A DNA stretch of 64,000 nt from a bacterium (lineage in GTDB: Bacteria; Joyebacterota; Joyebacteria; Joyebacterales; Joyebacteraceae), in contig JALGWI010000008.1 of the NCBI GenBank assembly GCA_025774245.1, positions 2,525 through 66,524 on the forward strand. The letters are read 5' to 3'. The translations under genes and the position numbers were made by a program. How positions within the stretch are numbered: position 1 is the first letter of the stretch; each line of letters opens with the position of its first letter. This document shows positions 1 to 64,000 of this stretch, in pieces. The notes under the pieces are model-generated. The model searched no databases. It was not told where the DNA came from and worked only from the letters and a program-made list of their open reading frames with translations.

Positions 1-2
1 TC

Positions 3-947
3 CACCTTGAGCCCTTCGTCGCCCGCGGGGACGTCCAGCTTCACGGCAGGCTCGACGAGTTCGCCCGCGGGCTCGAGCATCTCCAGAACTTCCTTGAGTA
101 CCAGCCGATCCGCCTCGTGGTGCCGGACCTCGCGACGCCGTTCGCGAAGGAGATTCGCGAGGCGGTCGCGGGGTACGCGTTCGTGCAGCTCGTGGCGGTC
201 CCCCTGAGATACCCGTTCGACCACGCCTCGGTCCTGGCACGTCACCTCGGTCTGCCGCACGACCTCGAGCACCCCGTGTGGGCGATCCCGACCGCGGGGA
301 TCTTCGCGGTCGACCGCGCGCTGACGTTCGGCAGGCCCGTCACCGAGCGTGTCGTCTCGCTGGGCGGACCGGCGGTCGACGAGCCCGTGCACGTCAGGAT
401 CCCCGTGGGCTACCCGATCGACGACGTGCTCGCGAATCACGTCTGCAGGGAGCCCGCCAGGGTCGTGTCGGGCGGGGTCTTTTCGGGCGACGCCATGGGC
501 GAGGACCGGAAGGGTCTCGACACGGAGACCGCCGGGCTCACCGTCCTCGCGGAGAACAGGAGTCGGCACCTCTTCGGGTTCGCGCGTCCCGGGTGGTCGC
601 GGCGCTCGTACGGGAGGACCTTCCTCTCCGGGATCCGCCCGACGTTCGCCGAGAGCATGAACACGGCGCTTCAGGGTGAGCTCCGCCCGTGCATAGCCTG
701 CGGGCAGTGCGTCGACGTCTGTCCCGCCGGGATCATGCCGAACGTGATCCACAAGTACCTCTACGCGGACGAGATCGAGAACACCATCGACGCCCGCGTG
801 GATCTCTGCTTCGAGTGCGGGCTCTGCTCGTACGTCTGCCCGTCGAAGATCGACCTCCGCCAGCAGTTCATCGACGCGAAGAGGGCGATCCAGGAAGAGC
901 TCGAGGCCATCGCGGAAGCCGAGGCCGCGCTGGAGGTGGAAGCTTGA
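3..947 (+). CDS. nqrA: Na+-translocating NADH:quinone oxidoreductase subunit A-like / RnfC-like C-terminal fragment. 5'-partial; the ORF is open to the window start.
   Basis: The frame is open from nt 3 with no upstream stop. The C-terminus has two CxxCxxCxxxCP ferredoxin motifs (CIACGQCVDVCP, CFECGLCSYVCP). It is the first gene of an operon whose downstream genes are NqrB-F-like. Confidence 0.65.
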   Translation, partial: HLEPFVARGDVQLHGRLDEFARGLEHLQNFLEYQPIRLVVPDLATPFAKEIREAVAGYAFVQLVAVPLRYPFDHASVLARHLGLPHDLEHPVWAIPTAGIFAVDRALTFGRPVTERVVSLGGPAVDEPVHVRIPVGYPIDDVLANHVCREPARVVSGGVFSGDAMGEDRKGLDTETAGLTVLAENRSRHLFGFARPGWSRRSYGRTFLSGIRPTFAESMNTALQGELRPCIACGQCVDVCPAGIMPNVIHKYLYADEIENTIDARVDLCFECGLCSYVCPSKIDLRQQFIDAKRAIQEELEAIAEAEAALEVEA

Positions 948-961
948 GGCTCGTCGCGAAC

Positions 962-2014
962 ATGCTCGATCGTGCGCGTCCCCTCTTCGAAGAGGGGGGC
1001 AGGTTCAATCTCCTCAAGCCCGTCTTCGACGCCGGAGACGCGCTCTTTCTCTCGCCGCTCGCGCGCACGTCGGTAGCACCCCACGTCCGCGATCCGCTCG
1101 ACGTCAAGCGCGTGATGACGACGGTGATCATCGCGGTCATCCCGTGCATCCTGGCTTCGGTCTACTTCTTCGGCCTGCGGATGCTCGCGATGTTCGTCGT
1201 CTCGTACGCGGTCGGGCTCTCCATTGAGGTCCTCTCCGCGATCGTCCGCAAGGAGGAGATCAACGAGGGCTTCTTCGTCACCGGCGCGCTCTTCCCGCTC
1301 ATCCTGCCGCCGGCGCTCCCGCTCTGGATGGTCGGGGTGGGCGTCGCCTTCGGGGTCATCGTCGGGAAGGAGATCTTCGGCGGGACCGGACGCAACGTCT
1401 TCAACCCGGCGCTCGTTGGGCGTGTGTTCCTCGCGCTCGCGTATCCGCGGGCGATGTCCGGAGCGTTCGTCGAGCCGGGAAGCGGACCGCTCGGACGCGT
1501 GACGCAGTACGCCGTCGATGCCGTCGCGACGGCCACGCCTCTCGCGGCCGCGAAGGGCGGCGACTTCGCCCCGATCCCGAACCTCCTCATCGGGAACGTG
1601 ACGGGAAGCGCGGGGGAGGTCTCGAGCATCGCGATCCTCCTGGGCGGCATCTTCCTCGTCGCCGTCGGGATAGCGAGCTGGCGCACGGTGTTCTCGATGC
1701 TCGGGTCGTTCGCGATCCTCTCCGCCGTCATGCACGGCGGGAGCCTCGAGATCGTCGGGTGGCACATGCTCGCCGGCGGGCTCCTCTTCGGCGCCTTCTT
1801 CATGGCGACCGATCCCGTGACGAGCCCGATGACGAACGCCGGGAAGTGGGCCTACGGGATCATCATCGGCGTGTCGGCCGCCCTCATCCGGAATCTCACC
1901 GGCTACGTCGAGGGCGTGATGTTCTCCATCCTTCTGGGGAACATCTTCGCGCCGGTCCTGGACGAGGCGTTCATCGCGGCGAGCCTGAGGAGGCTGCGTG
2001 AACAAAAAGCATAG
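962..2014 (+). CDS. nqrB: NADH:quinone oxidoreductase subunit B (NqrB/RnfD family)
   Basis: Polytopic membrane protein. The N-terminus LFEEGGRFNLLKPVFDAGDALFLSP...HVRDPLDVKRVMT resembles the cytoplasmic N-tail of Vibrio NqrB. The ATG at 962 lies 12 nt after a GAGG; the track ORF from 689 begins with an Arg-rich overlap with nqrA. Confidence 0.85.
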   Translation: MLDRARPLFEEGGRFNLLKPVFDAGDALFLSPLARTSVAPHVRDPLDVKRVMTTVIIAVIPCILASVYFFGLRMLAMFVVSYAVGLSIEVLSAIVRKEEINEGFFVTGALFPLILPPALPLWMVGVGVAFGVIVGKEIFGGTGRNVFNPALVGRVFLALAYPRAMSGAFVEPGSGPLGRVTQYAVDAVATATPLAAAKGGDFAPIPNLLIGNVTGSAGEVSSIAILLGGIFLVAVGIASWRTVFSMLGSFAILSAVMHGGSLEIVGWHMLAGGLLFGAFFMATDPVTSPMTNAGKWAYGIIIGVSAALIRNLTGYVEGVMFSILLGNIFAPVLDEAFIAASLRRLREQKA

Positions 2015-2636
2015 CGGATACGCGATCCTCTACGCGGCCGTCCTCGGTCTCGTCTGCGCGCTGGCTCTGACGGGCGTCGACCGCTTCACGGCGGAGAGGA
2101 AGGCGGCGAACGCGCAGGCGGAGGAGGTCCGGAACGTCCTCGGCGTTCTCGGCGTTCCGTTCGCCGCGGGCGCGAGCGCGGCAGAGCTCCTCGAGGTCTA
2201 CGAGTCGAACGTCCGGGACGAGGAGCGGAACGGCCGTGAGTTCTTCGTGTTCGATCATCCGTCTGCGGGCGAGCTCCTCGCGACGCGCTTCGAGGGGCCG
2301 GGTCTCTGGGGACCGGTCGAGGGGTTCCTCTGCCTCCGCGGAGATCGCGAGACGATCTACGCGGTCTCGTTCTACCGGCAGGAGGAGACGCCCGGGCTCG
2401 GCGGGGAGATCTCGTCCGACGCGTTCCAGGACCAGTTCCGCGGCAAGAAGATAGCGACGGCGGCGGGCGCGGGCATCCGCGTGGTCGCCGACGGGGCGGA
2501 CGCGCCGAACGAGGTCGACGCCATCGCCGGCGCGACGATGACGAGCGACAAGGTGCAGGCGATGCTCAACGAGACGATCGAGGAGATCGTCGGCGCGAAC
2601 GGCCGCCCGGCGAGGAGAGGTTCCCATGGCGGATAA
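1998..2636 (+). CDS. nqrC: NADH:quinone oxidoreductase subunit C (NqrC/RnfG family, FMN-binding)
   Basis: N-terminal transmembrane helix. Conserved flavinylation motif AIAGATMTSDKV. GTG start overlaps the nqrB 3' end. Confidence 0.8.
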   Translation: MNKKHSGYAILYAAVLGLVCALALTGVDRFTAERKAANAQAEEVRNVLGVLGVPFAAGASAAELLEVYESNVRDEERNGREFFVFDHPSAGELLATRFEGPGLWGPVEGFLCLRGDRETIYAVSFYRQEETPGLGGEISSDAFQDQFRGKKIATAAGAGIRVVADGADAPNEVDAIAGATMTSDKVQAMLNETIEEIVGANGRPARRGSHGG

Positions 2637-3306
2637 GAGCCCGGTCGCGTGCGTCACCTGCGTCTCCCGCGGCGGCGTCTGCGACGGGAAGGGCATCCAG
2701 ACGCTCAAGGACGGCGTCTGGGCCTCGAACCCGATCTCGATCCAGATCCTCGGGATCTGCTCCGCGCTTGCGGTCACGAACAGGCTCGAGAACTCGCTCG
2801 TGATGGGCGTGGCCCTCATCTTCGTCTGCGTCGGCTCGAACCTCTTCGTCTCGCTCCTCCGAAACGTCACGCCCCGGCGGATCCGCATGATCGCCGAGGT
2901 CGCGATCATCGCCACGTTCGTGATCGTCTTCGATCAGATCCTGAAGGCGTACTACTGGGAGATGTCGAAGCAGCTCGGCCCGTACGTCGGCCTCATCATC
3001 ACGAACTGCATCGTCATGGGGCGAGCCGAGGCCTTCGCGCTCCAGAACCGTCCGGTCGTCTCCATGGTCGACGGCCTGGCGAACGGAATCGGCTACGCCG
3101 TCGTCCTCGCGATCATCGGGTTCTTCCGCGAGCTCGCGGGGACAGGCGGGGTCGCAGGATTCCAGATCCTCTCGCTCGACTGGTACGTGCCCAATCAGCT
3201 GGCGGTCCTGGCGCCCGGCGCCTTCGTGGCGCTCGGTTTCCTGATCGCGCTCTTCAACTGGCTGAGCGGGGCGAACAAGGAGGAGAATGAGGGGAGCACG
3301 CCATGA
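2626..3306 (+). CDS. nqrD: NADH:quinone oxidoreductase subunit D (NqrD/RnfE family)
   Basis: PISIQILGICSALAVT matches the NqrD/RnfE N-terminal signature. Polytopic membrane protein. Has an unusual Cys-rich 25-aa N-terminal extension. Confidence 0.85.
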   Translation: MADKSPVACVTCVSRGGVCDGKGIQTLKDGVWASNPISIQILGICSALAVTNRLENSLVMGVALIFVCVGSNLFVSLLRNVTPRRIRMIAEVAIIATFVIVFDQILKAYYWEMSKQLGPYVGLIITNCIVMGRAEAFALQNRPVVSMVDGLANGIGYAVVLAIIGFFRELAGTGGVAGFQILSLDWYVPNQLAVLAPGAFVALGFLIALFNWLSGANKEENEGSTP

Positions 3307-3893
3307 CTGAGCTGTCGCCGTTCGTCATCCTGATTGCCGCGATCTTCACGAACAACATCCTGCTCGCGAACTTCCTCGGGATGTGCTCGTTTCTCGCGGT
3401 CTCGAAGAAGATCGAGACCGCGGCCGGGCTCGGCGCGGCCGTCATCTTCGTGACGACGGCCACGACGGCCATCAACTACGGCATCTACCATCACGTGCTC
3501 ACGCCCCTCGGTCTCACGTATCTCACGTTCATCGTCTTCATCGCGGTCATCGCCGCGTTCGTGCAGTTCGTGGAGATGTTCGTCGAGCGGTTCAGCCTCG
3601 GGCTCTACCACGCGCTCGGCATCTTCCTTCCGCTCATCACGGTCAACTGCGCCATCCTCGGCGCCTCGCTCTTCATGATCATCAGGAACTACACGTTCTG
3701 GCAGTCGGTCGCCTTCGGGTTCGGGGGCGGTGTCGGCTGGACGCTCGCGATCGTGCTCATCGCGGGCCTCCGGCAGAGGATGCGCTACTCCGACGTGCCG
3801 GTGCCCTTCCGCGGCGTCGCGATCGCGATGGTGATCACCGGCGTCATGGCGATGGCGTTCATGGGGTTCGCGGGAATGGTGAGGATCCAGTAG
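3303..3893 (+). CDS. nqrE: NADH:quinone oxidoreductase subunit E (NqrE/RnfA family)
   Basis: 196-aa polytopic membrane protein. ILLANFLGMCSFLAVSKK matches the NqrE/RnfA family. Confidence 0.9.
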   Translation: MTELSPFVILIAAIFTNNILLANFLGMCSFLAVSKKIETAAGLGAAVIFVTTATTAINYGIYHHVLTPLGLTYLTFIVFIAVIAAFVQFVEMFVERFSLGLYHALGIFLPLITVNCAILGASLFMIIRNYTFWQSVAFGFGGGVGWTLAIVLIAGLRQRMRYSDVPVPFRGVAIAMVITGVMAMAFMGFAGMVRIQ

Positions 3894-4988
3894 ATGGCTC
3901 TGCTCCTGCCGATACTCGTCTTCGGAGGTCTCCTCGTCGGGCTCACGATCGCCCTGTCGCTGGCGGAGCGCGTCCTCATCAACTACGGTGTCTGCAAGCT
4001 CGACGTCAACAACGGCGATCGCGAGTTCGAGGTCGACGGGGGGCAGACTCTCCTCTCGGCGCTGAACGAGTCGAAGGTCTTCATCCCCTCGGCGTGCGGC
4101 GGCCGCGGGTCGTGCGGACACTGCACCGTCACTGTCCTCTCGGGCGGCGGGCCGGTGCTCCCGACCGAGACGCCGTTCCTGACGAGGGTGGAGGTCAGGC
4201 AGGGCGTGCGCCTCGCCTGTCAGGTGAAGATCCGCGAGGACATCCGAATCAAGGTCCCGGAGGAGATCCTCAACGTCAAGATGTTCGCCGCGACCGTTTC
4301 GGCCAACCACCGGCTGACGCACGACCTCGTCGAGACCCACATGAGGCTCGACGAGCCGACCGAGATAGAGGCGAGGCCCGGGCAGTACGTGCAGCTGCAG
4401 GCTCCGGCGCCCGAGGGACCGGTCTACCGCGCGTACTCGATCAGCTCTCCCGCGTCCGTGAAGGACGAGGTCGAGCTCGTTGTGCGACTCGTTCCCGGCG
4501 GCATCGCGTCGACCTACATCCACGGCCTCGAGGAAGGCGACCAGGTCATCTTCACAGGACCGTACGGCGACTTCCGGATGAACGAGGAACCGGACGTCGA
4601 CATCGTCTGCATCGGCGGCGGATCGGGCATGGCGCCCTTGAAGAACCTCGTGCACACCGTGACCGCGCGCTGGCCGGAACGGAAGTGCTGGCTCTTCTTC
4701 GGCTGCCGCACGACGCAGGACATCTTCTACCTGGACGAGTTCCGGGAGCTCGAGAAGAAGAACCCGAACTTCCACGTCGTCTACGCGCTCTCCGATCCCC
4801 TCGAGGGCGAGGAGAAGTGGGAAGGGGAGACCGGGTTTATCCACCTGTCGGTCGACAAGCACCTCGACGTCAGCGACAGGAAGCGACAGGCGTTTCTGTG
4901 CGGCCCGCCGCCGATGGTCGAGGCCGTGATGAAGGTCCTCGAGGGCAAAGGGTTCAAGCCCGAGGACATCTACTACGACGAGTTCTAG
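3894..4988 (+). CDS. nqrF: NADH:quinone oxidoreductase subunit F (2Fe-2S ferredoxin plus FAD/NADH-binding)
   Basis: N-terminal transmembrane helix. 2Fe-2S motif CGGRGSCGHC...C. FAD motif RAYSISS. NAD motif GGGSGMAP. Confidence 0.9.
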   Translation: MALLLPILVFGGLLVGLTIALSLAERVLINYGVCKLDVNNGDREFEVDGGQTLLSALNESKVFIPSACGGRGSCGHCTVTVLSGGGPVLPTETPFLTRVEVRQGVRLACQVKIREDIRIKVPEEILNVKMFAATVSANHRLTHDLVETHMRLDEPTEIEARPGQYVQLQAPAPEGPVYRAYSISSPASVKDEVELVVRLVPGGIASTYIHGLEEGDQVIFTGPYGDFRMNEEPDVDIVCIGGGSGMAPLKNLVHTVTARWPERKCWLFFGCRTTQDIFYLDEFRELEKKNPNFHVVYALSDPLEGEEKWEGETGFIHLSVDKHLDVSDRKRQAFLCGPPPMVEAVMKVLEGKGFKPEDIYYDEF

Positions 4989-5000
4989 GGAGGTCGTCTC

Positions 5001-5453
5001 ATGGCCGTCACGACCGTTGCCTGCGTGCTGAGACGTGCCGCCGACTTCGAGTGCATCCTGATGGACTACTACCTCGGCCTCGCGGAGCAGACGACGCGGG
5101 AGGGGGTCAGGCTCCTCACCGACTACATGGCGCGGCACCGCCGCCGGCTCACCGAGGCGCTCGAGAGGTTCCCGGCCGGCGAGTACAAGAGGATCTCCGT
5201 CCTTCCGATCCGCTACGAGCCGGTCGCTGCGGAGTGCGACCACTTCTCGAGCAGGCCGCTGCCGCGGGACGCGACCGCGGCCGAGGTGCTCGATATCGCC
5301 ATCGAACTGGACGAGTGCCTGATATCGCTCTACCGTCAGGTGATCGAGCAGGACGTCGACCCCGAGGTGAAGGATCTCTTCGAGAGCCTCGTTCACCGTG
5401 AGGAGCGCGACGAGATTCAGCTCAAGAAGATCAAGGCGATGAACTACTTCTGA
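5001..5453 (+). CDS. Hypothetical protein, possibly a four-helix-bundle or ferritin-like fold
   Basis: 150-aa ORF with ordinary amino-acid composition, between nqrF and the polyprenyl synthase in the same orientation. No recognisable motif. Confidence 0.45.
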   Translation: MAVTTVACVLRRAADFECILMDYYLGLAEQTTREGVRLLTDYMARHRRRLTEALERFPAGEYKRISVLPIRYEPVAAECDHFSSRPLPRDATAAEVLDIAIELDECLISLYRQVIEQDVDPEVKDLFESLVHREERDEIQLKKIKAMNYF

Positions 5454-5472
5454 GTCGTCAGGGAACGCACAC

Positions 5473-6480
5473 ATGCAGCTTGCTGACATATACAGACCCG
5501 TCCGGGACGATCTCGACGCCGTCGAGGGTGTGCTTCGCAAGAGCCTGACGGGCACGGGCGATGGATCGATGGCGGAGGTCGGTCGGTACGTCCTCGAGGC
5601 GGGAGGCAAGCGTATGCGACCTGCGCTCGTGCTCCTCTCGGCCGGGGCGTCCGGCGGCGACGCTGCATCGGGTGCCAGGCAGCATCTCGTAGGCCTGGCC
5701 GCCGCCGCGGAGCTCATCCACATGGCGTCGCTCCTTCACGACGACGTCGTAGACGATGCGCGCCTGCGGCACCACAACCCCACGATCAACACGAGGTGGG
5801 GCGACGACGTCTCGATCGCGCTCGGCGACTACCTCTACTCAATCGCGTTCCACCTCATCTCCATGAGCGACGATCCCGGCATCGTCCAGGTCATGAGTTC
5901 CGCCACCGTCGCCATGTGCGAGGGTCAGCTCCTCCAGATCTGCGAGCGGACGAACCTGAACCTCTCCAGGGAGCGCTACGTCGAGATCGTCGAGAAAAAG
6001 ACCGCGGCCCTCTTCGCCGCCTCGGCCGAGGTCGGCGCCTCGCTCTCGAGCCGCAAGGAGTCCCTGAGGCGAGCGCTCCGCGACTACGGATTGAGCCTCG
6101 GCATCTCGTTTCAGATCGTCGACGACTACCTCGACCTCATCGGGGACGAGAAGCGGATGGGAAAGGAGCCCGGTCAGGACATCGCGGCCGGCGAGGCGAC
6201 CCTCCCGATGCTGAACTTGTGGGAGATCCTCTCGGACGAGGAGCGGAAGGCGACGGCCGATCTTCTGTCGTCGCACACCGGCGCCGACGCACTCTCGATC
6301 ATCAGGGAGAAGCTCGTGAGCACCGGGGCGGCCTCGATGACAGAGAAGGCCGCGATATCCTACGCGAACTCGGCGCGCGAGAGCCTGAGCGTGCTCACCA
6401 ACTCCACCTACAAGGAGAGCCTCCTCGGGCTCGCGGACTTCGTGCTCGAGCGCGGGTTCGGGAGCGCGGGAAGGGCGTAG
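5473..6480 (+). CDS. Polyprenyl diphosphate synthase (trans-isoprenyl diphosphate synthase, IspB/HepT/DmkB-like)
   Basis: Two DDxxD motifs (LLHDDVVDD and IVDDYLD), the GKRMRP motif, 335 aa. Confidence 0.85.
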   Translation: MQLADIYRPVRDDLDAVEGVLRKSLTGTGDGSMAEVGRYVLEAGGKRMRPALVLLSAGASGGDAASGARQHLVGLAAAAELIHMASLLHDDVVDDARLRHHNPTINTRWGDDVSIALGDYLYSIAFHLISMSDDPGIVQVMSSATVAMCEGQLLQICERTNLNLSRERYVEIVEKKTAALFAASAEVGASLSSRKESLRRALRDYGLSLGISFQIVDDYLDLIGDEKRMGKEPGQDIAAGEATLPMLNLWEILSDEERKATADLLSSHTGADALSIIREKLVSTGAASMTEKAAISYANSARESLSVLTNSTYKESLLGLADFVLERGFGSAGRA

Positions 6481-6581
6481 CCGCACCGCGGGAGCGGCGG
6501 CGCCCAGGCCGCAGCGGGGCCGAGCACGCGGGCACCGAGGGCCCACCAGAGCCGACGCGCAGCCGCCGCAGGCCAACCCAC

Positions 6582-6989
6582 ATGAAGCCGAATCCTGCAG
6601 TCGATCCCACTTTCCTCAAGCCGACGGCCACCGACGTGATCCTCATCGCGGTGGTCCTCGTTCTTGCGACCGCCTCGATCGTCTGGGTGGGCCGCGCCGA
6701 GAGCCGGACACCGGCCGGATCAGCCGTGGCGAAGATCTACCACGGCAACGTGCTCATCGAGGAGGTCGCGCTCGATGTCGATCGCGACCTCGAGCTCACC
6801 GACGTCGGCATGAGGGTCGAGGTGAGGGAGGGGAGGATCCGGGTCGTCGAGTCGGACTGCCCCCAGCAGGTCTGCGTCCATGCCGGCTGGATCCGGCGGG
6901 GCCGACAGGTGATCGCCTGCGTTCCGAACAAGGTCCTCATCACGATCGAGTCGTCGGAGCCGCCGTTCCTCGACGCCATCGTCCACTGA
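6582..6989 (+). CDS. NusG domain II-like small membrane protein (EetA-like candidate)
   Basis: N-terminal transmembrane helix, then a domain with CPQQVCVHAGWI...IACVPNKVLITIE (four-Cys NusG_II-type motif). The ATG at 6582 lies inside the longer track ORF from 5796. Confidence 0.6.
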   Translation: MKPNPAVDPTFLKPTATDVILIAVVLVLATASIVWVGRAESRTPAGSAVAKIYHGNVLIEEVALDVDRDLELTDVGMRVEVREGRIRVVESDCPQQVCVHAGWIRRGRQVIACVPNKVLITIESSEPPFLDAIVH

Positions 6990-7020
6990 CGCGGGCGTCG
7001 CCGCCCGCACGGGATGCCTC

Positions 7021-8307
7021 ATGGCAGAGCCGGACACCACCGATCACCACGGCACGCACAGGATGGCCCTCCTGGTGGCGGTCGCGTGCGTGCTCCAGAT
7101 CGCGGAGTCGCTCCTCCCGCATCCGATTCCGGGGCTGCGCCTGGGGCTCGCCAACACCCTGACCCTGGTCGCACTCGTGATGTTCGGGTTCCGCTCCGCG
7201 CTCGAGCTCACCGTGCTCCGAACGATCCTCTCCTCGTTCATCATCGGGACGTTCATGTCGCCGGGCTTCATCCTGAGCTTCTCGGCGGGGATCGTGAGCA
7301 CGTTCGTCATGGGTCTCGTCTACTGGCTCGCGACGAGGCACCGTCGCCTCGGGCTCAGCATCATCGGGGTGAGCGTCGTCGGCGCGCTCGCGCACAACAC
7401 GGTGCAGCTCCTTCTCGCCTACGCGCTTCTCGTTCGGCATCCCGGCATCTTCATCTTCTTCCCGTGGCTCATGATCGGGGCCGTCGTCATGGGGTGGGTG
7501 ACCGGACTCGTTGCGGGCGGAGTCTGCCGGAGGATCGCCGCGCCGCACGAGCACACGGAGCGGCGGATGGCGGTCGGGTCGAAGCCGGCACCGATGGTGC
7601 CGCGCGACTACGTGCCCGGCGACTCCCTCGTTCACCGTGTTCCCTCTGTTGTCAAGATCGCGAGCGTCGTCGTCCTGGCAATCGTCATTCTCGTGTTCAC
7701 CGACCCCTGGCTCTATCTTGCGATCTTCGTTCTCCTTCTCGTCGCGGGCGCGGTCTCGGGCGCCTCGCCGGTCTTCTTCGCGAAACGAGTGGGGAGATAC
7801 GCCTTCCTCCTCGCGGTCGCATTCCTGTTGCCCGCATTCTTCAACTCGGGTACGCACGTCCTCGCGAGCGCGGGCCCGCTCCGGATCACAACCGAGGGGA
7901 TCCGCGCCGGATGTTTCTTCGCCGCGCGGATTCTCCTGCTCATGATGGCAAGCTCGCTCTGGGTTCGAACGACGTCGCCGCAGGAGATGACGCGGGGACT
8001 CACGAAACTCCTGTCACCCTTGCGCGCATTTGGCATTCCCGTCGAAAGGTCTGCCGCCATCGTCTCCGAGGCGTGGCTCGCGATTCCAGCGTTCTGGGGG
8101 ACGGTGACGGACACGTTCCATATCGAGAACCTGAAGAAGTTGCGGGGTATCCGCGACTTCGTTCCGCTGCTCACGGAACTCATCGCGGCTCTGTACGTCG
8201 AGGCAGAAGATGCGGGAATCGACGGCTCCGCTCAGGGCGGAAGCGAGACTGCGACCGGGAGAAACGGAGACCGGCTTGCGGCCGATGGAGGAGGAGGGAC
8301 CTCCTGA
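7021..8307 (+). CDS. Fusion protein: Gx transporter (ECF S-component-like, 'heptaprenyl diphosphate synthase component I' family) N-terminal domain plus an ECF transporter T-component (EcfT/CbiQ)-like C-terminal domain
   Basis: Residues 1-175 are a small polytopic protein with the Gx-family pattern. Residues ~190-428 begin with YVPGDSLVHRVPSVVKI, an EcfT N-terminal motif, followed by EcfT-like transmembrane helices. A single uninterrupted ORF. Confidence 0.7.
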   Translation: MAEPDTTDHHGTHRMALLVAVACVLQIAESLLPHPIPGLRLGLANTLTLVALVMFGFRSALELTVLRTILSSFIIGTFMSPGFILSFSAGIVSTFVMGLVYWLATRHRRLGLSIIGVSVVGALAHNTVQLLLAYALLVRHPGIFIFFPWLMIGAVVMGWVTGLVAGGVCRRIAAPHEHTERRMAVGSKPAPMVPRDYVPGDSLVHRVPSVVKIASVVVLAIVILVFTDPWLYLAIFVLLLVAGAVSGASPVFFAKRVGRYAFLLAVAFLLPAFFNSGTHVLASAGPLRITTEGIRAGCFFAARILLLMMASSLWVRTTSPQEMTRGLTKLLSPLRAFGIPVERSAAIVSEAWLAIPAFWGTVTDTFHIENLKKLRGIRDFVPLLTELIAALYVEAEDAGIDGSAQGGSETATGRNGDRLAADGGGGTS

Positions 8308-8367
8308 GGGCCTGAAAGGGCCCGCCCGGCCGCTTCGCCACGACAACGCCCGCTTGGGGATACGCCC

Positions 8368-9393
8368 ATGGAGAGAAGGACCATCGGAGCTGCGCTCGTC
8401 TGCGCCGCGCTCGCCGGCGCCGCCGGCGTCGGGCTCCCCTCGTGCTCGTCGGACCGCAGCGGCTCCTCCTCGGATGACGTCTCCGACAAGACGCGTTTCA
8501 TGATGGGGACGTACGTCACCATCCACGTCCGGGGGCCGGCGGAGAGCGCGATCCCGGCGATCGAAGCGGCTCTCGACCGGATGGAGGAGATCGACAGGAA
8601 GTTCAACGTCACGAACCCCGAGAGCCCCCTCCACGCGTTCAATCACGATGGCACTCCGGTCACCGACGAGGAGATCCTGGCGGTCGTCGATGAGGCGATG
8701 AAGATGACTGGCCTCACGGACGGAGCGTTCGACGCGACGATCTCTCCTCTGATCGAGCTCTGGGGTTTCTACGATGAGACCCCCGCCCTTCCTGAGCATC
8801 AGAAGATCGAGTCGTGCATGGAGAGGATCGGCCACGAGCACGTGGTTCTCCTGGACGGCGTGCTCAGGAAGACGAAGGAGGGCGTTGGGATCGACCTGGG
8901 CGGCATAGCCAAGGGTTACGCCGTCGAGGAGGGCGCCGAGGTTCTGCGCGGCCTGGGTCTGACGGAGGCCCTCATCGACGCCGGGGGCGATATCTACGCG
9001 CTCGGTTCCCGGGGCGGAGAGCCCTGGAAGGTCGGCGTCAGAAGTCCCCGCGGGGAGGAGCTTCTCGGGTACATCGAGGTCGAGGACATGGCCGTCATGG
9101 GCTCGGGCGACTATGAGAGGTTCTTCATCCACGAGGGCAGGCGATACCATCACATCTTCGATCCCAGGACGGGATATCCGGCCGAAGGTCTGTCGGGAAT
9201 CACCGTCCTATCCTCCGAGCCGATGACGGCGGACGCCTGGGCGACCGCGCTCTTCGTCATGGGGCCTGAGGAAGGTCTCCGGGCGGCCGAGGAGATGCCG
9301 GACCTCGAGGTCATCATGGTCACGACATCGGGCGAAGTGCTCCACACGAGCGGGATGGGGAACGAGCTCAGGGCGCCGCCCGAAAACCAGTAG
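8368..9393 (+). CDS. apbE: FAD:protein FMN transferase (ApbE family) lipoprotein
   Basis: Lipobox LPSC after the signal peptide. ApbE motifs TRFMMGTYVTI, GIAKGYAV, DAGGDIY and GSGDYERFF. Confidence 0.85.
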   Translation: MERRTIGAALVCAALAGAAGVGLPSCSSDRSGSSSDDVSDKTRFMMGTYVTIHVRGPAESAIPAIEAALDRMEEIDRKFNVTNPESPLHAFNHDGTPVTDEEILAVVDEAMKMTGLTDGAFDATISPLIELWGFYDETPALPEHQKIESCMERIGHEHVVLLDGVLRKTKEGVGIDLGGIAKGYAVEEGAEVLRGLGLTEALIDAGGDIYALGSRGGEPWKVGVRSPRGEELLGYIEVEDMAVMGSGDYERFFIHEGRRYHHIFDPRTGYPAEGLSGITVLSSEPMTADAWATALFVMGPEEGLRAAEEMPDLEVIMVTTSGEVLHTSGMGNELRAPPENQ

Positions 9394-9416
9394 GAGAGAA
9401 TCGGGAGGAGGGTTTC

Positions 9417-10136
9417 TTGAAGCTGAGACTGAGTTCCATCGGATTCCTGTCGCTCGCGATACTCATCGCGATCGCCGGGCTCTCGTGGGCCGAAGAGGCC
9501 GCGACCGAGAAGACGAAGGGCGAGACGGCCGTCGAGGAGTACTTCGGTGACGGGGCCGAGATCATCCACAAGGCGCTCGAGCTGGTCGATCCGAAGCTCG
9601 CCGCCCTGGAGGAGCAGCTCGGGTTCGCGCTCGTCGCTGAGCCCGACGAGGACGAGGAGGTTGAGCGGAAGGCGACCTTCGACTACTACTTCGTGAAGAG
9701 CGGGGAGAAGGTCGGCGCGGCAACCGTCGTCTCCGCGAGGGGGAAGTGGGCGCCCGTGACGTATCTCGTGGTGCTCGGCTTCGACGCCGCGGTGACCCGC
9801 GTGGAGGTCATCGAGCACAGCGAGAAGCGCGGCAAGGACATCGAGGGCAGGACCTTCCTCGAGCAGTTCGACGGAAAGACGTCCGAAGACGACATCACGC
9901 TCACGACGGACATCACCGCGGTGAGCGGCGCGACGGTCTCGTCGCGGAGTGCCACCGAGGCGGTCCGGGCGGCGATCGTCGTCTACGAGGAGTTGATCCT
10001 CAAGGGCGGAGCTGAGAAGGACAAGAAGACCGCGGACGAGCACGGTGCGGCCTGCGATCACGGCGCCAAGGACGACCACGACGATCATGGCGCCAGGGAC
10101 GACCACGACGACCACTCCGAGTCGAAGGACGAGTAG
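9417..10136 (+). CDS. Secreted FMN-binding domain protein (NqrC/RnfG-type FMN_bind) with a His/Asp-rich C-terminal tail
   Basis: Signal peptide. Flavinylation-type motif DITAVSGATVSS. C-terminal HGAACDHGAKDDHDDHGARDDHDDHSE. TTG start 5 nt after GGGAGGAGG. Confidence 0.7.
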   Translation: MKLRLSSIGFLSLAILIAIAGLSWAEEAATEKTKGETAVEEYFGDGAEIIHKALELVDPKLAALEEQLGFALVAEPDEDEEVERKATFDYYFVKSGEKVGAATVVSARGKWAPVTYLVVLGFDAAVTRVEVIEHSEKRGKDIEGRTFLEQFDGKTSEDDITLTTDITAVSGATVSSRSATEAVRAAIVVYEELILKGGAEKDKKTADEHGAACDHGAKDDHDDHGARDDHDDHSESKDE

Positions 10137-10173
10137 CGATCGTCGGCGCACCGCTTCATGTCAGCGAAACGAG

Positions 10174-10202
10174 AAGGGCCGCGGCACGATGCCGCGGCCC
10201 TT
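10174..10202. terminator. Bidirectional hairpin terminator between convergent genes
   Basis: Perfect 12-bp GC-rich stem AAGGGCCGCGGC / GCCGCGGCCCTT with an ACGAT loop, between the + strand gene ending at 10136 and the - strand gene ending at 10228. Confidence 0.5.
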
Positions 10203-10227
10203 TGACCATCACGCGCCGGTCGCGCCG

Positions 10228-12741
10228 TTACTCCGGCAGCACGTCAGTCGTCGCTTCGAGCTGGAACAGGTTATCGATCCCCGTATTCCCGAGGCTGAGG
10301 AACCGGTGGAGCCCCAGGCCCGCCGTCACCTCCTCGAGGCGCCTGTCGAAGAACGACCGCTTCTCGGTGCAGTAGGCGATGTTCGCCCTCTCCCTCTTCA
10401 CGCCGATCTTCTCGCACGCGTAGTCGATCGTCGCCGAGAGGCCGCCGGACTCGTCGACGAGTCCGAGCTCGAGTGCCCGGGCACCCACGTAGACCCTGCC
10501 CTCCGCGAGCTCGCGCAGCCGGTCGGCGCTCATCCCTCGGCTGTCCGATGCCTTCTCGATGAAGTCGTCGTAGAACCACTCCATGGCCTCCTGCGCCATC
10601 TCGAGTTCCTTCTCCGTGAGATGCCGCGTGAGGGACCACTGGTCGGAGTGCTCCCCGCGCTTGATCGTCTCGTGCGTCGCGTCGATCTTGTCGTAGAGCT
10701 CGGCCAGGACCGGCTTCATCCCCATGACGCCGATGCTCCCCGTGATCGTGAGCGGCTGAACGAAGATCTTCTCAGCGGCGACTGCGATGTAGTAGCCGCC
10801 CGATGCGGCGACGTCGGCCATCGACACGATCAGGGGCTTCTCCTTCGCGAGCTTGACCGTCTCGTTCCAGATGATGTCGGAGGCGAGGCCGCTCCCTCCT
10901 CCGCTGTCGACTCGGAGGATCACCGCCTTGACGCGCGAGTCCTTCCGCACCTTCTTGAGCGCCGCCACGAGTGTCTCCGCGCCGATCGAGCGCGCGCCGG
11001 AGACGGGGTCGGTGCCGCCCTTGCCTTCGTGGATCGTCCCGTAGGCTCCCACGACCGCGATCGTCGGCCCGTAGGTCCAGTCGTACACCTTGTCCTGCCA
11101 CTTCCGCACGCTGACGACGCCGATGTTGTCGGGATCGTCCGGTACCTTCTCCCCGGTGAACTCCCTCGCGGCGACCTTCGCTTCCTCGTAGAAGCCGAGG
11201 CGATCGACCAGGCCGGCCTCGAGCGCCGCCGGCGGCGTGAAGAGCCGTCCGTTGCAGAGCTCCTCGGCCTTGCTCCGAATGATCCCGCGTCCCTCGACGA
11301 TCGACTCGACGATGGCCTCGTAGCTGGAGTCGACCAGTTCCTGCACCTCCACGCGCTGCTCGGCGGTCAGGGAATCGGGGCCGAGCGAATGGAAGGTGCT
11401 CTTGTACTTCCCGGCCGTCATGTAGTCCCACTCGATGCCGAGCTTCTCGGTGGTGCCCGTGAACCGCATGATCGTCCTGTGGGCCCCGAGGCCGTCGATT
11501 CCGCTCGCCGGGTTCATGACGACGAGGTCGGCGGCGGTGGCCAGGTAGTACTCCTGCGAGCTCGCGCCGTGCTCGAGGTACACGACGATCTTCTTCCCCT
11601 TGACGTCGCGCGCCCGCACGATCTCGTCGCGGATGTCCTGCGAGAGCGCCGACGGGCCACCGAAGAACCCGCGGCCGAGCCCCTTGATGCGGAACAGGAT
11701 GCAGTCGATCGAGCTCTGATCCGCCGCTCGCCGGATGTCCCTGACGATCCGCTGCGCGCTCGCCTCGGGCCCGCCGAAGAGGCTCCAGCCCGGCGACGTG
11801 TCGGAGAGCGGGCCGGTGATCTTGATTTCGGCCACCTGGTGCGACGGCTTGATGACGCTCCTCATACGCTGTCCCGTGAAGAGCACGTCGTAGGTCATGA
11901 CGCGATCGATCGACGGCGTGAAGCTCCTGGCCGAGGCGCCGGCCCCGACGTGCGTTCCTCCGAGCCAGAGCCCGAGGCTCGTCTCTTCCTCGCGCGCTCC
12001 CTCATACCGGTACGACTTCATCGAGCCCCGGAGGATCAGTCCGTTCATGATCTCGGTCTCGAGCCCGCCGACGTACGACGCCTCGTCCCAGTCCCAGCCC
12101 CGCGGAACGCTGGCGTCCGCCATGAGCGTGAGGCGGTTCCCGAACGGACGGACGGCGAGGCCGAACACGTAGGACATGGTCGTCGACTGGCACGAGCAAT
12201 CGGCGGGCAAGATCGGGTCGCTCAGGTAGGTAGGCTCCGAGAGGTTCCTGAGCGTGGCGCCGAGCGACAGGACGCTCGACGGACGGATCATGAGTCCCAC
12301 GTCCCACGTGCCCGACTTCTTGCGGGTGCCGAACTGCGGCCTGAACCAGCGGTAGTCGAAGCCGAGACCCCACGAACGCGACTGCCCGAAGGCGAAGCCG
12401 AGGGTGTAGGTGTCCATGGCGTTTCCGCCCATGCGGAGCCCGGAGATGTCAGGATCGTCGTACGGTTCCCAGAGGTACTGCCGGTCGTAACCGAACCCGA
12501 AGCTGCCGAGCTTGACCGCGGCCGAGCCTCCCGCCGACTTCGAGCCGGCGGTCGAGTACGACACGTAGAGGCTCTGTTCGGGGTAGAGCGCGAGCCCGCC
12601 CGGGTTCAGGAAGACCGCCGTCGCGTCGTCGTTGACGGCGACCGAACTCGCTCCCCGCAACCAGGTGTTCGGGAGGATGTCCGCCTGGGCTCCTCCGGCG
12701 AAGACCGCCGCCACGATGAGCACTGCTGCAATCGTCCGCAT
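10228..12741 (-). CDS. sppA: Signal peptide peptidase SppA (two S49 domains, 67K type) fused to a ~300-aa N-terminal beta-barrel-like (PorV/FadL-like) domain
   Basis: Signal peptide. The N-terminal domain has alternating aromatic/Gly beta-strand patterns (LGFAFGQS, WGLGFDYRW). Two S49 peptidase domains lie in the C-terminal 550 aa. Confidence 0.8.
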   Translation of the reverse strand: MRTIAAVLIVAAVFAGGAQADILPNTWLRGASSVAVNDDATAVFLNPGGLALYPEQSLYVSYSTAGSKSAGGSAAVKLGSFGFGYDRQYLWEPYDDPDISGLRMGGNAMDTYTLGFAFGQSRSWGLGFDYRWFRPQFGTRKKSGTWDVGLMIRPSSVLSLGATLRNLSEPTYLSDPILPADCSCQSTTMSYVFGLAVRPFGNRLTLMADASVPRGWDWDEASYVGGLETEIMNGLILRGSMKSYRYEGAREEETSLGLWLGGTHVGAGASARSFTPSIDRVMTYDVLFTGQRMRSVIKPSHQVAEIKITGPLSDTSPGWSLFGGPEASAQRIVRDIRRAADQSSIDCILFRIKGLGRGFFGGPSALSQDIRDEIVRARDVKGKKIVVYLEHGASSQEYYLATAADLVVMNPASGIDGLGAHRTIMRFTGTTEKLGIEWDYMTAGKYKSTFHSLGPDSLTAEQRVEVQELVDSSYEAIVESIVEGRGIIRSKAEELCNGRLFTPPAALEAGLVDRLGFYEEAKVAAREFTGEKVPDDPDNIGVVSVRKWQDKVYDWTYGPTIAVVGAYGTIHEGKGGTDPVSGARSIGAETLVAALKKVRKDSRVKAVILRVDSGGGSGLASDIIWNETVKLAKEKPLIVSMADVAASGGYYIAVAAEKIFVQPLTITGSIGVMGMKPVLAELYDKIDATHETIKRGEHSDQWSLTRHLTEKELEMAQEAMEWFYDDFIEKASDSRGMSADRLRELAEGRVYVGARALELGLVDESGGLSATIDYACEKIGVKRERANIAYCTEKRSFFDRRLEEVTAGLGLHRFLSLGNTGIDNLFQLEATTDVLPE

Positions 12742-12939
12742 GTGCCTCCTCCTTCTTCCCGCCGCGCTGTGCCGTGATTAGTATCGTCCGCGCACCGATC
12801 GTGTTGCCGCCGCGCTGGCAGCTCGCGTGGGTGGGATTGTACCACGATGTCGCGTGATGGTCACGCGACTCCCGGAGGTCGGGAGCCGCGTCGAGGTTGG
12901 GGGTCGTGCTGAGGCTGGGAGCCGCGCCAGGGGGCGGGG

Positions 12940-14127
12940 CTAGTTGACGTAGAGGCGGAAGTCCACCATCAGGTCCCTGTTGTCCTCGAACGCGCGCGCG
13001 ACGTCGACGCGGAACTCGCCGAGTCCGGGCGCGTCCCAGTGGAACCCGATGCCGAGGTCGTACTTGAGCTCGTCAAACTGGTAGCCCTTGCTCGACCAGG
13101 TCTCTCCGACGTCGGCGTAGTAGATCACCTCGAACTCGTGCCAGATCCTGACGCCGTACTCGAGGCGCGTGAAGAAGACGTTCTTGCCGGAGTACTCCTT
13201 GCGCTCGTATCCCGCGAGGTTCTCGATGCCGCCGAGGTAGAAGAGCTTGTGCGACGGGAAATCGGTGCCGCTCGCGATTCCCCACTGGGAGATGAGCGTG
13301 AGCGTCTGCGTGTCGGTGATGCGCCAGTAAGGCATGACGTCGAGCGTGTACTTCACGAAGTCGTAGTCGCCACCGGTGCTCTTGCCCGAGCGCTCGAAGA
13401 ACCCGCGGAGGCGCCAACCGCTGTGCGAGATCGCGTCCCTCGAGTCATACGCGAAGTTGAGGTACCAGCTGTTCATCTTCCCTTCGTACCCCCACGCGTT
13501 GATCTCGTTTCCGACCATGAGCGCCGGGTTCTCGCGCCACCTCTCGTTGTTTCGGAAGAGGCTCCAGACGCTCTGCGCGGTCGTCAGAGACGTGAGGTCG
13601 TCCGTCCGGTACTCGAGGCGGAAGAGGAGCTCGGGATTCACGATGTGCTGGATGAAGAACGTCCCGCCCTCGCGCATGAAGTAGTCCCTGAGGTCGCGCC
13701 TCGCGGTGACCGCCCGGAGGTTGTTGTCGAGGTCGCCGATGGCTTCCTCGTCCTGACGGGACATGGCCGTCTTCTTGTAGAAGTCGACGCCGAACGAGAG
13801 GCTCTTCTGGCTGAGGAGCGGCTGTTCGAACTCAAGCTGGTAGAAACTGGCGCTCCGGGCCGAGGGCCAGCCCCAGAGCGCGACGACGCGCGGGTGGAGG
13901 CGGGTCTCCGAGCGATACCGGAGGCCGAGGTAGAAGTCGATACCGTCCACGCGGTTGTAGTAGATTCTGCCGGCCGGACCGAGGCAGCTCCCTCCGTCGA
14001 AACACCAGTTGGTGAAATCCGAGGCGTTCACCTCGAGGAAGGCTTCGGGGAAGTCGTCGGCCACTGCCGTCGTCGTGACGACGGCGATGAGTACGAGAGC
14101 GAGAAGCGTGATTCTCCGTGCGGGCAT
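12940..14127 (-). CDS. Omp85/BamA-TamA family outer membrane protein (surface antigen D15 beta-barrel)
   Basis: Signal peptide MPARRITLLALVLIAVV. C-terminal FYLGGIENLAGY...GIGFHWDAPGLGEFRVDVA barrel signature. GGAGGA RBS before the ATG at 14127; the track ORF extends to 14184. Confidence 0.7.
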   Translation of the reverse strand: MPARRITLLALVLIAVVTTTAVADDFPEAFLEVNASDFTNWCFDGGSCLGPAGRIYYNRVDGIDFYLGLRYRSETRLHPRVVALWGWPSARSASFYQLEFEQPLLSQKSLSFGVDFYKKTAMSRQDEEAIGDLDNNLRAVTARRDLRDYFMREGGTFFIQHIVNPELLFRLEYRTDDLTSLTTAQSVWSLFRNNERWRENPALMVGNEINAWGYEGKMNSWYLNFAYDSRDAISHSGWRLRGFFERSGKSTGGDYDFVKYTLDVMPYWRITDTQTLTLISQWGIASGTDFPSHKLFYLGGIENLAGYERKEYSGKNVFFTRLEYGVRIWHEFEVIYYADVGETWSSKGYQFDELKYDLGIGFHWDAPGLGEFRVDVARAFEDNRDLMVDFRLYVN

Positions 14128-14207
14128 GACGGTCCTCCGCGGACGGTCCGATGCGGCCTGGCCCGACGCACGTGTATACGACATCGTGAGAGGGGGGCAG
14201 GTTTCGC

Positions 14208-14996
14208 CTAGTCGCGATGGACGATCGTATCAGTGTACGTATCGGCCGTGCAACGGCGAAGATAGAGCGATTCGATCTCCGGCAGCGAGCTGAACACGTT
14301 CCTCGCCAGCTCCCGCGTCAGGCCCGCGAGAAGTTCGTCCTCGGAGCGCCCGTCCTCGGAGGCGAAAACGTACTCGAGGTAGAGGTTCTGTCCCTCGCCC
14401 TTCAGGCCCACGATCCGTCGAGGGCTCAACGCGCGGGCGGCGGGCTCGAGCTCCTGCAGCTTCTTCGTCAGTTCCTCTTCGATGTGGAGATCGACGATGC
14501 GGCGTGAGACGTCGGTGTAACAGATCCTGTCGAGGCCGAGCGTCGTGCACAGCGCGGCGGGTCCCTCTTCCCACACGTTCCCGCCGGCCGAATGGTAGAA
14601 CGCGACGTGGTCCTCGCCGACGCCGAGGAGGTACGCGGGGGAGCTGTCGGAGATGTAGGGCGTCTGCCTCATCTCGCCCTCCCAGTCCGGCGGCATCAGC
14701 CAGACCCGGTAGAACGAGTAGTAGTGGAAGCCGTTCGGGTGGAGGAAGCGCGTCTGCGTGTCCTCCACCATGGCGTAGAGCCCGGCCTCGTCGCCCGTCC
14801 AGCCGATCGGCACGCTGGCGATCCCCGTCTCGATGACGTGCCAACCCTCGGGGAGCGCAGTCTCGAGCTTCCCGGTCAGAATCTCGAGCTCTGTCTCCGG
14901 GGGCACAGGGGGAGGAGGTGGCTGAACTGCACGCGCGCACGCCAAAGGGAGTGATAGAACGAAGGTCGCAACAAATAGGTACTTCACTCTGTTCAT
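14208..14996 (-). CDS. Hypothetical secreted protein or lipoprotein
   Basis: Signal peptide MNRVKYLFVATFVLSLPLACARA. No recognisable domain. The competing -strand ORF 14230..15132 is Arg-rich and rejected. Confidence 0.55.
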   Translation of the reverse strand: MNRVKYLFVATFVLSLPLACARAVQPPPPPVPPETELEILTGKLETALPEGWHVIETGIASVPIGWTGDEAGLYAMVEDTQTRFLHPNGFHYYSFYRVWLMPPDWEGEMRQTPYISDSSPAYLLGVGEDHVAFYHSAGGNVWEEGPAALCTTLGLDRICYTDVSRRIVDLHIEEELTKKLQELEPAARALSPRRIVGLKGEGQNLYLEYVFASEDGRSEDELLAGLTRELARNVFSSLPEIESLYLRRCTADTYTDTIVHRD

Positions 14997-15052
14997 GTGT
15001 TTCACGTCCAAGCTTGCAGAAGAGCTTCCTCGCGCCGTCGCGCCGCTGCCGA

Positions 15053-16150
15053 TCATCGGGACTGCCCATCGTCCGCGCAGAGCTGCCCGCAACCGGCGGC
15101 GATGTCGCTGCCGCGGCTGATCCTTCTGACAACCGTCGGACAACGCGCCCTCAGGAGCGCGAGGAACCGCTCGACTGTCTTGTCCGTGGGGGGTGCGTAC
15201 GCTGCCTTCTTCGTCTCATTATAACATATGACGTTGATGCTGCAAGGTAGTTTGTCAGCGAGGTCAGCCAGCATGCTGGCCATTTCGGGGGAATCGTTGA
15301 TGTCCTGGAGCAGGACGTACTCGATCGTGATCCTGCGGCCCCGGCGCTTCGTGTATTTGGCGAGCGCGTCGATGAGTTCGTTCAGCGGGTACTTCCCGGC
15401 GATCGGCATGATCTCCGCGCGGAGCCTCTGGACGGGGGCGTTGAGCGAGATCGCGAGGTTGAGCTGGAGATCCTCCTCGGCCAGTCGCAGGATGCCCGGC
15501 ACGACGCCCGCCGTCGAGATCGTGATCCGCCGGGCCCCGATCTCGAGGCCCCACGGGGCGTTCGCGATGACGATCGCCTTCATCGTGTCGTCGTAGTTGT
15601 CGAGAGGCTCGCCCATCCCCATGAAGACGATGTTGCCGAGCCGCTCCGGGGCGATGTTCCGCCTGAGCGCCAGGATCTGTTCGACGATCTCCGCGGCAGT
15701 GAGGTTCCTCTTCAAGCCCATCGTTCCGGTGGCGCAGAAGCTGCAGCCCCAGCGGCACCCGACCTGGGTCGAGATGCAGCCGGTCGTCCGGTCGCCGTCG
15801 CGAAGGACGACGGCCTCGATCCGCGCCGTGTCGTTGTACTCGAGGAGGAACTTCTCCGTACCGTCGATCGCCGACAGCTCGCGCTCGATCACCTCGGTCC
15901 TCGCGATCTTCGCGTCCCGGGCGAGGCGCTCGCGGAGGGCGCGCGGGAGGTCGGTCATCTCCTCGAATCCGCGGACGCCGCGCGTGAAGACCCACGCGGC
16001 GATCTGGTCGGCGCGATAGCGCGGCTCGCCGAGCGACGAGACGAACTGCTCGATCTCAGTCAGCGTGAGTCCTCTGAGGTCGATGCGTCCGCGGCGAGGA
16101 GGACTGCCACTCTTCCGATCGCGGCGGTCCGCTCCCTTCTTCTCGCTCAC
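15053..16150 (-). CDS. rlmN: 23S rRNA (adenine2503-C2)-methyltransferase RlmN (radical SAM)
   Basis: GCRWGCSFCATG (CxxxCxxC). Full-length RlmN-like architecture. Confidence 0.9.
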   Translation of the reverse strand: MSEKKGADRRDRKSGSPPRRGRIDLRGLTLTEIEQFVSSLGEPRYRADQIAAWVFTRGVRGFEEMTDLPRALRERLARDAKIARTEVIERELSAIDGTEKFLLEYNDTARIEAVVLRDGDRTTGCISTQVGCRWGCSFCATGTMGLKRNLTAAEIVEQILALRRNIAPERLGNIVFMGMGEPLDNYDDTMKAIVIANAPWGLEIGARRITISTAGVVPGILRLAEEDLQLNLAISLNAPVQRLRAEIMPIAGKYPLNELIDALAKYTKRRGRRITIEYVLLQDINDSPEMASMLADLADKLPCSINVICYNETKKAAYAPPTDKTVERFLALLRARCPTVVRRISRGSDIAAGCGQLCADDGQSR

Positions 16151-16414
16151 GTTTTCCTTCCTCGCCCGAGTCCCGGGGCGCGGTTCACCTCAGCACGACG
16201 AGCGGTAATGAACGCGAGGAAGGGAACCGGTCTCATGCGGACCACCTCCGTTCGCAGTAGGAATCGCTCTCGGGTTCTCTAAGGACTCCTCTATTGTAGA
16301 CCGTTCGGGCGCGTGGCGGAAGGGAACTTCGCAGGCGCCCCACGCCGGCGGGAGGCATCTGCGCTGCCTCCGCCCTTGACGGCCGCCCCCCGCGGTGCTA
16401 GCACTGATGGCGAG

Positions 16415-16894
16415 ATGAGCGACTCTTCATCGACACGGACAACCATCATGACGGCACCGCTCGAGGTGTTCCGCGAGCTCGGCGACGCCACGCGGCTTCA
16501 GGTGTTCCTCGTCCTCCTTCGTGGTCGGCGGAACGTCTCGCAGATCGTGCTGGAGCTGGGACTCTCGCAGCCGCAGGTCTCGTACCACCTCAAGAAGCTC
16601 CGCGAGGCGGGCCTCGCCGTCGAGGAGCGCGACGGCCGCTGGGTCTACTACGAGGCGAACTGGGAGACCGGCGACCCGCACGTCCGTGAGCTTCTCGACC
16701 TCACCGCGCGGTGGGCGGAACTCGCCCCACCGTCGGCAGGCCCGTCCGTCCGCCCGCCCGCGCGCACGCCCGTGCGCCCGAGTCGCCCCGCAGAGAAGCC
16801 TCCGCCCGCGGGCCCGTCCGGCGAAAATGAAGGACGACCCATCATCGAGCGTCCCAAGAGAGCAGACAACGATCTGGACGACTTTTTGCTCTAA
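16415..16894 (+). CDS. ArsR/SmtB family transcriptional regulator with a Pro-rich C-terminal tail
   Basis: wHTH signature RLQVFLVLL...VSQIVLELGLSQPQVSYHLKKLREAGL. Confidence 0.65.
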   Translation: MSDSSSTRTTIMTAPLEVFRELGDATRLQVFLVLLRGRRNVSQIVLELGLSQPQVSYHLKKLREAGLAVEERDGRWVYYEANWETGDPHVRELLDLTARWAELAPPSAGPSVRPPARTPVRPSRPAEKPPPAGPSGENEGRPIIERPKRADNDLDDFLL

Positions 16895-17018
16895 GTAAGC
16901 GGAGTCCAGATTGAGCGCGGACCTCCGGGCCGACGCGCCGAACGGGCGCGGTGGCCTCGTGGGGCAGCCCCTGGGGGGAGAGACCGTGGTGGCTGAGAGG
17001 ATCCGGCGGCTCGCCGAT

Positions 17019-17762
17019 ATGACCTGGAACGACGTCGAGGCCTGTCTCGGGGAATCGGACGGGCTCGTCGTCCCGATCGGTACGTGCGAGCAGCACGGAC
17101 TCCACCTCCCTCTCTCCACCGACACCCTCATCGCCGAAGCCTTCGCGGACAGGATCGCCGGCGCCACCGGCGTCCCGATCGCGCCGACCCTCTCCTACGG
17201 CGTGAACCTCCCGTGCGACCGCTACGTGCCGGGAACCGCCGGCCTTTCGTTCGACGGCATGCGCGAGAGCCTGCGCAATCTCATCACGGACTGGACCCGG
17301 CAGGGCTTCCGCCGCTTCTTCGTCGTGACGGCCCACGGCTGCGCGACGGACGGCTACGGCTTCGCCCATCACGAGGCGATCAAGCAGGCCGCGCTCCCGC
17401 TCCTGACCGAGCGGGTTTGCGATGTCTTTGTCCTGTTCCCATATTGGGAAGAGATAGGCGACCTCCTGACAGACCAGAGCGGCGTCGAGCACGCGGGCGA
17501 AGTGGAGACGTCGCTCGCCCTACACCTCTTCCCGGAGATGGTCCGAACCGACCTGATCCGGGACGCCGCGAATGGGGAAGAGGAGGAGCGCTACCGCGCC
17601 TTCCCGGAGGGCGTGGCGACCGGCCCGCCGCCGGCCGGATGGAACGGCGCCGAGGGGCACCCCTCGGCTGCGTCGGCGGAGACCGGGGAACGGATCTTCG
17701 AACGGTGTCTGACGGCCATGGTTCGGTTCGTCGCAGAGAGGGGAGGAGGCAGGAATTCGTGA
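17019..17762 (+). CDS. Creatininase-family amidohydrolase
   Basis: MTWNDVEA...GLVVPIGTCEQHGLHLPLSTD is the family N-terminal metal-binding motif. Confidence 0.7.
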   Translation: MTWNDVEACLGESDGLVVPIGTCEQHGLHLPLSTDTLIAEAFADRIAGATGVPIAPTLSYGVNLPCDRYVPGTAGLSFDGMRESLRNLITDWTRQGFRRFFVVTAHGCATDGYGFAHHEAIKQAALPLLTERVCDVFVLFPYWEEIGDLLTDQSGVEHAGEVETSLALHLFPEMVRTDLIRDAANGEEEERYRAFPEGVATGPPPAGWNGAEGHPSAASAETGERIFERCLTAMVRFVAERGGGRNS

Positions 17763-17976
17763 CTGAAACCCACCCTCTCCGACAGTCTCTCTGGTTGACG
17801 GGCCCGGGCAATGGTGGTACAATGACCTTGGAAGACGAGGTCTTCCGACCGGACACCCCCCTTGTTCCAGCGTCACTCGCCGCCGGGCGAGAGTCTTATG
17901 ACGCGGAATCCCCGGCGGCACATATCATCACGTGGACGACTACCCCACAGAGGGCACGCCACAGGGAGGACAGTTC

Positions 17977-18327
17977 ATGAGAACACGACGGATCCTCGAC
18001 CTACTTGTGGTCCTCGCGCTGAGCTTTGCCTTGCTCACGGCAACGGCCAGCTCGGCGAGGCAGGCTCACGTCAGCGTCACGGATCAGGGGACGGCTCCCC
18101 CGATCGCCCTGAAGGACGACGGCGACGGCGGAGACGATGATCGCTGGGGCGCCTGCGATCCCTACGATCCCGAAGATCCCGACCCCGAAGGAGAGGGTGA
18201 GGGCGACGGTGAGGAGCCAGAGGGCGACGGAGAGGTTCAGGGCGGGAACCCGAAGGCGTTCGAGACGATTCGGATGCAGCTCTCGAACATCTTCTGGCGC
18301 CTGAGGCTCATGCTCGCAGCACTCTAG
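17977..18327 (+). CDS. Small secreted acidic low-complexity protein
   Basis: Signal peptide MRTRRILDLLVVLALSFALLTATASSA, then a D/E/G/P-rich stretch (DPYDPEDPDPEGEGEGDGEEPEGDGE). Confidence 0.35.
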   Translation: MRTRRILDLLVVLALSFALLTATASSARQAHVSVTDQGTAPPIALKDDGDGGDDDRWGACDPYDPEDPDPEGEGEGDGEEPEGDGEVQGGNPKAFETIRMQLSNIFWRLRLMLAAL

Positions 18328-18378
18328 CTTCAGCCAACACGGCTCAAGCGTTCGTACCCTGCTGCGCGAGGCCAGGAT

Positions 18379-21300
18379 ATGGCTGACCGAAGGCCGGACG
18401 ATAAGCCCGAACGCGAGATGCTCGAGGCGTTCAAGAAGGCGATGGAGTCGCGGAGTGCGCGCGATGCGGCGCTCACGGCCATCCGCCTCGGAGACGTCTA
18501 CCTCGAGTCGGACAGCTACACCGACGCGCTCGGCTACTACACCCGCGCCGCGGGAACCGAGCTCGGCTCTGAGCTCGCCGACGGTGAGGTGGCCGGTCTC
18601 AATGTTCAGATCGCCAAGTGTCATCTCGGTCTCGGAAACTACGGCAAGGCGCGGGCCTGCTGCGCGAAGCTCGACGATCTCGAGCTCAGCGAGGAAGACA
18701 GCGCGGCCTGGGCGGAGGCGAACGTCGTTCTCGCGCGAATCGAGATCGAGAGCGGCCGGTACGACGAAGCCCTTCGCGCGGCGCAGAAGGCGTACGACAT
18801 ACTCAGGGTAAGCCCCGACAGCCCACTCCTCGCCGAGGCCGGCAAGGCGCTCGGCATCGCCAACGCCGAACTCGGCAACACGCAGGCGGCGCGCGACTAC
18901 TTCACCGACTATCTTGTTTCGCAGAAACGGCTCGGCAACGAGGCCGGGCTCGCCGCGGCGTACAACAACCTCGGCATTCTGGCGAAGCGGACCGGTGACC
19001 TGAACGGCGCGCTCGAGTATCTCGACAGCGCGCTCACGATCGATCGGAAGCTCGGTCGGTCGCTCGCGATCGCCGACCGCCTGACCAACACCGGCATCAC
19101 CCTCTACAGGCTCTCCAGGTGGGCCGAGGCCGAGGAGAAGCTGAACGAGGCGAAGGAGATCTACTCGAGGATCGGCGCGACGAGAGGCATCGCCGCTGCG
19201 CAGACCGCGCTCGGCAACGTCTATCGCGTGCGCCGCGAGTGGGGCCCCGCCCAGGATCTCCTCGAGAGCGCGCTCAGGGTGAGCCGCGACCACGGCTACC
19301 TCCGGACGGAGGCCCTCGCACTCGAGTTCCTCGGCGACCTCCAGATGGATCAGGGCCTGAAGCAGCAGGCGCGCGGAACGCTCGATCAGGCGCTCGGGTG
19401 CGCGTACCGGCTCGCGTCGAACAGCGACGTCGTCGGGGAGGTCCTGAGGCGTCGCGCCGAAGTGCTCTTCGCACTCGGACGGCTCGAGGACGCCGAGCGC
19501 GACTGCTCCGACGGCGTGAAGCTCTGCCGCGAGATCGGCGACAGCCTCGAGGAAGGCGCGTTCCTTCGCGTCCTGGCGAGCATCTGCTACGCCAAGGGCG
19601 AGCGCACCGCCGCAGAGGTCCTCATCGGCCGCACGGAGGACATCCTCCGGAGGGCGGGGGACTCCTTCGAGCTGGCCAAGACCGCGTTCGCCGACGCCGT
19701 CGGCATGCGCGATTCCTCGGCGCCGGGCGAGCTTCCCATCGACCGTATCGAGGCGCGCTTCTCCGCCGCCGAATCGATCTTCACGAGGATCGGCGCCGGC
19801 GACTGGGTCGCCCGGTGCGAGCTCGAGAGAGGGAAGGCGCTCCACCGCGCCGGCCAGCCCGACCGCGCGAGGACGTGGCTCGATCGCGCCAGGCTCAAGA
19901 TGGAAGTGAGCCACGACCGCGAGGGCCTGGCCGAGGTCGACGCCATTCTGAGGGAACTGGACGCGGAGCTCGAAGAGGCCGGCGTCTCCCGTCGGGGGAG
20001 GTACTCGACCATTGCGGAAGGCTACCGCTTTCTCGAGACGACCGAGCCCAAGGCGGAGGACCTGCACGAGTTCGCCATAGAGATCGCGAACGCGATCCCC
20101 GCGGACCGGCTCGTGCTCTTCTCGGTCACGGAGGAAAACGGCCCGGTCGTCGCGACCTCGGTCGATCACACGGGACGGGGAGTGGCCGAGGTCACCAGGT
20201 TCGTCCGGACCACCATCGGGAACCGCGGACACACGAGGCCGCTCATCGTCAGCGACGGGCGCTCGGCCGACGCATACTTCGCGCCGGGCGTGGGCGCCGT
20301 GGCGCTCATCCCGGGCGAGGTCGGGAACGATCGCGGGCGGACGTACCTTCTCTACACCGACCGCGCCAAGAGCGACCGGTCGACGCCGTTCACGCAGAGC
20401 GACATCGAGTTCATCGCCGCGGCCGCCCGCATGCTCGGGCTGGCGTACACGCGGGCCGGCGAATCGCACGCCTGGGAGGCGGACGGCGAGCTGGCGCAGC
20501 AGCTCAGTGAGTCGTCCGACGGGCGCGGGCTGATCACTCGGGATCCCGGCATGCTGCGGCTCCTGGCCAGCGTCGAGCGTCTGAAGGACAGCCACGTCCC
20601 GATCGTCATCCGCGGTGAGTCGGGAGTGGGCAAGGAGCTCATCGCTCGGGCGATCCACGAGGGTGGGCGCAGCAAGACGGGCCGTTTCGTCGCCTTGAAC
20701 GCCGGCGCCATTCCACCCAACCTGCAGGAGAGCGAGCTCTTCGGGCACGTCAAGGGCGCGTTCACCGACGCCGACCGCGACCGCGAGGGACTCGTTCAGG
20801 CCGCTGCCGCCGGCACGCTCTTCCTCGACGAGATCGGCGAGATGAGCTCGCAGCTCCAGGTGAAGCTCCTCAGGTTCCTGCAGAACGGGGAGTACCGACG
20901 TGTCGGCGAGAGCGTGACGAGGACGAGCGACGCCAGGGTCGTCTCGGCGAGCAACAAGGACCTCGCGGAGGAGGTCAAGGCCGGACGCTTCCGGCGCGAC
21001 CTCTTCTACAGGCTCTGCGCCGTCGTCATCCTGGTGCCGCCCCTGAGGGACAGGCCCGACGACGTCCCGCTCCTCATGGAGCACTTCCGGGAGTTCTACT
21101 CGAAGCGCGAGACCAAGCACATCCCCGGGTTCAGCCGCGAGGTGCGGGAGATCTTCCAGCGGTACGACTGGCGCGGGAATAACGTCCGCGAGCTCGAGAA
21201 CGAGGTCCGTCGGGGCGTGGCCCTGGCTGCGGACGGGGAGGTGATCGGGATCGACAAGATCAGCCCCGAGCTCCGCAGCCGCTACGAGGTCAGCCTCGGC

Positions 21301-21471
21301 GACGACGAGCCGCACCGCCGCTCTCTCAAAGACGAGGTTGGGGCGCTCGAGAAGAGCCGGATCCTGGAGGCGCTCTCGAGGACCGGGTGGAACAAGCAGG
21401 CGGCGGCCGACGTCCTCGGCCTGTCGCGCACAGGCCTCCACGCGAAGATGAAGAAGTACGGGCTCGGATAG
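18379..21471 (+). CDS. Sigma-54-dependent transcriptional activator with a large N-terminal TPR-repeat domain
   Basis: Multiple TPR-like repeats in aa 1-500. AAA+ sigma-54 interaction domain (GESGVGKELIARAIH, ESELFGHVKGAFTDA). C-terminal Fis-type HTH (AAADVLGLSRTGLHAKMKKYGL). Confidence 0.85.
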   Translation: MADRRPDDKPEREMLEAFKKAMESRSARDAALTAIRLGDVYLESDSYTDALGYYTRAAGTELGSELADGEVAGLNVQIAKCHLGLGNYGKARACCAKLDDLELSEEDSAAWAEANVVLARIEIESGRYDEALRAAQKAYDILRVSPDSPLLAEAGKALGIANAELGNTQAARDYFTDYLVSQKRLGNEAGLAAAYNNLGILAKRTGDLNGALEYLDSALTIDRKLGRSLAIADRLTNTGITLYRLSRWAEAEEKLNEAKEIYSRIGATRGIAAAQTALGNVYRVRREWGPAQDLLESALRVSRDHGYLRTEALALEFLGDLQMDQGLKQQARGTLDQALGCAYRLASNSDVVGEVLRRRAEVLFALGRLEDAERDCSDGVKLCREIGDSLEEGAFLRVLASICYAKGERTAAEVLIGRTEDILRRAGDSFELAKTAFADAVGMRDSSAPGELPIDRIEARFSAAESIFTRIGAGDWVARCELERGKALHRAGQPDRARTWLDRARLKMEVSHDREGLAEVDAILRELDAELEEAGVSRRGRYSTIAEGYRFLETTEPKAEDLHEFAIEIANAIPADRLVLFSVTEENGPVVATSVDHTGRGVAEVTRFVRTTIGNRGHTRPLIVSDGRSADAYFAPGVGAVALIPGEVGNDRGRTYLLYTDRAKSDRSTPFTQSDIEFIAAAARMLGLAYTRAGESHAWEADGELAQQLSESSDGRGLITRDPGMLRLLASVERLKDSHVPIVIRGESGVGKELIARAIHEGGRSKTGRFVALNAGAIPPNLQESELFGHVKGAFTDADRDREGLVQAAAAGTLFLDEIGEMSSQLQVKLLRFLQNGEYRRVGESVTRTSDARVVSASNKDLAEEVKAGRFRRDLFYRLCAVVILVPPLRDRPDDVPLLMEHFREFYSKRETKHIPGFSREVREIFQRYDWRGNNVRELENEVRRGVALAADGEVIGIDKISPELRSRYEVSLGDDEPHRRSLKDEVGALEKSRILEALSRTGWNKQAAADVLGLSRTGLHAKMKKYGLG

Positions 21472-21963
21472 AGGGCCCCGGGCCGGCTCTATCGGCCCCA
21501 CAGGAGTGTGCTCCACGATCTCCCCCGGGCGCGCCTGCGCCGGGGGTTTCGATTGTCCGGGAGCGGCTTCCTCTGACGGCGGACCCCGCGCCCCACCGCG
21601 TGTCCCCATGTGCCCCCCGCGTGTCCCCGCCCCCCCCCGCCGGATCCCTCCCCGCGGTCCACGTTCTCCGCAGCCTCCTCCAGGGAGGATCCGCGGCCGG
21701 AAGGCCCGCTTTGTCAGCACTTCCAGCGCGTCGAAACCTCGACGACGCGTCAAAATCTCGACGCTCTCGTAACTTCCCATTCTTCAAGCGGTTAAGGCGA
21801 TACCCCCCCGAGACACCGTACGGACCGTCGAAAACGTGCCATGAGGCTGAATCATCAACCATTTGAGCTCGGCGAGCGCGGCCGTAAACTACAGATGGGC
21901 CACATGTTACATGGAGGCTGTCAGAACATGGCTGAGCGGTCATTCAGCCGTTTCTGGCATGGT

Positions 21964-22185
21964 CTATGCGGTAGTAGGGTATCGGTTGGATTGAAAATCG
22001 AATATGGGAGGAAGAGGCGGCCAGGGTGTTAATAATGCAGGGGGGGCGAGTCCGGTCGCTCTTTGGTTCGCCTCTTTCTTCCTGACTCTCGGCTCCCCGG
22101 AAGATTCGGGGGGATGAAAATAGAGGGTTGTTATGCCGAGCACGGTGAGAGTGAGAATGAAGGTAATGGTCGTGATCCTGCTCAT
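21964..22185 (-). other. Small ORF (73 aa, N-terminal transmembrane helix) with atypical low-GC codon usage inside a low-GC patch. Coding status uncertain.
   Basis: MSRITTITFILTLTVLGITTLYF... AGGTGA lies 9 nt upstream. Codons are ATT/ACT/ATA/TTT-rich, unlike the surrounding GC3-rich genes. Confidence 0.2.
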
Positions 22186-22359
22186 CGGTATCGCATCACC
22201 TGTGCTCGGCTGAGATTACGACAGCTCGCGAAAGCACCCGCAGCTGTAATCGATATAGACAGAGCGGCAGAGCAACGGTCAGCGTCACAGCAAGGAGCAC
22301 ACACTAACAGCACCACCAGCGCGGTTCTTCTCCGCGGGCTCCGTTCCGAGCAGCAACTC

Positions 22360-22376
22360 TGGTCAGCATTTTGCTT
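22360..22376 (+). promoter_or_regulatory. Candidate sigma-54 (-24/-12) promoter upstream of the radical SAM gene
   Basis: TGGTCAGCATTTTGCT: GG and GC at the consensus 12-nt spacing, with a TTGCT -12 element (consensus TGGCACG-N4-TTGCW). A weaker second match TGGCATGGTCTATGCG lies at 21955-21970. Confidence 0.3.
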
Positions 22377-22568
22377 CTCACCTTTCGAGGACGGAGCTGG
22401 CCCACACGGCCGGCAGGAAAGCAGATGACTCTCCCGCAACTGCCCTGCCGGCCGAACCTCGTTCTGGAACAGCATCCCCTTTCATTCGCACCGTCCCGCA
22501 CACCCGAGTCGCAGCGACAGCGCGTCGCGCAGGCCACGCGCTGAGCTCGATCCCCGTCGTTCGCGCTG

Positions 22569-22619
22569 CCCCTGAGATCTGTCCCCGAGGTCCATCCCCG
22601 AGATCCACCCCCGAGAACC
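22569..22619 (+). repeat. Four tandem ~12-13-bp direct repeats CCCC(T)GAG(A/G)(T/A)(C) immediately upstream of the radical SAM maturase start
   Basis: CCCCTGAGATCT / GTCCCCGAGGTCC / ATCCCCGAGATCC / ACCCCCGAGAACC, read directly from the sequence. A partial fifth copy GATCCCCGTCG sits ~25 nt upstream. Confidence 0.55.
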
Positions 22620-22620
22620 A

Positions 22621-25113
22621 TTGGAGAGCAGACCCGCCGTGACGGACCATCGCGTCGAGCTCAGACGTATCGCCGATGGGTTCGCGGCCGCACTCGCTGA
22701 CGTGCGCGGGGCGCCGGGAACCGCAGGAAGCGACAGGGGGCTTCGGCCCGACAACCTGTCTCTCATGATGCCGTTCTATCTCATCGAGGCGGAGCCGTTC
22801 GACGGAGACGTCGACGCCGCGCGCGTGATGGCGCTCGGCAACGCCTTCGGCGCCACCCACTTCCTTCTCCAGGACAGAGAACTCGACGGCGACGAACGGC
22901 CGAGCCCGGGGGGCTGCCACCTGTCGGATCGGTGCCTCGTCCTCTTCGCGCGCCAGTACGGGCGGCTCTTCTCGGGCGGGAGGTTCTGGAGCTTCCTCGA
23001 TCGCTACCTCGGCGAGTACTTCGCGAGCCTCTCGTGGGAGCGCGAGGTGCTGGGGACCCGCGCGGGGGCGGCGGCCGTTTCCGAGGACGAGTTGCCGTCG
23101 ACCCTCACCAGACTCGGGCACAAGATCTCTCCTCTGAAGGCGTGTGCGTGCGCGGTGTCGATGCTCGCGGGGCGTGAGGATCGCCTGCCGCTGATGGAAC
23201 GGGTGATCGAGAGGTTCCACACGGCGTACCAGCTCGCTGACGATCTGGAGGACCTGGCGGACGATCTCGAGGCGAATCGGTGGTCGGTCGTGAGCTGGAT
23301 CCTGGCGCGCTCGGCCGGGCTCGACGAGCCGCCCGCCGGCCGCGCGGTCGATCGACTCCTCTCCGGCGGGCTCGCTGCCGGGGCGCTGCCCGCGATCATC
23401 GATACTATAGACGAGAACTACGCTTCCGCGATCGAGGACGCCGAGAGGCTCGGTGCGCCCTCGCTTCGCTCGCACCTCGAGCGGTGTCGCCGGCGGACGG
23501 CGGCCATCCACCACTGGATGTCGCGGCGGCTCTCGATCGTCCTGAGATCGATGGAGGGGGCCGGCGGGACGGAGGGACCGCGCGCGGAGAACACCGGCTC
23601 GCTCCGGGCGGACGCGCCCGCCCGTCTCCTCCGCCGGGTGCACGCGTTCGAGGTACGGGGCCAGGCGTACGTTCTCGATATCGACTCGGGCCTCTTCTTC
23701 GAGGCGGACCGGCTGGCGTTCGACGTGATCGAATGGCTCAGGCGCGGCGCGGGTCAGGCCGAACTCGACGTGCTGCGGATGAACTCGGGGCAGGAGCCGG
23801 TCGGCGAGGCGATCCGCGAGGTCTGGGGCCTGGTCGATCCGGGCGCGCCCACGCTCCCGGCGGGCGACGAATCCGGCGGGCTCCCGCTCTGGGACGACGT
23901 GCCCGGCGACGTGCTGCCGCCCGGGATCGCCGCGCTGGCGCTCAACCTCACCGACGGGTGCAACCTCCGGTGCGACTACTGCTATCTCGGCGGGAACGCG
24001 GAGGCGAGCCCGCAGGCGACACCGGCCGCGCCCCCGGGCACGGCTCCCGCCGCGAACGGCGGCGTGGCGCCGGTGCTCATGTCCGAGGAGACGGCGCTCC
24101 GCGCCGTCGATCTCCTCATCGACGAATCGCTCGGCGAGTCGCGTCTCTCGATCGTCTTCTTCGGCGGCGAGCCGCTTCTGAACCCGTCGCTCATCGAGAG
24201 CGTCGTCGGCCACGCCAGGAACCGCGTGCGTGCGGACGGCCGCGCCGTGACCTTCCACATGACCACGAACGGGACGCTCCTGACACCGCGGATGTCGGAA
24301 CGCCTGCACTCGCTCGGCGTGGGCATCCTCGTGAGCATCGACGGCGCCGCGTGCGACCACGACGCGCACCGCGTCTTCCCCGGCGGCGGAGGTTCGTACT
24401 CGACGATCGTCGCGAACCTCCTGGGGCTGCCGGAGGGGATGCGGGTCGGAGCGCGGGCGACCGTCACGGAGGAATCGCGCCCGCTCAGCGTGATCGTGGA
24501 GCACCTGAGGGGGCTCGGGTTCTCCGTGGTGCACCTCGCGCCGGTGAGCGGGCCGCCGATGTCGGCTGAGTTCTCCTCGCGACTCTGTGACGAGTTCGAG
24601 GAGCTCGCGCGCCGGGAACTCGAGGCGGTGCGCGACGGGCGGCCGCCGTCGGTGGGGAATCTCGTCGAGCCGGTTCTGGCGCTGCGGACCGGTGCGCGGC
24701 GGCCCGCCCCGTGCGGCGCCGGAGCGCGCTACGTCGCCGCGGGAGCGGACGGCACACTGTCGTTCTGCCACCGCTTCGCCGGCGACGCGCGGTTCGTCGT
24801 GGGCGACGTGGGGGGCGGGCTCGATCGCGACGCGGTGAGGCGCCTCCTCGGGCGGCTCCCCGCCGAGGCGGCCGCGTGTCGCGAGTGCTGGGCGCGCCAC
24901 CTCTGCGGCGGACCGTGCCTGTACGACCTCACGTACTCTCCCGAGGACACGGTCGGCAACGACGCGCCTCGCTGCCGGCTGAGGCGCAGGATCTTCGAGC
25001 TGGCGATGTGGATCTACGCTTCGCTGCCGGGAGATGGGCGCGCGAGGCTGGCGGGCATCGCGAGGAGGGACGTGAGGCCCGAGATCGGAGCCGGGAAGGA
25101 GCCAGGGTCGTAA
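22621..25113 (+). CDS. Radical SAM/SPASM peptide-modifying enzyme with an RRE (PqqD-like) domain and an additional ~330-aa N-terminal domain of unknown function
   Basis: CNLRCDYCY (CxxxCxxC) radical SAM motif. C-terminal SPASM Cys cluster (CGAGARY...FCHRF...CRECWARHLCGGPC). RRE-like segment VHAFEVRGQAYVLDIDSGLFFEADRLAFDVIEWL. N-terminal domain has an acidic QLADDLEDLADDLE motif. An alternative GTG start at 22639 has a better RBS (GGAGAG). Confidence 0.85.
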   Translation: MESRPAVTDHRVELRRIADGFAAALADVRGAPGTAGSDRGLRPDNLSLMMPFYLIEAEPFDGDVDAARVMALGNAFGATHFLLQDRELDGDERPSPGGCHLSDRCLVLFARQYGRLFSGGRFWSFLDRYLGEYFASLSWEREVLGTRAGAAAVSEDELPSTLTRLGHKISPLKACACAVSMLAGREDRLPLMERVIERFHTAYQLADDLEDLADDLEANRWSVVSWILARSAGLDEPPAGRAVDRLLSGGLAAGALPAIIDTIDENYASAIEDAERLGAPSLRSHLERCRRRTAAIHHWMSRRLSIVLRSMEGAGGTEGPRAENTGSLRADAPARLLRRVHAFEVRGQAYVLDIDSGLFFEADRLAFDVIEWLRRGAGQAELDVLRMNSGQEPVGEAIREVWGLVDPGAPTLPAGDESGGLPLWDDVPGDVLPPGIAALALNLTDGCNLRCDYCYLGGNAEASPQATPAAPPGTAPAANGGVAPVLMSEETALRAVDLLIDESLGESRLSIVFFGGEPLLNPSLIESVVGHARNRVRADGRAVTFHMTTNGTLLTPRMSERLHSLGVGILVSIDGAACDHDAHRVFPGGGGSYSTIVANLLGLPEGMRVGARATVTEESRPLSVIVEHLRGLGFSVVHLAPVSGPPMSAEFSSRLCDEFEELARRELEAVRDGRPPSVGNLVEPVLALRTGARRPAPCGAGARYVAAGADGTLSFCHRFAGDARFVVGDVGGGLDRDAVRRLLGRLPAEAAACRECWARHLCGGPCLYDLTYSPEDTVGNDAPRCRLRRRIFELAMWIYASLPGDGRARLAGIARRDVRPEIGAGKEPGS

Positions 25114-25157
25114 CGCCGGGTTGGAGGCGAGTGGGAGTGGGAAGGGAGGTGGTGGGA

Positions 25158-25334
25158 GTGAGGTACCTGAGGATCGCGAACGGGCCGGGAGTGGCCCGTG
25201 CGTGGAGTTCGCGGAGCTCGAAGAAAGACGTCTGTCTGATCGACTACGCGAGCTGCGCGGGATCGGACGTCTGCTGGCTGCTCGACATCGAGAGCGACTG
25301 CATGTCGAACGACGGCTGCATCGTCGACACCTAA
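25158..25334 (+). CDS. RiPP precursor peptide 1 (Cys/Asp-rich, ranthipeptide-like)
   Basis: (M)RYLRIANGPGVARAWSSRSSKKDVCLIDYASCAGSDVCWLLDIESDCMSNDGCIVDT. GTG start 8 nt after GAAGGGAGG; alternative GTG starts at 25149 and 25152. Five Cx3-4D units. Lies immediately 3' of the maturase. Confidence 0.6.
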   Translation: MRYLRIANGPGVARAWSSRSSKKDVCLIDYASCAGSDVCWLLDIESDCMSNDGCIVDT

Positions 25335-25384
25335 TGAGGCCGCACGATGTGCGGGACGGGAATCCGGGATCGGGGAAGGGGGTG

Positions 25385-25570
25385 GTGAGGTTGAAGCACC
25401 TGAGACTCGCCAACGGCGCAGAGGGCGCGGCCGGGACGGTACGAATGGCGCCCAGTCCGTTCCTCTGCTACATCTTCATCGACTGGGGAGACTGCAACTC
25501 GATCGACCAGTGCGGGTTCGACTTCGCGGACTGCGTGAGTGGCGGGGACATCTGTCTCATCGACTACTAG
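25385..25570 (+). CDS. RiPP precursor peptide 2 (Cys/Asp-rich, ranthipeptide-like)
   Basis: (M)RLKHLRLANGAEGAAGTVRMAPSPFLCYIFIDWGDCNSIDQCGFDFADCVSGGDICLIDY. GTG after a GGGGAAGGGGG RBS. An alternative ATG at 25334 overlaps the peptide 1 stop. Five Cx3-5D units. Confidence 0.6.
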   Translation: MRLKHLRLANGAEGAAGTVRMAPSPFLCYIFIDWGDCNSIDQCGFDFADCVSGGDICLIDY

Positions 25571-25646
25571 AGCCGGAGGCGGGAGAGGCACCGGGTTCCC
25601 GGGGGCCGCGGTCGCCGGGGACCCGTGGGGAGGGAGAGGAGGCGCC

Positions 25647-25814
25647 GTGAAGCACCTGAGACTCAAGAACGGACCCGTGTCGGGATCTGCCGCACACGCG
25701 GCACGGGAGTGCTGCGTCCCGTACATCGATTGGGGCGGATGCAACGCGGTCGACTACTGCGGGCAGGACGTCCTGGACTGCCTGGGGGGTGATCTCTGTG
25801 ACCTCGACTACTAG
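25647..25814 (+). CDS. RiPP precursor peptide 3 (Cys/Asp-rich, ranthipeptide-like)
   Basis: (M)KHLRLKNGPVSGSAAHAARECCVPYIDWGGCNAVDYCGQDVLDCLGGDLCDLDY. This is the only in-frame start after the peptide 2 stop and it is preceded by GGAGGGAGAGGAGG. Six Cys, each followed by Asp at +3 to +5. Confidence 0.65.
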   Translation: MKHLRLKNGPVSGSAAHAARECCVPYIDWGGCNAVDYCGQDVLDCLGGDLCDLDY

Positions 25815-27195
25815 ATCGGCGCGGTCCGCGGGCGCGGGTGTGGCTCGCGGGGCCGGCGCGCTCGGCCCACCGGTCGTTCTCGCCGTGCTGCTCGGCGCGC
25901 CGGTCGGAGCGGCGGGCGGGCTTGCCTTCGAGCAGCTGTGGGAGGTACCGCTGGGGCTTCCGTCCCGGGGTACCTCGGACGTGCGCCTCGTCGACTTCGA
26001 CGGGGACGGTCGGACGGAGATCCTGATCGCGCGCTGGCGGCGAGGCGAGCCGGGCGACCTCCTGGTCCTCGATGGGGCGACCGGTAGCGAGAGCTGGCGG
26101 GTCGGCCTCGAGGAGCGGCCGTACGTCGAGACGTGCGACGTCGGTGGGGACGGCAGGATCGAGGTGCTCGCCGCCGTCGGCAACGGACTTCTCGTGATCG
26201 ACGGGGCGTCGGGCGAAACGATCACGACCGTGGGGCTTGCGGGCGAAGCCGGCGCGCTCGCGGTCGGGCACCTCGACGGCGACGAGACCGTGGACGTCGT
26301 CTACGCGGCCGGTGACGAGCGATGCGACGTGCTCGTCGCGCTCGCCGGAGCGGGGGAGAAGGAACTCTGGCGGCGGGAGGCGGAGCCGGCGGAAGGGCGC
26401 TTCGACGAGGGCTTCGGGTTCCTCGTCGCGACCGACGTCGACGGTGACGGTCTGGACGAGGTGCTCGTGACGGAGAACATGAACGTCCTTCTCTGTCTCG
26501 CTTCCGGAGGCGACCTCTCCTGGTCGGCGGTCCTCGGCGAGAAGGGGACGCTCGTTCCGGAGGGCGCCGCGAGCTCCGTTCCGGTCGTCGCGGATCTCCT
26601 GGGCGACGGCGTCAACGAGATCGCCGTCGGCTGCTACGCGGGAGCGCTCGTCGTTCTCGACGGAGCGACCGGCGAGGCGCTCTCGCGGTCGGCCCCGTTC
26701 GGGATCGAATCGCACGCCCGGTACACAAAGAGGGGACGGTTCACTCGTCCCCTCCGCGAGCTCCTGGCGAGGACGGGCGAACCGATCCTCGGGCTCCTGG
26801 CGGTCGATCTGGTCGGTGGGCCCGCGCGCGAACTCGCGTTCGGATGCGCCGACGGCATCTTCTACGCCGTCGATCCTCGCACGGGCACGGAACTCTGGCG
26901 CTACGAGGAGGGAGGCAAGGTCACCGAGCCTGCCGTCGCGCTCGACGCCACGGGCGACGGCGTCGCCGATCTCCTCGTCCGGGACCAGGGGGGAGCGTTC
27001 GTGCTCGACGGGACCGGCGAGGGCGAAGTCGATGTCGGGCCGCTCCCCGACGTGCGCGCCGCCTCGAGCGTCGTCGCGGGCGATGTGAACGCGGACGGCG
27101 TTCTCGATCTGGTCGTCGTGAGCGTGAGGGAGAACCGCGTGGCCGCATGGACGACGGGACTCCCGTGTCCGTCGTCGAACGAGAAGTCGCGATGA
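25789..27195 (+). CDS. Secreted FG-GAP/VCBS-repeat (beta-propeller-like) protein
   Basis: Repeated DxDGDG motifs (DFDGDGRTE, DVGGDGRIE, DVDGDGLDE, DVNADGVLD, DATGDGVAD). Hydrophobic N-terminal segment. The start is uncertain because it overlaps the peptide 3 3' end. Confidence 0.65.
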   Translation: MISVTSTTRSARSAGAGVARGAGALGPPVVLAVLLGAPVGAAGGLAFEQLWEVPLGLPSRGTSDVRLVDFDGDGRTEILIARWRRGEPGDLLVLDGATGSESWRVGLEERPYVETCDVGGDGRIEVLAAVGNGLLVIDGASGETITTVGLAGEAGALAVGHLDGDETVDVVYAAGDERCDVLVALAGAGEKELWRREAEPAEGRFDEGFGFLVATDVDGDGLDEVLVTENMNVLLCLASGGDLSWSAVLGEKGTLVPEGAASSVPVVADLLGDGVNEIAVGCYAGALVVLDGATGEALSRSAPFGIESHARYTKRGRFTRPLRELLARTGEPILGLLAVDLVGGPARELAFGCADGIFYAVDPRTGTELWRYEEGGKVTEPAVALDATGDGVADLLVRDQGGAFVLDGTGEGEVDVGPLPDVRAASSVVAGDVNADGVLDLVVVSVRENRVAAWTTGLPCPSSNEKSR

Positions 27196-27887
27196 GCGCC
27201 GGGGCGACACCTGCCGCGTCGCTCGTCTCTCTCCTGAACGTCCGGAAGTCCTACGGCAAGCGGGGGCGCTCGGTCGAAGCGCTCGCTCCGCTCACGCTCT
27301 CGGTCGGTCGGGGAGAGTCCGTCGCGCTGGTCGGACCGAACGGTGTCGGGAAGACGACGGCGCTCAAGATCGTCGCGACGCTCGTCGAGCCGACGTCCGG
27401 CACGGCGATCGTGTGCGGACACGACGTCGTCGGCGATTCCGGACGGGCGCGCCGCGCCGTCGGCGTGTCCCTCGGGTCTCGCCGCTCGTTCTACTGGAGA
27501 CTGACCACGCGGCACAACCTGTCGTTCTTCGCGAGGCTCAGGGGCGTCCGCGGCGCGAGGATCCCCGCGGAGATCGACCAGGTCGCCCGTGAGATGGGAC
27601 TCGGTCCGAACCTGGACCTTCCGGTCAGACGCCTCTCGCGGGGAGCGCTCGCGAGGCTCTCCGTCGGGCGGGCGATGCTCGGGGATCCCACCGTGCTCCT
27701 TCTCGACGAACCCCTGGCGTCGGTCGATCGCGCCGGGCGAGAGCTCGTCTGGCGCGCGATCGAGAGACGCCTCGCCGCCGGCGCCTGTCTGCTCCTGGCG
27801 ACCCACGAACCGGAGGTGGCGTCCCGGTGCGGCTCGGCCGTGTCGCTCGCCGGAGCTCCCCGCGTGCCGGGGAGGGCGGCGCGATGA
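27192..27887 (+). CDS. ABC transporter ATP-binding protein
   Basis: Walker A GPNGVGKTT, signature LSRGALARL, Walker B LLLDEP. ATGA start-stop overlap with the upstream gene. Confidence 0.8.
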   Translation: MSAGATPAASLVSLLNVRKSYGKRGRSVEALAPLTLSVGRGESVALVGPNGVGKTTALKIVATLVEPTSGTAIVCGHDVVGDSGRARRAVGVSLGSRRSFYWRLTTRHNLSFFARLRGVRGARIPAEIDQVAREMGLGPNLDLPVRRLSRGALARLSVGRAMLGDPTVLLLDEPLASVDRAGRELVWRAIERRLAAGACLLLATHEPEVASRCGSAVSLAGAPRVPGRAAR

Positions 27888-28735
27888 GAGACGACGTTCA
27901 CTGGCTCCGACGCGCGGTCCGCGCGGCGCGGATCCTGTGCGGCGTGGCGTGGGCGTTCGCGTCGCGGAGCGTCGCCACGTACGCGAGCTACCGGGCCAAG
28001 CTCTCGCTCGGGCTGGCGTCGCTCGTCCTGTCGCTCGTGACGTTCTCGTTCGTCGGCCGCGTCGTCTCGAGCGCCGGCTCCGGGTTCGTCGACCGCTACG
28101 GGATGAGCTACTCGTCGTTTGTCATCGTCGGCGTGCTCGTCCACGGCGCGGCCTCCGCCGGGCTCTCGTCGTTCCGCTCGTCGGTGCGCCGCGAGCAGCT
28201 CCAGGGGACGCTCGAGCTCCTCGCCGTCACGCCGGTTCCCGTGCCGCTCGTCCTGTTCCTCTCCGGGCTCGGCGAGATCGCCATCGCCGCGGCGGGCGGC
28301 GCGGCCCTTCTCGCGCTCGCGGCTGTGTTCCTCGGCTTCGAGATCACGCTCTCGCTCCCGCTCGTCGCGGCCGTCGTCCTCTACGGTGTCGCCGCGTGCG
28401 GGATCGGTCTCGCCTCCGCGGGGATCATCCTCGTCTCGAAGGAGGGCGAGCCGCTCTCCTGGGGGTTCGGGGCGATCGCCGGGCTCGTGGGCGGCGTCTA
28501 CTTCCCGGTCGACCTCCTGCCTTCGTGGCTGCGGCGCGTCTCGGTCGCCCTTCCCACCACGCACGCGCTTCGCCTCGCCCGCGCGGGCCTCTCGGGGGCC
28601 GGCGCCGACGCGTCGACGTCCTCGTCGCTCGTCCTCCTCGGGGCCACCGCCGGTCTCGCGCTGGTCGCCGGGTTTCTCGTCCTCCACTGGGGATACCGCT
28701 CCGCGCGGCGCGCGGGGACGCTCGGGGAGTACTAG
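27884..28735 (+). CDS. ABC-2 type transporter permease
   Basis: Six predicted transmembrane helices. Translationally coupled (ATGA) to the ATPase. Confidence 0.75.
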   Translation: MRDDVHWLRRAVRAARILCGVAWAFASRSVATYASYRAKLSLGLASLVLSLVTFSFVGRVVSSAGSGFVDRYGMSYSSFVIVGVLVHGAASAGLSSFRSSVRREQLQGTLELLAVTPVPVPLVLFLSGLGEIAIAAAGGAALLALAAVFLGFEITLSLPLVAAVVLYGVAACGIGLASAGIILVSKEGEPLSWGFGAIAGLVGGVYFPVDLLPSWLRRVSVALPTTHALRLARAGLSGAGADASTSSSLVLLGATAGLALVAGFLVLHWGYRSARRAGTLGEY

Positions 28736-28897
28736 ACGTCCCGCGATCGCGCCGCCCGGCGCACCCGCCCGCTTTCCGCTTGCTCTCGTCTCACGCCGTA
28801 GTGTCTAATGAGAGGATCGCCGCTCGCGCCGGTCGTTCCTCGCGGTGGACGCGTCCCGCGCCGCCGCGATCGCCGCACCCGACTCCGGAGTTCCGCG

Positions 28898-30706
28898 ATG
28901 ACCTCGAAAAGGCCCAGCTATCTCCCGATCGCGTCGATCGTCGTGGGCATCGTCATTCTCGCGATCGCCGTCGGCGTCGCCTCGTTCCGCGACATCGACC
29001 GGGGACGCCAGCAGGTCGCTGACGTGCTCGACCGCCAGGCGAGGTTCGCGATCGGGTCGCTCGGGGCGGCCGTGCGGGCCAGCTTCATGGCGCCGAACTG
29101 GGATCGACCGCACCTCGATCTGATCCTGCAGGGCGCGGCGGGCGACGAGGAGATCAGCCACGTGGCGATCCTCGACGCCGACGGGACGATCGTCGCGCAC
29201 AGCGATCCCGAGCGGGTCGGAACCGTCTGGGAGGGGAGCGGGCTTCTCGAGGCCGTGGCGGACCGGCGGTTCTTCGCAAGTCGCGTCATTCAGACCGACG
29301 GCCTGACGGTCCACGAGTACGTGGCGCCGTTCCCTCCGTTCCCGCGCCGTCTCACCGCGGCCATGATCCGGCGGGCGCCGCACAGGATCCTCGAGCTCGA
29401 GGCCATGTACGGCCGCATCTCGGTGCTCCTGAACAGGCGGGTCGCACCCGGCGAGAACCTCAATCTCTTCATGGTGATCGGCCTCGACTCGACGCAGCTC
29501 GACGCCGGGTTCCTCGCGTCGAGGAACCACACGTTCATGATGTCCGGCATCCTCCTTCTGATCGGCGGCATCGCGATCTACTTCCTCTTCCTGATGGCTC
29601 ACTACCGGTCGGTCAGGACGGCCCTCGCGAACATGCGTTCGTACACGACCAACGTGATCGAGAGCATGGGGAGCGGACTCGTCTCGTTCGACGCCGACGC
29701 GCGTCTCGTCACCGTGAACTCGAGGGCTCGCTCCCTTCTCAGCATTCCCTCGGGCGATGTCGCGGGTACGCCGATCGACGACGTCCTCGCCTTCGAATCG
29801 GACGCCGACAGGGCCGGCGTCTACGGCGTCATGAGCGGCGCCGCGGACACGTTCGAGTCCGAGGCCAGGCTCGTCGCGGGGAGCGACACCATCCCGGTGG
29901 CCCTCGCCGCCTCGTCGCTCAGGGACGAGGCGGGGGAGCGGTCGGGGTCGGTCGTGCTGCTCCAGGACATGCGCGAGATCGAATCGCTCAAGGAGGAGGT
30001 CGCGAGGGAACGCCACCTGGCGTCGCTGGGCAGGCTCGCGGCGGGCGTCGCGCACGAAGTCAGAAACCCCCTGAGCTCGCTCAAGGGTTTCGCCCAGTTC
30101 CTCCGGACCAAGTTCACGCCAGGGTCCCGGGAGGAGCGATACGCCGACATCATGATCGAGGAGGTCGAGCGGCTCGACCGCGTCGTTCAGGAACTCCTCG
30201 ACTTCGCGAAGCCGATCACGCCCGAGAAGAGGGCGGCCGATCTGAACGCGATCGTCGAGGAAGCGCTCTCGCTCGTCGTCGACGACGCCCTCTACAGAGA
30301 GGTCGAGATCGCGCGGGAGCTGGGCGACGGTCTCCCGCACGTGTTCGTCGACCCCGGGCAGGTTAAGCAGGCGCTTCTCAACATCCTCCTGAACGGACTC
30401 GAGTCGATGGGCGACGACGGCGGGACGCTCACCGTGGCGACGTCGGCCGATGGCGGCTCGGGTGGCAGCGTCGCGATCGCCGTCTCCGACACGGGAGCCG
30501 GCATGACGGACGAGGAGATCGCGAAGCTCTACGAGCCGTTCTACACGACGAAGCCGTCGGGCACGGGTCTCGGCCTCACGATCGTGTCGAGGATCATCGA
30601 GCAGAACGACGGTCACGTCCGCGTCGCGAGCGCGAAGGGCGAGGGAACGACGTTCACGATCGAGCTGCCGGCGGCGTCGGGACGCGGCGCGCGGCCGGCC
30701 GCCTGA
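28898..30706 (+). CDS. Sensor histidine kinase (NtrB/AtoS-like) with a periplasmic sensing domain, PAS, HisKA and HATPase
   Basis: Two N-terminal transmembrane helices flank a ~190-aa loop. H-box HEVRNPLSSLKGF. ATP-binding motifs (DTGAGMTDEE, GTGLGL). Confidence 0.8.
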   Translation: MTSKRPSYLPIASIVVGIVILAIAVGVASFRDIDRGRQQVADVLDRQARFAIGSLGAAVRASFMAPNWDRPHLDLILQGAAGDEEISHVAILDADGTIVAHSDPERVGTVWEGSGLLEAVADRRFFASRVIQTDGLTVHEYVAPFPPFPRRLTAAMIRRAPHRILELEAMYGRISVLLNRRVAPGENLNLFMVIGLDSTQLDAGFLASRNHTFMMSGILLLIGGIAIYFLFLMAHYRSVRTALANMRSYTTNVIESMGSGLVSFDADARLVTVNSRARSLLSIPSGDVAGTPIDDVLAFESDADRAGVYGVMSGAADTFESEARLVAGSDTIPVALAASSLRDEAGERSGSVVLLQDMREIESLKEEVARERHLASLGRLAAGVAHEVRNPLSSLKGFAQFLRTKFTPGSREERYADIMIEEVERLDRVVQELLDFAKPITPEKRAADLNAIVEEALSLVVDDALYREVEIARELGDGLPHVFVDPGQVKQALLNILLNGLESMGDDGGTLTVATSADGGSGGSVAIAVSDTGAGMTDEEIAKLYEPFYTTKPSGTGLGLTIVSRIIEQNDGHVRVASAKGEGTTFTIELPAASGRGARPAA

Positions 30707-30723
30707 GCCGCGAGGGGAATCGG

Positions 30724-32067
30724 ATGGACGCCAGGAGCATGAGGATCCTCGTCGTCGACGACCAGTCGAGTGTGCGGCAGCTTCTCAAGGCCGTGCTCGA
30801 GGAGGACGGACACGAGATCGACACGGCGCCCGACGGGGAGAAGGCGCTCGAGGCCGTCGCCGCGGGCTACCACGACCTCGTCGTGATGGACATCCGGATG
30901 CCGGGGATCGACGGCGTCGAGGCGCTCGAGCGGATGCGCGCGTCGAGCCCTCAGACGGCCGTCGTCATGATGACCGCGTACGCCTCGGTCGAGACCGCGG
31001 TGCGGGCCATGAAGCTCGGCGCCTTCGACTACGTCACGAAGCCGATCGACATCGACGAGGTCCGGGCCGTCGTCGCGCGGTTCATCGAGTCGTCCGGCCC
31101 TCCCGACGCCGTCGAGGAGGCGCCGCCCAAGCCGTCGAGGGAGATCATCGGGGCGAGCGAGACGTTCCGGGAGATGCTCTCGGTCGTCCACAGGGTCGCC
31201 GAGAGCGACGCGAGCGTTCTCCTTCTCGGCGAGAGCGGGACCGGCAAGGAGGTCATCGCGAAGGAGATCCACCGCGCCGGCCCCCGCGCCCGGAAGCCGT
31301 TCGTCGCCATCAACTGCTCTGCGATCCCGGAGGGTCTCCTCGAGAGCGAGCTCTTCGGGCACGAGAAGGGCGCGTTCACCGGTGCGGTCCGTCTGAAGAA
31401 GGGACGCTTCGAGCTGGCCAACGGCGGCACGGTTTTCCTCGACGAGATCGGCGACATGTCGCGGGCGCTCCAGGCGAAGCTCCTGAGGTTCCTCCAGGAC
31501 CACACGCTGTCGAGGGTCGGAGGAGGGCAGGACATCACGGTTGACGTCCGCGTGGTCGCGGCGACGAACCGCGATCTCGAGCGCGCGGTGGCGGACGGCG
31601 ACTTCCGCCAGGACCTCTACTTCCGGCTGAACGTCGTCACGATCACGATCCCGCCGCTCCGCGATCGCCAGGAAGACGTGCCGCTCCTGGTGGAGCACTT
31701 CCTGAAGCTCCACGCGCCGGAACGGGGCAAACCGAAGAAGATGTCGCCGCGCGCGATGCGCATCGCCATGAACTACGACTGGCCCGGGAACGTCCGCGAG
31801 CTCGAGAACGCCGTCCAGAGGGCGGTCGTCCTCTCGCGCGGAGAGACGATCTTCCCCGAGCACCTGCCCGCGAAGGTGCAGGCGACGGGCGGCGATCCCG
31901 GGGCTGAGACGCTCGAGGTGGGGAAGACCATCCGGGAGGTCGAGCGGGACATCATCGAGAAGACACTCAAGCAGACCGACGGGAACCGCACGAAGGCATC
32001 CGAGATCCTCGGCATCTCGCGGCGGACCCTCCAGAACAAGATCAAGGAGTACAAGATCGACCTCTGA
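30724..32067 (+). CDS. Sigma-54-dependent response regulator (NtrC/AtoC family)
   Basis: REC domain (VVDDQSSVRQLL...D). AAA+ domain (GESGTGKEVIAKEIH, ESELFGHEKGAFTGA). C-terminal Fis HTH. Confidence 0.9.
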   Translation: MDARSMRILVVDDQSSVRQLLKAVLEEDGHEIDTAPDGEKALEAVAAGYHDLVVMDIRMPGIDGVEALERMRASSPQTAVVMMTAYASVETAVRAMKLGAFDYVTKPIDIDEVRAVVARFIESSGPPDAVEEAPPKPSREIIGASETFREMLSVVHRVAESDASVLLLGESGTGKEVIAKEIHRAGPRARKPFVAINCSAIPEGLLESELFGHEKGAFTGAVRLKKGRFELANGGTVFLDEIGDMSRALQAKLLRFLQDHTLSRVGGGQDITVDVRVVAATNRDLERAVADGDFRQDLYFRLNVVTITIPPLRDRQEDVPLLVEHFLKLHAPERGKPKKMSPRAMRIAMNYDWPGNVRELENAVQRAVVLSRGETIFPEHLPAKVQATGGDPGAETLEVGKTIREVERDIIEKTLKQTDGNRTKASEILGISRRTLQNKIKEYKIDL

Positions 32068-32408
32068 GCGGCGGCTCCGGGACCGCGCTCCGCGGCGACG
32101 GGGAGCGGCCTTCGGAGGTGCGAAGATTCTGCGCAGTGGGTCCTCCCATCTGGGAAGGACCTGCGCAGCCGGACGCGTCGATCGCTCCCGGAAGCGCGTC
32201 GCTCGCGATCCTGCGCGCGCGTAACCCGCTGAATCCTCGGCGGTTGCACGATCATCAGAAAAGGGTGCGGCGGTTGTCCGGAGCTGGCATGCCGGTTGCA
32301 CAAAACGGGGAGTGTGGGAACGCTCCCGGCGGACCGAAAGAGGACGAACGGAGAAACGGTCACGGGGAGCACAAGACGGGAGAGTCGAAGGAAGGAAAGG
32401 GGAGAACC

Positions 32409-33209
32409 ATGAGACGCAGAAAAGCTCTGATCGCGGTCATCATAGCGCTGGCAGTTGCCACCGCGATTGCGGTTCCCGCGGTCGCGCAGAAGCGAGTAGA
32501 GGTCAGGCGCATGGAGTGCATGGACGGCCCCGGGATGGGCATGGGGCGCCCCGGCATGGGTAAGGGGCATCCCGGCATGGGCACGGGGCACGGCCCCGCG
32601 CTGACCTCCGAGCAGCAGGAGCAGGCCGACGCCATCCGGGAGAAGTACGATGACCAGCGCGTGGAGCTCGTCAACAGGCTGAAGGCGATGGCGATCGAGG
32701 CCGACGATGCCTTCGACGGTGACGCGCCGGACTTCGCCGCGCTCGAGAAGCAGATCGACGAGGCGGCAAAGGTCAGAGCCGACATGGCGAAGCTCAAGCT
32801 CAGGATGCACAAGGAGATCCGCGGTATTCTCACCGAGGACCAGCGCACCATCTTCGATCACGGCCTGTCCTCGAAGTTTGGCCGCGGTCTCATGATGGGC
32901 GGCCAGGGACACGGCGGCATGCGGGGCGACATGGGCCGCGGTTGCCGCGGCATGAGAGGCGGCGGGCGCGCCAGCTGCGGCATGATGGGCGGCATGGGTC
33001 CCGGAAGCTGCGGCATGATGGGCGGCTTCGGCATGGGCGGTGAGCCCATGATCTGGGAAGAGAAGACCGAGGACGGTACGCGTATCCGCAAGATGATCTT
33101 CATCCCCGAGGGGGCGGAGCTCCCCGAGGGGCACGAGATGCACGAGATGCACGAGATGTACTTCGAGACGGATCACGACGGCGACTCGGAGGGGCACAGC
33201 TCCCTCTGA
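32409..33209 (+). CDS. Periplasmic Spy/CpxP-family (LTxxQ motif) protein with Met/Gly/His-rich low-complexity segments
   Basis: Signal peptide. LTSEQQEQADAIREKY and LTEDQRTIFDHG motifs. GMGMGRPGMGKGHPGMGTGHG, MMGGQGHGGMRGDMG...GMMGGMGPGSCGMMGGFGMGG and HEMHEMHEM segments. Confidence 0.7.
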   Translation: MRRRKALIAVIIALAVATAIAVPAVAQKRVEVRRMECMDGPGMGMGRPGMGKGHPGMGTGHGPALTSEQQEQADAIREKYDDQRVELVNRLKAMAIEADDAFDGDAPDFAALEKQIDEAAKVRADMAKLKLRMHKEIRGILTEDQRTIFDHGLSSKFGRGLMMGGQGHGGMRGDMGRGCRGMRGGGRASCGMMGGMGPGSCGMMGGFGMGGEPMIWEEKTEDGTRIRKMIFIPEGAELPEGHEMHEMHEMYFETDHDGDSEGHSSL

Positions 33210-33221
33210 TGCGCGCTCCGT

Positions 33222-33256
33222 GAGGGAGGGGGTCGGGGGATTCCCCGACTCCCTCC
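33222..33256 (+). terminator. GC-rich hairpin downstream of the Spy-like gene (candidate terminator)
   Basis: GAGGGAGGGGGTCGGGG-gatt-CCCCGACTCCCTC extended stem. No strong U-tract follows. Confidence 0.4.
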
Positions 33257-33346
33257 ACCCCCCAACACACCGCAGGTCAGGATCACGATGCCCCCCCTCG
33301 AACGAGCGGGCGGACCCGGCGAAGAGGCCGCCCGCCCGCTTTCCTC

Positions 33347-33376
33347 TTGTCAGCCCGAGCGAGCCTTCCATATACT
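33347..33376 (+). promoter_or_regulatory. Candidate sigma-70 promoter for the NCS2 permease gene
   Basis: TTGTCA, 18-nt spacer, TATACT, ~60 nt upstream of the ATG at 33437. Confidence 0.4.
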
Positions 33377-33436
33377 GCGCGCTGGGCGCGGCTGACACGC
33401 CGACGCCCCGGGTGACTCGCGACAACGGGGGAGGCC

Positions 33437-34762
33437 ATGATCGAACGTCTCTTCAAGCTCAGCGAGAACGGAACGACGGTCCGCACCGAGCTCCTCGCCG
33501 GCGCGACGACCTTCATGACGATGGCCTACATCGTCTTCGTGAACCCGAGCATCCTCTCCGCTCCGGGCGGAGCCGCGATGGACTTCAGGGCGGTGATGGC
33601 CGCGACGTGCATCGCGTCCGCGCTCGCCACACTCCTCATGGCGTTCCTCGCGAACTACCCGATCGCGCTCGCGCCCGGCATGGGCCTCAACGCTTACTTC
33701 AGCTTCACCGTCTGCGGCCAGATGGGCGTCCCGTGGGACGTGGCCCTCGGGATCGTCTTCATCTCGGGCGTCGTCTTCACGATCCTTACGGTCGCGCGCG
33801 TGCGCGAGCTCATCGTCACCGCGATCCCCGCGCCACTGAAGTACGCGACCGCCGCCGGCATCGGTCTCTTCATCGCGTTCCTCGGCCTCAAGGACTCCGG
33901 GATCATCGCGTCCCATCCAGCCGCGTTCCTCACGCTCGGCACGCTCAAGGAGCCGCCCGTTCTCCTGGCGCTCTTCGGGCTGGCGGTGACCGCGGTCCTC
34001 CTGGCGGCGAAGGTCAGGGGCGCGATCTTCTGGGGCATCCTCGCGACGGGGGCCGCGGGCCTCGTGACCGGCATCGTGACGTTCACAGGCGTCTTCGCCC
34101 TTCCGACGCTCGGCCCGACCTTCCTCAAGATGAGGCCGGCGGCGGCGCTCAGGCTCGAGTACCTGACGCCGATCTTCGTCCTCCTCTTCTTCGACATGTT
34201 CGACACCGTCGGGACGCTCATCGGGGTCGGGGAGCGGGCGGGGTTCATGAAGGACGGCAAGATGCCGCGCGTCAACCAGGCGCTCGTGTCCGACTCGGTC
34301 GGCACGATGGTGGGAGCGGCCGTCGGCACGTCGACGACGACGAGCTACGTCGAGAGCGTGGCGGGCGTCTCGGCAGGCGGACGCACGGGCCTCGCGAACC
34401 TTGCGACCGCGGCGCTCTTCCTGATGGCGCTCTTCTTCTCGCCGCTGGCGGAGATGTTCGGCGGCGGGCACGAGATCGGCACCGGCGTCATCCTCCATCC
34501 CATCACGGCTCCGGCGCTCATCGTCGTCGGCTGCCTCATGATGAAGTGCGTCACGAAGATCGACTGGGACAACTACTCCGACGCGATCCCGGCCTTCCTC
34601 ACGATGATCGTGATGCCGCTGACCTCGAGCATCGCCCACGGTCTCGCGATCGGGTTCATCAGCTACCCGATCATCAAGGCGCTCTCGGGGAAGGCCCGCG
34701 AGGTCCACTGGCTGGTTTATTGCCTTGCCGCTCTGTCCATCCTGAGGTATATACTTCTGTAG
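33437..34762 (+). CDS. NCS2-family nucleobase permease (AzgA/PbuG-like adenine/guanine/hypoxanthine permease)
   Basis: 441-aa polytopic protein with conserved AzgA-like blocks (TFMTMAYIVFVNP, GLNAYF, FDMFDTVGTLIG). Confidence 0.85.
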   Translation: MIERLFKLSENGTTVRTELLAGATTFMTMAYIVFVNPSILSAPGGAAMDFRAVMAATCIASALATLLMAFLANYPIALAPGMGLNAYFSFTVCGQMGVPWDVALGIVFISGVVFTILTVARVRELIVTAIPAPLKYATAAGIGLFIAFLGLKDSGIIASHPAAFLTLGTLKEPPVLLALFGLAVTAVLLAAKVRGAIFWGILATGAAGLVTGIVTFTGVFALPTLGPTFLKMRPAAALRLEYLTPIFVLLFFDMFDTVGTLIGVGERAGFMKDGKMPRVNQALVSDSVGTMVGAAVGTSTTTSYVESVAGVSAGGRTGLANLATAALFLMALFFSPLAEMFGGGHEIGTGVILHPITAPALIVVGCLMMKCVTKIDWDNYSDAIPAFLTMIVMPLTSSIAHGLAIGFISYPIIKALSGKAREVHWLVYCLAALSILRYILL

Positions 34763-34870
34763 TGATGTGACCGGAATCCGGCGCGCCCGTCCAGGCTCGT
34801 CAGCCTTCGGATCGAGCGCGTCGTTCCTGCCCTATCGGGTGCCCCCACGTTTGACCGGGAGCCGCCGTCC

Positions 34871-35194
34871 GTGCCTCGCAGGTTCGTTCAGCTCCAGACG
34901 ACCATCGACGATCGGGACAGAGCGGAGGAACTGATCCGCGAAGTCGTCGAGAGGCGTCTGGCCGCCTGCGGCCAGATCGTCGGGCCGATCGAGAGCATCT
35001 ACCGCTGGAAGGGCTCGATCGAGACGGCGACGGAGTGGCTCTGTCTCTTCAAGACGAGGGCGGCGCTCGCGGGAGCGCTCGAGGAGTTCATCCTCGAGTG
35101 GCACCCCTACGAGGTTCCCGAGATCGTCGTCCTCGAGACGGTGAGGGTATCGGATGACTACGGGAAGTGGATCAGAAACGAGACGAGCGGCTAG
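34871..35194 (+). CDS. cutA: Divalent-cation tolerance protein CutA
   Basis: 107 aa. CutA1 signature (LAACGQI...SIYRWKG...ETVLLFKT). Confidence 0.8.
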   Translation: MPRRFVQLQTTIDDRDRAEELIREVVERRLAACGQIVGPIESIYRWKGSIETATEWLCLFKTRAALAGALEEFILEWHPYEVPEIVVLETVRVSDDYGKWIRNETSG

Positions 35195-35213
35195 CCGCGC
35201 GCTTCCTCGCGCG

Positions 35214-35852
35214 ATGCTCATCGTGCTCGCAGCGGCCGTCGTGCTCGGCTCGGTGTGCCGGGCGGCCGCCGAGGAGGAGAGGAGCGGCGACCGCAGATAT
35301 CGCTCGAAGTCCTACCGACGTCAGGGCGCCGAGGTCGGCGTGGTCTTCCCACGCTACGTCTTTCCAACGGGAGACGGCTACGCGGACGAATACGAGATCG
35401 ACGGCGGGATCGGGTTCGGGTTCAGTCTCATGTTCGCGGTCACCGACGTGATCGCTCTCGAGGGAGGGATGCTCCAGACGAACCACAAGACCCCGGACGG
35501 CCAGAAGTGGGACATGGACGAGGTCTACATCGGGCTCCGCTACATCATCCTCCACGATGTGGCGTGGCAGCCGTTCGTCGGACTCGGAGGATGCCGGCTG
35601 GCGCTCGAGACCGACCAGGAAGCGCTCGCTCCCCTGGAGTTCAGACGGATCAACGGGTTCGGCGGTGTCGTCTACGCGGGCGTCGACTACATCATGTCGA
35701 GCCGGTGGACCCTGAACTTCCGGATGGACTACCACCTCCTGAGCTACGCGGACGAGACCATCGGGATCCAGAGCGACAAGCTCGATCCCAAGCTCGACGG
35801 CAGCACCCTCGGATTCTCGCTCGGGCTCTCGTACCGGGTACCGATGTTCTAG
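35214..35852 (+). CDS. Small outer-membrane beta-barrel protein (OmpW/OmpA-like porin family)
   Basis: Signal peptide. Alternating beta-strand pattern ending with the C-terminal LGLSYRVPMF, consistent with an OMP signal that ends in Phe. Confidence 0.6.
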   Translation: MLIVLAAAVVLGSVCRAAAEEERSGDRRYRSKSYRRQGAEVGVVFPRYVFPTGDGYADEYEIDGGIGFGFSLMFAVTDVIALEGGMLQTNHKTPDGQKWDMDEVYIGLRYIILHDVAWQPFVGLGGCRLALETDQEALAPLEFRRINGFGGVVYAGVDYIMSSRWTLNFRMDYHLLSYADETIGIQSDKLDPKLDGSTLGFSLGLSYRVPMF

Positions 35853-35903
35853 CCGGCCGCGCGGAAGCGTCCGGCGCGCACTGCGTTCGAAACGGGAGGA
35901 CAC

Positions 35904-36323
35904 ATGCTCGAAGCGAAGGTCCGGTGGGTCGACGGTTTCCGATTCGACGCCACGGACGCGGACGGCCGCGAGCTCGCGCTCGACGCGAGCGTTGCCGGGG
36001 GCGGGGAGGGCAAGGGCATGAGCCCCGCGCTCCTTCCGCTCATGGGGCTCGCCGGCTGCACCGGTATTGACACCCTGGAGATCCTCCAGAAGATGCGCGA
36101 GCCGGTGGCAGGGCTCGAGGTCAAGGTGTCCTCGAGGAAGAAGGAGGGCATCCCTTCCGGCTACGACGGCATAGAGGTCGAGTACGTCGTCACCGGGAAG
36201 GGGATTTCGCGGGAGAAGGTCGAGAAGGCCGTCAGGCTCTCGGAGGAGAAGTACTGCACGGTCTCGCAGGTGCTCGCGAAGGCGTCGAAGATCACGCACA
36301 CCATCACGATCGTGGAAGAGTAG
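35904..36323 (+). CDS. OsmC/Ohr family peroxiredoxin-like protein
   Basis: 139 aa. GLAGCTGIDTLEIL and EKYCTVSQ motifs with the conserved Cys pair. Confidence 0.8.
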   Translation: MLEAKVRWVDGFRFDATDADGRELALDASVAGGGEGKGMSPALLPLMGLAGCTGIDTLEILQKMREPVAGLEVKVSSRKKEGIPSGYDGIEVEYVVTGKGISREKVEKAVRLSEEKYCTVSQVLAKASKITHTITIVEE

Positions 36324-36352
36324 CGCCCGGAGGGGCGTTCAGGGAGACCGAC

Positions 36353-37723
36353 ATGAAGGATCGTCTGGAACAGGTGGTTGCGAAGTTCGCCTCGCAGTGC
36401 GACTACCTCGAGGTTCACGCGGAGGAGACCGAGGAGTCACGGGTCACGTTCAGCGGCCCGAGGCTCGAGGACCTCGGGAAGAAGGTGGATTTCGGCGGGA
36501 ACGTGCGCGCTCTCTACAAGGGGGGCTGGGGGTTCGCGTCGTTCAACTCGGTCGACCGGATCGGCGAGTTCGCGCAGAACGCGATCGATCAGGCGAAGCT
36601 CGTCGGAGCGGAGACGAGCGAGTTGGCGAAGACGGATCCGGTGCGCGACGACGTGCTGCTCGATCTCAAGAACGACCCGCGCACGATCTCGCTCGAGAAG
36701 AAGGTCGAGATCCTGAAGGCATACAACGAGCAGGCGCTCGGGTATCACGAGCGCATCGTCAGCTCGTCGACGAGGTACTTCGACCGGAACCGGAAGTTCT
36801 GGTTCGCCAACAGCGAGGGGAGTCTCGTCTACCAGGAGCGCGTCGACATCGGTGGCATGGTTGCGCCGATCGCGATGAAGGGCGGAGACTCGCAGTACTT
36901 CGGGGTGCCGTTCGGGTCGAGCGACGACTTCAACGTCGCGCTCGGGCTAGAGAAGCGGATCGACGAGGTCTGCGAGATCTCGCTCGGCAAGCTCGAGGCT
37001 CCGAAGGTCAAGGGCGGCGAGTACACCGTCATCCTCGATCCGCGCCTCGGCGGGACGTTCATCCACGAAGCCTTCGGCCACCTCTCGGAGGCCGACAACG
37101 TCTACGAGGACAAGAATCTCCAGAAGGTCATGCAGCTCGGTCGCGAGTTCGGCAGGCCGTTCCTGAACGTCTACGACACGGGACTCGACAAGGGGCACCG
37201 CGGCTATCTCGTCTACGACGACGAGGGCGTCCCCACCGAGAAGACCTACCTCCTCCGCGAGGGCAAGCTCGTCGGGAGGCTCCACTCGCGCGAGACCGCG
37301 GGGAAGATGGGCGAGCGCCCGACCGGAAACGCGCGCCAGATCGACTACCGCCACGAGCCGGTCTGCCGGATGCGGAACACGTGCATCGAGAACGGTGAAG
37401 CGAGCTTCGACGAGATGCTCGCCGGCATCGACCTCGGCGTCTACTGCGTCTCCGCGCAGGGCGGCCAGACGAACGGCGAGATGTTCACGTTCACGGCGGG
37501 GAACGCCTACATGATCAGGGACGGCAAGCTCGCAGAGATGGTCCGCGACGTGACCCTGACGGGGAACGTGTTCGTCACGCTCAAGAACATCGACGCGCTC
37601 GGGAACGACCAGGCCGCGCACGACGGCCCGGGCGGCTGCGGCAAGGCCGGGCAGTTCCCGCTCCAGACGAGCCACGGGGCGCCGCACGTGCGGATCCGGA
37701 ACGTCGTGATCGGAGGTGAGTAA
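36353..37723 (+). CDS. tldD: TldD-family metalloprotease
   Basis: HEAFGHLSEAD (HExxxH) motif. 456 aa. Confidence 0.85.
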   Translation: MKDRLEQVVAKFASQCDYLEVHAEETEESRVTFSGPRLEDLGKKVDFGGNVRALYKGGWGFASFNSVDRIGEFAQNAIDQAKLVGAETSELAKTDPVRDDVLLDLKNDPRTISLEKKVEILKAYNEQALGYHERIVSSSTRYFDRNRKFWFANSEGSLVYQERVDIGGMVAPIAMKGGDSQYFGVPFGSSDDFNVALGLEKRIDEVCEISLGKLEAPKVKGGEYTVILDPRLGGTFIHEAFGHLSEADNVYEDKNLQKVMQLGREFGRPFLNVYDTGLDKGHRGYLVYDDEGVPTEKTYLLREGKLVGRLHSRETAGKMGERPTGNARQIDYRHEPVCRMRNTCIENGEASFDEMLAGIDLGVYCVSAQGGQTNGEMFTFTAGNAYMIRDGKLAEMVRDVTLTGNVFVTLKNIDALGNDQAAHDGPGGCGKAGQFPLQTSHGAPHVRIRNVVIGGE

Positions 37724-39068
37724 CGTGAGGGAGATCATCGAAAAGGCGATGGCGAAGGGCGCTTCGAGCTGCGAGGTCTTCTATCTCAACTCCCTCAGGA
37801 CCTCCGTCGACTTCGAGACCGGGCGCCTGAAGGGCGTCGGGCGCACCGAGGAGAGAGGCGCGACGCTCAGGCTTGTGAAGGACGGGCGGATGGGGCTCGC
37901 GACGAGCACGAAGCTGGACGAAGTCGACCGGCTGGTCGACGACGCGCTGGCCACCTCAGCCTTCGGCGGGAAGGCGGAGATCGAATTCGCCGGCGCCGCG
38001 ACGCTGCCCGGCGTCGAGACGGCACACGACGACGTCGAGAACCTCGACATCGACCGCGTGATCGAGGAGTCGCAGGCGGAGATCGCGAGGATCCTCGACT
38101 ACGAGGGTGAGATCAACGCCGAGGCGTCGACGCTCCGGGACGTCCAGGAGATCCGCGTGCTCACGTCGGAGGGGTTCGACGGGAGCTTCAAGCGGACGCT
38201 CTACCGGCACCACGCCGGCGGGCGGCTCATTGAGGGCGACAACATGCTGGACGCCTACGCCTACTTCGGCGGGACGAACCTCGACGCGCGACGCGACATC
38301 ATCGCCGAGGTGATCGAGGACTTCGAGAACGGGCGCACGAACGTCGGCGTGTCGACGGGGCCGACGAACGTGCTCTTCACGCCGAGGGCGGTCGCCGACG
38401 TCCTCATGACGCTCTATCTCGGCGTCTCCGGCGCGATGGTCGACAGGAAGATCTCGCCCCTGGCGGGGAAGCTCGGCCAGACCGTCTTCGACGAGCGCGT
38501 CACGATCTACGACGATGGGCTCGCGAAGGGCGCGTACGAGTCGGCGCCGTTCGATGACGAGGGCGTGCCGATGCAGCGCACACCGGTCTTCGAGTCCGGC
38601 GTGCTCAAGAACTTCCTGACGGACCTCCGCACGGCCCGGAAGCTCGACCTGCCCCTGACGGGCAACGCGCTCCGCGCCAAGCGGCTCGTGCTGACGAAGG
38701 ACCTGGGCAAGGTGCCCTCTCCCGAGGTCACGAACTGGCGGATGGAGGGCGGGACGAAGTCGAGCGACGAGCTCCTGGCGGGCATGAAGGAGGGCGTCAT
38801 CATCGACTCCATCATGGGCATCCTCATGAGCAATCTCACTGCCGGCGACTTCTCCGGCAACGTCGCGTACGGGCTCAAGGTCGAGAACGGGAAGACCGTC
38901 GGCCGCGTGAAGGACACGATGGTCTCGGGGAACGTCTACAAGCTCTTGAGGGACAACCTGCTCGATCTCTCGAGCGACACCAAGCTCACGGGGAGGCTCG
39001 GCGTCTTCGGGACGCACCACTTCCCGTATATGCTTCTGAAGGACGTGCCGATCTCGACGAAGGGGTAG
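37716..39068 (+). CDS. pmbA: PmbA/TldE-family protein (TldD partner)
   Basis: 450-aa TldD/PmbA-fold protein lacking HExxxH. Overlaps the tldD stop. Confidence 0.8.
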   Translation: MSNVREIIEKAMAKGASSCEVFYLNSLRTSVDFETGRLKGVGRTEERGATLRLVKDGRMGLATSTKLDEVDRLVDDALATSAFGGKAEIEFAGAATLPGVETAHDDVENLDIDRVIEESQAEIARILDYEGEINAEASTLRDVQEIRVLTSEGFDGSFKRTLYRHHAGGRLIEGDNMLDAYAYFGGTNLDARRDIIAEVIEDFENGRTNVGVSTGPTNVLFTPRAVADVLMTLYLGVSGAMVDRKISPLAGKLGQTVFDERVTIYDDGLAKGAYESAPFDDEGVPMQRTPVFESGVLKNFLTDLRTARKLDLPLTGNALRAKRLVLTKDLGKVPSPEVTNWRMEGGTKSSDELLAGMKEGVIIDSIMGILMSNLTAGDFSGNVAYGLKVENGKTVGRVKDTMVSGNVYKLLRDNLLDLSSDTKLTGRLGVFGTHHFPYMLLKDVPISTKG

Positions 39069-39100
39069 GGTCGACGACAGCGCCTTCGACTGCACCCACT

Positions 39101-39140
39101 CCGGGCCGCGTCCACTGCGACGCGGCCCGGCTCTCTTTGC
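39101..39140 (+). terminator. Rho-independent terminator downstream of tldD-pmbA
   Basis: Perfect 12-bp stem CCGGGCCGCGTC / GACGCGGCCCGG, loop CACTGC, followed by CTCTCTTTG. Confidence 0.55.
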
Positions 39141-39421
39141 GCCGCCCGGCGCCCGGATTCCGCACAAGTCGTCCTTGAACTCCACGCGTGGGATGGTAGC
39201 GTGGAGTCCGTCGTGCGCGCGGTCTCCGATGGGCCGACCCGCGCGCCGGAACGCTCCGTGGCGCTCAAGCGAATACCCGCTTGCACACCGTGTATATGAT
39301 GGTAGCTTCGGGTTGCTGGAGCGACTCGGGGTCGTCGGAGGAACCCGGGCGCGCTGCGTCGGGGCTCCGACCCCGATGCACATGTGGCGATCCCCCTGTC
39401 GGGGCACACACGGAGGCGAGA

Positions 39422-41326
39422 ATGCGGGTGATACGCGCAACATTCCTCATCATCCTTGCGGCTGTAGTGCTCGTGTGTGGAGCATCGCTCCCCGCGGCCG
39501 CCAAGGACTACCGAGTCACGAAGGTCCACATCGACGCCACCGTCCGTCCGGACGGGAGTTTCGCGTTCCTCGAGAAACGGACCTTCAAGTTCGACGACGA
39601 CTTCACGTTCGCCTTCTACAAGGTCGAGAAGGCGCGCACCGCGGGAGGAGGGCGGGTCGACATCACCGACTTCGTCGTGGGGGAGGCCGGACGGCCGTAC
39701 AGGCTGGGAACGCAGCGCGAGCTCGACGATCCGAGGACTCCCGATTCGTACTGGGTCTCCTACGACTACGAGGGCGACTCGGTCTACGGGAAGTGGTTCT
39801 ACCGCGCCGACGACGAGGAACGGACGTTCGACATCTCCTACGTGGTCCACGACGCCGTGACCGTCTTCGACGACTTCGCCATGCTCTACTGGAAGTTCAT
39901 CGGCGACGACTGGGACAAGGGCGTGAGGGAGGTGACCGGCACGATCCACCTCCCGCCCGGCGCCGACCGCGACCGCGTGCGCGCGTGGCTCCACACGACG
40001 CTCACGAGCGAGTACTGGATCCAGGACGAGCGCACCATCGGTTTCCGCGTCGACAACCTGCCGGCGAGGACGTTCGTCGAGATGCGGGTCCTCTTCCCGC
40101 CCGAGCTCGTTCCGCAGTCGAGGACACGCGGGTCGGGCGCGATCTGGGACACGGTGTACGCGGAGGAGTCGGAGTGGGTCGAGGACGCCAACCGCCGTCG
40201 CGAGCGGGCGCAGGTCGCCGTCGAGAACTGGCGGAAGAGGCGCGAGGCCGCGCGGGTGATCGGTCCCTTGATCGCCGCCATCGTCCTCCTCATCTGGGGG
40301 TTCATCTTCTCGCGCTTCGGTCGCGAGCACGATGTCACGTTCGACGGCGACTACTACCGCGAGCTTCCCTCGGAGCGACCGCCGGCCGAGGTCGGGTACA
40401 TCATGAGCTCGGGCTACGTCGGCTCCGGCGACATGGTGGCCACCATCATGGACCTGGCACGAAGAGGCTACCTCAGGATCGAGGAGATCCACCACGACGA
40501 CCGCGGGCTCCTCGAGAAGCTCGGCGGCCTGCCGGAGTACGACTACATGCTCGAGTGGTTGAAGAGGGACGTCTCGGAGCTCACCGACTACGAGAGCACC
40601 CTGCTCGTTCGCCTCTTCTCGTCCAAGTCGTCGCTCGACGGTCGCCTCTCGCTCCACGAGTTCAAGAAGGAGGCGCAGAAGAACTCGCACGAGTTCCTGA
40701 GGTGGTTCCGCACGTGGAAGAAGCGCGTCACGAAGACGGCCGAGCAGGAGGGGATCCTCGAGAAGCAGAGCTCGAAGATGGCGATCATCGCCATCTTCGT
40801 CGGGATACTCGGCGCGCTGGGCGGTGGTCTGACGTCCGCGCTGTCGCAGTCTATCTGGGGGATCCCGGCGTTCATCGTCGGCATCCTCGTCGTCATCCTC
40901 TCCTCGCTCATCAAGAGGAGGAGCCCGGAGGCGGGCCTCGAGTTCAAGAAGTGGAAGGCGCTCAAGCGTTACCTCCTCCACTTCTCCACGCTCGACGAGG
41001 CGCCGACGGCATCGCTCGTGCTCTGGGAGCACTTCCTCGTTTACGCGGTCACGCTCGGCGTCGCGAAGGAGGTCCTGAAGCAGCTCGAGCGCTTCATCCC
41101 GCAGCTCGAACAGGCCGCGGGGCGCCCGTTCGCGGCGGGATGGTACGTCGGCTCACAGGCCAGGCTGAGCGAGGGCGTCGGCGGCAGCATCGCTGGACTC
41201 TCCGAGGGGCTCACGAGCATGGTGGCCGTCGCAGGTAGCGCCATGAGCACGGCGAGCGGAACCGGAGGCGGCGGCACCGGTGGTGGTGGCGGTGGCGGTG
41301 GTGGCGGTGGTGGCGGCGCGGGCTAG
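39422..41326 (+). CDS. DUF2207-like membrane protein (extracytoplasmic N-domain, transmembrane segments, Gly-rich C-terminal tail)
   Basis: Signal/transmembrane MRVIRATFLIILAAVV, large N-domain, two transmembrane helices near aa 270 and 470, terminal GTGGGGTGGGGGGGGGGGGGAG. The ATG at 39422 has an upstream GGAGG. Confidence 0.7.
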   Translation: MRVIRATFLIILAAVVLVCGASLPAAAKDYRVTKVHIDATVRPDGSFAFLEKRTFKFDDDFTFAFYKVEKARTAGGGRVDITDFVVGEAGRPYRLGTQRELDDPRTPDSYWVSYDYEGDSVYGKWFYRADDEERTFDISYVVHDAVTVFDDFAMLYWKFIGDDWDKGVREVTGTIHLPPGADRDRVRAWLHTTLTSEYWIQDERTIGFRVDNLPARTFVEMRVLFPPELVPQSRTRGSGAIWDTVYAEESEWVEDANRRRERAQVAVENWRKRREAARVIGPLIAAIVLLIWGFIFSRFGREHDVTFDGDYYRELPSERPPAEVGYIMSSGYVGSGDMVATIMDLARRGYLRIEEIHHDDRGLLEKLGGLPEYDYMLEWLKRDVSELTDYESTLLVRLFSSKSSLDGRLSLHEFKKEAQKNSHEFLRWFRTWKKRVTKTAEQEGILEKQSSKMAIIAIFVGILGALGGGLTSALSQSIWGIPAFIVGILVVILSSLIKRRSPEAGLEFKKWKALKRYLLHFSTLDEAPTASLVLWEHFLVYAVTLGVAKEVLKQLERFIPQLEQAAGRPFAAGWYVGSQARLSEGVGGSIAGLSEGLTSMVAVAGSAMSTASGTGGGGTGGGGGGGGGGGGGAG

Positions 41327-41328
41327 CG

Positions 41329-41760
41329 ATGGTGGAGCGCCCCACATACGACGAGATCGAGCACACGGCTGACGTCGGCGTCGCGCTCAGCGCACCCGAC
41401 CTGCGGTCGGCCTTCGAGCTTGCGGCCGCATCGATGTTCGACCTCATGTTCGATCTCGACAGCATCGGATCGTCGTGGCGGCGCGAGATCAGGGTCGAGG
41501 GCCGCGAGGGCGACCTCGAGAACCTCCTGATCCGCTGGCTCGCAGAACTCCTCTTCATCTTCGAGACGGAGCGCGTCCTGCTCTCGACGTTCGCCGTCGC
41601 CCGGCTCGAGGACGGGGTCGTCGAGGCCCTCGTGGTCGGCGAGCCGTACGACGCGGCGAGGCACGCCGTGAAGGTCGAGATCAAGGCGGCGACCTACCAC
41701 GAACTCACGATCGAGGAGACCGACGGCGGCTGGACGGTGCGCGTGATCTTCGACACGTAG
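41329..41760 (+). CDS. Archease (RtcB activator)
   Basis: YDEIEHTADVGV N-terminal archease signature. 143 aa. Immediately upstream of rtcB. Confidence 0.8.
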   Translation: MVERPTYDEIEHTADVGVALSAPDLRSAFELAAASMFDLMFDLDSIGSSWRREIRVEGREGDLENLLIRWLAELLFIFETERVLLSTFAVARLEDGVVEALVVGEPYDAARHAVKVEIKAATYHELTIEETDGGWTVRVIFDT

Positions 41761-41853
41761 GCGGCGGGCACCGACGGCGGGGACGGTCCCGCGACGGTCC
41801 CGCGGACGGCCGCACGGACGCCCGCGCGGCGCCGGCACCGGCAACACGAGGGG

Positions 41854-43317
41854 GTGAACCGGGTGACGCACTACATGCACGGCATGGAGAGACGGAGCGA
41901 ATGCGTCTGGGAGATCCCGCGGGCGGGCGGCATGCGCGTGCCCGGGAGGATCTACGCGGACGACAAGCTCATGGAGCTCATCCGGAAGGAGAAGGCGGTC
42001 GACCAGGTCGCGAACGTCGCGCATCTCAATGGGATCGTCGGCGCCTCGCTCGCGATGCCGGACATCCACTGGGGCTACGGGTTTCCGATCGGCGGCGTCG
42101 CGGCGACCGACCCGGCGCAGGGCGGCGTCATCTCACCGGGCGGCGTCGGCTACGACATCAACTGCGGCGTGCGGCTCATCACGACGGCGCTCGAACGGGA
42201 GGAGATCGAGGATCGCATCCCGAGGCTCGTGAAGGCGCTCTTCCGGGACGTTCCGTGCGGCCTCGGCTCGCACGGCGCGATCGGGAAGCTCTCGAAGAAG
42301 GAGCTCGAAGAGGTCGCGGTCGGTGGATCCGAGTGGGCCGTCCGGAAGGGCTTCGGCACCAAGGCCGACCTCGACCACACGGAGGAGGGCGGCCGCCTCC
42401 GGATGGCCGACCCGTCGAAGGTGGGGCCGCGCGCGATCGAGCGCGGGCGCGACCAGGTCGGGACGCTCGGTTCCGGCAACCACTTCATAGAGATCGACGT
42501 CGTCGACGAGATCTTCGACGAGGCGACCGCGGCGGCCTTCCGTCTCCGCAAGGGCGGCATCGTCATCCAGATCCACTCGGGGTCGCGCGGGTTCGGATAC
42601 CAGGTCTGCGACGACTACCTCGAGGTCATGCAGGGCGCCGTGTCCAAGTACGGCATCACGCTCCCGGACCGCCAGCTCGCGTGCGCGCCCGTCGAGACGC
42701 CCGAGGGGCAGCGCTACCTCGCGGCGATGGCGTGCGCCGCGAACTACGCGTGGGCGAACCGGCAGGTGATGATGGCGCTCGCGAAACGCTCGTTCGCGAA
42801 GACGCTCTGCGCGAGCGAGCAGAAGCTCGGCCTCTCTCTCCTCTACGACGTCTGCCACAACATCGCGAAGCTCGAGACCCACGAGGTCGACGGCCGACCG
42901 ACCACGCTCTGCGTCCACAGGAAGGGCGCCACGCGCGCGTTTCCCGCGGGACATCCCGACGTCCCCGACAGCTACCGCTCCGTCGGCCAGCCGGTGCTCG
43001 TGCCGGGCGACATGGGGACGCACTCGTACGTGTGCGTCGGGACCGACGCCGCCATGCGCGAGACGTTCGGGAGCACGTGCCACGGAGCCGGACGCGTCCT
43101 CTCGCGCTCGAAGGCGAAGAAGGCCGCGGCGGGGAGGAACCTCGAGCAGGAGCTCTCGAAGATGGGCGTCTTCGTGATGGCGACCGGCAAGCGGACGCTC
43201 GCGGAGGAGATGCCCGACGCCTACAAGAACGTGACCGACGTGGTCGGCGTGATGGAGCGAGCCGGGATAGCCCGCCAGGTTGCCCGCCTGACGCCGCTCG
43301 GCGTCATCAAGGGATGA
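41854..43317 (+). CDS. rtcB: RNA-splicing ligase RtcB
   Basis: GYDINCGVRL, HSGSRGFG and CHNIA motifs. 487 aa. Confidence 0.9.
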   Translation: MNRVTHYMHGMERRSECVWEIPRAGGMRVPGRIYADDKLMELIRKEKAVDQVANVAHLNGIVGASLAMPDIHWGYGFPIGGVAATDPAQGGVISPGGVGYDINCGVRLITTALEREEIEDRIPRLVKALFRDVPCGLGSHGAIGKLSKKELEEVAVGGSEWAVRKGFGTKADLDHTEEGGRLRMADPSKVGPRAIERGRDQVGTLGSGNHFIEIDVVDEIFDEATAAAFRLRKGGIVIQIHSGSRGFGYQVCDDYLEVMQGAVSKYGITLPDRQLACAPVETPEGQRYLAAMACAANYAWANRQVMMALAKRSFAKTLCASEQKLGLSLLYDVCHNIAKLETHEVDGRPTTLCVHRKGATRAFPAGHPDVPDSYRSVGQPVLVPGDMGTHSYVCVGTDAAMRETFGSTCHGAGRVLSRSKAKKAAAGRNLEQELSKMGVFVMATGKRTLAEEMPDAYKNVTDVVGVMERAGIARQVARLTPLGVIKG

Positions 43318-43318
43318 G

Positions 43319-45031
43319 ATGAAGAACCGCGAGATCGCGACGATCTTCGAATCGCTCGCCGACATCCTCGAGATCAAGGGAGAGAACGCGTTCCGCGTGA
43401 ACGCGTACCACAGGGTGTCGCGCATCATCGGCGACCTTCCGACCGACGTGGCCGACCTCGTCGAGTCCGGCGAGATCACGGAGATCGCAGGTATCGGCGC
43501 GGGGACCGCCGGACAGCTCGCCGAGTATCTCGAGACCGGGAGGATCACGAGGTACGAGGAGGCGAAGAAGAGCATCCCGAAGGGACTGATCGAGCTCCTG
43601 TCGGTTCCGGGCCTCGGCCCCAAGACGATCGGTCTCGTCTGGAACGATCTGAACGTCAAGTCGCTCGCAGGCCTCAAGAGGGCGCTCCGCGGCGGGAAGA
43701 TCCTCGACCTCCCCGGCATGGGGAAGAAGAAGGTCGAGAACATCCAGAAGGGGATCAGCGCCTACGAGTCGCGGTCCGGGCGGCTCACGCTCGGCGCGAT
43801 CCTGCCGACCGCCGAGGAGATCGTCGAGTACCTGAAGGAGACCACCGGCGTCTCCGACGTGAGCCTCGCAGGATCGACGCGCAGGTACCGCGAGACGATC
43901 GGCGACATCGACGTGCTCGCGTTCAGCAGAAAGCCCGCGGCCGTCATCGAGGCGTTCACCGGAATGCCCGGCGTCAAAGAGGTCCTCGCTGCCGGAACGA
44001 CGAAGGCGAGCGTTCGCGTGTCGGGCGCCATGCAGGTCGACCTCAGGGTCGTCCCGCCGGACTCCGCTGGCGCCGCGCTCATGTACTTCACGGGATCGAA
44101 GGACCACAACGTCCGCCTCCGCGGGCTCGCCCAGGAGAAGGGCCTGAAGCTGAACGAGTACGGGCTCTTCAAGGGCGACCGGCGCGTCGCCGGGAAGACC
44201 GAGGAGGCGGTCTTCCGGAGGCTCGGGCTCCCGTTCATCCCGCCGGAGCTCCGCGAGGACAGGGGAGAGGTCGAGGCGGCGCTCGAGGGCGAGCTCCCGG
44301 ACCTCGTCGAGAGGGAAGACATCCGCGGCGACCTCCACGTCCACTCGAACTGGAGCGACGGCTACGCGACGATCGAGGAGGTCGCCCGCGCGGCGAAGGC
44401 GCAGGGACACCAGTACGTCTCGATCAACGACCACACCCGATCGCTCGGCATCGCGCACGGGCTCTCGATCGAGCGGATCGAGAAGCAGCTCAAGGAGATC
44501 GCGAAGGTCAACAAAAAGATCAAGGGGATCACGGTGCTCTCCGGCACCGAGGTAGACATCCTCTCGGACGGGCGGCTCGACTTCCCGGACAAGCTCCTCG
44601 CGCGGCTCGACGTCGTGGTCGCGTCGGTCCACAGCGGGTTCGCGCAGTCGAGCGACCGGATCACGGGCAGGATAGTCTCGGCGATGGAGAACCCGCACGT
44701 CGACATCATCGGCCACCCGACGGGACGGCTCCTCGGGACGCGGGAGCCGTACGCCGTCGACCTCGAGCGGGTCATGGAGGTCGCGGCGGAGACCGGGACG
44801 GCGCTCGAGATCAACGCCTACTACGAGCGTCTCGATCTCAACGGTGTCAACGTGCGGAGGGCGGTCGAGCTCGGCGCCACGATCGCAATCGGCACCGACT
44901 CCCACCACATCGACCAGCTCTGGATGATGGACCTCGGCGTGCACACCGCGCGCCGCGGCTGGCTCACGAAGAAGTCCCTCCTGAACACACTCACGAAGAG
45001 CGCGCTCCTGAAGAGACTCGGGCGGAAATAG
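43319..45031 (+). CDS. polX: DNA polymerase/3'-5' exonuclease PolX (Pol beta-like domain plus PHP domain)
   Basis: Helix-hairpin-helix and nucleotidyltransferase region (GSTRRYRETIGDIDVL). C-terminal PHP with His clusters (HVHSNWSDG, HSGF, GTDSH). Confidence 0.85.
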   Translation: MKNREIATIFESLADILEIKGENAFRVNAYHRVSRIIGDLPTDVADLVESGEITEIAGIGAGTAGQLAEYLETGRITRYEEAKKSIPKGLIELLSVPGLGPKTIGLVWNDLNVKSLAGLKRALRGGKILDLPGMGKKKVENIQKGISAYESRSGRLTLGAILPTAEEIVEYLKETTGVSDVSLAGSTRRYRETIGDIDVLAFSRKPAAVIEAFTGMPGVKEVLAAGTTKASVRVSGAMQVDLRVVPPDSAGAALMYFTGSKDHNVRLRGLAQEKGLKLNEYGLFKGDRRVAGKTEEAVFRRLGLPFIPPELREDRGEVEAALEGELPDLVEREDIRGDLHVHSNWSDGYATIEEVARAAKAQGHQYVSINDHTRSLGIAHGLSIERIEKQLKEIAKVNKKIKGITVLSGTEVDILSDGRLDFPDKLLARLDVVVASVHSGFAQSSDRITGRIVSAMENPHVDIIGHPTGRLLGTREPYAVDLERVMEVAAETGTALEINAYYERLDLNGVNVRRAVELGATIAIGTDSHHIDQLWMMDLGVHTARRGWLTKKSLLNTLTKSALLKRLGRK

Positions 45032-45098
45032 CCGTCAGGCCCGGGGCCCGAACGTCACGCTCAGTGACGCGTCGATGACGGGCTACGTCTATGATGGC

Positions 45099-45989
45099 CT
45101 ACATCGCTCTCAGGATCTCGATCCGTTTTTCGACGGCGGGATGGGTGGAGAAGAGGTTGTTCAGGCCGCTCTTGTGTTCCTTGAGCGGGTTCTCGATGTA
45201 GAGGTGGGCCGTCGCCTTGTTGGCGACCTCGAGAGGTTCCTTGTCCATCGCGATCTTCTCGAGGGCGCTCGCGAGCCCCTCGGGGTATCGCGTCAGTCGG
45301 GCGGCGTTGGCGTCGGCCAGGAACTCGCGCCGGCGCGAGATCGCGAGCTTGATGAGCTGGGCGATGAGCGGGGAGAGGACCGCGAGCGCGACCGCCACGA
45401 GCGCGATGATCGCCCCGCCCGAGCCGCCGCTCTTGCGGCTCCTGCTCCTCCCGCCGCCCCAGAAGAAGCTCCGGAGCATCCAGTCGCTCACGAGCGCGAC
45501 CGTGCCGACGAGCACGACGGTCAGCGTCATGAGCAGCGTATCGTAGTCGGCGATGTGCGACATCTCGTGCGCGATCACGCCCTCGAGCTCGACGCGGTTG
45601 AGCTTGCTCATGAGCCCGGTGGTGACGGCGACGGCGGCGTGCTCGGGGTTCCTGCCCGTCGCGAAGGCGTTCGGGGCGCTGTCGTCGATCACGTAGACCT
45701 TCGGCTGCGGAATGCCCGCCGCGATCGAGAGTCCCTCTACGATGTTGGTCAGGAGCGGGAACTCGTCGTGGTGTGCCGGGCGCGCGCGGCTGATCGCGAG
45801 GACCATCTTGTCGCTGTTGTAGTAGCTGGCGAACCCCGCGATCCCGGCGAAGATCGCCGCGAGGATGGGACCCGCCGGGCCCCACCCGGTCGATCGTCCG
45901 AAGATCCAGCCGAGGAAGACCACGAAGAGAAGGAAGAACCCGACGAGGAACGCCGACTTGACTCGGTTGCTGGTGATCTGTTCCCACAT
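45099..45989 (-). CDS. htpX: Heat-shock membrane protease HtpX (M48)
   Basis: HEMSH (IAHEMSHI) zinc motif. Two N-terminal transmembrane helices. Confidence 0.9.
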   Translation of the reverse strand: MWEQITSNRVKSAFLVGFFLLFVVFLGWIFGRSTGWGPAGPILAAIFAGIAGFASYYNSDKMVLAISRARPAHHDEFPLLTNIVEGLSIAAGIPQPKVYVIDDSAPNAFATGRNPEHAAVAVTTGLMSKLNRVELEGVIAHEMSHIADYDTLLMTLTVVLVGTVALVSDWMLRSFFWGGGRSRSRKSGGSGGAIIALVAVALAVLSPLIAQLIKLAISRRREFLADANAARLTRYPEGLASALEKIAMDKEPLEVANKATAHLYIENPLKEHKSGLNNLFSTHPAVEKRIEILRAM

Positions 45990-46065
45990 CGCTCTCTACT
46001 CCGACTCGCCCCGGACGCGAGCGCTCGGGGACGGACGCTCGGACGGGCGGAACCGTGCGCGCGGC

Positions 46066-46236
46066 CTACAGGAAGGGCGTGGTGATCGCGGCCAGGATCA
46101 AGAGACCCGCGGGGATCGCGAGGTTCGGCGGCTTGCCGTCCTCGACCAGCCGCTTCCTGCCCCAGAAGAGTGCCAGCCCGGCGAAGAGGTAGAGGAGCGA
46201 AAGGACGATCTTGATGACTACTCTGCTTGCATCCAT
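46066..46236 (-). CDS. Small two-transmembrane-helix membrane protein (YgaP/DUF2892-like)
   Basis: MDASRVVIKIVLSLLYLFAGLALFWG. GGGAGAAG RBS before the internal ATG; the track ORF extends to 46296. Confidence 0.35.
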   Translation of the reverse strand: MDASRVVIKIVLSLLYLFAGLALFWGRKRLVEDGKPPNLAIPAGLLILAAITTPFL

Positions 46237-46329
46237 CTCAGCTTCTCCCGGATAACGGCGCGCGCTGCTCCCGCATCCGCGGTCGCGACGCGGCACGCCG
46301 GCGAAGGGGCCGGCGCGCGGACGACGTTC

Positions 46330-46872
46330 CTAGAACTCCACCTTGACCGGCTCGCGGTCGGTCTCCGGAACCTCGAAGTACTCGCGCTCCTTGAAGTTGA
46401 ACATGTTGGCAACGACGTTCGACGGGAAGCGCTCGCGCTTGTTGTCGTACTTCAGCACCGTGTCGTTGTAGAACTGCCTGGCGTACGCGATCTTGCTCTC
46501 CGTGCCCGACAGCTCCTCCTGGAGCATCATGAAGTTCTCGTTCGCCTTGAGCTCCGGGTAGTTCTCGGCGACGGCGAAGAGCGTCTTCAAGGCCCCGGTC
46601 AGCATGTTGTTCGCCGCGGCCTGGTCCTTGACTCCCTCCGCCTTCATGAGGGCGCTCCGGGCCTCGGTGACCTTCAGGAACACCTCCTTCTCGTGTTCCA
46701 TGTACCCCTTGACGGTCTCGACGAGGTTCGGGATGAGGTCGGTCCGCCTCTTCAGCTGGACGTCGATCTGCGACCAGGCGTTCTCGATCCGGTTCCTCAG
46801 AACCACGAGGCCGTTGTACGTCGAGATCAGCCAGGCGACGATCACTGCCAGGATGACGAGAATGACAATCAT
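46330..46872 (-). CDS. lemA: LemA family protein
   Basis: N-terminal transmembrane helix. LemA blocks ([36 protein letters not shown]). Confidence 0.8.
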
Positions 46873-47063
46873 CGCGCTGCTCCCCGGTTTCGGTTGGACT
46901 GCTTCGTGCCCCTCGTTAACCAGTACGTCCCGGGGCGCGGCGTATTCGTCGCTGCGCAACCCGACGTATCGTTTATAGGGGGTGTTCCGGGCGTGAGTCA
47001 ACGGGATTCAGCGGGGGAGGCGTGGGCGCGGGAGGCGTCCGCCGTTTCCGGAGCCGGATCTCG

Positions 47064-49541
47064 CTAGAGCCGGGCGCGCCGGAGCCTGAGCGAGTTCGTG
47101 ACGACCGAGACCGACGAGAACGCCATCGCGGCGGCGGCGAAGACCGGCTTGAGGAGGATCCCGAACGCGGGATAGAGCACGCCCGCGGCGATCGGGATGC
47201 CGATCGAGTTGTAGAAGAAGGCCCAGAAGAGGTTCTGCCGGATCGTCGCGATCGTGCGACGCGAGAGCCGGATCGCCTTCACGACCCCGGTGAGGTCGGG
47301 CCGCATGAGCGTGATGTCGGACGCCTCGATGGCGACGTCGGTCCCCGTTCCGATCGCGATGCCGACGTCCGCCTGGGCCAGCGCCGGCGCGTCGTTGATA
47401 CCGTCCCCGACCATGCCGACGAGCCCGCCCTCTTCCTGGAGCCGCACGATCTCGAGGGCCTTGCCCTCGGGCAGGACCTCGGCGATCACGCGGTCGACGC
47501 CGACCTCGTCGCCGATCGCCCGCGCGATCCGCTCGCGGTCGCCCGTCATCATCACGACCGTGATCCCCATTTCGCGAAGCTCGCGGACGGCCTGCCGCGC
47601 CTCGTCCCGGAGCGTGTCGGCGACCCCGACGATGCCGAGGAGGCGTCCGTTCCGGGCGACGAGAAGCGGTGTCCTCCCGCGCGCGGCGATCGACTCCGCC
47701 GTCTCGGTGAGGGAACCGCCCGCGCCCGTCCCGCCTGCCGCCAACGCGCCCCGCTCGCGCAGGAACTCCTCGGTTCCGACCAGGACCGTCGCTTCGCCGA
47801 GCTTCGCCGCGACGCCCTTGCCGGCCGTCGCCTCGAAGTCCGTCGCGCCGGGGATCTCGATCCCGCGCCGCGCGGCGTCCGCGACGACCGCCTGGCCGAG
47901 CGGGTGTTCCGAGCCCCTCTCGACAGCGGCGGCGGCCCTGAGAACATCATCCTCCGTCGCGCCCTCGACGGGAACGACGTCGGTCACCGACATCTCGCCG
48001 CGCGTGAGCGTCCCCGTCTTGTCGAGGACGATCGTGGTGAGCTTGTGCGCGGTCTCGAGCGTCTCGCCGCCCTTGATGAGTATGCCCATCTCGGCCCCGC
48101 GTCCGGTTCCCACCATGATCGCCGTCGGCGTGGCGAGCCCCATGGCGCACGGGCACGCGATGATGAGGACCGCGACGAAGCTCAGGAGCGCCGTCACCGC
48201 CGCCGGCTCCGGTCCGAAGAAGAGCCAGACGAGGAAGGTGACGACGGCGATCCCGATCACCGTCGGGACGAAGATCCCCGCGACCCTGTCGGCGAGGCGC
48301 TGGATCGGGGCCTTCGAGCCCTGCGCGTCCTCGACCATCTTGATGATGTGCGCGAGGACGGTCTCCTTGCCGGTGCGCGTCGCGCGGAACTCGAAGCTGC
48401 CGGTCGCGTTGAGGGTGGCGCCGATGACCTCGTCGCCGACGTCCTTGTCGACCGGGATGCTCTCGCCGGTCAGCATCGACTCGTCGACGGCCGAGGCGCC
48501 GCGTGTGACGACGCCGTCGACCGGGATCTTCTCGCCGGGGCGGACGAGGACGACGTCGCCCGGCGCGACCTCTTCCACCGGGATCTCGACCTCGCCGCCG
48601 TCTCGAAGGACCGTCGCGGTCTTGGGAGCGAGGTCGGCCAGACGCCGGATGGCCTGCGACGCCCTTCCTCTCGCGCGCCTCTCGAGATAGCGCCCGAGGA
48701 GGATGAGCGTGATGATCATCGTGCTCGTGTCGAAGTAGACGTGGACACCGCCCCCGGTCCCCGCGAAGAGCCGGGGCGCGAACGTGGCGACGACGCTGTA
48801 CGCGTACGCGGCCGACGTTCCCACCGCGACGAGTGTGTTCATGTCGGCGGTCCCGTGCTTCGTCGCCGCCCAGAATCCCTTGAAGAACGGGAGGCCCGCC
48901 CAGAACATGACGGGCGTCGCGAGGAGGAAGAGGATGGTGTGTCGGATCTGAACCGGGATCCCCGTGACGAACGGGAAGAGCATCGGCATGCTGCCGATGA
49001 AGACCAGCACGGAGAGAACGGCCGCGCCGATGAGGCGCGTCCGAAGGTCGGACAGCTCCCGGGCCTCGCGCTTCTCGCGCGTCGTGGCCCAGTCGGCGTC
49101 TGTCGCCCCCGTCTCCTTCTCGATGATCCTGTAGTCGCCCGCCGCGACCGCGGCCTCGCGCACGTCGTCCATCGTGATGGTGCCCGGGACGATCTCGGTG
49201 GTGATGCCGCCCGTCGCGAGGTTGACACTTGCGGAGACGACGCCCGGGACGAGGAGCAGCTTGTCCTCGATCTTCTTCACGCACGAGGCGCAGGAGATGC
49301 CTTCGACCTCGGCCTCGATACGGTCGAGACCGACGCCGTATCCCGCGTCGCGGACGGCGGCCGCGATGTCGCCGGCCTTCGTCTCGGAGGGATCGAAGGC
49401 GATCCGCGCGCTGTTCGTCGCGAGGTTGACGGTGGCCTCGGCGACGCCCGGCACGCCGGCGATCGCCCGTTCGACGCGGCGCACGCAGGCCGCACACGTC
49501 ATGCCGGTGACCGGCAGGGTGATCTCGACCTTCTCCTTCAT
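47064..49541 (-). CDS. copA: Copper-translocating P1B-type ATPase with two N-terminal HMA domains
   Basis: [12 protein letters not shown] and [12 protein letters not shown] metal-binding motifs. CPC ([14 protein letters not shown]), [27 protein letters not shown] before the ATG at 49541. Confidence 0.9.
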
Positions 49542-49679
49542 GCCGCCACCTCCCGGGGTCTTCATCGTCGCCGCGGCCGGTCCGCCAGGCTCCGCCGTGG
49601 GCGTTCTTGACACCGCCCGGCTCCCGCGGTTATCATCCTCATACTACCGCTCGCCGCGAACCCGACAAAGGACATCGCC

Positions 49680-50072
49680 GTGCTGAAGTCGTTCTCCGTC
49701 AGGACGAGGTCGAGGACGCAGTTCGTCAACATCACACCCGAGGTCGAAGAGGCCGTCGCCGAGTTCGGCCTCACCGACGGCGCCGTCCTCGTCTACGTCC
49801 CGCACACCACCGCCGCCGTCACGATCAACGAGAGCGCGGACCCGGACGTGGTTCGCGACCTGAACGGCAAGCTCTCCGAGCTCGTTCCCTCGTCGCCGAA
49901 CTACTTCCACGCCGAGGGAAACTCCGACGCGCACATCAAGTCGACGCTCGTCGGGTGTTCGGAGACGATCCTCGTCAGGGACGGAGCCCTGGTGTTCGGG
50001 ACCTGGCAGGGGATCTTCTTCTGCGAGTTCGACGGCCCGAGGACGCGGCGGGTCGTCGTCGGGACGCTCTGA
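49680..50072 (+). CDS. YjbQ/UPF0047 family protein (secondary thiamine-phosphate synthase-like)
   Basis: 130 aa. Conserved VPHTTAAVTINE and HIKSTLVG blocks. Confidence 0.8.
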   Translation: MLKSFSVRTRSRTQFVNITPEVEEAVAEFGLTDGAVLVYVPHTTAAVTINESADPDVVRDLNGKLSELVPSSPNYFHAEGNSDAHIKSTLVGCSETILVRDGALVFGTWQGIFFCEFDGPRTRRVVVGTL

Positions 50073-50166
50073 GTCGGCGTCAGGACTCTTACGACCGATA
50101 GTAACCACGGTGGACGCGAGGTCAAGCGTCCGCTGACGACGTGCGAAGGGAGAGGAGGTCGGTATC

Positions 50167-50784
50167 ATGAGAACCACGGCATGCGCGATCCTGGCGGTGT
50201 CGGTGCTCCTCCTGGCGGCCGGATTCGCCGGCGCCGACGAGGTGACCGACGCGATCGGTCAGGCGTCCGCCGCGTACTCGGGCGGCGACTACAAGGAAGC
50301 GAGCACGCAGCTCCAGACGGCGCTCATCGGGGTGAACCAGCAGCTGATCGATCTTCTGCTGGAGCAGTTCCCCGATCCGCCTTCCGGATGGACGGCCGAC
50401 GAGCCCGAGAGCATGGACGCGTCGATGATCGGAGCGTCGTTCTTCGCAGGTCTCGTCGTATCGCGCGACTACCACCCGCCGTCCGGGTCGACGGTCGAGC
50501 TCACCGTCGCCGCGAACTCCCCGATGCTCGCGATGCTCCGGAGCTTCATCGGGAACCCGATGCTCGCGGCGATGACCGGGCAGTCCGGCATGAAGAAGAT
50601 CTCGGCCTGCGGCTTCGACGCGATCGAGCAGGCGGACGAGGAGAGCGGGTCTTTCGACCTGCACGTGCTCGCAGGGAACGCGACCCTGGTGAGTTACTCG
50701 GGTCAGACCGCCGACGACATGCCGCACATCCACACGCTGGTCGGCGGCACGGACTGCCAGGGGTTCGTCGACGTCGTGGAGTAG
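50167..50784 (+). CDS. Hypothetical secreted protein
   Basis: Signal peptide MRTTACAILAVSVLLLAAGFAGA. No recognisable domain. Confidence 0.5.
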   Translation: MRTTACAILAVSVLLLAAGFAGADEVTDAIGQASAAYSGGDYKEASTQLQTALIGVNQQLIDLLLEQFPDPPSGWTADEPESMDASMIGASFFAGLVVSRDYHPPSGSTVELTVAANSPMLAMLRSFIGNPMLAAMTGQSGMKKISACGFDAIEQADEESGSFDLHVLAGNATLVSYSGQTADDMPHIHTLVGGTDCQGFVDVVE

Positions 50785-50915
50785 AGGTCGACCGGGCGGC
50801 GCCGAGCGCCAACCGATCACCGTTGGACAACACCAGATAACACCGGGCGGCCCCACCGAAAGGCGGGGCCGCCCGATTCTCTTGTCTTGTCGCCGGCCGC
50901 GGCCGTCGGGCGCGG

Positions 50916-51959
50916 TCAGGTTCCTTCCTCTTCCTTCCGCCTGCCGGTCCTCTTCCAGATGAGCCACCCGCCCCAGATCGCGAGGGCGACCGTGCAGGCG
51001 AGCCCCGCCTCGGGCCCGTAGCTTCCCCCCGTCAGCCGTGAGTCCGGGTCGACCTCGACCACGTTCAGCACACCGTAGATGGGAAGCCCGCTCACGGGGA
51101 GCGAGTAGAGATAGCCGAGCGAGAAGTTCCACGCGAAGTGGAAGCCGACGGGCATCCAGAGCGACTGCGTGCGGAAGTAGAGGACGCAGAGGATGACGCC
51201 GATGATCGTCGTGTTGAAGATCCCGAACGCGTCGGCGCCTGGGTTCGCGCCGTGCAGAACCGCGAAGACGATCGACGAGATGATCGTCGCGACGACCTTG
51301 CTCGCGCGCTCGCTCAGCCGCTGAAGGATGTAGCCCCGGAACATCACCTCCTCGTAGAGCCCCACCACGAAGAAGGCGACGATCGCTCCGAGAAGGTACA
51401 GGGCGATCGGCGTTCCCTCCGGCGCCGGGCGCGCGAATCCCTCCACCCGGACCTGATCGATCGCGATCGAGAACGTGAAGATGACCCCGAGGATGAGGAG
51501 CGCGAGCGCGGCGCCCTTCGCGAAGTCTGAAGCCCAGCCCCGCTTGAAGTAGAGCCCGAGGCTCACGAGCGGCTTCCTGTCCACGATCCACATGAAGGCC
51601 CACGTGTAGAGGATCGTGTAGAGCCCCGTGATGATGGCGAGAGGGAAGAGGTACGGAGAGATGTACTCGAGGATCTCCTCGATGTTCATCGTCGGCGTGA
51701 TGGAATCGAGCGGCGTCGAGTCGATGACGCCGAAGCCTATCAGGATCCCGGCGATCATCGCGAAGAAGATCGAGACGACGATGCCGACGACGAAGTAGCC
51801 GACGAGGTAGAGGATGACCTTCCCGTAGGGACCTGGACCGCGTCGCACCGGGGGCGGCATGGGCGTCGCTTCGGGCGGGGCCTCGAGGGTCGCTTCGTGC
51901 TCCTCGGGACCTCCGGTCTCGCGGTAGGTCGGTTCCTCGTCGTGCTCGGGGGAGTTCAT
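50916..51959 (-). CDS. CPBP family intramembrane metalloprotease (CAAX protease-like)
   Basis: EEVMFRGY, FAVLHG and HFAWNF motifs. Multiple transmembrane helices. Acidic N-terminal tail. Confidence 0.75.
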   Translation of the reverse strand: MNSPEHDEEPTYRETGGPEEHEATLEAPPEATPMPPPVRRGPGPYGKVILYLVGYFVVGIVVSIFFAMIAGILIGFGVIDSTPLDSITPTMNIEEILEYISPYLFPLAIITGLYTILYTWAFMWIVDRKPLVSLGLYFKRGWASDFAKGAALALLILGVIFTFSIAIDQVRVEGFARPAPEGTPIALYLLGAIVAFFVVGLYEEVMFRGYILQRLSERASKVVATIISSIVFAVLHGANPGADAFGIFNTTIIGVILCVLYFRTQSLWMPVGFHFAWNFSLGYLYSLPVSGLPIYGVLNVVEVDPDSRLTGGSYGPEAGLACTVALAIWGGWLIWKRTGRRKEEEGT

Positions 51960-52151
51960 GGATGCCTCCGCTCAGGGCCGCGTGGGGGACGCGCTCACCG
52001 TCGACGCAGTGACGGAGAGGCGGCGTCCCGGACGCTCAGATGATAGCCGCGCGGAGGCGATGGCTGCAAGTTCGTTCGGTGAAGTTGGGGACGGTGCGGT
52101 GCGGGCCTGGCAGGCGTCAGGTCGCTGGAGTATCGACCGTGTGGCGGGGTG

Positions 52152-52778
52152 TCATCGCTGCGAACTCTTGAGCTCGCTGAGGCTCGACGCTCCGTCCGGG
52201 AGCGCCGGAGGAGGCCCGGTGTCGTACCACCTGGTGACGTCCCACAGTAGTTCGCCGCTCGAGCTGACGGTGTCCGGGTCGGCCCGGAACCGAAACTCGC
52301 TGTCGCCGACGACGTACCACGCCGGATGGTCGGGATCCTCGAAGACGATCTCGAGATCGACGTCGACGACATAGTGCCACGCGTCATCGGTCGGATCGTA
52401 GGGATCGGGGCCCTCCTGGAACTGGACAGACACCGCCTCAATGTCGAGAGAGATCTCGGCGATGCCACCGTCGGGACCGAACATGTCCTCGTGGATCTCG
52501 CGCTCGGTCTCTCTGTCCCAGCAGGGAGGGAGCGGGTTGTTCGGGTCGTTCTGATCGTAGGAGGGACAGAACAGGAAGTCCTCCGCGAGGCAGTCCATGT
52601 AGGCGTCGCAGTCCATGTTCCTGAAAGCCCGCTCGATCTTGGTGAGGACGTTGTCCGGGGTCGTGCGCTCGGGGTATCCGGTGTCCTCGGTGTCCCCGGG
52701 CCCGCTCGTCGAGCCGCAGCCTGCGACGAGCGTCGCGACGATCGCGATCAGGATCCAGACGGAAACGCGTGTCGTCAC
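52152..52778 (-). CDS. NTF2/SnoaL-like lipoprotein, paralog 1 of a tandem array
   Basis: Lipobox LVAGCGS. Conserved YPERTTPDNVL...MDCDAYMDCLAEDF block. ~75% identical at the N-terminus to the next gene. Confidence 0.6.
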   Translation of the reverse strand: MTTRVSVWILIAIVATLVAGCGSTSGPGDTEDTGYPERTTPDNVLTKIERAFRNMDCDAYMDCLAEDFLFCPSYDQNDPNNPLPPCWDRETEREIHEDMFGPDGGIAEISLDIEAVSVQFQEGPDPYDPTDDAWHYVVDVDLEIVFEDPDHPAWYVVGDSEFRFRADPDTVSSSGELLWDVTRWYDTGPPPALPDGASSLSELKSSQR

Positions 52779-52803
52779 GTGTTGTCCTCCCGGTGGACGG
52801 CCG

Positions 52804-53433
52804 TCACCGGAATGCGGCCTTGAGTTTTCCCCAACTCCACGACTCTACTCTCTCGCCAGCCCAGTAGTCGAGCTCCCTCCACTCTACGATCTCCCAGAGG
52901 TTCTCTCCGCCTGGTCCGACTTGGCTCTCGTCGACCTGGAGCAGGAATCGCTGGTCCCCGTATCCGAGGTAGACGAGGGGGTCATCGGGGATCGCGACGA
53001 AGGCCCGGATGTCTGCCTCCGCGACGTACACCCACCGGCCGTCATTGCTCTCGGGATCGGAACCGGGATCAAACTCGGCAGTCTGCGTCGCCAGGTAGAT
53101 CACGATCCGATTGATCTCCGGCCCTGGCCCAAACATGTTCTCGTGGATCCTGCGCTCGGCTTCCCGATCCCATGACGGAGGAAGAGGATCGACCCAGCCG
53201 AACTGATCTTCCAGAGACGGGATGAAGACGAAGTCCTCGGCGAGGCAGTCCATGTACGCCTCGCAGTCCATGTCCTCGTAGGCCTGCTTGAGCTTGGCGA
53301 GGACGTTGTCCGGGGTCGTGCGCTCGGGGTATCCGGTGTCCTCGGTGTCGCCGGGTCCGCTCGTCGAGCTGCAGCCGGCGACGAGCGTCGCGGCGATCGC
53401 GATCAGTATCCAGACGGGAACGCGTGTCGTCAC
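52804..53433 (-). CDS. NTF2/SnoaL-like lipoprotein, paralog 2
   Basis: Lipobox LVAGCSS. Same conserved blocks. Confidence 0.6.
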   Translation of the reverse strand: MTTRVPVWILIAIAATLVAGCSSTSGPGDTEDTGYPERTTPDNVLAKLKQAYEDMDCEAYMDCLAEDFVFIPSLEDQFGWVDPLPPSWDREAERRIHENMFGPGPEINRIVIYLATQTAEFDPGSDPESNDGRWVYVAEADIRAFVAIPDDPLVYLGYGDQRFLLQVDESQVGPGGENLWEIVEWRELDYWAGERVESWSWGKLKAAFR

Positions 53434-53458
53434 GGGTCGTCCTCCTGGTGGAACAGCG

Positions 53459-54253
53459 TCACCGGTACATGGCCTTGATGCTGCCCCAGGTCGAGTCCTC
53501 TACTCTCTCGCCGGCGCGCTCCTCGACGTCCCACCACTCGACGATCTCCCAGAGGTCCTCGCCGCCCTGTCCGACCTGATCGGGATCGACCTGGAGCAGG
53601 AACCGCTGGTCCGCGGTCGCGAGGTAGATGAGATAATCGTCGGGGAGCGGGATGAGGAGCCTGAGATCGATCGCCTCGACGTAGTCCCACGTGTCGTCGG
53701 CCGTGCTCCCTGGGTCCGCTCCTGGGTCGAACTCGGAGGTCTGCGTCGACAGATCGAGCGTGATGCGAGCGACATCGCTGTCGGGCCCGAACATGTTCTC
53801 GTGGATCGTCCGCTCCTCCTCCTTGTCCCAATCGGGCGGCAGAGGGCTGTTCGGGTCGTTCTGATCGGCCTCAGCTGTGTGGAACACGAAGTCCTCGGCG
53901 AGGCAATCGAGGTACGCGTAGAGGTTCATGTTCTCGTAGGCGGCCGCGAGCCGGGCCAGACAGTTCTCCGGCGTCGTGCGCTCGGGGTACTCGGGCTCCT
54001 CGACACCGATGCGGTGGAACGAGTGCTTGAGTCGTCCCCAGGTGGTCTCCGCCCGTCCGGCGCCGGTGAACGACGGGACGTCGTCCCACTCGGCGATCTC
54101 CCACAGCGTCTCACCCTCGGGGCCTGTGTCGATCGGGTCCTGTTCGATCAGGAGAACGGCGCCGCCCGCGACGGTGTAGGTCAACCCGTCGTCGATCCGA
54201 ACGCTGAGGTCCACGTCCTCGCTGTACTCCCAGGCGACCGTGTCTCCGGGCAC
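53459..54253 (-). CDS. NTF2-like paralog 3 in frame with the C-terminal region of paralog 4. It lacks its own signal peptide and is probably part of a frameshifted tandem-fusion gene.
   Basis: The first ~80 aa align to the C-terminal third of paralogs 1 and 2 (AWEYSEDVDL...LWEIAEWDDV). A second copy starting YPERTTPENCL... then follows without a stop. Confidence 0.45.
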   Translation of the reverse strand: MPGDTVAWEYSEDVDLSVRIDDGLTYTVAGGAVLLIEQDPIDTGPEGETLWEIAEWDDVPSFTGAGRAETTWGRLKHSFHRIGVEEPEYPERTTPENCLARLAAAYENMNLYAYLDCLAEDFVFHTAEADQNDPNSPLPPDWDKEEERTIHENMFGPDSDVARITLDLSTQTSEFDPGADPGSTADDTWDYVEAIDLRLLIPLPDDYLIYLATADQRFLLQVDPDQVGQGGEDLWEIVEWWDVEERAGERVEDSTWGSIKAMYR

Positions 54254-54684
54254 TGCCCCAGTGTCAGGACGATGCTCCTCGCGGCCTCGTCACTCACGAA
54301 CAGGTTCCAGTGGATCGTCTCCTCGACGGCCGCGTTCCAGAAGAGCGGTATGTTCGGATCGCCGGTGCAGTCGTCCTCGTTCGGGAAGAAGAGGAAGTCG
54401 TCCGACAGGCAGTCGAGGTACGCGCCCTGGTCTCTGTTCCCGTATGCGGCGACGAGCTTCTCGATGACGCCCGCTGGGGTGGTCCTCAGGGCGTACTCGA
54501 CGTCACCGTCACAGCCGCACGGTGCAGTCGTCGACGTGCAGGAGCCGAGCAGGAAGACGAGAGGGACGAGCATCGCAAGTGCTGAGCAGGTTCTTCGCAT
54601 GGCGGTCTCCGTCGGCTGGGTGCGATCTCGGGGGTGGGGTCGGTGAGCACGACACATTATCTCACACCTCGGGGCGTTGGTCAA
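54181..54684 (-). CDS. NTF2-like lipoprotein paralog 4 N-terminal part. The reading frame breaks near 54240 (apparent 1-nt frameshift into the 53459..54253 frame).
   Basis: Signal peptide plus lipobox LLGSCTS. Conserved domain up to ...IVLTLGQ, after which translation diverges. The paralog-like continuation is in the adjacent frame. Confidence 0.45.
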   Translation of the reverse strand: MTNAPRCEIMCRAHRPHPRDRTQPTETAMRRTCSALAMLVPLVFLLGSCTSTTAPCGCDGDVEYALRTTPAGVIEKLVAAYGNRDQGAYLDCLSDDFLFFPNEDDCTGDPNIPLFWNAAVEETIHWNLFVSDEAARSIVLTLGQCPETRSPGSTARTWTSAFGSTTG

Positions 54685-55310
54685 ACCGCGGGGCAGGCTC
54701 CCCAGCGTTCACACCACCCCCGCCACAACGGCCCGGGACCGCCTGGAGAGACCCCGCCGCGGCCCCGGGTGTCGACCGGGTTGACACCCGATCGGCCGCT
54801 CCGTCGCGTTTCGCGAGGGGCCCCGCGACCGCGCGTTCCTAACCCCGTGCCGCGCCACAGGTTCCGCCGTTCGTCACGAACGGAGCGGCTCGGGAACCCA
54901 CCTGGCACGCCCCTTGTTATTACAGGGGGGTGAGCGCTTGCGTTCCGCGCGGAACGGGGGAGGAGCTGGGCGGGGCTGGCCCGAAAAGGGGCGGGGCAGT
55001 TCCTGCCCGGCACCTGCCGAAGACCGCGCGGCACGGGGCGTCACGGCACGCCCGGGCGCCGCCCGCACCTCTGCCGTCCCCGCACGCCGCCCTCGAAGTG
55101 CCGCCCGCCGTCGTCCTTCCCGAGAATCGCCTTGCGGACCCATTCCGTGTTGAGTAAACTCTCGCGAGCGACGTCTTTATCTAGCGGACGCCGCTTGCGA
55201 ACGCACGGGGCGGCCGGGCTCTGTCCGGCCGGCCTGCACATCTCCGCACTGCTACCCGGGCACCAAGGCTCCGAGAGGCGCCGAGACCGGCCTCTCTCGA
55301 GGAGGACCCG

Positions 55311-56222
55311 ATGAAGCGTACGATCATCATTCTCGCGGGTATCGCCCTCATGCTTCTTTCCTCCGCGGCCGCTGCCGAGGACGGCACGTCCGGGGCCGCC
55401 TATCTGAAGCTCGGGGCCGGCGCCCGCGCGATCGGGCTGGGGGACGCCTACGTCGCCGTCAGCGGCGACGCCTCATGCGTGTACTGGAATCCGGCGGGGT
55501 TGGCGGGGGTCGAGCACATCGACGTCGAGCTCATGCACAGCGAGTGGTTCCAGGGGATCCGCTACGAGTTCCTCGGCGGGGCGAAGCGGTACGATCACCA
55601 GGCGTTCGGCGGCGCGATCACGGGTCTCTACATGGACGACCTCGAGCGGCGCGAGGGCGCGAGCGCGGAGCCGGACGGTCACTTCGGCGTCTTCGACTTC
55701 TCGCTCACGGGAAGCTACGCGCGCCGGCTCACCGAGCACTTCGACGTCGGCGGTTCGCTCAAGTACCTGCACGAGAAGATCGATCACGAGACCGCGTCGG
55801 GCTTCGCCGTCGACCTCGGCACGATCTACCGCATCCCCGGCGTCGAGGGGCTTGCGGCCGGCATCGTCGTACAGAACCTCGGTCCCCAGATGAGCTTCAT
55901 CAAGGAGAAGTTCAATCTGCCCTTCGCGGTCCGCGCGGGCGTGGCGTTCGCGTTCCCGGCGGAGCCGCTCCACGGCGACTTCCTCCTCACGGGCGACGCC
56001 GTCGTTCCGAACGACGGCGACACGAAGGTGCACTTCGGGATCGAGTACGAATACGCCAAGATCCTCGCGCTGCGATTCGGGTACCGGACGGGGTGGGACA
56101 ATCAGAACGTCTCGCTCGGTCTCGGCGCGAAGGTGAACAGGTTCCGTCTCGACTACGCCTACACGCCGTTCTACTCCGACCTGGGCGACACCCACAGGAT
56201 CTCGCTGGGCTTCACCCTCTAG
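55311..56222 (+). CDS. PorV/FadL-like outer membrane beta-barrel protein (T9SS PorV-like family)
   Basis: Signal peptide. N-terminal YLKLGAGARAIGLGDAYVAVSGDASCVYWNPAGLA signature. C-terminal barrel ending LGFTL. Confidence 0.7.
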   Translation: MKRTIIILAGIALMLLSSAAAAEDGTSGAAYLKLGAGARAIGLGDAYVAVSGDASCVYWNPAGLAGVEHIDVELMHSEWFQGIRYEFLGGAKRYDHQAFGGAITGLYMDDLERREGASAEPDGHFGVFDFSLTGSYARRLTEHFDVGGSLKYLHEKIDHETASGFAVDLGTIYRIPGVEGLAAGIVVQNLGPQMSFIKEKFNLPFAVRAGVAFAFPAEPLHGDFLLTGDAVVPNDGDTKVHFGIEYEYAKILALRFGYRTGWDNQNVSLGLGAKVNRFRLDYAYTPFYSDLGDTHRISLGFTL

Positions 56223-56362
56223 CGCGCGAGCGCACGCGGGCGACGCGGGCGCAGGCGAGCACGCGGGGCGTTCGTCCGACTTCGCTCTCTCACAGGAATG
56301 GAAGAGGCGGGGTGGTCAGATCCCTCTGGCCGCGCCCCCGCCGTGGCGGCAGGGAGACGCCG

Positions 56363-57211
56363 TCACAGCACGGCCGCGCTTCGCTCCGCGTCCGACTCGA
56401 CGAGCGAGCCATCCGACCAGCGCAGCATCCGGAAACCGTCGGGCGTGAGTTCCACGACGGAGCGGTTCACCATCCAGTCGCCGACGATCACCGCGGTCCC
56501 GCGCTCGGTCCGCCAGATGAACGGTCGGTGGACGTGGCCGACGATTACGGCGTCGTACCCGTCGGCGAGCTTCCGCTCGAGGAAGTCCCTCATCGGCGGG
56601 ACGGCGTTCTGGATCCTCTCCTCGGTGATCTCGCTCAGCCCCGACGCCCAGCGGGCGAGCGCCGCGCCGATCGTCGGGTGGAGCAGGCGGAACGCGGCGA
56701 TCGCGGGGCGGCTCCTGATCACGGCCTTGAGCATCCGGTAGCCCCAGTCGCCGGCGGGAAGCCCGTCGCCGTGTGCGACGAAGAGCTTCTTCCCGAAGTG
56801 CGTCGGGTGGGCGGTGTTCCGGACGACGATGGCTCCGGCCATCGCCTCGAGCTTCTCGCCGGCCCAGTAGTCGTGGTTGCCGCCGAGGAACCGGATCTCG
56901 GTCCCCGCGCGCGAGAGTTCCGAGAGCGCCTTCAGCACCTCGAAGTGCTCGGTCGGTGTGACGGTGGGATACTCGAACCAGAAGTCGAACAGGTCGCCGA
57001 CGAGGTAGAGAGACGAGGCGCGACCCCGGAGGTGGGAGAGGAGCGCGAGGAGGTCGCGGAGCTTCTCCGACTCGAGTGACGGAGGCTCACCGCCGAGATG
57101 GGCGTCGGCTATGAAATAGACGATCCCGCCGGCGGATCCATCGGCCGGGGGACCCGCGCCGGGGACGGCGTCGGTGGCTCGGGGTTTCAGCTCGGTTGCC
57201 ATCGCGGCCAC
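56363..57211 (-). CDS. Calcineurin-like metallophosphoesterase, UDP-2,3-diacylglucosamine hydrolase (LpxH)-like
   Basis: YFIADAHLG, GDLFDFW, GNHD and VHGHVH metallophosphatase motifs. Confidence 0.7.
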   Translation of the reverse strand: MAAMATELKPRATDAVPGAGPPADGSAGGIVYFIADAHLGGEPPSLESEKLRDLLALLSHLRGRASSLYLVGDLFDFWFEYPTVTPTEHFEVLKALSELSRAGTEIRFLGGNHDYWAGEKLEAMAGAIVVRNTAHPTHFGKKLFVAHGDGLPAGDWGYRMLKAVIRSRPAIAAFRLLHPTIGAALARWASGLSEITEERIQNAVPPMRDFLERKLADGYDAVIVGHVHRPFIWRTERGTAVIVGDWMVNRSVVELTPDGFRMLRWSDGSLVESDAERSAAVL

Positions 57212-57315
57212 GCTCTCGAATCACGGGAAACATGGGCTTTTCGGCGTTTCGGGCGGTCTGGGCGATCCGGCCGGGACCGGATTCCGCCGATTCGGCCAAG
57301 GCGGGCGAAATACGC

Positions 57316-57344
57316 TTGACCCTCTGAATCTACGCTCATATAGT
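57316..57344 (+). promoter_or_regulatory. Near-consensus sigma-70 promoter upstream of the 57490 gene
   Basis: TTGACC, 17-nt spacer, TATAGT. ~145-nt leader before the ATG. Confidence 0.45.
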
Positions 57345-57489
57345 AGCATCTCATTGATTGGGTTCGATGAGGGGTATGGGGGAGACGCAGCTCCCCGCCC
57401 GGCACGCTGCCAAGCGGCCCGAAGCGTGAGTATAGGCCGAGAGGGCCCCTGCGGCAAGCGAAACCCCGGCGGTACAGGAGGGCGAAGCG

Positions 57490-57852
57490 ATGTCGAGCCT
57501 CTGGGAAGATGTCAAGAACGCGATCGTCGACGGGTACGTCCACGCCGCCGACAAGGCCGAGGAACTCACGCAGATCGGCAAGGCGAAGGTCGAGATCCTC
57601 CGCCTGAACCGCCAGATCGCCAACACGATGAGCGAGGTCGGCGGTATGGTCTTCGATCTCTTCGACAAGGGCGAGCAGAGCAAGATCGCCAAGGACGAGG
57701 ACGTTCGCGTCGCCGTCGAGAAGATCCAGGCCCACCGGGCCGAAATCGAGAAGTGGCAGGTCGAGGTCGAGCAGGCCAAGGCCGAGCGCGAGGCGAGGGC
57801 CTCGGTCGAGACCGAGGCTCCCGAAGAGGAGCAGGGGACTCCGTCGAAATAA
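57490..57852 (+). CDS. Hypothetical coiled-coil protein
   Basis: 120 aa, charged and helical (EKWQVEVEQAKAEREARA). No domain assigned. Confidence 0.5.
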   Translation: MSSLWEDVKNAIVDGYVHAADKAEELTQIGKAKVEILRLNRQIANTMSEVGGMVFDLFDKGEQSKIAKDEDVRVAVEKIQAHRAEIEKWQVEVEQAKAEREARASVETEAPEEEQGTPSK

Positions 57853-57950
57853 GATTGAACGCGAGCCCCTTAATGACCGTCTAATCAATAAAGGCCGAAG
57901 CGAGCCCGTTTTCGGGCGCGATCGAGATCCGGGAAGGGAGCAGTCAGCCC

Positions 57951-59459
57951 ATGAGAAGCTCGGCAGGTTGGATCGGTGGAGGCGTTGTTCTCCTTCTTGC
58001 CGGACTGGTCCTCGGTGTTCTGATCACCGTGAACTACGATCTGCAGCCGCCCTCGTCGGCGCGGGAGGTCCGCGAAGTCGACACACGGATCCCGCCGGCC
58101 GCCGCCGCGTTCGGAGGCAGAAGTCCGTTCGTCGCGGTGGCGGAGGAGGTCCTTCCCGCGGTCGTGAGCGTCGACACGAAGCAGAAGGTGAGCCGGGGCT
58201 CCGGCGATCCGTTCGCGGAGATGTTCAGGGACTTCTTCGGCGAGAGATGGTACCGCGAGCGCTACGGCGATCAGGACTCGGAGCGGGAGTTCGAGATCCC
58301 GAGTTCGGCGTCGGGGTTCATCTTCGACGATCGCGGGTACGTGATGACGAACAACCACGTGGTGCAGCACGCGGACGAGATCGAGATCACGCTCGACGAC
58401 GGTCGTTCGTTTCCGGCCGAGGTCATCGGTCGGGATCCGTCGACCGACATCGCGGTGGTGAAGATCGACGGAACTGATCTTCCGACGGTGCGGCTCGGAG
58501 ATTCCGACGAGATCCGCGTCGGGGACTGGGCGATCGCCATCGGCAATCCGCTCGAGCTCAAGGGAACCGTGACGGTCGGCGTCGTCAGCGCGCTCGGTCG
58601 CGCGGACCTGCGCATAAGAGGAGGGGCGCCGATCTACCAGGACTTCATCCAGACGGACGCTTCGATCAACTTCGGGAACAGCGGCGGACCCCTCGTCAGC
58701 ATCGAGGGTGAGGTCATCGGCATCAACAGCGCCATCAATCCGGGAGCCGACGGCATCGGGTTCGCCATTCCCATCAACCTCGCGCGTCACGTGGCAGAGG
58801 CGCTGATCAGCGAGGGGAAGGTCGTGCGGGGTTACCTCGGCGTCGTGCCGCAGGAGATCACCCGCGACCTGGCCGAGGCGAGAGACCTCGACGTGGACGA
58901 CGGCATCCTCATCGCGAGCGTCGAGGCAGGGACGCCGGCCGACGACGCGGGCCTCGAGCCCGGCGACGTCCTGGTCGAGTTCGGAGGCGTCAAGATCGCC
59001 AACGTCTCGCAGTTCCGGATGGCAGTCGCCGCCGTGGCGCCGGAGGAGCAGGTCGACATGAAGATCCTCCGCGACGGCCGCACGCGGGACCTGACGGCGA
59101 CGCTTCGGGAGCGGCCCGACTCGTTCGCCGCGGCCGAGGAGCCGGTGGAGGAGCGGGAGGAGATCGAGCCGACGTGGCTCGGGATCGACGTCGTGGCCCT
59201 GGACGATGCCATGGCCGACGACTTCGACATCGAGGCGGAGCACGGCGTGCTCGTTGTGAACGTAGAGGGTGGAAGCCCTGCAGCCGACGGCGGTTTGCTC
59301 GTCGGTGACATAATAGTGAGTATCGGCGACCGGGAAGTGACAGGCCTCCGAGACTACAGGCGGATCGTCAGTGACCTCGAGGGAAGCACGCGTGCCGTGG
59401 CCTTCATGGTTCAGCGTGGCGCCTATACGTATTTCGTGGCGATCCGACCGGAGAAGTAA
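57951..59459 (+). CDS. htrA: Periplasmic serine endoprotease DegP/HtrA (trypsin domain plus two PDZ domains)
   Basis: Catalytic motifs TNNHVV, D...(IAVVKI), GNSGGPL. Two PDZ-like regions. Confidence 0.9.
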   Translation: MRSSAGWIGGGVVLLLAGLVLGVLITVNYDLQPPSSAREVREVDTRIPPAAAAFGGRSPFVAVAEEVLPAVVSVDTKQKVSRGSGDPFAEMFRDFFGERWYRERYGDQDSEREFEIPSSASGFIFDDRGYVMTNNHVVQHADEIEITLDDGRSFPAEVIGRDPSTDIAVVKIDGTDLPTVRLGDSDEIRVGDWAIAIGNPLELKGTVTVGVVSALGRADLRIRGGAPIYQDFIQTDASINFGNSGGPLVSIEGEVIGINSAINPGADGIGFAIPINLARHVAEALISEGKVVRGYLGVVPQEITRDLAEARDLDVDDGILIASVEAGTPADDAGLEPGDVLVEFGGVKIANVSQFRMAVAAVAPEEQVDMKILRDGRTRDLTATLRERPDSFAAAEEPVEEREEIEPTWLGIDVVALDDAMADDFDIEAEHGVLVVNVEGGSPAADGGLLVGDIIVSIGDREVTGLRDYRRIVSDLEGSTRAVAFMVQRGAYTYFVAIRPEK

Positions 59460-59552
59460 GGGGAACGCGCCTGCGCCCGGGTAGACGGAGACGAACCGGC
59501 AGGGAAGGACCGTCGACTCGGCGACCGGAACAGGCGGAACCCCAGGGGGGAA

Positions 59553-60416
59553 GTGAGTAACATGTCGTACTACGGAAGTGGAGCTGAGGAAGACAAGAGC
59601 CTGGACCTCTATCTGAGGGAGATCGCCAGGACCCCGCTGCTGACCAGAGAACAGGAGCAGGAGCTGGGCAGGCGGATCCTTCGCGGAGACCAGTGCGCTC
59701 GAGACGAGCTGATTCAGGCGAACCTTCGGTTTGTGGTCAGCGTCGCGAAGGGGTACGCCCGGAAGACGGGCGCCCCGATCATGGACATCATCAATCAGGG
59801 GAACGTCGGTCTCATCGAGGCGGCCAAACGCTTCGACTCCGAGCGCGGACGGAAGTTCATCACGTACGCCGTCTGGTGGATCCGGCACGCCATCCTCAAG
59901 GGCATGGCGGAGCAGTCAGGAGCCATGCGGCTCCCGCTCAACAAGGCGGGCGCGGTCCGGAGGATGTGGCGGACGAATGAGCGGATCCGGCAGAAGACCG
60001 GGTGCGAGCCGACCGACACTGAGCTCGCGGAGGTCATGAAGCTCAGGGTGAAGGACATCGCGGAGCTCCGGAAGCTCTCGGTGGGAAGCCTCTCGCTCGA
60101 CGCTCCCGTCGCGTCCGACCAGGACATCGCACTCGGTGACATGGTTCCCGACACGGCCGAGGATCCGGCCCTCGCGGGCCTCCACTACGAGTCGCTCGGG
60201 CAGGAGGTCGATTTCGCGCTTGCGGCCCTCACGCCGAGGGAGAGCAGGATCATCAGGCACTACTTCGGCCTGGGCGGCAAGAAGAAGCGGACGCTCGAGC
60301 AGATCGGCCAGATGATGGGCCTGACTCGCGAGCGGATTCGCCAGATCAAGGAAGAGGCCCTCGGGAAGCTCAGGGGCGGAGCGGGGCTCGACGAGCTCAG
60401 GACGTACCTGAACTAG
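59553..60416 (+). CDS. rpoD: RNA polymerase sigma factor, sigma-70 family, probably the short FCB-type primary sigma
   Basis: Regions 1.2 (LYLREIARTPLL), 2 (ANLRFVVSVAKGY...DLIQEGNxGL-like), 3 and 4 (LTPRESRIIRHYFGL...TLEQIG). 287 aa. Confidence 0.8.
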   Translation: MSNMSYYGSGAEEDKSLDLYLREIARTPLLTREQEQELGRRILRGDQCARDELIQANLRFVVSVAKGYARKTGAPIMDIINQGNVGLIEAAKRFDSERGRKFITYAVWWIRHAILKGMAEQSGAMRLPLNKAGAVRRMWRTNERIRQKTGCEPTDTELAEVMKLRVKDIAELRKLSVGSLSLDAPVASDQDIALGDMVPDTAEDPALAGLHYESLGQEVDFALAALTPRESRIIRHYFGLGGKKKRTLEQIGQMMGLTRERIRQIKEEALGKLRGGAGLDELRTYLN

Positions 60417-60495
60417 AGACGGTCGGGCGCCGGCACGCAGCCGGCGCGGCGTCCAGCACCGAAGGGACCTTTCGAGCACTAAAGCTGAAGGAACG

Positions 60496-60530
60496 AGCGC
60501 CCACCGATCCGCTCCCGAACGGTGGGCGCT
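60496..60530 (+). terminator. Hairpin downstream of the sigma factor gene (candidate terminator)
   Basis: 11-bp stem GAGCGCCCACCG / CGGTGGGCGCT with a 13-nt loop. A second 8-bp hairpin GCGCCGGC-acgca-GCCGGCGC lies at 60427-60448. Confidence 0.35.
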
Positions 60531-60601
60531 TCCGTAGGCGCCCCGGGTCGGGAGGGCGAGCCGTTCGCGGCCGAGACGCGGGCATGTTGGAACGAAACGC
60601 C

Positions 60602-60631
60602 TTGACGAGGGATTTGACCTTTCCTTAGTAT
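60602..60631 (+). promoter_or_regulatory. Candidate sigma-70 promoter upstream of the M16 peptidase pair
   Basis: TTGACG, 18-nt spacer, TAGTAT. Followed by the inverted repeat CACTCC-N9-GGAGTG, which contains the palindrome GTGCGCAC. Confidence 0.4.
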
Positions 60632-60699
60632 CTCTTGTCTAAGGGTTTTGGAGCCCTGAATTCGTGCGCACTCCGTGCGCGGTGGAGTGAACCGGACGG

Positions 60700-62028
60700 A
60701 TGATAAGAACCCCCTTGAAGTCAATCCTCCTCGTCGTCATCGCGACGGCGACCCTCCTCGGCGGATGCGCCACGGAGGACCAGCGGACGACCACCTCGGT
60801 CACGCGCATACTCGACAACGGGCTCATCATCATCACCAAAGAGAACCGCGGCGGCGACGTCGTCTCCGCCCAGGCCTGGGTGGCCGATGGCGCCGTCCAC
60901 GAGACTGCCGAGGAGGCGGGGATCGCCTCCTTCGTTGCGCGGATGATGTTCGACCAGACTGAGTCCCGCGGTCCGGGCGAGATGACCAACCTCGTCGAGA
61001 ACGTGGGCGGGGTCATCAAGATCGAGCCATCCCACGACTACGGCCAGTTCGCGATCACCGTCTCGGCGGAGCACGGCGACCTCGCGCTCAAGCTCCTCGC
61101 CGACGGGCTTCGGAACGCCACGTTTGCCCCCGAACGGGTCGAGAGGATCCGGAGGACGATCCTCTCCGAGATCACGTCGATAGCAGAGCGGCCGATCGAC
61201 CAGGTGAACCTGCGATTCCTCAAGGAGATGCTGGGCGACCATCCCTACGCTAGGCCCGCGCAGGGGACGGCCGCGACCGTCTCGCGGTTCACGCCGGCCG
61301 ATCTCGAGAAGAGGCACGCCGAGCGTTACGTCGGCAACAACATCGTCATCGTCGTCGCCGGCGCCATCGACGCCGTGGCCGTCGCCGATCGAGTGGAGTC
61401 GCTCTTCGGCGACCTCGACGCCGGCGTTCCCGCAGAGCTGGCCTCGCCGAGCGGCGGGTGGCCGACGAGCCCGGTCCGCGTCGTGGAGCACGGCGACGTT
61501 CACAGGGCCTACCAGATCGTTGGTTTTCCCGCGCCGGCGGTCGGCGACGAGGGCGACGTCGCGATGGACGTCCTCCTGTCGGTTCTCGGGCTCGGACGGA
61601 GCTCGCGCCTGCGACAGGCACTCACCGAGAAACGAGGACTCGTGAGCGGTGTGTCGGCCGGCTGGTACACGCGGCGACAGCGCAGCCCGATTTTCGTCTG
61701 GATGGAACTCTCACCGGAGAACACGACCGACGCCGAGCTGGCGACGGTCGCTCTCTTCCGCGACCTCGCGGAGTCGCCGGTCGACGATGAAGAGATCACG
61801 AAGGCGAAGGCGTTCTACGAGTCGTCGCTCCTCTTCATGCAGGAGACCGCGGAGGGGCAGGCCGGCTTCTACGGATACTGGACATCGGTCGGCGGGCCCG
61901 ATTTCACCGACGAGTACGTCGAGCGGCTTGCCGCTGTCACGGCGGAGGACATCCAGGAACTCGCGGCCGCGCACTTCGCGTCGTCGTCGCACGCAGCAGT
62001 GGCGGTCGTGCCGAAGTGGGCGAAGTGA
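60700..62028 (+). CDS. M16 (pitrilysin) family protein with a degenerate zinc motif, lipoprotein-like N-terminus
   Basis: Signal peptide plus LLGGCA lipobox. M16 N-domain fold, but the HxxEH position reads HETAE. Confidence 0.7.
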   Translation: MIRTPLKSILLVVIATATLLGGCATEDQRTTTSVTRILDNGLIIITKENRGGDVVSAQAWVADGAVHETAEEAGIASFVARMMFDQTESRGPGEMTNLVENVGGVIKIEPSHDYGQFAITVSAEHGDLALKLLADGLRNATFAPERVERIRRTILSEITSIAERPIDQVNLRFLKEMLGDHPYARPAQGTAATVSRFTPADLEKRHAERYVGNNIVIVVAGAIDAVAVADRVESLFGDLDAGVPAELASPSGGWPTSPVRVVEHGDVHRAYQIVGFPAPAVGDEGDVAMDVLLSVLGLGRSSRLRQALTEKRGLVSGVSAGWYTRRQRSPIFVWMELSPENTTDAELATVALFRDLAESPVDDEEITKAKAFYESSLLFMQETAEGQAGFYGYWTSVGGPDFTDEYVERLAAVTAEDIQELAAAHFASSSHAAVAVVPKWAK

Positions 62029-62075
62029 TTTCGAGGCCTTTCGGGAGAGAGGGCCTCGTTCTGAGGAGAGCAGCA

Positions 62076-63404
62076 ATGGAGAGGACGCGTCGCCACCGGG
62101 TTGCCATCGCCATCGGGATCATGATTCTCGTGGGCGCGTCCCTGTCCGTGGCGACGGTCAGGAGGCACGAGCTTCCGAACGGTCTCACGGTCATCACGGC
62201 TCCGCACGAGTGGAACCGCATCGTCTCGGTCTCGTTCGTGGTCGGCGCCGGCTCGAAGTACGACCCGCCGGGCCGCCGCGGACTCGCGCACGTGACGAAC
62301 GAGCTTCTGGCCCGCGGGACGGAGACGATGTCGGCGCTCGAGCTGGCGGAGCTCCTCGACGGCTCCGGCATCCACCTCGAGACCTACACGACCGAAGACT
62401 ACGCGATGGTGAGCCTGGCCTCGAGCGACACGCAGTTCGATCAGATCATCGACATCCTGGGCGAGATCGTGGCGAGTCCCGCGCTCGAGGGTCACCAGCT
62501 CATCGACGTACAGAAGAAGACGCGCGACGCCCTGGAGGGAGAGCAGGACGACACGTTCGCGAGGAGCTACCTGAAGCTCAACCGTCTTCTCTTCGGCGAG
62601 CACCCGTACGCGTATCCGACCGCCGGCTCGCCCGAAGGGGTCGACGCGATCACGCCCTCCGATGTCGAGTCGTTTTACGGAGAGCGGTATCGCGGCGGCA
62701 ACTCCGTCATCGCGATCGTCGGGAGCTTCGATCCGGCGGTGGCGGTGAGCGCACTCGGCGCCAGGCTCCAGGACTACCCGCGTGGGACCGCCGAGCGGGT
62801 CGTCTTCCCCGAGGTGGAGGCTCACGAGGCGACCGAGATCGAGATCTATCGCGCCGCCTCTCGGGGGTACGTCCAGATCGGCTTCCTCGCGCCGTCGATC
62901 GGCGCGAAGGACCACGCGGCCGTGTCGGTCCTGACCTCCGTCCTGGGCGACGGGACCGCCTCCAGGCTCTACCAGGCGCTCGGGCCGGACGGCGCAGGGC
63001 TTGCGGACGTCGCCGGCGCGTTCTACCCCGGGCGGTTCGAGGCCGGGCAGATCGTGATCTACACCGAGTCGGCCGACGTCGACCAGACGATCGACATCGT
63101 CGGCGAGGTCGTGCAGGGCGTCTGGGACGGACCCATCACGGACGAGGAGCTGGTGCGGGCGAAGAACCGCGTCAAGGGTCGGTGGCTTCTGAAGGGCCAG
63201 ACGAACCTCGAACAGGCCCGACGCCTCGCCGTCGGCGAGCTCTCGGGCCTCGGATACGGTTTCTACGGCGATACGTACGTGAAGCAGATCGAGCGAGTCG
63301 ACAGTGAGGACGTGCTGGCCGCTGCGCGGGAGTATCTCGAGAACCCCGCGAAGGTGATCCAGCGGCCCGCGGAACCACCCAGAAAGAGGAAGGCGGGCAT
63401 CTGA
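62076..63404 (+). CDS. M16 (pitrilysin) family protein with a degenerate zinc motif (second subunit)
   Basis: Signal/transmembrane RVAIAIGIMILVGASL. GLAHVTNELLARGT sits where GxxHFLEHMxFKGT is expected. The ATG at 62076 has a GAGGAGAG RBS; the track ORF begins at a GTG at 62016. Confidence 0.7.
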   Translation: MERTRRHRVAIAIGIMILVGASLSVATVRRHELPNGLTVITAPHEWNRIVSVSFVVGAGSKYDPPGRRGLAHVTNELLARGTETMSALELAELLDGSGIHLETYTTEDYAMVSLASSDTQFDQIIDILGEIVASPALEGHQLIDVQKKTRDALEGEQDDTFARSYLKLNRLLFGEHPYAYPTAGSPEGVDAITPSDVESFYGERYRGGNSVIAIVGSFDPAVAVSALGARLQDYPRGTAERVVFPEVEAHEATEIEIYRAASRGYVQIGFLAPSIGAKDHAAVSVLTSVLGDGTASRLYQALGPDGAGLADVAGAFYPGRFEAGQIVIYTESADVDQTIDIVGEVVQGVWDGPITDEELVRAKNRVKGRWLLKGQTNLEQARRLAVGELSGLGYGFYGDTYVKQIERVDSEDVLAAAREYLENPAKVIQRPAEPPRKRKAGI

Positions 63405-63543
63405 CCCGCCCGGACGCCCGTCGCGGGCTGGCGTGACGCGGCGACCGACATCCTGATTCGTCCCCGGCAGCGGCGGGGGGTGTTCGGCCCCGGAACGCTC
63501 ACCGCAGGGGAACCGCCGTCGGAGGAATCCCTTTGGACAGGCC

Positions 63544-64000
63544 TCGTTGCTCCATGAGGCTCGCGCAGCTCGCGGCCGTTGCCGCGATCGTCCTGTTGGC
63601 GCAGGGCGTTTCCGCCGAGCCGACCATTACGTCCGTCCGCCACTGGACCGCGCCCGACGCGACGCGGATCGTCGTCGACCTGAGCGAGAACGCCGCGTAC
63701 TCGACGCGCGTCCTGACGGGCCCGGACCGCGTCGTCGTGCTCGTCGTCGACGGGAGCATCGGCGGCATGGCGCGGAGGACCGAGGTCATGGACGGGCTCG
63801 TCGATCGGGTCCGCCTGAACCAGCTCAAGAGCGGGGCGCAGGTCGTGATCGACCTCGCGTCGTCATCGCCGCACAACGTCTTCCACCTGAGGCCCTACCT
63901 CGACAAGCCGCATCGTGTGGTCATCGACGTCTTCCACGACGGGCCGCCCGAGGCGCCCACGCCGCCGCCCGGTGTCGACACACGGGAGGCGATCGGTCCC
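63544..64000 (+). CDS. N-acetylmuramoyl-L-alanine amidase (AmiC-like) N-terminal AMIN domain. 3'-partial; runs off the window end.
   Basis: Signal peptide MRLAQLAAVAAIVLLAQGVSA. AMIN-domain pattern (VRHWTAPDATRIVVDL...VVIDL). Open to the window end. Confidence 0.55.

Follow-up and report, generated by a model that had tools for sequence, protein, structure and literature searches.

We analysed a 64-kb stretch of DNA (the window) that carries a gene for a ZraP-like protein of the LTXXQ family, preceded in tandem by genes for a sensor histidine kinase and a sigma-54-dependent response regulator. The features of this locus are listed in Table 1. The same 266-aa ZraP-like protein, identical in sequence, was found in four independent metagenome assemblies.

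Table 1. Features of the ZraP-like gene and of the genes and signals around it (window positions).
Feature	Position	Strand	Description and basis
Sensor histidine kinase	28808-30706	+	Start probably 28898; Pfam, NCBIfam
Sigma-54-dependent response regulator	30724-32067	+	REC, AAA+ (GAFTGA), HTH_8; NtrC/AtoC/ZraR type
Candidate enhancer (UAS) site 1, TGCGAAGATTCTGCGCA	32119-32135	+	Imperfect TGCGCA-N5-TGCGCA palindrome; putative response regulator site
Candidate enhancer site 2, TGGGAAGGACCTGCGCA	32151-32167	+	Weaker; 32 bp downstream of site 1
Sigma-54 promoter (predicted), TGGCATGCCGGTTGCA	32285-32300	+	-24 GG and -12 GC elements; 109 bp upstream of start codon
Ribosome-binding site (predicted), GGAAAGGGGAG	32394-32404	+	Purine-rich; 4 nt before ATG; sequence reading
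ZraP-like LTXXQ-family gene	32409-33209	+	266 aa; ATG 32409, stop 33207-33209
Sec-type signal peptide (predicted), aa 1-26	32409-32486	+	MRRRK, hydrophobic core, AVA/Q; inspection
N-terminal Met/Gly/His-rich tract, aa 27-62	32487-32594	+	Composition; 21-bp x3 repeat; disordered in AF2
Helical core, aa 63-160	32595-32888	+	LTSEQ and LTEDQ motifs; AF2, profile, Foldseek
Met/Gly/Cys/Arg-rich tail	32889-33044	+	Composition; 33-bp x3.5 repeat; disordered in AF2
C-terminal extension, aa 213-266	33045-33206	+	Predicted beta-hairpin, HEMHEMHEM, acidic His-containing end
GC-rich stem-loop, 14 bp	33225-33256	+	Just after stop; no T-run; RNA fold

The start of the ZraP-like gene was taken at 32409 because the open frame upstream of this position has a non-coding-like third-position GC of 0.67 and because the N-termini of homologues, which begin with MKSKKR..., align there. 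Third-position GC is coding-like, at 0.87-0.93, across the core, the tail and the C-terminal extension (0.93 in the extension). The same two observations led us to reject both a longer reading frame from 32118 and a public gene call of 306 aa from 32289, the start of which moreover falls inside the -24 promoter element. Orthologues carry AGGAGA or GGGAGA before their ATG as the counterpart of the ribosome-binding site. On inspection, the N-terminus consists of MRRRK, a hydrophobic stretch of 17 residues and an AVA/Q junction, a layout that is kept in homologues and that predicts export of the protein to the periplasm.

Two parts of the protein stand out by composition. The N-terminal tract contains 17% Met and 31% Gly together with two His and one Cys, and includes GMGMGRPGMGKGHPGMGTGHG at aa 42-62, while the tail region (aa 153-212) contains 18% Met, 42% Gly and three Cys; the initial annotation had pointed to both this Met-rich sequence and a Met/Gly region of about 60 aa with Cys, and both are present. 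The mature protein as a whole has approximately 10% Met; in eight neighbouring proteins, Met and Gly amount on average to 3% and 10%, respectively. Since the Met codon is AT-rich and the window has a G+C content of 67%, base composition does not explain the Met enrichment. The tracts are underlain by in-frame tandem DNA repeats (21 bp x3, 33 bp x3.5 and 9 bp x3), and the protein has four MxxM, one MxM and three HxM spacings. The HEMHEMHEM repeat, which had been described as terminal, is found at aa 242-250 (DNA 33132-33158) but is not strictly terminal because 16 residues come after it. The extension that holds it has a net charge of -11 and a predicted beta-hairpin at aa 214-231, modelled by AF2 with a pLDDT of 65-74. 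No counterpart of the extension was found by tblastn across all syntenic loci. In the global library, P0041 is the only representative that aligns across the extension; P0049 and P0057 terminate in acidic, hairpin-like segments.

Family assignment of the core was approached by sequence profiles and by predicted structure. The protein passes the Pfam LTXXQ model (PF07813) marginally, with 25.5 bits against a cut-off of 24.3, and lies just below the cut-off of the ZraP-type Metal_resist model (PF13801; 24.2 versus 29.2 bits), for which nearly all homologues have a precomputed match. Its scores with the NCBIfam models for Spy (24.8 bits, cut-off 174) and CpxP (14.9 bits) are far under the equivalog cut-offs. 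A search of the PDB with the window protein as a single sequence returned only noise. A family profile made from 16 homologues matched ZraP best (3LAY, E 1.4e-10), followed by Spy (E 7.5e-10 and 9.5e-9) and, more weakly, by CnrX/NccX (about 1e-5) and CpxP (4.5e-3). In the AF2 model, aa 61-150 have pLDDT values of 86-97 and aa 151-160 a value of 74; helices span aa 67-79, 81-103, 109-138 and 143-160, and the Met/Gly tracts are disordered. The two LTxxQ motifs that the initial annotation had noticed, LTSEQ at aa 65-69 and LTEDQ at aa 141-145, are both present, with model helices starting at aa 67 and 143; in most close homologues FTxEQ and LLDDDQ stand in their place. When the model was compared with the PDB by Foldseek, the top 38 matches were all CnrX, CpxP, Spy, STV or ZraP; their E-values were just ~1e-2, but target TM-scores were between 0.5 and 0.83, with ZraP the highest at 0.83. 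At the level of sequence family and predicted fold, the helical core is a member of the Spy/CpxP/ZraP/CnrX superfamily, and the earlier placement of the protein in the Spy/CpxP/ZraP family stands.

The Met-rich tracts had also been likened to the copper proteins CopC, CusF and PcoB. This likeness holds for composition: with the Met-rich domain of CueO and with CusF/CopC/PcoB-type repeats the protein shares a periplasmic location (here predicted), a high Met density and MxxM, MxM and HxM spacings. It does not extend to homology or fold. We rejected membership in the CusF, CopC or PcoB families since there was no Pfam, NCBIfam or PDB match at E up to 0.1-10, and the fold, an LTXXQ helical hairpin, is unlike that of these proteins. 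Recruitment of Cu(I) has been described for the Met-rich domain of CueO (PMC11494321).

The kinase (602 aa in the JGI gene call) has two transmembrane segments with a periplasmic sCache_3_2-like domain between them; PAS, HisKA and HATPase_c domains come next. It is about 50% identical and syntenic in all orthologous loci. An alignment of the periplasmic domain among these orthologues revealed an invariant LLDxDG...HSD motif and a single invariant His, and no conserved cluster of Cys, Met or His of the kind expected in a metal sensor. The NCBIfam ZraS model gave 290 bits against a cut-off of 479, with its best stretch on the kinase core only, and AtoS scored higher, also below its cut-off. The regulator matches the Pfam Sigma54_activat model with an E-value of 1.4e-71 and is 71-74% identical across the Eisenbacteria loci. 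Its best NCBIfam model is AtoC (516 bits), with NtrC and ZraR (441 bits, cut-off 760) also matched, all under the equivalog cut-offs. By NCBIfam, kinase and regulator thus fail as orthologues of ZraS and ZraR.

A search for a sigma-54 promoter upstream of the gene, suggested in the initial annotation, was positive. The pattern TGGCAY-N5-TTGCW has exactly one match in the 64 kb, at the position given in Table 1, and none in 100 shuffles, and an exact sigma-54 promoter precedes the homologue in 17 of the 17 loci that cover the region (16 earlier loci and L020). A relaxed pattern with two mismatches was uninformative, with 9 matches in the window versus 9.5 expected. Enhancer-like site 1 lies 166 bp upstream of the promoter, and each of the eight distinct orthologous loci outside the window has a similar palindrome at a distance of 165-178 bp, likewise on the upstream side of its sigma-54 promoter. 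Where a 1.5-kb gene stands between regulator and promoter (L011 and L013), the enhancer-like site stays with the promoter. When the window was scanned with the weight matrix of this motif, high scores occurred only in front of the ZraP-like gene; site 1 gave the top score, but is itself in the training set, and site 2 gave the second-best score in the whole window (18.3 bits). Second enhancer-like sites are found at +42 bp in L007 and L017. From the conserved promoter and the putative enhancer, transcription of the ZraP-like gene appears to be sigma-54-dependent.

On the downstream side, the next gene has a sigma-70-like promoter in front of it (33347-33376), so that the ZraP-like gene, judged by these signals, looks monocistronic. 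The stem-loop after the stop codon may terminate transcription or stabilise the transcript; with a z of -1.4, folding of the surrounding 96 nt is unexceptional, and a scan found no canonical terminator. The idea of a riboswitch or structured leader was dropped, as the 5' UTR fold is no more than mildly better than that of shuffles (z -2.06) and there was no Rfam match anywhere in the window.

We then considered how far this arrangement is conserved. Promoter, enhancer-like site, kinase, regulator and ZraP-like gene occur together in eight distinct orthologous loci, which come from six Candidatus Eisenbacteria metagenome-assembled genomes (MAGs), one unclassified MAG and one metagenome contig. 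The pairing of the gene with the adjacent sigma-54 two-component system, as first proposed, is supported by these comparisons: wherever an orthologous locus reaches far enough upstream, the ZraP-like gene is found together with the adjacent kinase and regulator genes. The tails are conserved as well. Selection on the helical core alone gave 47 close homologues, of which 40 have Met/Gly-rich tails, defined as at least 10% Met and at least 25% Gly. The refuting case named in the initial annotation, a missing LTxxQ-family match with an unconserved Met-rich region, is thus not what is observed. The sequence of the tracts and their repeat unit vary freely between orthologues while the composition is kept; Cys and His recur in the tails, and a PWCPF/acidic end is conserved in most orthologues. 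The subfamily, with repeat-driven tracts of 50-120 residues and conserved composition, is small: of 1.84 billion cluster representatives, approximately 28 belong to it at a threshold of E 1e-10. We found no experimental work on this Met/Gly-tailed subfamily in the literature searched.

Comparison with characterised systems places the module closest to ZraPSR. In E. coli and Salmonella, ZraP acts as a periplasmic chaperone and represses ZraSR, both in a zinc-dependent manner, and its expression depends on sigma-54 and ZraR (PMC4987338; PMC10848872). Shared with ZraP are the N-terminal His/Gly/Met stretch before the first LTxxQ motif and the helical hairpin core, and the tail of 3LAY is likewise rich in Gly, Met, Cys and His, its sequence ending in ...GAGMGYGGCGGYGGGYHRGGGHMGM. 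Periplasmic location, a sigma-54 promoter and a neighbouring kinase with an NtrC-family regulator, each predicted here from the DNA, complete the resemblance. The two systems differ in that the genes here are arranged in tandem and not divergently, that the core, like that of Spy, continues into one more C-terminal helix, which carries a second LTxxQ motif and does not align to the 3LAY sequence, and that the tracts are longer and richer in Met and are followed by the beta-hairpin and the acidic extension with its HEM repeat. The module is of the ZraPSR type, a known kind.

The other members of the superfamily resemble the protein in fewer respects. Spy (3O39, 3OEO) has two LTxxQ motifs and a helical core of equal length, and its H96 aligns with a conserved His of the family; induction by envelope stress may, by analogy, be a further common feature. 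The crystallised Spy sequences that were matched have 97-138 residues, which leaves little room for a long tail, and to our knowledge Spy is without Met/Gly-rich tails. Spy is controlled by Cpx and Bae, not by sigma-54. CpxP (3QZC, 3ITF), an inhibitor of the CpxA kinase, shares the fold family and is a periplasmic accessory protein encoded beside its two-component system, but its sequence similarity to the window protein is weak by both profile and NCBIfam scores, CpxR is an OmpR-type and not a sigma-54-dependent regulator, and we know of no Met/Gly tails in CpxP. CnrX and NccX, the periplasmic Ni/Co sensors of Cupriavidus, are metal-binding members of Pfam Metal_resist with the same helical hairpin fold and gave the top Foldseek E-values. 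Anchored in the membrane, CnrX signals to an anti-sigma factor and an ECF sigma factor. We dropped the idea of such a sensor here, as there is no adjacent anti-sigma/ECF pair and 26 kb separate the ZraP-like gene from the sigma-70-family gene at 59553. Outside the enterobacteria, DVU3384 of Desulfovibrio vulgaris is a target of the sigma-54 regulator DVU3381 and carries an envelope stress response annotation (PMC4641369); by description, DVU3382-DVU3381/DVU3384 is likewise a sigma-54 two-component system with a neighbouring target, in another phylum than that of the window.

Taken together, we consider it likely that the ZraP-type periplasmic accessory protein is the dedicated sigma-54-dependent output of the adjacent kinase and regulator. 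In such a circuit, the kinase would use its Cache-like domain to detect a periplasmic signal, which by analogy only might be envelope or metal stress. The phosphorylated regulator would then bind the tandem TGCGNA-N5-TGCGCA sites (32119-32167) and activate sigma-54 RNA polymerase at 32285-32300, which would yield a monocistronic mRNA. The ZraP-like protein would be exported by its signal peptide, adopt a Spy/ZraP-like helical hairpin and probably oligomerise. Its disordered Met/Gly tracts, with their His and Cys, and its acidic His/Met C-terminus may bind metal ions, unfolded envelope proteins or both, the metals being soft or borderline ions such as Cu(I)/Ag(I) and possibly Zn(II)/Cu(II). Finally, the protein would probably damp the kinase, as ZraP and CpxP do. 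Chaperone activity is suggested by the same relatives. Analogy with ZraP and CpxP makes it plausible that the tracts buffer metal, that this metal is specifically Cu(I) and that the protein feeds back on the kinase. Met binds Zn poorly. PMC8836040, citing Petit-Hartlein 2015, reports that E. coli ZraP binds Cu(II) more tightly than Zn(II). The gene context gives a weak hint of copper: P0022, a distant Met/Gly-tailed relative with a sigma-54 promoter upstream, adjoins a Cu-type P1B ATPase. The window also encodes a Cu-type ATPase, 14 kb from the ZraP-like gene and on the other strand, and contains no metal-efflux gene under the promoter of the ZraP-like gene.

The tracts could also be read without metal. 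The protein might be a plain Spy-like, ATP-independent chaperone in which the Met/Gly tracts serve as flexible spacers or as segments for client binding. In its length the core equals Spy, down to the helix that bears the second LTxxQ motif, the profile matches Spy nearly as well as ZraP, the tracts are predicted to be disordered, and a composition that persists while sequence and repeats vary fits a physico-chemical role better than site-specific binding. On the other hand, Cys and His recur in the tails, the PWCPF/acidic end is conserved in most orthologues, the window protein ends in HEMHEMHEM and an acidic His-containing stretch, one Met/Gly-tailed relative is the neighbour of the copper-type ATPase mentioned above, and ZraP, with the same type of tail, is metal-dependent according to PMC4987338, PMC10848872 and PMC8836040. 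We therefore regard a chaperone devoid of any metal role as unlikely. A different use of the Met residues would be a sacrificial periplasmic sink for HOCl or peroxides, similar to MrpX and repaired by a periplasmic methionine sulfoxide reductase. MrpX (PMC4436054) is a precedent for a Met-rich peptide of this kind, and the predicted export, the Met content of the mature protein and its tracts and an OsmC-family gene within the conserved downstream block are all compatible with it. Nevertheless, no MsrP/MsrQ-like or Msr-type domain occurs among the predicted window proteins scanned with Pfam, and MrpX-type systems are reported in other papers to be under ECF sigma/anti-sigma control and not under a sigma-54 two-component system. 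A folded LTXXQ chaperone core would be unnecessary for a simple sink, which would also leave the Cys/His content and the acidic His end unexplained, and we hold this explanation to be highly improbable.

The remaining alternatives involve the radical-SAM RiPP island upstream, which the initial annotation had proposed to link to metal stress through this gene. The module might serve this island, with the kinase sensing an exported peptide and the ZraP-like protein protecting the envelope or binding the peptide. In most orthologous loci with enough upstream sequence (L005/L006, L011, L014, L015 and L017, and L010 with an insertion), the gene immediately before the kinase is that of the island's ABC-2 permease, and TldD/PmbA peptidase genes are conserved downstream of the ZraP-like gene. 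However, locus L007 has the kinase, the regulator, the ZraP-like gene and the downstream block without the ABC and RiPP genes, the island possesses a TPR/sigma-54 activator of its own (18379-21471), no window gene other than the ZraP-like one is preceded by the enhancer-like motif or the strict sigma-54 promoter, and more distant Met/Gly-tailed relatives are found in unrelated gene contexts. A service to the island is hence scarcely credible, and the proposed link between island and metal stress found no support other than synteny. In a more elaborate version, the radical-SAM Cys/Asp-rich peptides, the ABC exporter, the kinase, the regulator, the ZraP-like protein and TldD/PmbA would form one unit: the kinase would sense an exported thioether peptide or a peptide-metal complex, and the induced ZraP-like protein would act as a high-capacity sponge for Cu(I) or other soft metals and for client proteins, protecting the envelope of the producer and resetting the kinase. 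If true, this would represent a previously undescribed kind of peptide-linked metal-stress circuit; we judge it very unlikely.

A ZraPSR-type module with a periplasmic accessory protein as its apparent output does not overturn current understanding. It extends ZraPSR logic to Candidatus Eisenbacteria, an uncultured phylum known here only from MAGs, and the conserved promoter with its enhancer-like site provides a concrete regulatory map for this system. It also defines a subfamily in which the Gly/Met tails of ZraP have been expanded into repeat-driven tracts. If these tracts prove to be metal sponges, they would offer an explanation for the role of the enigmatic tails of ZraP itself.

The ATG of the ZraP-like gene (32409-33209, forward strand) stands 4 bases past a purine-rich ribosome-binding site, and the product has 266 amino acids. 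The open reading frame, its coordinates, the LTxxQ motifs and the Met-rich tracts claimed by the initial annotation are all present, and its observation is confirmed. Background composition, taken from eight neighbouring proteins, averages 3% Met and 10% Gly. The Met enrichment does not stem from nucleotide composition, as the window is 67% G+C and the Met codon is AT-rich. Underlying the Met-rich tracts are tandem repeats in frame, with units of 21, 33 and 9 bp. Third-position GC is 0.87-0.93 in the core, tail and C-terminal extension and only 0.67 in the open frame 5' of 32409, and the long open reading frame from 32118 was therefore ruled out as the gene. For the public gene call (P0001, 306 aa), the start chosen is ATG 32289; this ATG falls within the sigma-54 promoter's -24 element and was probably mis-called as the start. 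The gene call of the L005 orthologue, with an N-terminal extension before the conserved start, is likely mis-called at its start. The protein was found identical in four independent assemblies.

Features of the ZraP-like protein, its close relatives and the surrounding genes
Feature	Position	Description
GMGMGRPGMGKGHPGMGTGHG	aa 42-62	ZraP-like protein
LTSEQ	aa 65-69	ZraP-like protein
LTEDQ	aa 141-145	ZraP-like protein
60-aa tail	aa 153-212	18% Met, 42% Gly, three Cys
HEMHEMHEM	aa 242-250	16 residues remain after it
Close-relative architecture, N to C		signal peptide; GMGMG-type tract; PAFTxEQQ; helical core with LLDDDQ..LFDRG
Close-relative architecture, C-terminal		40-100-aa GMMGG/GMRGG tail with scattered Cys and His; usually MPWCPFADD-acidic end
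RiPP-like island	22621-28735	radical-SAM/SPASM maturase, small ORFs, FG-GAP protein, ABC exporter
Three Cys/Asp-rich small ORFs	25137-25334; 25349-25570; 25647-25814
FG-GAP beta-propeller	25789-27195
ABC ATPase and ABC-2 permease	27147-28735
Downstream block	33437-39068	xanthine/uracil-family permease, CutA1, outer-membrane beta-barrel, OsmC, TldD, PmbA

Membership of the Spy/CpxP/ZraP family, as proposed initially, is well supported by Pfam LTXXQ and by profile and fold matches. The protein scores just above the Pfam cut-off for LTXXQ and just below that for Metal_resist (ZraP/CnrX family); scores against the NCBIfam equivalog models for Spy and CpxP are far under threshold, and a single-sequence search of the PDB gave no match. 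A profile of 16 homologues matched Salmonella ZraP (3LAY, E 1.4e-10), Spy (E 7.5e-10 and 9.5e-9), CnrX/NccX (~1e-5) and CpxP (4.5e-3) in the PDB. In the AlphaFold2 model, the four-helix core (aa 61-160) is confident, with block means of pLDDT at 86-97 as far as aa 150 and 74 beyond it; disorder is predicted for the N-tract and the Met/Gly tail, and aa 214-231 form a beta-hairpin of moderate confidence. When the model was compared with the PDB by Foldseek, every one of the top 38 matches was CnrX, CpxP, Spy, STV or ZraP, with target TM-scores up to 0.83 (ZraP) and E-values of only ~1e-2, a level to be expected with helical hairpins this short. The 3LAY sequence ends in ...GAGMGYGGCGGYGGGYHRGGGHMGM and carries a His/Gly/Met stretch ahead of LTxxQ; given these ends and the profile and fold matches, the overall plan of the window protein (signal peptide, short H/G/M tract, LTxxQ core, G/M/C/H tail) is therefore ZraP-like. 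In the profile alignment, the final helix, which carries the second LTxxQ, aligns to Spy and not to ZraP, making the core Spy-length and the ends ZraP-type.

Among 5.8 billion proteins, a word-indexed search returned 34 relatives, and a single architecture is common to all the close ones (36-54% identity). In order to avoid circularity in judging the tail, 1.84 billion representatives were searched with the core alone (aa 63-160), which gave 280 matches at E <=1e-3 and 28 at <=1e-10. Counting only C-tails of at least 15 residues, Met/Gly-rich ones (at least 10% Met and at least 25% Gly) occurred in 40/47 matches at 60 bits or more, 0/16 at 45-60 bits and 13/83 weaker matches. The Met-rich region is therefore kept in composition within the close subfamily; the initial annotation had made its proposal depend on an LTxxQ match and a conserved tract, and both were found. 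The repeat unit varies by lineage, being (GMAGAKGC)x4 in L007, one of the fetched loci, and GMRGGMRGGMRG in others. The C-terminal extension has no counterpart among syntenic orthologues. The homologue P0041 (49% identity) aligns over it and has its own acidic His-containing end, and two further representatives end in hairpin-like acidic segments.

The search for a sigma-54 promoter suggested by the initial annotation was successful. TGGCAY-N5-TTGCW matches exactly once in the window, at 32285-32300, 109 bp 5' of the ATG, and 0 times in 100 shuffles. All fetched loci that span this stretch likewise have an exact match just 5' of the homologue, even those of two distant relatives that lack a neighbouring two-component system. 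The sequence TGCGAAGATTCTGCGCA (32119-32135) lies some 166 bp 5' of the promoter, and each of the eight distinct orthologous loci has an enhancer-like copy between -165 and -178; where a 1.5-kb gene separates regulator and promoter (L011, L013), the site remains by the promoter. A PWM built from the orthologous-locus sites, with the first window site (32116) in the training set, ranked 32116 first and 32148, 32 bp away, second in the 64-kb window. The best match outside this promoter region (54580-54602, reverse strand, 16.5 bits, CCATGCGAAGAACCTGCTCAGCA) lies in or near an unannotated ORF (54181-54684, reverse strand), with no sigma-54 promoter match nearby. Downstream of the stop codon come a 14-bp GC hairpin and then a sigma-70-like promoter belonging to the next gene, so the ZraP-like gene looks monocistronic. 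It appears to be a dedicated sigma-54 target of the kinase/regulator pair, and its membership of the sigma-54 regulon is well supported by promoter, enhancer-like sites and synteny. At L017, two enhancer-like sites 41 bp apart (1890-1950; PWM scores 17.8 and 21.8 bits) between the ABC-2 permease and kinase genes hint that this lineage autoregulates its kinase/regulator operon; the kinase upstream region in the window has no comparable site.

Upstream of the ZraP-like gene lie a histidine kinase with a periplasmic Cache-like domain and PAS, HisKA and HATPase domains, and a regulator with REC, AAA+ (GAFTGA) and HTH_8 domains. By NCBIfam they are not ZraS/ZraR equivalogs, and in the kinase periplasmic domain, aligned across orthologues, one His is invariant and there is neither a Cys nor a Met cluster, which would count against a metal sensor. 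A scan of GTDB species representatives placed relatives mainly in Candidatus Eisenbacteria MAGs. Judged by synteny and identity, the window probably derives from this phylum too. The conserved order, with gaps and insertions in some Eisenbacteria loci, is ABC-2 permease, kinase, regulator, ZraP-like gene, xanthine/uracil permease, CutA1, outer-membrane barrel, OsmC, TldD and PmbA; the downstream block is whole or partial in loci reaching far enough. Across these loci, identity is 71-74% for the regulator and only 36-53% for the ZraP-like protein. As listed, CutA1 (34871-35194) overlaps the barrel ORF (35154-35852), for which JGI gives a later start. At L014, a second gene (6519-7184) after the ZraP-like gene encodes a lipoprotein-like product with LExEQ/LTSEQ motifs and a Gly/Arg-rich end and may be an LTXXQ paralogue; such a gene occurs in some Eisenbacteria MAGs and is missing from the window.

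By predicted architecture and regulation, the module is ZraPSR-type. Enterobacterial ZraP is a zinc-dependent periplasmic chaperone, sigma-54/ZraR-dependent, that represses ZraSR (PMC4987338, PMC10848872), and PMC8836040, citing Petit-Hartlein 2015, reports tighter binding of Cu(II) than of Zn(II). For Desulfovibrio vulgaris, PMC4641369 lists a comparable sigma-54 module. From this architecture and literature, we propose that the kinase would sense periplasmic stress, that the regulator, from tandem sites, would switch on the sigma-54 promoter, and that the exported protein would act as a chaperone and/or, via its disordered tracts, a metal buffer, feeding back on the kinase. Alternatively, the tails may serve a purely chaperone role. 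A sacrificial Met sink like MrpX (PMC4436054) is less likely, because no Msr gene was found among the predicted window proteins scanned with Pfam and control here is via sigma-54. Cu(I) buffering with feedback on the kinase is a reasonable proposal by analogy, and the hints of a role for copper specifically are indirect. Met-rich domains of CueO recruit Cu(I) (PMC11494321). An exact sigma-54 promoter stands 37 bp 5' of the gene for P0022, a distant Met/Gly-tailed relative (L020, 4229-7340); next in that locus come a SHOCT gene and the gene of a Cu-type P1B ATPase lacking an HMA domain (TIGR01511, 646 bits vs a 397 cut-off). The window has a Cu-type P1B ATPase with two N-terminal HMA domains (633 bits vs 397) 14 kb downstream on the other strand (47064-49613). 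LemA and peptidase M48 genes (45099-47001) adjoin the latter, and L020 has a second exact sigma-54 match at 877-892.

The initial annotation had also suggested a link of the RiPP island to metal stress through the ZraP-like gene. The island maturase is QhpD/PapB-like, under equivalog cut-offs, and one leader motif, HLR[LI][AK]NG, is common to the small ORFs, whose Cys/Asp-rich cores finish in C[LD][IL]DY; the island looks like a thioether (ranthipeptide-type) peptide system. Synteny is the sole point in favour of a functional tie, and the proposed link is unsupported. The island has its own sigma-54 activator upstream (18379-21471; 1030 aa; TPR repeats, AAA+, HTH_8), the PWM scan found no enhancer motif in it, and L007 retains the module without the island. 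By eye, the 1.1-kb gap before the radical-SAM gene holds two GG-N10-GC candidates, TGGCATGGTCTATGCG and TGGTCAGCATTTTGCT (21955-21970, 22358-22373).

Elsewhere, two stretches (689-10136 and 41329-43317) encode Rnf/Nqr-type subunits, a 2Fe-2S/FAD/NAD reductase, a polyprenyl synthase, ApbE and an FMN-binding protein, as well as Archease and RtcB (an RNA ligase pair) and then a PolX/PHP protein. Across the whole window, no match to an Rfam family attained its gathering score. Compared with known ZraP-type members, the tail of the window protein is expanded and its C-terminal extension is lineage-specific. For a specialist the surprise is moderate to low.

Follow-up and report, generated by a model that had tools for sequence, protein, structure and literature searches.

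Proteins with an NTF2-like fold include the SnoaL, DUF4440 and ketosteroid-isomerase-like proteins (3rob, 3b8l, 3ef8, 3fsd), limonene epoxide hydrolase and scytalone dehydratase. MlaC has an NTF2-like fold as well, with a pocket that holds lipid tails, and a study of the periplasmic phospholipid-binding protein Ttg2D reportedly mentions such folds. Tandem repeats of NTF2-like domains are found in iota-carbonic anhydrase (7c5x) and the MonBI-MonBII pair (9kw6). A literature search returned no paper on NTF2-like lipoproteins in a setting comparable to the one described here, and the main text of the Joyebacterota paper mentions neither Eisenbacteria nor T9SS nor lipoproteins.

The array of lipoprotein genes analyzed in this study shares the fold of these proteins at a sequence identity of 5-17%. 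Its domain is longer (about 170 residues), is predicted to be exported as a lipoprotein and carries conserved motifs of its own. Diderm bacteria employ the phospholipid carriers MlaC and Ttg2D outside the cytoplasm. The array lipoproteins would act there as well, and by analogy these carriers are plausible functional counterparts. No sequence similarity links the array to iota-carbonic anhydrase or MonBI-MonBII; the proteins of the present family carry one to three domains behind a lipoprotein signal peptide.

We analyzed a stretch of 64,000 nucleotides (the window) from a sediment bacterium of the Joyebacterota/Eisenbacteria. Open reading frames, three-frame translation and alignment identified four homologous domains in three genes on the minus strand, and no further copy of the domain was found in the window. 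A reading from the sequence only had counted four consecutive genes; the four domains were retained, the number of genes was reduced to three. Their order on the strand is the two-domain gene, then the single-domain genes P2 and P1 (Table 1). Taken as a whole, the locus is in our view quite probably a three-gene, four-domain lipoprotein cluster within a conserved cassette, in which the fusion gene has been rendered null by a deletion of 31 bp.

Table 1. Features of the lipoprotein array and its neighbours (positions in the window)
Feature	Position	Strand	Description	Basis or remark
P1	52152..52778	-	single-domain NTF2-like lipoprotein, 208 aa, GTG start, lipobox VAGC	ORF and alignment
P2	52804..53433	-	single-domain NTF2-like lipoprotein, 209 aa, GTG start, GGAGGA ribosome-binding site, lipobox VAGC	
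Two-domain gene	53459..54600	-	two-domain NTF2-like lipoprotein, 390 aa when intact; split here	three-frame translation and intact orthologues
Domain 1 (paralog 4 of the sequence-only reading)	54014..54600	-	signal peptide, lipobox LGSC, less conserved NTF2-like domain	
Domain 2 (paralog 3 of the sequence-only reading)	53459..54013	-	canonical NTF2-like domain without signal peptide	
Promoter match	54656..54684	-	sigma-70-like: TTGACC, 17 nt, TG-GATAAT	about 56 nt upstream of ATG 54600
Deletion junction	54259..54260		31 bp of sibling contigs absent here	no microhomology at junction
Outer-membrane barrel	55311..56222	+	PorV/PorQ-family beta-barrel, 303 aa, divergent to array	NF033709, 213 bits, cut-off 90
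CPBP protease	50916..51959	-	Rce1-like/CPBP intramembrane protease, 347 aa, 192 nt downstream of P1	PF02517, E = 7e-25

The two-domain gene likely starts at ATG 54600 rather than at TTG 54684. The promoter match upstream of it, a match to consensus only, was found once compared to 0.1 times expected from shuffles.

Structure prediction and fold search agreed on an NTF2-like fold, as the first reading of the sequence had proposed: in the predicted alpha+beta cone, three helices lie on a curved antiparallel sheet that can be superposed on solved structures. Of the highest-ranking structural neighbours, most are uncharacterised as well. At the sequence level the proteins stand apart. Searches of Pfam, NCBIfam and PDB sequences gave no significant match for P1, P2 or the fusion protein, and a profile search of PDB sequences found nothing. 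The match of P1 to DUF4440 (E = 0.033, 15.1 bits) stayed below the cut-off of 25.2 bits, and SnoaL_3 was matched by 1 of 65 members (E = 0.0077). Membership in the SnoaL-like or DUF4440 families of Pfam was therefore rejected, as the gathering threshold was not reached. The domains represent an uncatalogued family of NTF2-fold lipoproteins with about 2,000 cluster representatives in one-, two- and three-domain forms, largely confined to the candidate phylum Ca. Eisenbacteria/Joyebacterota.

The other domains show 35-52% identity to P1 in the four-domain alignment. The YPERTTP and Y(L/M)DCLAEDF blocks noticed earlier are indeed conserved in all four copies, and across the family the motifs read YPxRTSP, YLDCLAEDF, IHENMF and LWEI, followed by a C-terminal [ST]WGxIKxx[YF]R helix. 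A set of polar residues is strictly conserved (Arg38, Tyr52, Tyr60, Asp62, Cys63, Glu93, His97 and Asp168). The C-terminal helix flanks every domain, and in one subgroup it is present at the mature N-terminus as well. It also terminates an unrelated beta-helix protein; this is the single case outside the family in 435 kb searched, too few to speak for portability of the motif.

The lipoprotein nature of the array was borne out by signal peptides in P1, P2 and domain 1, in each of which a charged n-region and a hydrophobic core precede a lipobox (pattern match) with its cysteine at position 21. The lipobox had been ascribed to all four copies. This holds for three of them; domain 2 lacks a signal peptide, as had been recognized as well. 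A separate start with a signal peptide of its own was considered for domain 2 and dropped; three-frame translation showed that the C-terminal part of domain 1 reads into domain 2 in one frame. All four domains are predicted to be exported as lipoproteins when the fusion gene is intact.

Comparison with relatives indicates that the two-domain fusion is genuine and old, which was one of the options left by the first reading. The single-frame layout is present in sibling contigs and in 20 homologues of 367-397 aa, which show 35-84% identity and cover at least 95% of the two-domain query. A lipobox is present in 19 of these 20 proteins and in most single-domain homologues when a pattern somewhat looser than [LVI][ASTVI][GAS]C is applied. 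Among 2056 family representatives, both two- and three-domain forms occur. The domains of the fusion are joined by a linker of about 10 residues and differ in conservation, with 22 columns conserved at 90% or more in domain 1 compared to 44 in domain 2.

In the window this gene is broken. The sequence-only reading had located a loss of frame near 54240 beside a G-run and suggested a correction by one nucleotide. The break itself was found; its site and nature were different. Between 54260 and 54259 the window lacks 31 bp (CACGCAGGTGGGGCCACCGCTCCCGATCGAG) that are present in the sibling contigs, so that a homopolymer error at the G-run was ruled out and no -1/+1 correction applies; in siblings and homologues the gene is in frame. 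The flanks of the junction are 100% identical to the siblings L001, L002/L006, L005/L050 and L052, and these four contigs are otherwise 99.9-100% identical to the window. Among the siblings compared, the deletion was seen in the contig of the window alone. Scans of a collection of metagenome contigs for further alleles, by a pattern that fits both alleles and by a 34-mer from the left flank, gave no hit, in a collection that evidently does not include these samples.

The lost segment encodes ten conserved residues (TQVGPPLPIE) of a beta-strand of domain 1. As a result translation stops after 139 residues (54181-54600), while the remainder (53459-54253) lies in another frame and has no signal peptide. 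The window allele of the fusion gene is thus null, with no export signal remaining for domain 2. The public gene calls for this 87.7-kb contig, which was traced by cluster membership, give proteins of 139 aa and 251 aa; these are better taken together, as a single disrupted gene whose intact product is a two-domain lipoprotein of 390 aa. Searches for exact copies of the truncated products of 139, 264 and 251 aa gave no record. Gene calls of four assemblies include the intact 390-aa protein, with orthologues in sibling contigs (P0001, P0088 and P0089). A decaying pseudogene, as had also been proposed, would describe no more than a single allele in one of the genes: P1 and P2 are unbroken here and their proteins are identical in sibling contigs.

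Programmed slippage at this site had also been suggested. If the ribosome were programmed to shift by -1, or transcription slipped, at the CUG-GGG-C run, a full two-domain protein would result: the tRNA-Gly that decodes GGG could pair anew with G-GGG in the -1 frame, and the product deduced from the sequence would lead through ...LTLGAVPGD... into domain 2. However, this product would still lack the ten core residues, the canonical slippery heptamer is absent and an Rfam search of 51900-55400 detected no element. As one frame encodes the protein in the sibling contigs and in all 20 homologues, and the lesion is a deletion, we rejected programmed frameshifting and regard it as next to impossible.

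An artefact of assembly or consensus in this one metagenome contig, with an intact 390-aa gene in the organism, deserves more weight, and we treat it as a tentative but serious alternative. The intact sequence is present in four other assemblies of the same near-clonal population, and the family to which the gene belongs is repeated locally, at about 76% DNA identity. Moreover, the short siblings L002, L051 and L052 end within the array, which indicates that assemblers struggle in this region. On the other hand, the deleted segment is part of domain 1, which has no close paralogue at the DNA level, and neither a repeat nor microhomology was found at the junction. A chimeric join between paralogues was discarded as the cause, since switching between them yields no internal loss of 31 bp or 100 bp. 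The identical contig is on record at both NCBI and JGI.

The second of these lengths refers to a fifth sibling contig (L051; JGI sample 3300033144), in which a separate frameshifting deletion of 100 bp affects the same gene (window 53876-53975). Compared to L005, the window differs over 20.5 kb by only 2 SNPs and the 31-bp indel. Another sample thus has a frameshifting deletion of its own in this gene, and no other indel was found in 20 kb of flanks. On these grounds we consider a real variant in the sampled population more likely than an assembly error, although the clustering of variants in the fusion gene comprises few events and is partly biased, the gene having been examined because of the 31-bp lesion.

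The array forms the variable middle of a cassette that is conserved across Ca. Eisenbacteria/Joyebacterota and consists of an LpxH-like gene, a PorV/PorQ-family barrel, one to four NTF2 domains (the range of copy number across genomes) and a CPBP protease. The PorV-like outer-membrane protein noted beside the array was confirmed at the level of the family only, as its scores are below the equivalog cut-offs for PorV (94.7 compared to 250), PorQ (106.8 compared to 220) and PorV2 (93.6 compared to 325). Barrel and array are adjacent in L007, L015, L017, L018, L021, L027 and L029 as well, and in the first six of these loci the CPBP protease is located downstream.

Both neighbours recall known export systems. 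The barrel is of the same family as PorV and PorQ of the T9SS, above the family cut-off. The protease is weakly similar to those of the CPBP sorting systems (myxosortase/MYXO-CTERM, MrtS/Synerg-CTERM and MrtJ/JDVT-CTERM), with at most 56 bits and below every cut-off of the sorting-type models. Like the substrates of the latter systems, the array lipoproteins end in a conserved short motif, but the tag of a transmembrane segment plus basic residues is lacking. A sorting tag of the CPBP type was rejected, as the proteins end in ...[ST]WGxIKxx[YF]R with no hydrophobic helix. T9SS cargo, which carries a C-terminal sorting domain of about 70-100 residues (type A or type B), was rejected as well: Pfam and NCBIfam searches gave no domain in P1, P2 or the fusion, and the NTF2 domain leaves no more than about 20 residues at the end of the chain.

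The gene order shared by the window and the syntenic locus L007 covers more genes than the three linked ones, namely those for the LpxH-like protein, HtrA, sigma-70, an M16 peptidase, a protein of 205 aa (for which Pfam, NCBIfam and PDB sequences gave no match), YjbQ and a P-type ATPase. In addition, the barrel gene is transcribed divergently, with about 700 nt in between. Adjacency might accordingly be inherited synteny only, with lipoproteins that act alone, for example as a periplasmic small-molecule enzyme. We regard this as rather doubtful. The three-gene core is retained at 35-45% protein identity in at least nine species-level genomes, and a second, unrelated conserved locus pairs members of the family, in tight order on the same strand, with a large protein of 647-746 aa. 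This protein begins with a signal peptide and ends in an aromatic residue, features that make it a putative outer-membrane barrel; searches of Pfam, NCBIfam and PDB gave no match for it.

Based on the modelled fold, the lipoproteins may be described as NTF2 cones anchored in the envelope, in which the conserved polar set would form a ligand-binding or catalytic pocket. The strong conservation of core residues, polar ones included, suggests a common ligand or reaction. The lipoproteins probably cooperate with the neighbouring barrel of the outer membrane, and their target would be a hydrophobic molecule or one that derives from the envelope. In the two-domain protein, activity would reside in the canonical C-terminal domain, with the relaxed N-terminal domain in an accessory role.

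The same conservation is at odds with a role of the array as periplasmic immunity proteins of a polymorphic-toxin system, in which copies would be gained and lost in an arms race, since recognition of diversifying toxins would leave a different pattern. NTF2-like immunity families exist, and CPBP/Abi proteases, a class that adjoins the array, have been linked to bacteriocin self-immunity. Tandem paralogues with divergent C-terminal halves and a copy number of 1 to 4 between genomes would fit as well. However, no toxin, secretion-system or Rhs/CdiA-like gene was found nearby in any of nine loci, and throughout the phylum the cassette occupies the same chromosomal site, amid housekeeping genes of the envelope. 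We therefore consider immunity very unlikely.

A wider reading, which we hold to be improbable, would make the cassette an undescribed outer-membrane module of the Eisenbacteria/Joyebacterota, with the [ST]WGxIKxx[YF]R helix as a portable tag read by barrel or protease and the two deletions as the result of selection to lose an exposed component, such as a phage receptor. In any case, the cassette offers a concrete entry to the envelope biology of an uncultured lineage.

The history of the array is best seen in P1 and P2. In a neighbour-joining tree without bootstrap, domain 2 groups with both genes, and the syntenic locus L007 contains the fusion gene alone, without P1 and P2. By these comparisons, P1 and P2 appear to be lineage-specific duplicates of domain 2. 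Their 5' near-identity followed by divergence, as described from the sequence, was confirmed: over codons 1-45, 95% of all nucleotides and 91% of third positions are identical, compared to 43-51% of third positions over codons 71-210. The interpretation of this pattern as a recent duplication with subsequent diversification was not upheld. We prefer an older duplication with recent homogenisation of the 5' ends, as synonymous sites and 45 nt of non-coding DNA upstream are near-identical, whereas sites further downstream are saturated. Most likely the 5' ends, including upstream region and signal peptide, were homogenised later by gene conversion.

While no general concept is changed by this locus, it is a small and clear case of gene birth and death, with a copy number of 1-4 domains, homogenised 5' ends and two inactivating deletions in near-identical populations. 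Of the copies, P1 has diverged most: its branch in the domain tree is long, and the WGxIK motif at its C-terminus has decayed to SSLSELKSSQR.

The minus strand of 52152-54684 contained three ORF units, as seen by ORF and frame inspection. Two of them, P1 and P2, are single-domain lipoprotein genes, and the third is spread over two frames. Its frame B starts with the C-terminal half of a P1/P2-like domain (domain 1) and passes a linker of approximately 10 residues (...WGRLKHSFH-RIGVEEPE-YPERTTP...). One further complete domain follows (domain 2), for which no start with a signal peptide of its own was found. When the four domains were aligned, identity to P1 was 35-52% and 37 positions were invariant, among them those of the YPxRTTP, YLDCLxxDF, IH and LWE blocks. 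The N-termini of P1, P2 and domain 1 were charged and led into a hydrophobic core and a lipobox (VAGC, VAGC and LGSC, respectively) with the Cys at position 21. By tblastn with family members no further copy was detected in the 64-kb window. These data confirmed the array of four lipoprotein paralogs described in the sequence-only reading. Additionally, ATG 54600 was preceded at 56 nt by a sigma-70-like promoter match, the three genes contained no predicted intrinsic terminator, and P2 and P1 each start 25 nt past the preceding stop with a GGAGGA site. This arrangement is consistent with a single transcript.

Features of the array, of the surrounding cassette and of related loci (L, contigs or loci compared with the window; P0xxx, individual homologous proteins)
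Feature	Position	Strand	Description
P1	52152-52778	minus	ORF, 208 aa
P1, C-terminal end	52152-52220	minus	...SSLSELKSSQR in place of conserved ...SWGxIKAxYR; LWDV in place of LWEI
P2	52804-53433	minus	ORF, 209 aa
Third unit, frame A	ATG 54600 to stop 54181	minus	139 aa, begins MRRTCS...IVLTLGQCPETRS...
Third unit, frame B	open from ~54290 to stop 53459	minus	frame translation
31-bp deletion	between 54260 and 54259		domain 1
100-bp deletion of L051	53876-53975		domain 2
Cassette position 1	56363-57211	minus	LpxH-like calcineurin-like phosphoesterase
Cassette position 2	55311-56222	plus	PorV/PorQ-family outer-membrane protein, divergently transcribed; NF033709, 189-213 bits vs cut-off 90
Cassette position 3			NTF2-like gene or genes
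Cassette position 4	50916-51959	minus	Rce1-like/CPBP intramembrane protease, same strand as NTF2-like genes
Cassette position 5	50167-50784	plus	conserved secreted protein, ~205 aa, opposite strand
Middle, one domain	L017
Middle, two single genes	L015, L018
Middle, one fusion	L007
Middle, fusion + single	L027
Middle, single + fusion	L029-L031		L030 and L031 are short contigs limited to the genes themselves
Middle, single + fusion + single	L021, L026
Middle, fusion + two singles	window
Conserved spacer block	54900-55200, core 54962-54995; L007 7641-7664; L016 3653-3676
[ST]WGxIKxx[YF]R	53462-53491, 52807-52836, 54014-54043; L008 12181-12210		also in P0041, P0046, P0031, P0082, P0035
Second locus	L009 5254-8660		same layout in L008, L010, L033, L039 and others

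When P2 and P1 were looked up by exact sequence, identical proteins turned up on contigs of other assemblies, in which the gene upstream of P2 was called as one 390-aa product. Searching with this intact protein retrieved approximately 20 proteins of 367-397 aa (coverage at least 95%, identity 35-84%) as well as many single-domain proteins of 210-250 aa. In the alignment, all fusion homologues had two domains joined by a short linker behind a single lipoprotein signal peptide. Judged from these sequences, the two-domain fusion, one of the options raised for the frameshifted gene, is native and old. Within it, 44 columns of domain 2 were conserved at ≥90% vs 22 of domain 1, and the Arg, Asp-Cys, Trp, Glu and His positions, invariant or almost invariant among single-domain members, are retained in domain 2.

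DNA alignment against the sibling contigs showed that the window lacks 31 bp (CACGCAGGTGGGGCCACCGCTCCCGATCGAG) with flanks 100% identical. The lesion is therefore not the one-base slip at a G-run that had been suspected. No repeat or microhomology was present at the junction. The intact reading is ...IVLTL-TQVGPPLPIE-GAVPGDTVAWEY..., so that ten residues are lost and the frame is shifted; in the AlphaFold2 model these residues (115-124) fall within the first long strand that domain 1 forms. According to cluster membership, the window's own contig (87,713 bp, in NCBI and JGI) was annotated with fragments of 139 aa and 251 aa, and the 390-aa form was found on contigs of 42,330, 15,250, 6,212 and 3,541 bp from other samples. 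Over the 20.5 kb shared with the 42-kb contig, two SNPs and the 31-bp indel were the only differences. Programmed slippage, also considered in the sequence-only reading, was excluded in practice, as the relatives encode the protein in one frame and, even after slippage, the product would be without the conserved strand.

A second lesion was found in L051 (JGI 3300033144, Ga0366838_1081849). This contig keeps the 31 bp and has an independent, frameshifting 100-bp deletion in domain 2 of the same fusion gene, which takes out TTPEN...YLDCLAEDFVFHT and has at most 1 base of microhomology at its junction. Another sample carried the substitution D130Y, six codons away from where the 31 bp are missing in the window. 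The metagenome collection, scanned for further alleles, gave no match. In total, six assemblies of an almost clonal population carried the fusion gene, intact in four and broken in two, differently in each. Both indels lie within one gene of 1.17 kb; this clustering is suggestive only, since numbers are small and it was the first lesion that led us to the gene.

The gap in the window could possibly have arisen during assembly. However, no close paralogue of domain 1 exists at DNA level, neither deletion can result from a switch between paralogues, and the flanks are free of any other indel. On these grounds the 31-bp deletion is probably a real variant of the population. What appeared as a frameshift is a deletion of an ordinary kind in this allele, or might be artefactual. 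Translation of the window allele would stop at 54181, giving a 139-aa product without most of the sheet and leaving domain 2 without an export signal. A real deletion would make the fusion gene a null, with P2 and P1 as the only genes left.

The NTF2 fold presumed for these proteins was supported by structure prediction. AlphaFold2 models built on family alignments were confident for P2 (pLDDT 87.7, pTM 0.80) and for the fusion (pLDDT 84.4, pTM 0.70), and in each domain three helices preceded long, curved strands, with a short helix at the C-terminus. All listed Foldseek matches in the PDB were NTF2-like proteins or designs on that fold (E 1e-5 to 1e-7). In Pfam, P1 reached DUF4440 only at a non-significant E of 0.033 and one of 65 members touched SnoaL_3, again not significantly; NCBIfam had no match for the lipoproteins, nor had a profile search of PDB sequences with the family. 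According to the models, the domain thus belongs to the well-known NTF2-like fold, yet to no curated sequence family, and is an uncatalogued family. Two further candidates were rejected: T9SS cargo, as a C-terminal sorting domain is lacking, and a CPBP-type sorting tag at the lipoprotein terminus, as there is no transmembrane segment.

An exhaustive search with a family profile, as envisaged in the sequence-only reading, gave 2056 cluster representatives at E ≤1e-3 (703 at ≤1e-10), with one-, two- and three-domain architectures. A few members (P0048, P0064) carried an N-terminal Calx-beta domain, and P0121 and P0132 (587-631 aa) three tandem NTF2-like domains. The family as a whole is therefore more variable in domain number and fusions than the window.

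In a neighbour-joining tree of 65 domains, without bootstrap, P1, P2 and domain 2 of the window grouped together beside domain 2 of the L007 fusion, and domain 1 grouped with L007 domain 1. L007 is the closest syntenic relative outside the window's population (48% protein identity) and has the fusion gene alone between barrel and protease. Most simply, P1 and P2 are lineage-specific copies of domain 2 that gained a signal peptide. The near-identity of their 5' parts was confirmed: 45 nt upstream and codons 1-45 were 95% identical (third positions 91%). From codon 71, only 43-51% of third positions were identical and half of the conserved residues used different codons. The sharp boundary points to a recent homogenisation of the 5' segment rather than to the uniform recent duplication with diversification proposed before. 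P1 forms the longest branch of the tree and has lost the C-terminal WGxIK motif; it may be diverging in function or decaying. The identical P1 protein was called in the two sibling contigs that the look-up showed.

The motif [ST]WGxIKxx[YF]R closes every domain. In one subgroup it is also found at the mature N-terminus, directly after a type I signal peptide. An unrelated beta-helix protein of a Joyebacterota MAG ends exactly in the motif (...VTWSMLKAMYR); within the 435 kb searched, this was the single instance beyond the family, too few to conclude on portability.

The gene order of the cassette was identical in all nine array-type loci examined (window, L007, L015, L017, L018, L021, L026, L027 and L029). 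Family assignments were run on most loci; L026, and the downstream gene of L029, were placed by shared C-terminal sequences. The neighbouring barrel, previously called PorV-like, scored above the NF033709 cut-off and is by this match PorV/PorQ at family level only. The variable part is the NTF2-domain middle. Conservation of the cassette, variation in domain number and the two independent disruptions merit mention, but a specialist would not find them surprising.

The phosphoesterase matched LpxH (lipid A synthesis) over the full length with 98 bits vs an equivalog cut-off of 134, and it adjoins the PorV/PorQ-like gene also in L021 and L027. The 205-aa protein has a signal peptide, ends in ...TDCQGFVDVVE and matched no family; it lies beyond the CPBP protease in all array-type loci, with C-termini ...ATDCKTIVGIVE. 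The spacer of ~700 nt between the PorV/PorQ-like gene and the lipoprotein operon contains blocks identical in three species-level genomes, one being a run of ~45 nt around CCCGCCCCTTTTCGGGCCAGCCCCGCCCAGCTCC, although the flanking proteins are only ~48% identical. An extended hairpin was predicted on either strand with a few one-sided changes, three sequences being too few for covariation. No Rfam family matched the block, which might act as a leader, as a small RNA or as the binding site of a regulator.

At a second conserved locus, a canonical single-domain member follows a 647-746-aa protein and a divergent NTF2 paralogue in tight same-strand order. The large protein carries a signal peptide, ends in an aromatic residue (...RTFF or ...SRVF) and had no match in Pfam, NCBIfam or PDB; it is read as a putative outer-membrane barrel. 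Beyond the canonical member, L008, L009 and L010 continue with a divergent polysaccharide deacetylase, PdxJ and SecDF. The cassette and this second locus are unrelated, and in both of them the family has the gene of a known or putative outer-membrane protein as its neighbour.

From their N-termini, the lipoproteins are probably exported and lipid-anchored; the Calx-beta fusions agree with an extracytoplasmic location. Arg38, Tyr52, Tyr60, Asp62, Cys63, Glu93, His97, Asp168, Glu181 and Lys205 are strictly conserved at an average column identity of 35%, which speaks for a defined pocket and against a role in structure alone. On helix 3, a single turn separates Glu93 from His97, with Met100 and Phe101 next to them; Asp62 and Cys63 are placed where strand 1 begins. 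Enzymes and binders with the NTF2-like fold have their pocket between these helices and the sheet. Our best guess on this basis is a putative ligand-binding or catalytic cone for a hydrophobic or envelope-derived molecule, which would work with the neighbouring FadL-like PorV/PorQ barrel. In the fusion, a relaxed N-terminal domain would accompany the canonical C-terminal domain.

Scanning one genome per species yielded 39 loci, nearly all in MAGs labelled Candidatus Eisenbacteria or in unclassified 'bacterium' MAGs, the latter from Guaymas Basin, Bohai Sea and cold-seep sediments; a few weak matches fell in Gemmatimonadetes and Fermentibacteraceae. The supplement of Gong et al. 2022 (PMC9727166) lists four of those MAGs as Candidatus Joyebacterota, and GTDB has them as Eisenbacteria or unplaced. 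The sibling assembly prefixes JALGWG and JALGVS are adjacent to the prefixes of these MAGs (JALGVN, JALGVU, JALGZG and JALGZK), from which we infer the same submission.
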